DNA of 32,000 nucleotides from Ruminococcus albus 7 = DSM 20455. GTDB lineage: Bacteria > Bacillota > Clostridia > Oscillospirales > Ruminococcaceae. The translations under genes and the position numbers were made by a program. The notes under the pieces were generated by a model. It was not told the origin of the DNA and ran no database searches. It saw only the letters and a program-made list of their open reading frames with translations. Shown one piece after another: positions 1 through 32,000 of this stretch. The first letter of the stretch is position 1. Each line of letters opens with the position of its first letter. The stretch is taken from contig NC_014833.1 in NCBI RefSeq assembly GCF_000179635.2, positions 2,550,001-2,582,000 on the forward strand, in the 5' to 3' direction.

Positions 1-3000
1 CAAATAACCGCCTGTATATGCACCGTTATCTGTTGTTTTAGGAGTTATTCCGGCAAGTGCAATCGAACCGGTTTCGCATATGAAATTACCATTCATCACC
101 TTGCTGATAATAACACCGCTATATCCATTAGCGGAATTTGTTGTCTCATCAACCGTACCGTCAAGACCAAGAAATGTTCCGGCAAGCGATAAATCACCTG
201 TTACCGTTATTGCCTTGCCTGTTTCTAAATTCATAAATAATCCCGAATGCATCAGGAAATGCTGATTTACAGCACCAGGGTCACGGATATAGCTGTCACC
301 ATTGATTACATTCTCAGCAGTAGAGTAGATTCCGCTATAATCAAATGTAAGTGAAAGATCACCTATGGTATAGGTGTCAGCATTTTTTAGCGGATAGAAA
401 GAAAGACCTGTAAGATTGGCAGTTCCGCTAAAGGTTAATATACCTGTTTTAGAATCCGCAGCAATCGTTGTACCAAAGCTTTCTCCCTCGCCTTGAATGA
501 ATTCATCTGCAATATTGGAAGCAGCATACTTGCTTACACTCCACAATACCAGATTCTGTCCATAATCTGCGTTTGACATTACATCAAGATTGTAGTAGTA
601 TCTTGATTTTCCATTCGCATACTTGGCAGCATTTATAGCAGTGATATTTGTGCTGGCTGCCCTTGAAATCTGGTTCTGATATGTACCCTTGACAGTTATT
701 TTTGCTTCCGTTCCGCTTCGACTACTGTTCGTATTTACTGATACAACGCCCCCGCCGCCTGCAATCACATCACTGGCTGAATAAGCAGCAAGTTCGTCAA
801 AATCGCCTATACTATTTGGTAGTGTTATATCAGCATTCGTTAATTTATATCCGGAATTCAGAACGTCAAGATACAAGCCATCAGTGCTGTTATAAGCCTT
901 GTTGACAATTATGCCGAGTGATGTTCCGCCGCCATTAGTCATAGACATCTTTTTTATGGAAAGTGAATTTACTGTCCACTTGCCGGTGGCTACATAGCAA
1001 ATAACACCAACGTTAGCAGCAGTTTTGGATAAAACGGTATTATTGATTGAACTTGTTCCCTTTACAGTAACTCCATCAATGGTCGTAGTTGTATTCATCC
1101 AGGCATAACCAAGAAATCCACCAGCTGTTTTCTCAGCACAGTTATTAATCACACAGCCATTGAATTCTACATTTCTAACGTTTATTTTACGGTCATCATA
1201 GCTGCCATTTGAAATGATATAACCAATAAGTCCGCCGCAATCAGAATTATCACCAATAACAGTCACATTATCTACATCAGTATTCATTCCAACAGTTAAG
1301 ATATTACTGCCGCTTTGTTCTATGTTTACTATGATGCTTTCAGATGCGATTTTGCCTATAACACCTCCGTAAACCAGCCAGGTTTTATGAGAACCTGTAA
1401 ACACAAATTTAGGAGAAGCAGTAGATGTTCCTGTAATAGTAATTATTCCATTATCGGTGTTTTCATCAACATACCCAATAAAGCCGCCAATGTTCTTACC
1501 TAAATCCTCGGTGCCAGGTGAAATAGCTCCTTCATGGTAATTAACTGTCAAAGCGTTAGTCCCGCTTGCTGAAACTGTAATTGCATTAAGTGCAGTGTTT
1601 CCGTGTGAGCGAGCAGCGACAGCACCAAAGCTCATGCCGTCAGCACCCGCATTGCGAATATTGATGGTTCCGGCAATATTTAGGCTATTGACCGTACCTG
1701 TTCCTGTTGTATCGTTTCCAATTACAGAAAAGAGACCGTTATACTGATGACGATAAATTTGACCTATACCTTCATCAGTTGAAGATGAACTAATACCGAA
1801 ACCATATTTTTCTCCTGTTGCTAAGGTTATGGTATTGTTTCCGCCACTGAGTGTTCCAATGAACGTTCCTACACCGCCAATATCGGAGCTGGTTGCACTT
1901 GAAGCCGCAACGCCCTCACTGACAGTTATACCTGTACCGTCACGCATAAAACCATTGATGCCCGTTCCGGAAAGACTGAATCCACTTGAAATGGTCAGAG
2001 TTGTACCAAGAAGATACGAACGGGTATTATTGCCTGATGTAAATAATAGGCAGTTGTATCCGGAGCCTTGATTGAGCTGAATATTGAGAGCTGTTCTTAC
2101 AAAATCATCGGCATTACCCATAGATGGTTTGGCAGCAGCAATTGTTGCAGTATGATTTGTACTTGTACTGTCAAAATAAATAGCATTGGTTGAAGTGCTA
2201 TCATCAATACTGCGTACAACCTCGCCCCATGTGCCGAGATCATCTGAAATTGCTCCACTTGACCGCTTGAAAGACCAGCCGCTACCATATGAGTTGCCGT
2301 CAGAACCATTACCAAGTGCATATACAAGAACATTATCATTATAGCCTACAAGCTGTCCATAGCTTGCATAACGCAAGCCGTCAGCATCTGTGGTAGCGTA
2401 TGCACCGTTAGGCTTTGCACTTGTCATGTCCGTAATACCACTGAAACGAAGAACTCCGTTATAGAACTGTCCTACAACTCCGCCACCGTTAAAACCAGAG
2501 GTATCTGTTACCGTCAGCGTAAAGTCGCCAAGGTCAATAAAATCACCGTAACTTGCAGAAGTTGCGCCTACAAGCCCACCGAAAAATGCATAATTGTTGC
2601 AGGAAGTGCCTATGGAATCCCTGCTCTCCGTTCCACTTGCGGTTATAGCTACATTGTCAGCCTTAACATACGCAGCTACATCAATATATCCTATCGCTCC
2701 ACCAAATGCATTGAATGAGTCGTCAGAAGCTACAGAATACTCTAATTCGCTAAGTTCAAGGCTGTTTGTAAGGCTATCAGTTGTATATCTGCCAACAAGA
2801 CCGCCAAAATAACCGGTTTCGTCATATGTGTTACCTGAACCAGATGTTGCAGTCAATGTAGCGTGTCCTGAAGAAGTGGTATCTGTAATTGTAAGGGTAT
2901 TTGGTGCAGATGATACCATTTTATTTTCAAGAACACCGAAAAGACCTCCGCAATATCGCCCATAAACAGAAGCCTCGTTACTGTAATCTTTAATATCAAA

Positions 3001-4218
3001 TGTATTGCTCGCCGTTACGTTTTCATAGTAACCGAACAAACCGCCGGCACCAGCCGCACCTGTCACGCTGCCGCCGACAGGGATAGATGTTGCTGAAGAA
3101 CCTCCAACCGTAAATCCGCTATCCATATTAATTATTGCTTCTGATGTGATATTTCCGACAAGACCTCCGGAATAAGCCGAGGTCGAGACAACACTTTTGG
3201 AAGCAGATGCAGAAGACATAGCAAGAAGGTTTATTCTTGCATTACCATTCATAGAGCCTACAAGCCCGCCCGCATTACCGTAGGCAGATGTAATGCTGTA
3301 TGATGATGAGTTATCAGTATATGAGAGGTTAAGTATCGAACCGGTCTGCATTTCACCGCATATAGCGCCAACATCTGCGACATAGTAAGAATCGCTTATT
3401 GAGGCATTTGATACTACATCAGCAGCAGAACTATTCGTATATGTCAAGTTGACCTCTGTATCAGCAGTAATATCTCCAATAACACCTGAATACGTTAATG
3501 CGTTTGTGCTTACCGTTTCAACATTCCAATGTGCAGGAGTTGACGAACTATTGTTGTAAACGTGTTGAGCGAATAATGGAGCGCTCGTATCCGCACCTAC
3601 GTTTGAAAGTCTTGCAAATTGTATTTTTATTTCAGGATAGTAATATGTATCTGTATCCACGTCATGAACACGGGAATTGCTCAGAATTTTTACAGAATTA
3701 TTGACATGAGAAAACAGAGGTATCCCATATGTGCTTAAAGGGAAAGCGCCCGAACCATTATCAGGGAGAGTTATTGTTCCGTTAAAAGGATAATCATCAT
3801 TGCCAAGACCTACAAATCCCTCCGGTATCTCTCCACGTGAACCCGTATCAGAGCCAAATGTCAACGTCAAATTATCGTTTTGATGAGCATCTGCAAACTG
3901 TTTGGTGACCTGCTGAGATATAAGAGTACCTTCTTCACCTTCGGGGTCTTGTATCATTTCCTCAACAGTGATCATACAAGTATCATCGGCATAGTAAGAA
4001 CAATAGTCGATAAAATCATATGGTGTTGAAAAAGACACTTCGCCTATATTAAAGCTGTCAGCCGCAACCGCATTCGCCTTGATGGTGGAAGCTGTAAAAA
4101 TAGACGGAAGTTTTGGAAAGTGAATAGGTAGATTCATCATCTCATCAAGCGGCATAAGATTGCTCATCATAACCGTTGCAGTCAGAAAACTGACAAACCT
4201 TTTATGAAGTTTTTTCAT
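1..4218 (-). CDS. Giant secreted repeat protein; only the first 1406 codons are in the window (C-terminus off the left edge). Many GG[LFV][VIF]G GLUG-like repeat units. Candidate adhesin or terminal component of the fibre operon.
   Basis: Absent from the supplied track, apparently because it is edge-truncated. I translated the minus strand in the frame set by ATG 4218..4216 (GAGGTG 8 nt upstream): MKKLHKRFVSFLTATVMMSNLMPLDE..., which looks like a signal peptide. Spot translations of that frame at 1-60, 901-960, 2041-2100, 2461-2590 and 3661-3720 are stop-free and give AFFGGLVGAT, GFNGGGVVGQFY, MTNGGGTSLGIIVN. Every + strand track ORF in this span is <=80 aa. Confidence 0.8.
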   Translation of the reverse strand, partial: MKKLHKRFVSFLTATVMMSNLMPLDEMMNLPIHFPKLPSIFTASTIKANAVAADSFNIGEVSFSTPYDFIDYCSYYADDTCMITVEEMIQDPEGEEGTLISQQVTKQFADAHQNDNLTLTFGSDTGSRGEIPEGFVGLGNDDYPFNGTITLPDNGSGAFPLSTYGIPLFSHVNNSVKILSNSRVHDVDTDTYYYPEIKIQFARLSNVGADTSAPLFAQHVYNNSSSTPAHWNVETVSTNALTYSGVIGDITADTEVNLTYTNSSAADVVSNASISDSYYVADVGAICGEMQTGSILNLSYTDNSSSYSITSAYGNAGGLVGSMNGNARINLLAMSSASASKSVVSTSAYSGGLVGNITSEAIINMDSGFTVGGSSATSIPVGGSVTGAAGAGGLFGYYENVTASNTFDIKDYSNEASVYGRYCGGLFGVLENKMVSSAPNTLTITDTTSSGHATLTATSGSGNTYDETGYFGGLVGRYTTDSLTNSLELSELEYSVASDDSFNAFGGAIGYIDVAAYVKADNVAITASGTESRDSIGTSCNNYAFFGGLVGATSASYGDFIDLGDFTLTVTDTSGFNGGGVVGQFYNGVLRFSGITDMTSAKPNGAYATTDADGLRYASYGQLVGYNDNVLVYALGNGSDGNSYGSGWSFKRSSGAISDDLGTWGEVVRSIDDSTSTNAIYFDSTSTNHTATIAAAKPSMGNADDFVRTALNIQLNQGSGYNCLLFTSGNNTRSYLLGTTLTISSGFSLSGTGINGFMRDGTGITVSEGVAASSATSSDIGGVGTFIGTLSGGNNTITLATGEKYGFGISSSSTDEGIGQIYRHQYNGLFSVIGNDTTGTGTVNSLNIAGTINIRNAGADGMSFGAVAARSHGNTALNAITVSASGTNALTVNYHEGAISPGTEDLGKNIGGFIGYVDENTDNGIITITGTSTASPKFVFTGSHKTWLVYGGVIGKIASESIIVNIEQSGSNILTVGMNTDVDNVTVIGDNSDCGGLIGYIISNGSYDDRKINVRNVEFNGCVINNCAEKTAGGFLGYAWMNTTTTIDGVTVKGTSSINNTVLSKTAANVGVICYVATGKWTVNSLSIKKMSMTNGGGTSLGIIVNKAYNSTDGLYLDVLNSGYKLTNADITLPNSIGDFDELAAYSASDVIAGGGGVVSVNTNSSRSGTEAKITVKGTYQNQISRAASTNITAINAAKYANGKSRYYYNLDVMSNADYGQNLVLWSVSKYAASNIADEFIQGEGESFGTTIAADSKTGILTFSGTANLTGLSFYPLKNADTYTIGDLSLTFDYSGIYSTAENVINGDSYIRDPGAVNQHFLMHSGLFMNLETGKAITVTGDLSLAGTFLGLDGTVDETTNSANGYSGVIISKVMNGNFICETGSIALAGITPKTTDNGAYTGGYL

Positions 4219-4236
4219 TATCTGTTCACCTCACAA

Positions 4237-5328
4237 TCATGATGAAGAATTCTCACTATGAAATTCGCAATCAATAAAGTTAGATGCACTATTTGTTCCA
4301 ATGTACTGTGTTTCGCCATCAACTTTATATAACTGTATTTGGTATCTGTTTATATCAGTGGAGTCAACCATTAATGTTACCATTTTCCAGTTTGCACGAG
4401 TAGCGTTCTTGATTATAGAACCCGTTTCAGCAGCTTCACCATTGCTGTCATAAAGAACAAATTCGTTTCCTGACAGCTCACTAAAGAAGAACTCGTTTAT
4501 CTCAAATTTGGTTGAATCCCACATTATGTCTACCGTTCCGACACCGCTTCCGGTTAAAACATAATTATAAAAATCATAAGACACACTTGAACAATCATCT
4601 GACTCAACCAGTTCTCCTGTCCATGAAGCAGCTTCCGCTGTACTTTCAGCAGTTCCGAAATAGTTACTAAGAGTTGTATGTAAAGATGCAGGGGACGAAG
4701 GAACTGCCTCAACATAAATATAGAACTCAGGTTCGGTCTTTTCTTGTTCAGCATCATCAAGAATTATCTTGAATGAATCAGTAGAGCTTACCGTCCCTTT
4801 AAGAGCGCAATTGGTGGTAAACGTTGTACTATAATCTGACTCTGTAACAAGGTTGATGGCATCACCGAGACCAGTTGCATTCTCATCGTCTTTTATGAAT
4901 TGGATGGAATAGGTTCTCTGCTCGTTAGTCCCTAATTTCAACTTAGAAATGTAGTCTGCTTTATCAGCCCCTGTGTACTCTGAAAGTTTTACAAAATCAT
5001 TACCGTTTTTTATTGCTAAAGATGCATTCAAAGTATAGGTGATATTATCAGGATTTACTTCTAAGGCATTTTCCTGAGCAAAATTACAAACTGTAATAGT
5101 ATATGCCGTTGAGGATAGTCGCTGAGAAGTTGCTGATGATTTCAAAGAATTAGATGAAAACATCACACTGTCTGCCGGTCTTGTGGAAACTACACGTTTT
5201 ACAGAATTAACACCGGTATATGATGCAAAGACCACGAAAACACTTACAGCAAACAACGTACTAACAAGCCATACCAGTGCCCAATGCTTTTTCAGCCGTT
5301 TCTTAATGCTTTCAAAGTTTACTTTCAT
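4237..5328 (-). CDS. Fibre-locus paralog (363 aa): signal-anchored, beta-rich, Ser/Thr/Asn-rich exported protein (putative minor subunit)
   Basis: Track ORF with ATG start. The N-terminus has a basic stretch, then a hydrophobic helix ending VFASYTGVNS, the same position as the FAWFT-type motif in the paralogs. Tightly packed in the same-strand operon. No LPXTG at the C-terminus. Confidence 0.7.
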   Translation of the reverse strand: MKVNFESIKKRLKKHWALVWLVSTLFAVSVFVVFASYTGVNSVKRVVSTRPADSVMFSSNSLKSSATSQRLSSTAYTITVCNFAQENALEVNPDNITYTLNASLAIKNGNDFVKLSEYTGADKADYISKLKLGTNEQRTYSIQFIKDDENATGLGDAINLVTESDYSTTFTTNCALKGTVSSTDSFKIILDDAEQEKTEPEFYIYVEAVPSSPASLHTTLSNYFGTAESTAEAASWTGELVESDDCSSVSYDFYNYVLTGSGVGTVDIMWDSTKFEINEFFFSELSGNEFVLYDSNGEAAETGSIIKNATRANWKMVTLMVDSTDINRYQIQLYKVDGETQYIGTNSASNFIDCEFHSENSSS

Positions 5329-5361
5329 GATCTCATCCCTTTCTATAACTTGATTTCACTT

Positions 5362-6141
5362 TTATTCGGTGGTTCGGCTGGCTGTAATGTAAATGATGTC
5401 TGTTTCTTTATTATTTGATGCTGCATTCCATTTGGTAAAGTTCGTAGAGGAGCTTTCAGAAGCCCAACCTATTTCCAAAATATAAAAGTCGTGATTAACG
5501 TCCCGTGTTTCTAATTCCTGAACCTGTGAATATATTGGAACTGCATATATCTCAGGCTTATCATTTCCGTCATAAACAAGGTCATAAAAATCATCACCTT
5601 TTAGCCCAAGTATTCTTCCATAGTAATCCTCGTTATCCTCATCAGGATTCAAATCAACTAAATCTAAAGGTTCGGCTACCGTTTTTCCAGATTCAATGGT
5701 TCTTTTATAGTTTACGGTTTTATCTCCAACAGGTGATTCATAAGTAACAATATCCGTATCAGATGCCAATGCTTCTTCTGCTCTGTATAGAGTATATGTG
5801 AAAGGAATATTTGTAGTATGAGCAAGCTGAATATCGTAATATGTTTTTGAATTTCCTGTTATTACACCAAATACATAACATTGTGGTTTCCCCGTCTTCT
5901 GAATATTCTCCAGGTCGATGTTACTAAGCTCAAAATATTCAACAGTATCACCATCACCGGCACATAAGTCAAGGCTGGGTGGCTCTTGAACTTTCGTCAT
6001 TGTTTCGATTTTACTTGTATATGAAAGCCACGCATAGACAGGTACTGCTACCATAAGAAAAAGGGTAGCAACAGCGGCAATGGCGGCTTGAATCTTCTGT
6101 GCAGTTGTAAGTTTATTGATAAATTCCTTCATTTGGTTCAT
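5362..6141 (-). CDS. Fibre-locus paralog (~259 aa) with a SipW-type-like N-terminal signal/anchor (…VPVYAWLSYTSK)
   Basis: The track ORF starts at GTG 6150, but AAGGAGGTG followed by 6 nt and ATG at 6141 is the better start (MNQMKEFINKL…). Hydrophobic helix followed by YAWLSYT. Same operon. Confidence 0.7.
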   Translation of the reverse strand: MNQMKEFINKLTTAQKIQAAIAAVATLFLMVAVPVYAWLSYTSKIETMTKVQEPPSLDLCAGDGDTVEYFELSNIDLENIQKTGKPQCYVFGVITGNSKTYYDIQLAHTTNIPFTYTLYRAEEALASDTDIVTYESPVGDKTVNYKRTIESGKTVAEPLDLVDLNPDEDNEDYYGRILGLKGDDFYDLVYDGNDKPEIYAVPIYSQVQELETRDVNHDFYILEIGWASESSSTNFTKWNAASNNKETDIIYITASRTTE

Positions 6142-6154
6142 CAAAGCCACCTCC

Positions 6155-7144
6155 TTATGATACGGAGACTGTCATCGACAATAATAGATAACGTACTCTC
6201 GCACCTATGATGTTATCAGCTTGATTGTATCTTCCTCCGTAATATAGGTAGTTACTGTTAATATCTGATATAGACACATTGTCAGCAGTTGTAATGCCTT
6301 TCATAAAGTATTGTGGATTATCTTCGATATAATCAAGAAAATCGCTATCATCACAAAATGGGTATGTAACTTCAACATCTTCATTAAGAACATCATCGTG
6401 TTCTGTGACGGTGTGCGTATTCAGCAGATCGCTAAAGTTGTTTACCCAAACCCAATAGATATTTACGGGGATTGTTGTATCTTTACCCGTGTACGTCTTA
6501 TCTGAAAGAAGTCGGCTTAATGAAGTAGTATTCTTTATTAGTCCTGAGTATGTATCCGTAGCCAGATCATAATCTTCAAATAAAAGAATATGACCATTCA
6601 GATAATTGATGACATCAGCATCATTGGTTGAATCAAGCTGTACCATTGATGTTATATTATTCTCCGTTACGGGATTATAACCTATCAATTCAAATGAAAA
6701 GTCTAAATCAACCGAACTTACTCTCGGCGTAACATAGAAAGTTACATAACCTCTGCAATCAGGGTGAATACCGTCATCTTCAACGCCTGTAATTGAGTGA
6801 TAGTTGCCTATATTCTGTTCCAGACCGTTGGAGTCAGTGCCGTTCATCTTCCATATGATTGCTGTATCATCGTGTACTAAATCAAGATAATCATCATATA
6901 CACCATTATTTCCATTGGTAAGTACTGAGATCTCATATTCCGGACCCTTTATAGATACTTTCATACCGCTTGCCGAGTTTTCAGAATTATTTGTAAACCA
7001 AGCTATCGAGGAAAAAATCAGCATAATAGTGCTTAAAACAAGCATAGCTCCCATTTTTATAAGAGCTGCCTTTTGCATTTTCTTACGCTCCAACAATTCC
7101 TCAGAGGCAGAATCCGCAAGATTTATATTATTCTTTTCATTCAT
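6155..7144 (-). CDS. Fibre-locus paralog (~329 aa) with N-terminal anchor …SSIAWFTNNSENSASGMKVSIKG; paralog of the next gene upstream
   Basis: The track ORF starts at ATG 7165 (TAATG overlap with the upstream stop). An internal ATG at 7144 is preceded by GAGGTGGGG at good spacing. It shares NGHILLF, Y.GLI.N, IYWVW and YIEDNPQYF motifs with the 339-aa neighbour. Confidence 0.7.
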   Translation of the reverse strand: MNEKNNINLADSASEELLERKKMQKAALIKMGAMLVLSTIMLIFSSIAWFTNNSENSASGMKVSIKGPEYEISVLTNGNNGVYDDYLDLVHDDTAIIWKMNGTDSNGLEQNIGNYHSITGVEDDGIHPDCRGYVTFYVTPRVSSVDLDFSFELIGYNPVTENNITSMVQLDSTNDADVINYLNGHILLFEDYDLATDTYSGLIKNTTSLSRLLSDKTYTGKDTTIPVNIYWVWVNNFSDLLNTHTVTEHDDVLNEDVEVTYPFCDDSDFLDYIEDNPQYFMKGITTADNVSISDINSNYLYYGGRYNQADNIIGARVRYLLLSMTVSVS

Positions 7145-7164
7145 CTGCCCCACCTCGCTTATCA

Positions 7165-8184
7165 TTACTCGGCATAAGTGCGAACGTTAAATCCGAAGTA
7201 TTTTGTATTTTCAATAATCAGCTTATCGCCGTTATCGTAATAATCGCTTAGAATGTCATAGTCGGTCATTTCCGTTCCGTCGGGAATTGCTCCGATTTCT
7301 GCGGTACACAGGAACTCGTCAGGATTGTTCTTGATATATTCAAGCATTTCAGCCTGTTGGTCGCTGTTATCAAACAACGCTCCGTCAGCCTGAGTATTGA
7401 CTAATTGCTCATAATATTCTGCCCATATCCAATAGACCTTTATCTTGTATTCTCCGCTGGCGTTCAGATCGTCCATGTGTTCGCTTGTGCGGTATATCAT
7501 TTCGCCGTTTTCAATCAGACCGCTGTACTTTCCGTTGCAATTTTCCCTAAAGAAAAGGATATGACCGTTCAACAGCTCGTCAATATTGTCAAGACATTTA
7601 CGTTCGGTAGTGTCAGAACAATCCACCTCTGACATCTTCACCAAGCTGCCGTCTGCAAGCTCCGTAACAGCAAACACATCATATGTAATATGAATAGAGA
7701 GGTCGGCATCTGCTTTCTTAGGCTTGATATAAAATGTGGTAGAGCCATAGGAGCCGGGGAGCGTGACCGATCTGCCGTCCTCCTGTTTCAGATACATAGC
7801 TGTGTTGCGGTTGAAAGCAGATGTTTTCAGGCTATCGGAATAACCGTTATCCTGCATAAACTTTGAGACTTCTTCATTGGTGTTCGCTTCAAAATCTTCA
7901 TCAACACGCATTTCATAGTAGTCCGATCTCATAGGCATAAAGAAATCAGATATAGCTTCTTTCGGAGAAGTTATCTTACCGCCCGAATGTTTGACTGCGA
8001 TTAGGTACATTGTGAATAATATCAAAAGGACTATGCTGATAAATGACATTAGAGGTGACAGCGAACCCTCCACCTCGATCAGCCGACTATCCTCGGCTTT
8101 ATATTCCTCCGAAAACTCATAATCATCATCTGATATTTTCCTTGATTTGGTATGCCGAAAATGAGATTTTCTTTTCATACGCAA
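7165..8184 (-). CDS. Fibre-locus paralog (339 aa): long basic cytoplasmic N-tail, one TM helix, then a beta-rich ectodomain. It has no clear AWFT-type motif, so it may stay membrane-anchored.
   Basis: Track ORF. Start is TTG 8184 (GAAAGG 5 nt upstream) or ATG 8178. TM segment LMSFISIVLLILFTMYLIAV. Motifs NGHILFF, YSGLIENG, IKVYWIWAEYY and YIKNNPDEF are shared with the 336-aa paralog. Confidence 0.7.
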   Translation of the reverse strand: MRMKRKSHFRHTKSRKISDDDYEFSEEYKAEDSRLIEVEGSLSPLMSFISIVLLILFTMYLIAVKHSGGKITSPKEAISDFFMPMRSDYYEMRVDEDFEANTNEEVSKFMQDNGYSDSLKTSAFNRNTAMYLKQEDGRSVTLPGSYGSTTFYIKPKKADADLSIHITYDVFAVTELADGSLVKMSEVDCSDTTERKCLDNIDELLNGHILFFRENCNGKYSGLIENGEMIYRTSEHMDDLNASGEYKIKVYWIWAEYYEQLVNTQADGALFDNSDQQAEMLEYIKNNPDEFLCTAEIGAIPDGTEMTDYDILSDYYDNGDKLIIENTKYFGFNVRTYAE

Positions 8185-8249
8185 TCGAACCTTTCACGAT
8201 ATTTTCTCAGGTCAAATTGCGATATAATTATTATACTACTTCACTATAT

Positions 8250-8278
8250 ATTATATCACAAAACGCCTTGTGTTTCAA
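8250..8278 (-). promoter_or_regulatory. Internal sigma-A-type promoter for the minor-subunit genes
   Basis: The minus strand reads TTGAAA-17 nt-TATAAT (TTGAAA = revcomp of 8273-8278; TATAAT = revcomp of 8250-8255). It lies between the hairpin at 8331-8359 and the start at 8184. Confidence 0.55.
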
Positions 8279-8330
8279 TAGTATAGGCGTAGATTTTACC
8301 CGATTTTCACTTATTCCTGTTATGAAGTAA

Positions 8331-8359
8331 ACCCGCCGAGCATTAGCTGTCCGGCGGGT
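8331..8359 (-). terminator. Terminator-like hairpin immediately downstream of the putative major subunit gene
   Basis: The minus strand reads AACCCGCCG-13 nt loop-CGGCGGGTT, a 9-bp GC-rich stem, followed by a weak U-tract (TTTACTTC). It could be a partial (attenuating) terminator. Confidence 0.5.
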
Positions 8360-8407
8360 TAAGTATTCTATCAGAGTAGATCAGTTTTGTATTTAGCCTT
8401 GACAGCT

Positions 8408-9499
8408 TTACTTAAGACCGAATACGATCTCAACAGTCAATTCATCAAGATCAGAATAAATATTATCAGTATTACAGTTAGAGTCTTCGCCCTCAAACCA
8501 AATGTATACATCAATTTTTGCACCATCAGATGTTGTAGCCGGAAGAGTCGCAAGGCTTAAACCATCAGTAGTATTCGATGCAGTAGTTGCAGTCCAAGTG
8601 GATACAGCTGATGTTCCTGTCAAATCAAGTCCTGCTGTTCCAGTTGCCAACGATGCCGCTGCACTTGTTACTGCCTTTGTAGAAGTATCATATGCAGACG
8701 CTATAAAATAACTACTATCAGCACCAGCAACTGGAGCAAACGTCAATGCACTACCGCCAGTAGGCAACACAGCAACACGGAGAGTTTTATCTAAGTCGTG
8801 TGCAAGAGCATCTCCGTCTGTATTCTTATCCAGTCCGCTTACCTTTATTTCCTTTACATAAAGGGTATCATCACCATCGTTAGTCAAATCTGCATTGAGT
8901 GTTATTGCGTTAGAAGAAGACGACTTAACATAGTAAGTATACTTGATAAATGCTCCATCATCATTATCGCCTATTGCAGCCGCCGTACCATCTTTTTCCT
9001 TGTAGTAGATATTTGCTTCTGCATCCGTTCCAGCTGCCGCAGCAGTCGCCTGTATAAAATCAAGTTTTCCACTCGAAAGATTATTTCCACCAGCAGTAGT
9101 TGCTAAAGTGAAAATTTCATAACCAGCACTGCTAAGTTTATCACTTTTAGTATTAGCTGCGGTTCCTTTTGCCGATGCGTTAGCGGCAACGCTGTTAGCA
9201 TGAGCCCATGTTGACATATCTGCACTGGACATAGGAATAAGTGTTGCACCAGCATTAGCTGTACTCTTAGCCTCTTCATCCCAATTGGTATCGCCCGAAG
9301 TTGCTACTTCATTGATAAGCAAGCCTTTCTCAGCCTTTGCCTTGACTTCCATACCTGTCACCTGAACTTCTTTGTTCATTGTGAACCATGCGAACGTACT
9401 TGTCGCCAGCATTGTAGCGGAGATCATGAGCATTCCGGCAGCGGGAATGAGCTTCTTCATAGGAGAGCTGCCCTTTGTATTCTTAGTATTAGCTTTCAT
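8408..9499 (-). CDS. Putative major fibre subunit (363 aa): Ala/Thr/Ser/Gly-rich, acidic, with a SipW-cognate-type signal peptide (…MLATSTFA|WFTMNKEV)
   Basis: Track ORF with ATG and a GAAAGGAA RBS. It is the first full gene after a perfect consensus promoter and is followed by a hairpin. The N-terminus resembles the G-T-[LW]-A-[YA]-F-[TN]-D class known from TasA/CalY. C-terminal motifs LRVAV and IDVYIWFEGEDSNCNTD…LTVEIVF are shared with the 239-aa protein at 11294-12013. Confidence 0.8.
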   Translation of the reverse strand: MKANTKNTKGSSPMKKLIPAAGMLMISATMLATSTFAWFTMNKEVQVTGMEVKAKAEKGLLINEVATSGDTNWDEEAKSTANAGATLIPMSSADMSTWAHANSVAANASAKGTAANTKSDKLSSAGYEIFTLATTAGGNNLSSGKLDFIQATAAAAGTDAEANIYYKEKDGTAAAIGDNDDGAFIKYTYYVKSSSSNAITLNADLTNDGDDTLYVKEIKVSGLDKNTDGDALAHDLDKTLRVAVLPTGGSALTFAPVAGADSSYFIASAYDTSTKAVTSAAASLATGTAGLDLTGTSAVSTWTATTASNTTDGLSLATLPATTSDGAKIDVYIWFEGEDSNCNTDNIYSDLDELTVEIVFGLK

Positions 9500-17348: not shown

Positions 17349-17775
17349 AATGATCACAGCACTGATACTCTGGATCATCACGCTGATAGCACTTCTGGTG
17401 TTTATAGGATTATATATCGATGAAACAAGACGAGTTCAGGAAACCTACAGAAAACAGTACAAGACCGAGCTTACCCACGCAGTAAAGGAGATAGACTCCT
17501 ATCTTGAAAATAAAGGCGACACAGCACTGCGTTACAAGCGCATAACCAGCTACGTCACCTGTGCAAGCTCTTACGCTTTCCTGATAGAAAACAGTTTTGA
17601 CAAGCAGCAGAAGGTCATCAACGAAGTGAACACCTGCATGATAAAATATCCCGAGCAGATGAGCACCAGGCTGGAGGAGCTGAAACAGGCTTTCGATGAT
17701 ATCGGCGCAGACCTTGACAAGGGCTACGAAGAAGCGCAGGCTGTTGTGGATTCTGTAAACAAAAAAGGTAACTAG
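17320..17775 (+). CDS. Small N-terminally membrane-anchored protein (151 aa), function unknown
   Basis: ATG with GAGGTG 7 nt upstream. It overlaps the end of the 989-aa gene by 29 nt, which suggests translational coupling. TM ITALILWIITLIALLVFIGLYI. Confidence 0.65.
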   Translation: MNQEKILKRRMITALILWIITLIALLVFIGLYIDETRRVQETYRKQYKTELTHAVKEIDSYLENKGDTALRYKRITSYVTCASSYAFLIENSFDKQQKVINEVNTCMIKYPEQMSTRLEELKQAFDDIGADLDKGYEEAQAVVDSVNKKGN

Positions 17776-17788
17776 GGAGTGGTCAACA

Positions 17789-18013
17789 ATGAATGAAAAA
17801 AGAAAGCTGAAACGAGAGATCAAGATCTGCCGTCAGACTATCGAGGAGATAGAACGAAAGCGTTCAAGATCACAGTCAGCGCTGGTACAGGCAGTGCTTC
17901 TGCAGGAAGAACCCGACGAGAACGATGTCGAGTGGTTCAACAAGTACACAGGCGAGATCACAGCCTGCAGAAATCACATGATAGAATTGCAGAAAAAACT
18001 GAATTCGCTGTAA
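17789..18013 (+). CDS. Small basic coiled-coil protein (74 aa), function unknown; last gene of the operon
   Basis: GGGAGTGG RBS. Lys/Arg/Glu-rich helical sequence. A terminator follows directly. Confidence 0.55.
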   Translation: MNEKRKLKREIKICRQTIEEIERKRSRSQSALVQAVLLQEEPDENDVEWFNKYTGEITACRNHMIELQKKLNSL

Positions 18014-18024
18014 AAAAAGAAATA

Positions 18025-18051
18025 ACCGCAGTCCCGATCAGGGGCTGCGGT
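18025..18051. terminator. Bidirectional intrinsic terminator between convergent operons
   Basis: ACCGCAGTCCC-GATCA-GGGGCTGCGGT forms an 11-bp stem. T-rich runs lie on both sides (TGTTGTTTTA on +, TTATTTCTTTTTTT on -). Confidence 0.8.
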
Positions 18052-18057
18052 GTTGTT

Positions 18058-19698
18058 TTATCTGATCTCTGCACCTGATATTCGGTGCATACGTTGTTTT
18101 TCTTCGTACATGGCTTGATCAGCGCGTGAAAGTATCTGCTCGTAGCTCTCATCACCCTCGGTATACGAGGAATGACCTATGGCGATACTCAGTGAGAAGC
18201 TTTCTTCATAGGCGAAAGCTCCGTACTCATCACGTTCGGAATTCATCCTGTCCATAAGACTCTGGAGCTCATCGTTAAGCTTTTCAAGATCCTCCTCAGT
18301 CTTATCCTTCAGCAGTGCTATGAATTCATCACCGCCCACTCTGTAAACATTGGCGAAAACAGTGCTCATACACTTGGCTGCCGAACGCAGCAGCGTATCA
18401 CCGCCAAGATGACCGAAGCAGTCATTGGTAGGCTTCAGCAGATTAAGATCCATTGAAACCACGCTCATCTCTTCAAGTGGTATTATGCCTGCATCTCTTT
18501 CAAGTGCATACCTGTTTCCAAGACCCGTCAGCTGATCTGTGTACGCCAGTATCTCCAGCAGCTGATCCTCACGCTTACGGCTCATCTCGTTCATCAGCTT
18601 GCGTATGCCGTTCACCAGCTCGAAAGCAAGATACATTATGAAGCCTATCCTTACTATGAACGTCTGATCACCCAGTGTAGTCACGAATATAAAGAATATC
18701 GCATTGGCAAAAGAGAAGCCCAGCAGTATCAGTATACCCAGCCTGTTTATGGGGTCTATCAGTTTCAGACGCTTCACATTTACAGCAAAGGTTATGAATG
18801 ACATCACGCCCAGCGAGGTGATGAACACCTTGACAGTTTCAGTATATGTGGCTACACCTGTAAAGTGCAGCACAGATAGTATGACCTCCAGCCCTGCAAA
18901 TGTAAAGAACAGCCAGCCCAGCTTCAGCGTAGGCACTATGTCCTCAAAATACAGCATGGCTGCAAGCGGCACCATGAAGATCATGAAATAGTTCATGTAG
19001 TATTGCATGATTGGATTGCCGAAAATGTACTGATTGAAAAACAGCGGACAATTAACGTATAACGCAAACAGTATCGAAAGCGAACCCAGCGAAAAAGCCT
19101 CGGGAGCTTCTATCTTCTTGAAAGTACATATCACGTGTATGACCAACAGCAATACACCGAATATACCCATGATGACATTGATCGTGTACAGCTCGAACTC
19201 GTCTTTGAGATAGCTGTATATCAGCTCATTCTCAGCACCGATACGTATCCTGTAACTCGGCATATATTCGCTGCGGAATACTGTATCAACAGTGATGTTG
19301 ATGTATTTGCCTCCGTTTTCCGGAATATAGATAAAGTGAGTATAGGTACCCGGTGAACAGCCAAAGACAGGTTTTTCACCAAAATGATAAATGGCTTCCC
19401 CGCTAAGGTCGCCTGCTGTATCACTTATATCTGCATCAACAAATGAATCATACGTACGAAAAGAAAGGGATTTACCCCTGACATCATCAGTTATCTCATG
19501 GCTCATAATAAGACGAAGGATCGTTCTTCCATCCTCACCTTCATACTCATAATGCTCATAAGTCCAGTCCGTATCATAATGATCAACCTTCCCAGAACCC
19601 ACAGGAACACTGTCATTTAACTTAAAAGCAAGTATCAGCACCACTACCGTTATTATAAAGAGATATAGACCTATATACCTCTTTTCAAGCAGTTTCAT
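18058..19698 (-). CDS. Multi-TM sensor diguanylate cyclase (546 aa): N-terminal anchor, ~170-aa extracytoplasmic domain, ~7 TM helices, GGDEF domain
   Basis: AAGGAGA RBS. The C-terminal region reads LAYTDQLTGLGNRYALERD … DLNLLKPTNDCFGHLGGDTLL … YRVGGDEFIALL, so the GGDEF motif is intact. No RxxD I-site lies 5 residues upstream. The layout resembles 7TMR-DISM-type receptors. Confidence 0.85.
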   Translation of the reverse strand: MKLLEKRYIGLYLFIITVVVLILAFKLNDSVPVGSGKVDHYDTDWTYEHYEYEGEDGRTILRLIMSHEITDDVRGKSLSFRTYDSFVDADISDTAGDLSGEAIYHFGEKPVFGCSPGTYTHFIYIPENGGKYINITVDTVFRSEYMPSYRIRIGAENELIYSYLKDEFELYTINVIMGIFGVLLLVIHVICTFKKIEAPEAFSLGSLSILFALYVNCPLFFNQYIFGNPIMQYYMNYFMIFMVPLAAMLYFEDIVPTLKLGWLFFTFAGLEVILSVLHFTGVATYTETVKVFITSLGVMSFITFAVNVKRLKLIDPINRLGILILLGFSFANAIFFIFVTTLGDQTFIVRIGFIMYLAFELVNGIRKLMNEMSRKREDQLLEILAYTDQLTGLGNRYALERDAGIIPLEEMSVVSMDLNLLKPTNDCFGHLGGDTLLRSAAKCMSTVFANVYRVGGDEFIALLKDKTEEDLEKLNDELQSLMDRMNSERDEYGAFAYEESFSLSIAIGHSSYTEGDESYEQILSRADQAMYEEKQRMHRISGAEIR

Positions 19699-20099
19699 AT
19701 GGTATTCTCCTTTACGGACAGAAATTAATAAAAAATCTGATCATCCCGTTTACACACCAATTAATTTGGTGTAATATCAGAACTAGAAATGATAAACATC
19801 AACATGATGATTCATTGTTATATAGCACTTTGTAATGGTGTGTTAATGGGATAACCATGATAAATAATGTTATTACTGCTTTCTACATTATATCATATTA
19901 TAACAAATTGGTAAAGGTTCTTTTGAAAATTTTATCGTAATTGATTAGATGTATTACTAATAACAAGTTGTTCACAACAAACTTTGATTGTACAAAAGCG
20001 CCCATTTCAGGGAATATTCGCCATTTTTCAATGCAGGATATAAAAAAATTAAGATAAATAAAAATTTGCCCAAAATATTATTAAATTTCAGTACAACGA

Positions 20100-20128
20100 T
20101 TGACTAATCTGTGTTTATATGGTATAAT
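20100..20128 (+). promoter_or_regulatory. Sigma-A-type promoter with extended -10
   Basis: TTGACT 20100-20105, a 17-nt spacer ending in TGG, TATAAT 20123-20128. Confidence 0.65.
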
Positions 20129-20209
20129 ATACACAAGATATAGTTAGATATCTCCTGCTTTTTTATAACATATAAATAGGCTAAATAATTATACTATTGA
20201 CGGAGGAGA

Positions 20210-21010
20210 ATGAATATGCGTTTTAATACTTATGGCAACAGCAGAAATCCTATAATTATAATGCTCACTAGTTCTTTCTGTTCTGCAGAATCCTTATCTT
20301 ATCTTTATGAAGAGCTTACAAATGACTACTATATAATCGTACCCGAATATAACGGACACTATGAGGGCAGTGTTGACTTCACCACAAGCCATGATGAAGC
20401 TAAGCAGGTAGTACATTTCCTGAAAGAAAACAGTATCAGTGATATCTGTCTGATATACGGTCAGGCTATGGGCGCTGAGATCGGTATGGAACTTATATCT
20501 CAATGTCTTAAACAGCATATAACTATCGAATCAGCTTTCTTTGACGGCGGCACATTCCTGAAGCAGCCCAAGCTTTATAAGGCGATAATGAACTTCAAGC
20601 ATAAGTCGATGATGAACAAGATGAAGAATCAGAGCGTTGACGAAGTCGTAAGCTGGAAATCCGTAGACCAGTTCACCAAGGAAGATACCAAGACTATGCG
20701 TCCTGTTATAGAGTCCATGGTAAAGACCGCTCCCGTTATAACCGACGGAAGTATCAAGAACGAGACCGAAGCCAGGTATACCTTCAATTTTCCCTATCTC
20801 CCCGATGAGATGCAGGAGAACATCTTCTTTGTTTATGCCACAGATGAAAAGAATTTCAAATCATGTTTCAAGCACCTGATCGAAGCTTATCCCTCTGCCA
20901 ATTTCAAGACACTGAGGGGTGAGGGTCACCTTACTTATTCTGTAAGAAAGACCGACGACTATCTGAGGGTAATCAGGGCTATCTGCAACAGGAACAATGA
21001 AGACGACTGA
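20210..21010 (+). CDS. Alpha/beta-hydrolase-fold protein (266 aa) with Ala in place of the nucleophile Ser (GQAMG)
   Basis: Track ORF. The start is more likely ATG 20216 (GGAGGAG 7 nt upstream) than 20210. The nucleophile elbow YGQAMGAEIG is encoded by ggt cag gct atg ggc at 20459-20473. A His motif, GEGHLTY, lies near the C-terminus. Confidence 0.7.
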   Translation: MNMRFNTYGNSRNPIIIMLTSSFCSAESLSYLYEELTNDYYIIVPEYNGHYEGSVDFTTSHDEAKQVVHFLKENSISDICLIYGQAMGAEIGMELISQCLKQHITIESAFFDGGTFLKQPKLYKAIMNFKHKSMMNKMKNQSVDEVVSWKSVDQFTKEDTKTMRPVIESMVKTAPVITDGSIKNETEARYTFNFPYLPDEMQENIFFVYATDEKNFKSCFKHLIEAYPSANFKTLRGEGHLTYSVRKTDDYLRVIRAICNRNNEDD

Positions 21011-21063
21011 TCGTACTCCACAGACTTATGGCAAGTACTTATATTGAATAATTTTGATAACTG

Positions 21064-21108
21064 CCGGAGGATGACCTTTCTTGCTAAAGGTCCCCTCCGG
21101 TTTTCTGC
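21064..21108 (+). terminator. Intrinsic terminator after the hydrolase gene
   Basis: CCGGAGG…(inner stem GACCTTT/AAAGGTC)…CCTCCGG is followed by TTTTCTGCTTT. Confidence 0.7.
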
Positions 21109-21358
21109 TTTGCCGGAAATCGCTTGATTTCCAAATACAGACACTTGCTGCTGAGGTATTTTTCATTCTGATTTGATCTATGTTTCAGACGCCTTTCACA
21201 TAAGATCATATTGATATAACGTTTATAGATTAATATAATAGTATTCTTCAGCCGTTGGTTATCGTATGGGTGAAATAAAGTATGATCCAAAAATACAAAA
21301 TTAAGTATCCCGGGACAAAAAAATATTTAGTCAAAATGTCAAATGATACGATGATTTA

Positions 21359-21387
21359 TTGACATATCCCACAAAGGCTGATATAAT
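21359..21387 (+). promoter_or_regulatory. Perfect consensus sigma-A promoter for the lipoprotein gene
   Basis: TTGACA 21359-21364, a 17-nt spacer, TATAAT 21382-21387. Confidence 0.7.
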
Positions 21388-21440
21388 ATAAACCGTTGAA
21401 AAACGGAATATCAATACTTGAACTAAAGGAGATATAACTG

Positions 21441-22241
21441 ATGAAAAACAGAATTCTTGCTGCCGCTCTTGCGCTGACAATGAGCGCCTGCATCTGTGGA
21501 TGCAGTGAATCCAAAAAGACTTCCGATAAGGATACCGCCGCTGATGCCGGTAAAAGAAGCACCGCCATTGACGGCACAGTTACCGATGAAGAAACCACTC
21601 CGGACGAAACCACATCGGAAGAGGAAGAAGCTGCCGATGTACCGTTCATTGATCCTCAGGCAGAACAGACTGAAGGTACACATGAGCTGAAATGCAACGT
21701 TAGATTTGCCGCTCCCGATGATAAGAACGGTTTTACCTTTGAAGTAACACTCTCTGAGAGCGAGGCTGCATCAGGTATAAATGTAGGTCTTTATAATGAG
21801 CAGGGCGAAAAGGTAGCTGATATGGTGGATGACGGCAGCAAAAAGCCCGATAAGGAAGCCGGAGACCATATCTACAGCTGCTACTACAAGCCCGAAAGTG
21901 ACAAGGCTGCTACTTATGAGCTGACCGCAAGGATCGGCGCTATTCAAACTGCACCTGTCAGAGTTCGCGTTTATGACGAATTTGACGATGAAGATTTCAA
22001 CAAGCTGAAAGAAGTAACCGCTCAGTTCACCGAGATAGATAAGAAGTACAGAGATGCATCAGGCAAGATCCCCGATGACAAAAAGGATGCAGTCCTTGAT
22101 GAAGCAGAAACGCTTACAAAGAAGCTGTACGATAACGGCGAGGTCATCGAATACTCCGTTGACAGAAAGAACGGCATCGTAAACATCTGGCTCGAAAGCT
22201 ACCTGCCCTACGTATACAATATCGACAACGTGACCGAATAA
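21441..22241 (+). CDS. Acidic lipoprotein (266 aa), function unknown
   Basis: AAAGGAGA RBS. MKNRILAAALALTMSACICGCSESKK contains a lipobox-like …ICGC. An Asp/Glu/Thr-rich linker follows, then a globular domain. Confidence 0.7.
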   Translation: MKNRILAAALALTMSACICGCSESKKTSDKDTAADAGKRSTAIDGTVTDEETTPDETTSEEEEAADVPFIDPQAEQTEGTHELKCNVRFAAPDDKNGFTFEVTLSESEAASGINVGLYNEQGEKVADMVDDGSKKPDKEAGDHIYSCYYKPESDKAATYELTARIGAIQTAPVRVRVYDEFDDEDFNKLKEVTAQFTEIDKKYRDASGKIPDDKKDAVLDEAETLTKKLYDNGEVIEYSVDRKNGIVNIWLESYLPYVYNIDNVTE

Positions 22242-22255
22242 TAACCAGTACTCCC

Positions 22256-22555
22256 GTTAAGGCGGGTACCCATACAGAAGTTTATATTATTTATCGGGGG
22301 AAACTTTTCTGAAGAAAAGTTATCCCCCGAACCCGTCTGCAAAGGCTTTGCCTTTGTAGATTCAAACAGACTTTTATCTCTTTTGGGCAGGGGGTAGCTA
22401 TGTTTGCAAACATAGCTACCCCCTGCCCAAAAGAAATAGAAGTTTTCGGAAAGGGGTCAGCATCAGCGAAGCTGACGCTTAGGAATAACCCTTTTTCAAA
22501 AGGGTTTTCCCCAATAGATAGCATAAATATTCTGTATGGGTACCAGCCTTAACAG
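22256..22555. repeat. ~300-bp nested-palindrome element (terminal inverted repeats, arm hairpins and a perfect central palindrome) between convergent genes
   Basis: The terminal IR TTAAGGC[G/T]GGTACCCATACAGAA occupies 22257-22279 and its reverse complement 22531-22553. The central perfect palindrome is CTTTTGGGCAGGGGGTAGCTATGTTTGCAAACATAGCTACCCCCTGCCCAAAAG (~22380-22433). Arm hairpins include GGGGAAACTTTTC/GAAAAGTTATCCCC, CAAAGGC/GCCTTTG, GTCAGC/GCTGAC and AACCCTTTT/AAAAGGGTT. Confidence 0.7.
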
Positions 22556-22564
22556 TGGAGGGTG

Positions 22565-24322
22565 TTATTCCGCCGCAAACTGCGAATTATAAAGCTCGCT
22601 GTAAAAGCCGCCTTTTGCGATAAGGCTTTCGTGAGTGCCCTGTTCGACGATATGACCCGAGCGCATAACAATGATATTCTCGGCTTCCTTGATTGTAGAA
22701 AGTCGGTGGGCGATGATGAAGCTTGTCCTGCCCTTCATCATCTCAGCGAAGGCACGCTGTATCATTATCTCGGTACGGGTATCGATTGAAGATGTAGCCT
22801 CATCAAGTATAAGCATAGGAGGCAGGGACAGCATGACCCTTGCGATACACAGAAGCTGCTTCTGCCCCTGTGAGAGCGTGCTGAAAGCATCGGATACAAC
22901 AGTATCATAGCCCTTTGGCAGACGCTTTATGAATCCGTGGCAGTGGGCTGACTTTGCAGCGGCTATGACTTCTTCCTCGGTGGCATCCGGCTTGCCGTAA
23001 CGGATATTATCACGTATGGAAGCAGTTTTCAGCCATGTTTCCTGCAGCACCATACCGTACATTGAACGCATGGAATCGCGTGTACAGTTCTTTATGGGCT
23101 TGCCGCTTATGTTTATGCTGCCGCTGTCTGCATCGTAAAAGCGCATCAGCAGATTTATCATGGTTGTCTTTCCGCAGCCCGTAGGGCCTACTATGGCAGT
23201 GCGTTCACCTGCCCTGACGTGCAGGTTGAAATCCTCGATAAGCTTGACTTCGGGGTCATAGCTGAAATATACGTGCTCGGCATCCACACTCCCGTCAACT
23301 TTGGTGAGTACTTCGGCATCGGGGTCATCGGGTATCTCTTCCCTTTCGTCGATAAGCTCGAATACCCTTCCTGCTGATGCAAGTGCACTCTGGAGTTCGG
23401 TGATAACGCCTGATATCTCATTGAATGGCTTGGTATACTGATTAGCATACGACAGAAAAGCCGACAGCGCTCCCACAGTGAAGCTTCCGCCGCTGAATAC
23501 CGTAAGTGCACCGAGTATACCGACAGATGTGTACACAAGACCGTTTACAAATCTTGTACAGGGATTTGTCAGTGAGGAGAAGAATATCGCCTTGACACTG
23601 ACCGCCTGCAGTTTTTTGTTGTACACATCGAACTGTTCTTCGGCTTCATCCTCGTAGCTGAAAGCCTGTACAGTTTTAAGATTTCCTGTTATCTCCTCAA
23701 CAAGCGCGGTCATCTCACCGCGGGCTACTGACTGCTTGTGAAAAAGGTCAAAGGTGTTCTTCGCTATGAACCTTGCCACAAACAGCGAAAGCGGTGTCAG
23801 CAGTATTACCACAAGAGATATCTTCACGTTTATGGAAAGCATGAATATTATAGTACCAATAATTGTACATATACCCGTGAAGAGCTGTGCAAACCCCATG
23901 AGCAGACCGTCGGATATCTGGTCTATATCAGTGATGATACGGCTGATTATATCACCGTGAGGGTGTGCATCTATATAGGAGAGAGGCAGACGTGACAGCT
24001 TAGAGAATGCCTTGCGGCGTATATCTCTCACCACATTGAAGGTTATCTTGTTGGTGCACAGTGACATGAGCCACTGTGATACTGCTGTTATGGATACTGT
24101 CACACAAAGCTTCACAAGCACAGGAGTCAGTGCTTTGATATCAACATTTCCCTTGCCTATTATAAGGTCAACACACTGTCCTATAAGTATCGGAGCATAA
24201 AGAGTAGTCGCCACAGTTATAAGGGCTAGCAGCATTGATATGCCGAATAGTCCCCTATACGGTCTTGCATAGGCAAGGAGCGGTTTCAGTACAGATTTTT
24301 GTACTTTATCAGCTTTAGCCAA
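22565..24322 (-). CDS. ABC exporter permease/ATPase half-transporter (585 aa), the chain with a consensus NBD but a degenerate signature
   Basis: Six-TM N-domain. Walker A GPTGCGKTT, signature LSQGQKQ (instead of LSGGQ), Walker B LILDEATS, H-loop IAHRLST. Confidence 0.9.
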   Translation of the reverse strand: MAKADKVQKSVLKPLLAYARPYRGLFGISMLLALITVATTLYAPILIGQCVDLIIGKGNVDIKALTPVLVKLCVTVSITAVSQWLMSLCTNKITFNVVRDIRRKAFSKLSRLPLSYIDAHPHGDIISRIITDIDQISDGLLMGFAQLFTGICTIIGTIIFMLSINVKISLVVILLTPLSLFVARFIAKNTFDLFHKQSVARGEMTALVEEITGNLKTVQAFSYEDEAEEQFDVYNKKLQAVSVKAIFFSSLTNPCTRFVNGLVYTSVGILGALTVFSGGSFTVGALSAFLSYANQYTKPFNEISGVITELQSALASAGRVFELIDEREEIPDDPDAEVLTKVDGSVDAEHVYFSYDPEVKLIEDFNLHVRAGERTAIVGPTGCGKTTMINLLMRFYDADSGSINISGKPIKNCTRDSMRSMYGMVLQETWLKTASIRDNIRYGKPDATEEEVIAAAKSAHCHGFIKRLPKGYDTVVSDAFSTLSQGQKQLLCIARVMLSLPPMLILDEATSSIDTRTEIMIQRAFAEMMKGRTSFIIAHRLSTIKEAENIIVMRSGHIVEQGTHESLIAKGGFYSELYNSQFAAE

Positions 24323-26066
24323 TCTCCTTCACCTCCTCCTCGGAAAGCTGTGACAGGCATATCTCACGGTATACATCACATGAGTTACAAAGCTCTTTGT
24401 GGGTGCCTATGCCTGCTATCTTTCCGTCATCAAGTACTATTATCTTATCAACGTTCTTTATGGAGGATATCCTCTGTGATACAATGAATACCGTCATATC
24501 CCCTGTCTTATCGGAAAGTGCTTTTCTCAGCCTTGCTTCGGTGGCAAGGTCAAGTGCGGACGCTGAGTCATCGAGCATTACTATCTCGGGTGAACCGACG
24601 AATGCCCTTGCTATGGTAAGGCGCTGACGCTGTCCGCCCGAAAGGTTCTTGCCCTCCTGCATTATCATCTCGTCCAGCTTATCGGGCTTTTCCATAACGA
24701 AATCATAAGCCTGTGCAAGTTTCAGGGCGGATATTATCTCCTCATCATCTGCGGAGCTGTCACGCCATTTCATATTATCTCGGACAGTACCCTTGAAAAG
24801 CACTGCACGCTGTGGTACTATACCTATCTTGCCCCTTAGCTGTGCGAATGGGTACTCTTTAACGTCAACTCCGTCGATAAGCACCTGACCCTTTGAAGCA
24901 TCATAGAATCTCGGGATAAGGTTTACCACCGAGGATTTGCCCGAACCTGTACCACCGATTATGCCAACAGTCTCTCCCCTGTTCACGGTAAAGCTGATAT
25001 CCTCAAGGGCGTACTCCTCGCTGTCATGGTAAGAGAAGCTCACTCCGCGGAATTCCACCGCAGGTGCTGAGGTATCTGCTGTTACATCGGTATTTCCCTC
25101 ATCGCTGACAGTAGGTCCGATATCAAAAATATCATTTATACGTATGGCTGAAGCCTGCATCTTGGTGATATTCGTGACGAGTATCGCCATAGCGAGAAGT
25201 GCCAGAAGTATCTGGTTCATATAGTTCACAAGGGCTATGACATCGCCCTGAGTAATAACGTCGTTATACACCTGATGCGCACTCGCCTTTAAAAGTACGG
25301 CTATGCCCAGGTTCACGATGACGTAAGTCATGGGGTTCATAAGGGCATTTATCCTGCCAGCCTTTATCTGCAGGTCGGCAAGTTCATCGGTGAGCTTTTC
25401 AAACTCATTTTCTTCTGACTTCTGTGCAGAAAAAGCACGTATCACCCTTGCACCCGAAAGTGCTTCTCCTGTCAGCAGATTAGTGCGGTCAAGGGTCTTC
25501 TGGATATTCTTGTAGCGCGGTATGGTGATGCTCATTATCTTATAGATAACAAAAGCAAGACATGGGGCTATTACAAGGAATATAAGCGTGAGCTTCACCG
25601 ATATGGCGAATGCCATTATCACCGCACCCACCACGATGAAGGGCGAACGCAGGAGAAGTCTGAGCAGTATATTCACACCGGATTGGGCGGTATTGATATC
25701 CGCAGTCATACGTGTAACAAGTGTACTGCTGCCGACCTTGTCTATCTCGGAATAGGAAAGCCTGTTGATATGGCGCAGCAGATCGGTGCGCAGTGCGGTG
25801 CCGAATCCGACGGAAGCCTTTGCCGCAAAATACTGTGCCGTAAGGGAACAGGCAAGCCCCAGGAATCCCAGCAGCACCATGATAGCGCCCATACGGAGTA
25901 TATACGGCACATCCTCATTCTTTATACCGATATCTATTATACGCTTCATGACCACAGGTACGGCAAGCTCGAAGCAAGCTTCGATAAGCTTGAAGAGAGG
26001 TCCTATAAAACTCTCCTTTTTATAGTTTTTAAGATAGCGAAACAGTTTGAACATATTTTTCTCCAA
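24315..26066 (-). CDS. ABC exporter permease/ATPase half-transporter (583 aa), the chain with degenerate catalytic residues
   Basis: It overlaps the downstream partner by 8 nt. Walker A GGTGSGKSS, signature LSGGQRQR, Walker B VMLDDSAS (Asp replaces the catalytic Glu), H-loop IVSQRISS (Gln replaces His). Confidence 0.9.
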   Translation of the reverse strand: MEKNMFKLFRYLKNYKKESFIGPLFKLIEACFELAVPVVMKRIIDIGIKNEDVPYILRMGAIMVLLGFLGLACSLTAQYFAAKASVGFGTALRTDLLRHINRLSYSEIDKVGSSTLVTRMTADINTAQSGVNILLRLLLRSPFIVVGAVIMAFAISVKLTLIFLVIAPCLAFVIYKIMSITIPRYKNIQKTLDRTNLLTGEALSGARVIRAFSAQKSEENEFEKLTDELADLQIKAGRINALMNPMTYVIVNLGIAVLLKASAHQVYNDVITQGDVIALVNYMNQILLALLAMAILVTNITKMQASAIRINDIFDIGPTVSDEGNTDVTADTSAPAVEFRGVSFSYHDSEEYALEDISFTVNRGETVGIIGGTGSGKSSVVNLIPRFYDASKGQVLIDGVDVKEYPFAQLRGKIGIVPQRAVLFKGTVRDNMKWRDSSADDEEIISALKLAQAYDFVMEKPDKLDEMIMQEGKNLSGGQRQRLTIARAFVGSPEIVMLDDSASALDLATEARLRKALSDKTGDMTVFIVSQRISSIKNVDKIIVLDDGKIAGIGTHKELCNSCDVYREICLSQLSEEEVKEIG

Positions 26067-26138
26067 TACACAGACAGACGGACAGTTTAACGCTGTCCGT
26101 CCGATATTTACGTTATCTGATCTTTCTGACCTTTACCT

Positions 26139-28361
26139 TTACGACGGAATAACCCGATGAACCACGACCAAAAGCTTTTTTTTTTCGGGCGCAGGTTCTG
26201 CGGGCTTTTCAGCATTTTCCGCAGCAGGAGCATTCTCCGTCTTTTCGGGTATTTCAACAGGTACCTCAGCAGGAGGATCCACAGGCTCCGGCTTCGGTTC
26301 GGGTACAGGCTTGGGCTTTGGTACATTGGCATAAGCCTCAGCGTAAGCCCTGCTCTGGGCATCCACACGTACACCGTCAGATGGCTTGCGCACATATCTG
26401 CCGTCGGGCTGCATATCCCTTGCTTTAACATTATCATTCATCTGGGTATCGAACATATCCAGTATGCGCTGACGGATGTCGGGGTCAAGCACAGGTGCGG
26501 CTACTTCGACGCGGCGTGTGGTATTTCTGGTCATATAGTCAGCGGAGGATATATATACGTTCTTCCTGACACCGCTGCCGAATATGTATATACGCGAATG
26601 TTCGAGGTAGCGTCCCACTATGGAACGTATGCGAACGTTTCCGGTAACACCCTCAACCCCTGCAACAAGGCAGGAAATTCCGCGTATCACCATCTCCACC
26701 TTTACGCCTGCCTGAGAGCATTCGATGATCTTATCCATTATCACCTTATCAGTAAGGGAATTAAGCTTAGCGCCAACATAACCGTCACCGCCTGCCTTAG
26801 CTATTGCTATCTCGTTATCCATCATTTCAAGGACACGGTTCTGCAGACAATGGGGCGCTACCAGCAGAAGGCTGCTTTTCTCAACAAGCTCGCCTATGGA
26901 CAGTGTGCGGAATACTTCCTCTGCATCCTTAGCTATATCCCTGTTTGATGTCATAAGACAGAGGTCGGTATAAAGCTCGGCTGTCTTCTCGTTATAGTTG
27001 CCTGTGCCTATCTGGGTGGTATACTTTACACCCTCAGCGGTCTTTCGGGTGATAAGACAGAGCTTTGAATGCACTTTCAGACCCTTGGGACCGTACATGA
27101 CTCTGCAGCCTGCTTCTTCAAGCTGCTTTGACCAGCCGATATTGTTCTCCTCATCGAACCTTGCGCGGAGCTCTACCAGCACGCATACCTCCTTGCCGTT
27201 TTCGGCAGCGGTGCACAGTGCCTTTATTACCTTGGAATGCTTTGCCACGCGGTAAAGGGTCATCTTTATGGATACAACGCTTTCATCCTTTGCGGCTTCA
27301 TTGAGAAGTCTTATAAAAGACTGTATGGATTCATAAGGATAGGACAGGAACAGATCCCTTTCGTCGATCTGATCTATCATCGGACGGCTCTCGTCTATCA
27401 TACGTGACAGCTGAGAGGTACGCGGTTCAAAGAACAGTTCCTTTTTAGCCTCAGCCTTACTGAATATCGTGAATACATAGGATAGATCAAGGGGTGTTTT
27501 TTCAATAAAGACCTGTTTTTTGGACAGTTCAAGCCTGGTGCACAGTTCCTTCTGCAGCGGCTCGGATATCTGCTTTGAAAGCTGCAGTCTTACAGGACAC
27601 AGACGCTTTCTCTTGTTTATCAGCACAGACATATTCTGCCTGAAATCCAGTTCACGGTCAAAGCTTTCATCCACGTCGATATCGGCGTTGCGGGTTATTC
27701 GCATGAGGGTCTTTTCCTCCACCTTATAACCGTGGAATATCTTATCTGTAAAGTGGAGTATAAGCTCCTCCACCAGCACGTAAGCTATGGTATCATCCTG
27801 AGCAGGCAGGAATATCACACGTTCAAACTTCTCGCTGCAGCCGATTATACCCAGCGTCACACCGCTTTTTGAAGTAAGCTTGGCAGCCACGTATATGCTC
27901 TTGTTAGGCAGAAACGGGAATGGGTGCCGCTTGTCGATGACCAGCGCATTCAGGAAAGGCTTTATCTCATAGGCATAGTAAGCCTCAAGAAATTCAAGCT
28001 CCTGCCCCGTAAGGCTCTTGATACTCTTATGAAGTATATTATTAGGTTCAAGTGCTTTGTGTATAGCCTTGAAGCTTTCATCCTTAGTCGGTATAAGCTC
28101 GCGCACCCCTGAATATATGGCACTCAGCTGCTCGGACGGCTTCATCTTTGATTTGTTGTCCTTCTGAGAATCATCCACAAGGGAGGCATCATAAAGAGAA
28201 CCTACTCTCACCATAAAGAACTCATCAAGATTGCTGCCGTATATGGACTGGAACAGCAGTCTTTCAAGCAGAGGATTGCGCTCGTCACGGGCTTCTTCAA
28301 GCACACGTTCATTGAATTTGAGCCATGAAAGCTCACGGTTATCGTATACCCTGTTTTTCAC
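26139..28361 (-). CDS. ppk1: Polyphosphate kinase 1 (~740 aa) with a ~62-aa Pro/Glu/Lys-rich C-terminal extension
   Basis: NRELSWLKFNERVLEEA at the N-terminus, KVHSKLCLITR, and overall PPK1-like length. The track start (28427) lies inside the promoter. I prefer GTG 28361, preceded by TAGGAGAAAA. Confidence 0.9.
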   Translation of the reverse strand: MKNRVYDNRELSWLKFNERVLEEARDERNPLLERLLFQSIYGSNLDEFFMVRVGSLYDASLVDDSQKDNKSKMKPSEQLSAIYSGVRELIPTKDESFKAIHKALEPNNILHKSIKSLTGQELEFLEAYYAYEIKPFLNALVIDKRHPFPFLPNKSIYVAAKLTSKSGVTLGIIGCSEKFERVIFLPAQDDTIAYVLVEELILHFTDKIFHGYKVEEKTLMRITRNADIDVDESFDRELDFRQNMSVLINKRKRLCPVRLQLSKQISEPLQKELCTRLELSKKQVFIEKTPLDLSYVFTIFSKAEAKKELFFEPRTSQLSRMIDESRPMIDQIDERDLFLSYPYESIQSFIRLLNEAAKDESVVSIKMTLYRVAKHSKVIKALCTAAENGKEVCVLVELRARFDEENNIGWSKQLEEAGCRVMYGPKGLKVHSKLCLITRKTAEGVKYTTQIGTGNYNEKTAELYTDLCLMTSNRDIAKDAEEVFRTLSIGELVEKSSLLLVAPHCLQNRVLEMMDNEIAIAKAGGDGYVGAKLNSLTDKVIMDKIIECSQAGVKVEMVIRGISCLVAGVEGVTGNVRIRSIVGRYLEHSRIYIFGSGVRKNVYISSADYMTRNTTRRVEVAAPVLDPDIRQRILDMFDTQMNDNVKARDMQPDGRYVRKPSDGVRVDAQSRAYAEAYANVPKPKPVPEPKPEPVDPPAEVPVEIPEKTENAPAAENAEKPAEPAPEKKKLLVVVHRVIPS

Positions 28362-28398
28362 GGTATTTTCTCCTATCGTATATAATAAGCTATTATAT

Positions 28399-28427
28399 AT
28401 TATAGTACACTGTGACGAAATTGTCAA
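28399..28427 (-). promoter_or_regulatory. Perfect consensus sigma-A promoter of ppk1
   Basis: The minus strand reads TTGACA (revcomp of 28422-28427)-17 nt-TATAAT (revcomp of 28399-28404). Confidence 0.7.
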
Positions 28428-28687
28428 CAGTTCAAGGACAGGTTATTTCTATTTTAAGATGGGAGAATACAGAAAGAAATGCCACAATGGTGAAGACGGG
28501 TACTGATAAATAATTTTTGAATCTTTGAAGAGAAGGTCACGTATCACAGAATCCACCGCAAATCAAAAATCTCAGAGCACAGCATCATCTTTTTTGACCT
28601 CTTGTTTTTTGACCTCTTGTTTTGGTTTACGGTACGCCCTACGCATCACCTTATCAACACTAAAAAACACCGAAATTCCGCACATTT

Positions 28688-28985
28688 TCAAATGCTGAAT
28701 TTTACCTCAATACCTGTTTCATCGGATATAAGCACGACATCTATCATCGCTGCCGCTACATCGTACTTCTCCCGCACCGTCAGCTTATCCCACTGCTTCA
28801 TAGGTTCTTCCAAAGGCTTTGTGTCGATTGCCTTACGCTTGCGGCACATAGTCTGCATTTTTTTTATCAAGCTCCGACTTCTGCTCACTCAGCTTTTCAC
28901 ATTCAGCCGTATCGGACTTGATACGTTCTTTCAGCTTTCCGATCTTCTCATCGAGCTTCGTGATCTTCTTTGCGATGTCAGCCAT
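28688..28985 (-). pseudogene. Frameshifted copy of the small coiled-coil ORF (A8 tract here versus A7 in the intact copy)
   Basis: Track ORFs 28833..29180 and 28688..28888 are the two halves. The T run at 28858-28865 is 8 nt, against 7 nt at 30096-30102. The reading changes from …LDKKMQTM… to …LDKKNADYVPQA*. Confidence 0.7.
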
Positions 28986-29127
28986 ATCATCACCCCCAAT
29001 CGTCTGTACTTCGGAAATCAATTTCCATACTCCAATTATAGCGCGCAACAAGGGGCTTTGTCTACTGGTATTGCGCACGAAGATTTGTGTGCCGGATAGG
29101 TTTTCCGTTCGACAGATTGTTATGGGG

Positions 29128-29166
29128 AAAATCAAAAAGCTGTGTAGCGGAGTTTGCTCACACAGC
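29128..29166 (-). terminator. Intrinsic terminator (within repeat A1) downstream of the 189-aa GNAT gene
   Basis: The minus strand shows GCTGTGTGAGC-AAACTCC-GCTACACAGC followed by TTTTTGATTTT. Confidence 0.65.
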
Positions 29167-29210
29167 TTGTAAATTTTCATTCTCTTTTGAAATTAAATAT
29201 TTGTAGGTTG

Positions 29211-29780
29211 TTATATGTCCCTATTTAGCCATTCTTCCCTTAGAATTGCATACTGGTATTTATCACACCACCTATGATCTAATGCACTATTTCCTTGATA
29301 CATCTTTACAAAATGTGCCTCTCTGCGCATTCCTATCTTTTCCATAATTCTATATGATCCTATATTCAGCGTGTTGCAATCAGCTATCACTCTTCTAAGT
29401 TTGAGAACATCAAAAGCAAGTCTCAATAAAGTATTTCCTATTTCAGTTCCATATCCCTGCTTCCAATAGTTACGATGCAATTCCCAAGCTAATCCAGCAG
29501 GATCTTTGTCTGTAAAATACAGTTCGCATGACCCGATCAGTTCGCTGGTGTCTTTCAGTTCAACAGCATATCTGAAATTGACACACGGATTATCTTCGGC
29601 ACATTTTATAGCCCAATCAAGATAATCGTGAGCTTCTTTTTCATTTTTAGGCTCACTTGAGCGATATTTCATATTTTCAAGACTGCTCAGCCAATCATAT
29701 ACAATTGGGAAATCACTTTGTCTGAATTTTCTGAAAAGAAGTCTTTCTGAATATAACTCGATATATTGCAATTGAAACAT
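29211..29780 (-). CDS. GNAT N-acetyltransferase, RimJ/RimL-like (189 aa)
   Basis: …YSERLLFRKF…, …ELHRNYWKQGYGTEIGNTLLRLAF… and …MEKIGMRREAH… are typical of Acetyltransf_3-type GNATs. GGAG abuts the ATG, so the exact start is uncertain. Confidence 0.8.
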   Translation of the reverse strand: MFQLQYIELYSERLLFRKFRQSDFPIVYDWLSSLENMKYRSSEPKNEKEAHDYLDWAIKCAEDNPCVNFRYAVELKDTSELIGSCELYFTDKDPAGLAWELHRNYWKQGYGTEIGNTLLRLAFDVLKLRRVIADCNTLNIGSYRIMEKIGMRREAHFVKMYQGNSALDHRWCDKYQYAILREEWLNRDI

Positions 29781-29831
29781 CTCCTACTTTGGATACACAC
29801 AAGCAAGCCAAGTGCTTACTCTCACTTCACC

Positions 29832-29860
29832 ATTATATCACACCACATCCGAAAAAGCAA
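29832..29860 (-). promoter_or_regulatory. Repeated cassette promoter, copy 1 (TTGCTT-17-TATAAT) with a conserved 5'UTR hairpin
   Basis: TATAAT = revcomp of 29832-29837; TTGCTT = revcomp of 29855-29860. The GTAAGC-ACTTG-GCTTGC hairpin lies downstream. The same module recurs at 30811-30839 and 31627-31655. Confidence 0.6.
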
Positions 29861-29925
29861 TACCCACCTTCAGTAATTTTCCTGATAACTATCAACACTA
29901 AAAAATACCGAAATCCCGCACTTTT

Positions 29926-30222
29926 TCAAATGCTGAATTTCACCTCAATACCTGTTTCATCGTATATAAGCACGACATCTATCATCGCTGCCGCTACATC
30001 GTACTTCTCCCGCACCGTCAGCTTATCCCACTGCTTCATAGGTTCTTCCAAAGGCTTTATGTCGATAGCTTTACGCTTGCGGCACATAGTCTGCATTTTT
30101 TTATCAAGCTCCGACTTCTGCTCACTCAGCTTTTCACACTCAGCCGTATCGGTCTTGATACGCTCTTTCAGCTTGCCGATCTTCTCATCGAGCTTCGTGA
30201 TCTTCTTTGCGATGTCAGCCAT
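29926..30222 (-). CDS. Small coiled-coil protein (98 aa: MADIAKKITKLDEKIGKLKERI…GIEVKFSI); resembles the C-terminal coiled-coil/tail region of large serine recombinases, identity uncertain
   Basis: This is the inner part of track ORF 29926..30456. ATG 30222 is preceded by GGTGGTGA. The track's upstream extension crosses a terminator hairpin and a promoter-like TATAAT and is rejected. Confidence 0.55.
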   Translation of the reverse strand: MADIAKKITKLDEKIGKLKERIKTDTAECEKLSEQKSELDKKMQTMCRKRKAIDIKPLEEPMKQWDKLTVREKYDVAAAMIDVVLIYDETGIEVKFSI

Positions 30223-30364
30223 ATCATCACCACCAATCGTATGGACTTCGGAAATCAATTTCCATACTCCAATTATAGCGCGCAACAATGGGCTTTGTCT
30301 ACTGGTATTGCGCACGAAGTTTTGTGTGCCGGATAGGTTTTCCGTTCGACAGATTGTTATTGGG

Positions 30365-30403
30365 AAAATCAAAAAGCTGTGGAGCGGAGTTTGCTCACAC
30401 AGC
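30365..30403 (-). terminator. Intrinsic terminator (within repeat A2) downstream of the small membrane-protein gene
   Basis: The minus strand shows GCTGTGTGAGC-AAACTCC-GCTCCACAGC (10 bp with one bulge) followed by TTTTTGATTTT. Confidence 0.7.
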
Positions 30404-30422
30404 CTATGGGGATATTCAGTTT

Positions 30423-30737
30423 TTAGTTTGTAAGTTTTAATACTCTTGCCTCCCAAGAAGTACGAGCAACAAGATATTCATGATTAGGATACTGTTCTAT
30501 CTCATATACAGTCCAGACCCCATCTGTTGTTTTACAGACCACTTTCCATGTTTCTTTATATGGTTGTATTTCGGTATAGCTGGTTTCCTCATATACCTTA
30601 CCGTCAAAGCTAAGTTTATTGCCAGTATACTCTGCTCGTCTTAGATTACTATCTCTTATTCGCAGACCTAATATAACACCTATTATGACCAGTATTATTA
30701 TTGACAAGATAATTGTAACCTTCTTCTTTTTAGTCAT
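30423..30737 (-). CDS. Small N-terminally anchored protein (104 aa: MTKKKKVTIILSIIILVIIGVILGL…), function unknown
   Basis: The track ORF extends to 30794 but that part covers the repeated 5'UTR. ATG 30737 is preceded by GGGGTG. Confidence 0.6.
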   Translation of the reverse strand: MTKKKKVTIILSIIILVIIGVILGLRIRDSNLRRAEYTGNKLSFDGKVYEETSYTEIQPYKETWKVVCKTTDGVWTVYEIEQYPNHEYLVARTSWEARVLKLTN

Positions 30738-30782
30738 AGTACACCCCGATTTTTTGAAATGATAAATATTGGCAAGCCGTGT

Positions 30783-31100
30783 GCTTACTCTCACTTCTAC
30801 ATTATACTACACAGCAACTGAAAAAGCAACCCCCACTTTCATCAAACTGCCGCTCAGACTGCGCAATAACTGCGCCGAACACCGGTAAAAAACTCTCAGA
30901 GCCGTGCGGATAAAGAGAAAAGTCGCATAGCTCGTACATGAACTTTGTTCATGTATATCACAGCAGTAGCGTGACAGTCAGAGAACGCTTGCCCGATATA
31001 TGCAGAACGAACAGGCTGCCAAGAAAAAGAAAGGACAGCTTGAATAAAAAAATACGGCAGGGAGTATCCCTACCGCAGTGATGTGTATAGTTGCTAAGAT
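30783..31100. repeat. Intergenic module B1 (terminator, conserved core with palindrome, promoter and leader), homologous to 31598-31935
   Basis: Manual alignment. A 47-nt core at 30920-30966 is identical to 31748-31794 and includes the perfect palindrome TACATGAAC-TTT-GTTCATGTA (30935-30955). Promoter TTGCTT-17-TATAAT at 30811-30839 (-). Terminator hairpin at 31046-31077 (-). Confidence 0.8.
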
Positions 31101-31118
31101 GGATCAGAATTCGTCTGT

Positions 31119-31562
31119 CTACAGACTAATATGAAACAGTTGATCTTTTGTTCCATATATCGTATGAAAATCACCGATCTTTTCAAACCCATATTTTTCA
31201 TATAAGCCTTGTTCTCCACTCATGATGTAAACAGTCCGAAATCCAATGGATTTTGCATAGGATAAGATATGCTGAATCATCTTTTCCGATATTCGCTTGC
31301 CACGATGCTGTTCGTCAACAAAAACAAAACCAATAAACGGTGAATACTCATATTCTTCCGACAATTCATCTTTTTCAGAAAGTGTACAATAGCCGATTAT
31401 GTTTTCATTTTCAATGGCAGCGACTACCCGCTCCCAATCTTTAAATGCATTCACCTTCATACGCTCTGCAAGATATGATCCTGCTTTCCATGAACATGAC
31501 TGAGCAAACAAAATCGTCTTATCCCATAGGATATGTCCTTTTTGCATCATCTGAATTTCCAA
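31119..31562 (-). CDS. GNAT N-acetyltransferase (147 aa)
   Basis: TTG start 7 nt after GGGAGGA. …IGFVFVDEQHRGKRISEKMIQHIL… (acetyl-CoA-binding motif-A-like) and …GLYEKYGFEKIG. Confidence 0.8.
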   Translation of the reverse strand: MEIQMMQKGHILWDKTILFAQSCSWKAGSYLAERMKVNAFKDWERVVAAIENENIIGYCTLSEKDELSEEYEYSPFIGFVFVDEQHRGKRISEKMIQHILSYAKSIGFRTVYIMSGEQGLYEKYGFEKIGDFHTIYGTKDQLFHISL

Positions 31563-31597
31563 TAATTAATCCTCCCACGAATTCCGATCTACACGAG

Positions 31598-31935
31598 CAA
31601 GCCGATTGCTTGCCCTTACTCTCTACATTATACCATACCGATCATGAAAAAGCAATTCCCACTTTCATCAAATTGCCGCCCACCCAGCATCATAACTGTG
31701 CGCCGAAGCCCGGTAAAATACTCTCAGAGCCTTGCGGAACAGAGAGAAAGTCGCATAGCTCGTACATGAACTTTGTTCATGTATATCACAGCAGAAGCGT
31801 GACAGTCAGAGGACTGTAAAACGGTACTTACAGAACGAACAAGCTGCCAAAAGAAAGAAAAATCAGCTTGAATAAAAACAACGGCAGGGAGCGTTTGGCA
31901 CTCCTTGCCGTGGTGATATGTGTAGTTACTTAGAA
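31598..31935. repeat. Intergenic module B2, homologous to 30783-31100
   Basis: Promoter TTGCTT-17-TATAAT at 31627-31655 (-). 5'UTR hairpin GCAAGC-AATCG-GCTTGC. Identical 47-nt core at 31748-31794. Hairpin plus T-tract at 31871-31910 (-). Confidence 0.8.
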
Positions 31936-31945
31936 AAATCATAAT

Positions 31946-32000
31946 TTAGCTAACCCAAGTCAAACCAATAATCCTCATATTTGTGTTCTTTATAAAATTG
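31946..32000 (-). CDS. 3' end of another minus-strand cassette gene (only 18 codons visible)
   Basis: The minus frame reads …FIKNTNMRIIGLTWVS* with TAA = revcomp of 31946-31948, followed by the module-B2 hairpin. This is too short to identify. Confidence 0.3.
   Translation of the reverse strand, partial: NFIKNTNMRIIGLTWVS

Follow-up and report, generated by a model that had tools for sequence, protein, structure and literature searches.

A candidate CoCoPALM locus in Ruminococcus albus 7 with a membrane-anchored McrB-like GTPase, paired SipW-type peptidases and putative surface subunits

Among the McrB GTPases that carry an NxD motif, Bell et al. (eLife 2024) distinguished a class with a transmembrane and coiled-coil N-terminus and a link to signal peptidases, which they named CoCoPALM; the passages of that paper devoted to the class define it in two sentences and defer its analysis. 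Other branches of the NxD clade are the CoCoNuTs, described in the same passages as predicted defence systems (Bell et al., eLife 2024), and we found no follow-up or experimental study of CoCoPALM in the literature searched. On the peptidase side, TasA of the Bacillus tapA-sipW-tasA matrix-fibre operon forms donor-strand fibres (PMC9674648) with TapA as an accessory protein (PMC10151520). The BsaA protein of Clostridium perfringens polymerises through intermolecular isopeptide bonds, and its oligomers have been proposed to cross the wall with the help of type IV pilus-associated proteins (PMC11580942). In B. subtilis tapA-sipW-tasA and B. cereus sipW-tasA-calY, as in the locus described here, a dedicated ER-type SipW is encoded beside its substrates. 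To our knowledge no Bacillus operon of the sipW-tasA type contains an NTPase, and we know of no SipW-dependent fibre, TasA and BsaA included, that requires one; an energy requirement in such a system is therefore unexpected from precedent.

The window analysed here, by which we mean the whole stretch of 32,000 nucleotides from R. albus 7, contains all of the genes that a first-pass annotation had listed, in the places it had given them. The features are as follows.

1..4218, minus strand: giant repeat ORF, >1406 aa, an open frame with a signal-peptide-like N-terminus and its C-terminus beyond the window
4237..5328, minus strand: protein A, 363 aa, signal-anchored accessory protein
5362..6150, minus strand: protein B, 262 aa, signal-anchored, leader motif VYAWLS
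6155..7165, minus strand: protein C, 336 aa, minor subunit candidate, leader SIAWFT
7165..8184, minus strand: protein D, 339 aa, paralog of C with a transmembrane anchor
8408..9499, minus strand: protein E, 363 aa, ADU22760, major subunit candidate
9640..9747, minus strand: truncated leader ORF 2, a subunit signal peptide alone, with a stop before [FY]AWFT
9867..9971, minus strand: truncated leader ORF 1, MKANTKNKK...MLATST*
10068..10096, minus strand (reads 10096..10068): sigma-70-type promoter of the left (subunit) operon, TTGACA, 17 nt, TATAAT, 12/12
10414..10442, plus strand: sigma-70-type promoter of the right (machinery) operon, 12/12 match
10480..11238, plus strand: stand-alone degenerate EAL protein, 252 aa, ADU22762, PF00563 E = 2.9e-31
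11294..12013, plus strand: protein F, 239 aa, ADU22763, the sixth signal-anchored protein
12032..12703, plus strand: SipW-type signal peptidase I, paralog 1, 223 aa, ADU22764, TIGR02228 94.1 bits
12736..14316, plus strand: membrane-anchored McrB-like GTPase of the NxD clade, 526 aa, ADU22765
14379..17348, plus strand: McrC-N (DUF2357)::SipW fusion, 989 aa when read from a GTG start (983 aa in GenBank ADU22766)
17320..17775, plus strand: 151-aa protein, transmembrane segment 11-29 plus helices
17789..18013, plus strand: 74-aa charged helical ORF, final gene of the right operon, with a gene call also in L001-L003
18025..18051, no strand: GC-rich hairpin separating the end of the right operon from the converging GGDEF gene; 11-bp stem, 8 of its pairs GC, plus a T-tail
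18058..19698, minus strand: polytopic membrane GGDEF diguanylate cyclase, 546 aa, PF00990 E = 4.6e-23

The left arm, on the minus strand, comprises the giant ORF and five proteins with an N-terminal signal anchor (A-E), and the right arm, on the plus strand, encodes the EAL protein, F, SipW, the NTPase, the fusion protein and the two small genes. They leave an AT-rich hub, as the first-pass annotation had described (9500-10479; GC 0.333 against 0.43 across the whole window), in which two perfect sigma-70 consensus promoters point outward, and the hairpin at 18025..18051 is likely, judging from its stem and T-tail, to serve as a bidirectional terminator.

The NTPase matches McrB weakly but specifically (NCBIfam, E = 0.0017; PDB 6HZ4, E = 0.004), and carries a Walker A sequence GISGTGKTS and an invariant N367-x-D369 with D or E at the next position; a strong transmembrane segment spans residues 62-80. 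In the fusion protein a long charged region that looks coiled-coil-like, with E/K/R/Q-rich segments at 379-500, 540-590 and 624-670, separates DUF2357 (residues 68-167, E = 1e-7) from a SipW domain (772-951; TIGR02228, 88.1 bits against a cutoff of 51.85); a hydrophobic segment at 602-620 makes the topology uncertain. Both ER/archaeal-type SipW peptidases probably retain activity, since 59/59 upstream and 62/62 downstream paralogs keep the Ser and the His; paralog 1 of the window has transmembrane segments at both termini. The E. coli type IV restriction enzyme McrBC (PDB 6HZ4, 6UT6) likewise places a McrB-family AAA+ GTPase beside a McrC-N (DUF2357) activator domain, and from it one would expect a hexamer whose pore takes up McrC. 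Relative to McrBC, however, the motif here is NxD rather than NxxD, a membrane anchor stands in place of the DNA-binding N-domain, a coiled coil and a signal peptidase take the place of the PD-(D/E)xK nuclease, and a nucleic-acid target is not indicated. The fusion contains no recognisable nuclease domain, and neither a nuclease nor a nucleic-acid-binding domain was found in the GTPase or in 30 McrC-N partners.

This arrangement is not peculiar to R. albus 7. With an NTPase at least 50% identical as the definition, 83 related loci were collected from several Firmicutes orders (Ruminococcus, Acutalibacteraceae, Christensenellales, Lachnospiraceae-labelled, and Bacilli/'Tenericutes' MAGs), and the NTPase, a DUF2357 (McrC-N) partner and SipW occur together in 83/83, a recurrence far beyond what chance would give. 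The genes usually run [degenerate EAL]-F-[AWF-leader subunit(s)]-SipW-NTPase-McrC-N-SipW, with F in 67/83 loci and AWF-type leaders in 77 ORFs across 58/83 loci, where the background gave a single match in 373,000 residues. The conserved core consists of two ER-type SipW peptidases, a membrane-anchored McrB-type NxD GTPase, a nuclease-free coiled-coil McrC-N partner, F, and at least one secreted AWF-leader subunit, and the locus represents a genuine gene set that recurs, conserved, among Firmicutes of the gut and rumen. McrC-N and the second SipW are two separate adjacent genes in most relatives; they are fused in the window and in L001-L004, L007, L010, L011 and L016, that is, only in some Ruminococcus, and such a Rosetta-stone fusion argues for physical coupling of the two. 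The reading of the first-pass annotation that the NTPase/McrC-N pair belongs to the SipW-substrate cluster is borne out by the neighbourhood comparison.

Its further claim that the combination matches no described system has to be withdrawn, as Bell et al. (eLife 2024) had already named the class. Their CoCoPALM, as far as their short definition goes, shares with the present locus an NxD McrB-like GTPase with a transmembrane and coiled-coil N-terminus, a nuclease-free coiled-coil DUF2357 McrC homolog, signal-peptidase-family genes and Bacillota hosts. Membership rests on the McrB alignment, the N-x-D-[DE] motif, the 62-80 anchor, the DUF2357 partner and the fixed order in 83/83 loci. The passages describing the class make no mention of AWF-leader substrates, an anchored F or paired SipW paralogs, nor of a degenerate EAL as first gene, the McrC-N::SipW fusion or subunit hypervariability. 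What appears, from those passages, to go beyond them is the dead EAL first gene (38/62 loci), the Ruminococcus fusion, the hypervariable major subunit and the invertible silent subunit cassettes of relatives.

The leader of E reads ...MLATSTFA|WFTMNKE. In alignments of the E family A-W-F is invariant, as is a C-terminal W-x-E-G-x-D-x-x-C motif, and between the conserved mature N-terminus, W-F-[ST]-M-N, and this C-terminal motif the middles are hypervariable. The leader T-[FY]-A-W-F-[ST] resembles T-W-A-A-F-N of TasA, and hhalign sets T-Y-A-W-F-T in register with T-W-A|A-F-N, the mature TasA N-terminus having been checked against PDB 8AUR, although the signal peptide alone was aligned, at a probability of 1.5%. 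UniRef labels F and one E homolog with 'SipW-cognate class signal peptide', and the leader end common to the Bacillus fibre operons is likewise T-aromatic-A followed by aromatic-F-polar. The subunits gave no match to Peptidase_M73 or any other Pfam or NCBIfam family, nor in a profile search of PDB sequences. An AlphaFold model of E (pLDDT 85.3) is all-beta, with only residues 34-41, around the predicted cleavage site, disordered; a Foldseek search of PDB folds returned nothing at E <= 1e-3, with TasA outside the top 50. The description 'TasA-like' in the first-pass annotation therefore holds for the SipW peptidases and the leader but fails for the mature subunits, which, unlike those of the Bacillus operons, have no TasA/camelysin homology by sequence profile or fold search. 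Those operons also differ from the locus here in that it has two SipW paralogs, a GTPase and McrC-N module, and c-di-GMP genes; C. perfringens sipW-bsaA is a clostridial precedent for a SipW-dependent secreted polymer, and its operon has neither a McrBC-like module nor an EAL gene.

Of the six small proteins that had been called paralogous and beta-rich, paralogy by sequence comparison extends to four, E, F, C and D: an E-family HMM matches the N-terminus of C (residues 28-96) at 1e-13 and the C-terminal half of F at 3e-13, and C matches D at 1e-12 by BLASTP. D lacks the AWF motif despite its transmembrane anchor. No homology of A or B to the E family was found, their common trait with it being only a signal-anchor style N-terminus (in A a transmembrane segment at 17-35, then FASYTG), and beta-richness was checked by AlphaFold for E and F. 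Among the loci a homolog of A occurs only in L018, which keeps the order E-C/D-B-A and also has a homolog of B at 38% identity; homologs of C occur in L018 and L013. The giant protein, with ten GG[LAVI][VFIL]G repeats and no Pfam match, has homologs of 29-31% identity adjoining the system in L013, L018 and L010, and is a candidate fibre-associated adhesin.

Protein F has its transmembrane segment at residues 29-47, followed just after by G-x-F-T-[VIL] in 55/69 family members; in its model (pLDDT 70) the transmembrane helix runs straight into the first strand. Its best Foldseek matches are donor-strand pilins (7UEG, the PapG pilin domain, 7PNB and CS20), and these are weak (E 2.8e-3 to 2e-2, TM 0.27-0.44). 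For the ectodomain of F, archaeal bundling pili (AbpA), Sulfolobus threads and chaperone-usher pilins are thus the nearest folds, but the matches fall below usual significance, E is unmatched, and those systems lack an NTPase at the membrane. We regard F, a conserved, membrane-anchored, subunit-like protein, as a candidate for the base or anchor of a fibre, for which TapA, anchored or nucleating, is a plausible analogue in Bacillus. PapH is the terminator and base-anchor subunit of P pili, and the logic proposed for F resembles it.

The EAL protein is degenerate, as had been claimed: aligned to the active Bd1971 EAL, it shows E to Q, N to Y, DD to MD, K to M, EGVE to DGIS and Q to A, and the family as a whole has lost catalytic residues, with the catalytic Lys kept in 0/43 members and binding-related residues conserved in part only. 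It is a candidate c-di-GMP sensor, predicted not to be an enzyme. Of the 62 loci with enough upstream sequence to score, 38 have it immediately upstream of F; other GGDEF genes or large EAL genes are found at the flanks of 16 loci, and some c-di-GMP gene is present in 49/83, so the c-di-GMP link first noted in the window recurs. The GGDEF cyclase, with an intact GGDEF motif and about eight hydrophobic segments, is kept at the same position only in the R. albus strains L001-L003.

In the model that we favour, with moderate confidence, the locus is the R. albus 7 member of the CoCoPALM class and encodes a conserved cell-surface fibre or pilus-type system. Subunits would enter via Sec and be held in the membrane by the leader until SipW cleaves after T-[FY]-A, the position aligned with the TasA cleavage site, exposing the conserved WF[ST]M... 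N-terminus as an inter-subunit linker, or donor strand. F, with its subunit-like ectodomain but no small residue at -1, would therefore remain in the membrane as base or anchor. The McrC-N domain may activate a McrB-like hexamer, whose action would reach the second SipW (fused to McrC-N in R. albus) by way of the coiled coil, whereby cytoplasmic GTP hydrolysis would gate or power cleavage-coupled assembly or wall extrusion; in effect, a peptidase would have been swapped in for the nuclease effector of McrBC. The degenerate EAL would read c-di-GMP from the neighbouring GGDEF cyclase and switch the machine or the operon on or off, and in R. albus 7 proteins A-D and the giant repeat protein may constitute an accessory or tip-adhesin module specific to the strain. 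What we infer from these genes, in short, is that fibre assembly is coupled to GTP-gated cleavage and that c-di-GMP controls the process. Type IV pili and archaella likewise tie a cytoplasmic NTPase and a dedicated leader peptidase to filament assembly from membrane-held precursors, and commonly with c-di-GMP regulation, but through unrelated families: PilB/PilT secretion ATPases and aspartic prepilin peptidases rather than a McrB GTPase and a Ser/His SipW, and a class III signal peptide with an alpha-helical subunit N-terminus rather than a Sec-type leader with all-beta subunits. Against this model stand the predicted fold of E, unmatched in the PDB, the weakness of the pilin matches to the F model, and the kinship of the NTPase, since the closest relatives with a characterised or predicted function act in restriction or defence.

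Part of this evidence would suit an apparatus that processes and displays non-polymeric surface proteins, in which E, C, B and the giant protein are monomeric adhesins or wall-associated proteins, the paired SipW peptidases remove their leaders, and the GTPase is a checkpoint (of GTP or energy level, for example) or quality control, with neither an assembly motor nor a fibre. The E model is a complete monomer save for eight residues and is unmatched to known pilins or TasA, A and B have no subunit homology, and an adhesin-like giant repeat protein belongs to the module. We nevertheless consider this account rather unlikely: strict W-F-[ST]-M-N and W-x-E-G-x-D-x-x-C motifs around hypervariable middles are what one would expect if polymer interfaces stayed constant while exposed surfaces varied, F repeats the subunit C-terminal domain in membrane-anchored form and has donor-strand pilins alone as its best fold matches, and in L026 and L060 the subunit paralogs stand in tandem, 2-4 at a time. 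Less probable still, and in our view improbable, is a conflict or defence system in which the McrBC-derived module senses infection and responds through the peptidases, for instance by discarding or masking a phage-receptor fibre, or with deregulated signal-peptide cleavage as the means of abortive infection. The GTPase does belong to the NxD clade whose other branches include the predicted defence CoCoNuTs, as those passages describe them, it matches the PADLOC defence candidate PDC-M26A at 2.8e-39, and the major subunit is hypervariable, and phase-variable in relatives, as expected of a phage-exposed surface structure; yet the GTPase and the 30 McrC-N partners are free of nuclease and nucleic-acid-binding domains, the GTPase N-terminus is a membrane anchor, secreted subunits and c-di-GMP genes are in close synteny with it, and R. 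albus strains conserve the right operon together with its right flank (the GGDEF gene and ABC transporter genes), unlike a defence island. Chance adjacency of a McrBC-like restriction remnant and a SipW-substrate cluster in one genome, for which only the novelty of the pairing speaks, is refuted by the 83/83 synteny and by a gene fusion that unites both modules.

Some smaller observations concern variation near the hub and genes of the right operon. From sequence comparison the major subunit is hypervariable between strains, with unrelated mature parts among strains whose NTPase is identical, and relatives carry invertible silent subunit cassettes. In the window, synteny with L002 breaks at 9641, in truncated leader ORF 2, and synteny with L001 at 9868, in truncated leader ORF 1, where L001 runs on in frame to a full subunit. 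The exact 989-aa fusion sequence is recorded only in Logan assemblies, and the 151-aa protein, which has no significant family match, travels with the system in the Ruminococcus group (19 loci).

Every gene named in the first-pass annotation is present in the ORF listing and the HMM scans, and what that annotation had observed holds as a whole. Between its two divergent operons lies a 980-bp AT-rich hub (9500-10479; GC 0.333 compared with 0.43 window-wide) with two outward-facing sigma-70 promoters, both perfect at 12/12. The features of the locus and its flank are as follows, A-F being the signal-anchored proteins:

1-4218, minus strand: giant ORF of more than 1406 aa, with ten GG[LAVI][VFIL]G repeats and no Pfam family
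4237-5328, minus strand: A, with an N-terminal signal anchor
5362-6150, minus strand: B, with an N-terminal signal anchor
6155-7165, minus strand: C, with an N-terminal signal anchor
7165-8184, minus strand: D, with an N-terminal signal anchor
8408-9499, minus strand: E, with an N-terminal signal anchor
10480-11238, plus strand: EAL protein, 252 aa
plus strand: F, 239 aa, signal-anchored
plus strand: SipW-type peptidase, 223 aa
12736-14316, plus strand: McrB-like NTPase, 526 aa
14379-17348, plus strand: fusion protein, 989 aa, with an N-terminal DUF2357 and a second, C-terminal SipW domain
plus strand, right operon end: a 151-aa gene and a 74-aa gene, then a hairpin
18058-19698, minus strand: GGDEF membrane protein, converging on the right operon
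22565-26066, minus strand: two flanking ABC exporter genes
26139-28427, minus strand: flanking polyphosphate kinase with four PPK domains

E, the EAL protein, F, the separate SipW-type peptidase and the NTPase are exactly identical to GenBank ADU22760 and ADU22762-ADU22765 of the 3,685,408-bp chromosome, and the fusion gene is ADU22766, 983 aa as deposited and 989 aa if read from an upstream GTG. The flanking genes are of ordinary kinds. Each of the ABC exporter genes encodes a membrane domain fused to an ATPase domain, and as both also border the system in further R. albus strains, its right-hand boundary is the GGDEF gene. The proposal of six paralogs survives in part: E, C, F and D are linked by sequence (an HMM of the E family matches the N-terminus of C at 1e-13 and the C-terminal half of F at 3e-13, and C and D are paralogs at 1e-12), whereas A and B share only the style of the N-terminus.

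The NTPase belongs to a large family, with 8168 relatives in an HMMER scan of 1.84 billion representative proteins (769 at E <= 1e-30) and at least 573 in a scan of one genome per species. The best 80 of these 573 or more, all at least 50% identical, were fetched and joined with three R. albus strains to give a set of 83 loci; their hosts are Ruminococcus, Acutalibacteraceae, Christensenellales, Lachnospiraceae-labelled MAGs and Bacilli/'Tenericutes' MAGs. In 83/83 of these loci the neighbours of the NTPase include SipW genes and a DUF2357 partner. The leader motif [STGA][FYW]AW[FLVI][STAGQ] is found in 77 N-terminal regions in 58 loci, compared with one occurrence in 373,000 other residues. 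NTPase/McrC-N pairs that lack SipW substrates are therefore not the usual case, and the association between the two, which the first-pass annotation had proposed, is genuine; chance adjacency is refuted by the synteny of the related loci. The common gene order is [EAL]-F-[E-like subunit(s)]-SipW-NTPase-McrC-N-SipW, and a Bacilli-type order, SipW(n)-NTPase-McrC-N-SipW-F-E, also occurs. McrC-N and SipW are fused only in some Ruminococcus (the window and the related loci L001-L004, L007, L010, L011 and L016), in what is, from this distribution, a recent event, and are encoded by adjacent genes elsewhere, which is Rosetta-stone evidence that the two work together. The module formed by A-D and the giant protein is less constant: one locus (L018) has the same E-C/D-B-A-giant order as the window, in another (L013) a homolog of the giant protein comes after a C-like gene, and the module is missing from three R. 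albus strains with an identical NTPase.

In the loci L049-L053, L059, L064, L069, L074, L075 and L079, all from Bacilli/'Tenericutes'-labelled MAGs, McrC-N is only ~370 aa and lacks the long coiled coil, three to five SipW copies are present, and F and E come after the machinery genes, not before them. These loci appear to represent a distinct sub-architecture of the same system.

Both SipW domains of the window score above the TIGR02228 cutoff of 51.85 (94.1 and 88.1 bits), and because the catalytic Ser (in S-M-x-P) and His are kept without exception in relatives (59/59 upstream and 62/62 downstream paralogs), both are probably active enzymes. They are not orthologs of Bacillus SipW, since they score 109 and 97 bits against the Bacillus SipW equivalog NF046067, below its cutoff of 190. 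The peptidases are encoded together with substrates that bear a predicted cognate leader, with a small residue at -1 followed by aromatic-F-polar; F and a homolog of E carry the UniRef label 'SipW-cognate class signal peptide', and hhalign places T-Y-A-W-F-T in register with T-W-A-A-F-N of TasA, whose mature form begins at A28 (the TasA query was a 100% match to PDB 8AUR). The locus thus resembles TasA/camelysin operons in pairing a SipW-type peptidase with leader-bearing substrates, and it is to the peptidases and the leader register that the earlier description 'TasA-like' applies. It does not extend to the mature subunits, which are not homologous to TasA. Homology was rejected in four ways: A-F match no Pfam (Peptidase_M73 included) or NCBIfam family, neither E nor the E-family profile matches any PDB sequence, Foldseek with the E model returns nothing at E <= 1e-3 and does not place TasA among the top 50, and hhalign of the E family against TasA gives a probability of 1.5% with only the leader aligned.

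The AlphaFold model of E, the candidate major subunit, is all-beta (pLDDT 85.3, pTM 0.83), with disorder limited to residues 34-41 around the predicted cleavage site. In the E family A-W-F is invariant and followed by [ST]-M-N, a C-terminal W-x-E-G-x-D-x-x-C is conserved, and the middles are hypervariable, a pattern that fits polymer interfaces at the termini with variable surfaces exposed between them. F differs at the leader: its transmembrane segment is followed by G-x-F-T-[VIL] in 55/69 family members, and the residues ahead of F-T are not small. A cytoplasmic motif of F, RRTAxEVK, was dropped as a general feature, being present in only 21/69 family members. The model of F is weaker (pLDDT 70), probably in part because both structures were predicted from the shallower alignments that protein searches provide. 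Its best Foldseek match is the archaeal bundling pilin 7UEG (probability 0.97, E = 2.8e-3), followed by a PapG pilin domain, a Sulfolobus thread subunit and the CS20 pilin; donor-strand pilins are the constant theme of these matches, all of which lie below usual significance. Together with the disordered segment of E, they give an indirect hint of polymerisation by donor-strand exchange. On balance we favor the view that the system makes a polymer, and consider it unlikely that it instead processes and displays monomeric surface proteins.

The subunit region differs between strains that share the same NTPase. In three R. albus strains with a 100% identical NTPase (L001-L003), the mature subunits are unrelated to that of the window, 408-428 aa compared with 363 aa, and alike in the leader only; synteny breaks at the exact leader/mature junction, where the signal-peptide coding sequence ends (window position 9868 against L001 and 9641 against L002). 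A six-frame motif scan of the window for silent subunit cassettes gave E, C and B only. In L002 and in a further related locus, L019, leaderless and inverted silent subunit cassettes are present, and the 5' end of each recurs in the expressed gene as an inverted repeat:

L019, 16688-16727 and 21190-21229: inverted repeat of 40 nt, 95%, at the leader/mature junction
L002, 4305-4396 and 6683-6774: inverted repeat of 92 nt, 77%, at the leader/mature junction

The repeat junction encodes YAWFTMS[RK]EVE in both loci, and the L002 cassette is adjoined by two genes for large serine recombinases (647-2680 and 2673-4271). Judged from its sequence, this layout looks like an invertible, shufflon-type switch for antigenic variation of the major subunit.

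The AAA+ core of the NTPase aligns with structures of E. coli McrB (6HZ4, E = 0.004) and has the Walker A sequence GISGTGKTS. N367-x-D369 is invariant among 44 diverse homologs, and the motif among the top representatives is N-x-D-[DE]; as QDE, RDE and KDE forms are included, an NxxD reading is ruled out. A very hydrophobic transmembrane segment spans residues 62-80 and has basic residues after it, which places the GTPase domain in the cytoplasm, and a heptad-like charged stretch comes next; 53/58 relatives with a short N-terminus have such an N-terminal transmembrane segment. The Pfam DivIC/FtsB model reaches only E = 2.7 on residues 84-117, so that homology of this region to FtsB is not significant. 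In the fusion protein DUF2357 is detected at 1e-7 (and in 22/30 homologous McrC-N partners), and E, K, R and Q together make up a fraction of 0.5-0.8 in residues 379-500 and 540-670, a coiled-coil-like composition. Family searches found no nuclease domain in the fusion protein or in the 30 homologous partners, and no nuclease or DNA-binding family among the window proteins. Canonical McrBC type IV restriction depends on the PD-(D/E)xK nuclease of McrC and the DNA-binding N-domain of McrB; here both are absent and the GTPase has a membrane anchor at its N-terminus. A defence system, suggested by the match of the GTPase to the PADLOC candidate PDC-M26A (2.8e-39), is very improbable given that no nuclease or nucleic-acid-binding domain was found and that the right-hand operon and right flank are conserved among R. 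albus strains.

Between two highly charged stretches of the fusion protein, and N-terminal of the SipW transmembrane helix, residues 602-620 are hydrophobic (VYVIPRFITYLLVIWFGII); in relatives the counterpart is located close to the C-terminal end of McrC-N, there a protein of its own. Were this segment membrane-spanning, the topology would put the peptidase domain inside the cell, and a re-entrant or peripheral membrane segment is more likely.

The first-pass annotation had concluded that the combination matches no described system. The class had, however, already been named: in a survey of McrBC systems, Bell et al. (eLife 2024; PMC11090510) introduce CoCoPALM and defer its analysis to a later paper. 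As defined there, CoCoPALM comprises a McrB-like GTPase whose signature is shortened to NxD, with D or E as the usual next residue, and which is fused to an FtsB-like N-terminal domain with transmembrane and coiled-coil parts, together with an adjacent, nuclease-less McrC homolog (DUF2357) with a coiled coil and a genomic link to a signal-peptidase family. The R. albus locus shares with this description (PMC11090510) the NxD signature, the transmembrane N-terminus, the nuclease-less DUF2357 partner with its coiled-coil region and the signal peptidases. It is a member of this named and uncharacterised class, and very probably a CoCoPALM-type SipW-dependent surface system. Of the interpretation first given to the locus, the NTPase/SipW association is retained, and the novelty of the combination and the TasA kinship of its subunits are not. 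A literature search found no follow-up paper on CoCoPALM, and the available text of two supplementary files of the survey (PMC11090510) does not mention the class. Searches for this locus in R. albus (SipW, McrB, c-di-GMP) returned nothing relevant, the sole mention of McrB in a C. perfringens paper (PMC11580942) being in an E. coli strain genotype.

The two c-di-GMP genes are as first described. The EAL protein has Q, Y, MD, M, D..S and A in place of the catalytic and metal-site EAL Glu, Asn, DDFG, Lys, EGVE and Gln, and the catalytic Lys is missing in 43/43 members of this first-gene family; by these residues the protein is not a phosphodiesterase. A degenerate EAL gene lies immediately upstream of F in 38 of the 62 loci with enough upstream sequence, and large EAL or GGDEF genes are found near 16 loci. 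The GGDEF protein, encoded on the minus strand and converging on the operon end, matches PF00990 at 4.6e-23 with an intact active-site motif (...YRVGGDEFIALL) and is a predicted diguanylate cyclase with an intact GG[DE]EF.

It is tempting to speculate on how these parts might work together. The subunits would be exported by Sec and held in the membrane by the leader until SipW cuts after T-[FY]-A, which would free a WF[ST]M N-terminus as the link between subunits. F, with its subunit-like ectodomain and non-small residues before F-T, would stay uncleaved as the membrane base or terminator. A McrB-like hexamer, activated by McrC-N, could act on the second SipW by way of the coiled coil and so gate or power cleavage-coupled assembly, with the dead EAL protein as a c-di-GMP sensor and A-D plus the giant protein as an accessory module. 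Mechanical coupling of GTP hydrolysis to cleavage or assembly is a tentative suggestion, and less likely than not. Speculative too, and in our judgment rather doubtful, is the proposal that a restriction-enzyme motor has been rebuilt as a novel type of NTP-driven monoderm pilus machine, in which a tethered McrB-type GTPase hexamer, through the McrC-N coiled coil (fused to the enzyme in R. albus), would gate an ER-type signal peptidase, with cleavage coupled to polymerisation of subunits of an unseen fold on an anchored base, under c-di-GMP control and with shufflon-like antigenic variation of the exposed subunit.

Should the proposed function hold, surface filaments would be assembled in a way unlike sortase pili, type IV pili, chaperone-usher pili, curli, TasA and all other characterised pathways, and the GTPase would be the first of McrBC type to act on a membrane protease and not on a nuclease. 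Among gut and rumen Firmicutes the system is common, with at least 573 relatives, and it is present in the cellulolytic Ruminococcus albus and R. flavefaciens, to whose role adhesion to plant fibre is central. A major subunit that is hypervariable and, in some strains, apparently invertible suggests strong selection by phage or host. The class is widespread, mechanistically surprising and experimentally untouched; R. albus 7 (DSM 20455) can be cultivated, so that it is testable there.

The stretch from the perfect promoter to E contains two short leader-only ORFs:

9640-9747, minus strand: leader-only ORF
9867-9971, minus strand: leader-only ORF

They copy only the subunit signal peptide (MKAN...MLATST* and MKAN...MLSTST*), ending where [FY]AWFT should start, and each has its own RBS-like GAAAGGA and belongs to a 224-248-bp direct-repeat family shared with the 5' end of the real subunit gene. 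For the 570-nt subunit leader, a riboswitch or other known RNA was rejected: Rfam had no match when its gathering thresholds were applied to the full window, nor in the hub with the cutoff relaxed to E <= 1. An attenuator in the spacers 3' of these ORFs was rejected, folding z-scores being only -0.4 to -1.9. Such ORFs are limited to R. albus-type loci (L002 and L003), and in L001 the first leader continues in frame into a full subunit; they may be recombination scars or regulatory uORFs. The E sequence itself is deposited under two R. albus accessions, ADU22760.1 and ADU24359.1, so a second, identical copy should exist at another site in the R. albus 7 genome or on one of its plasmids.
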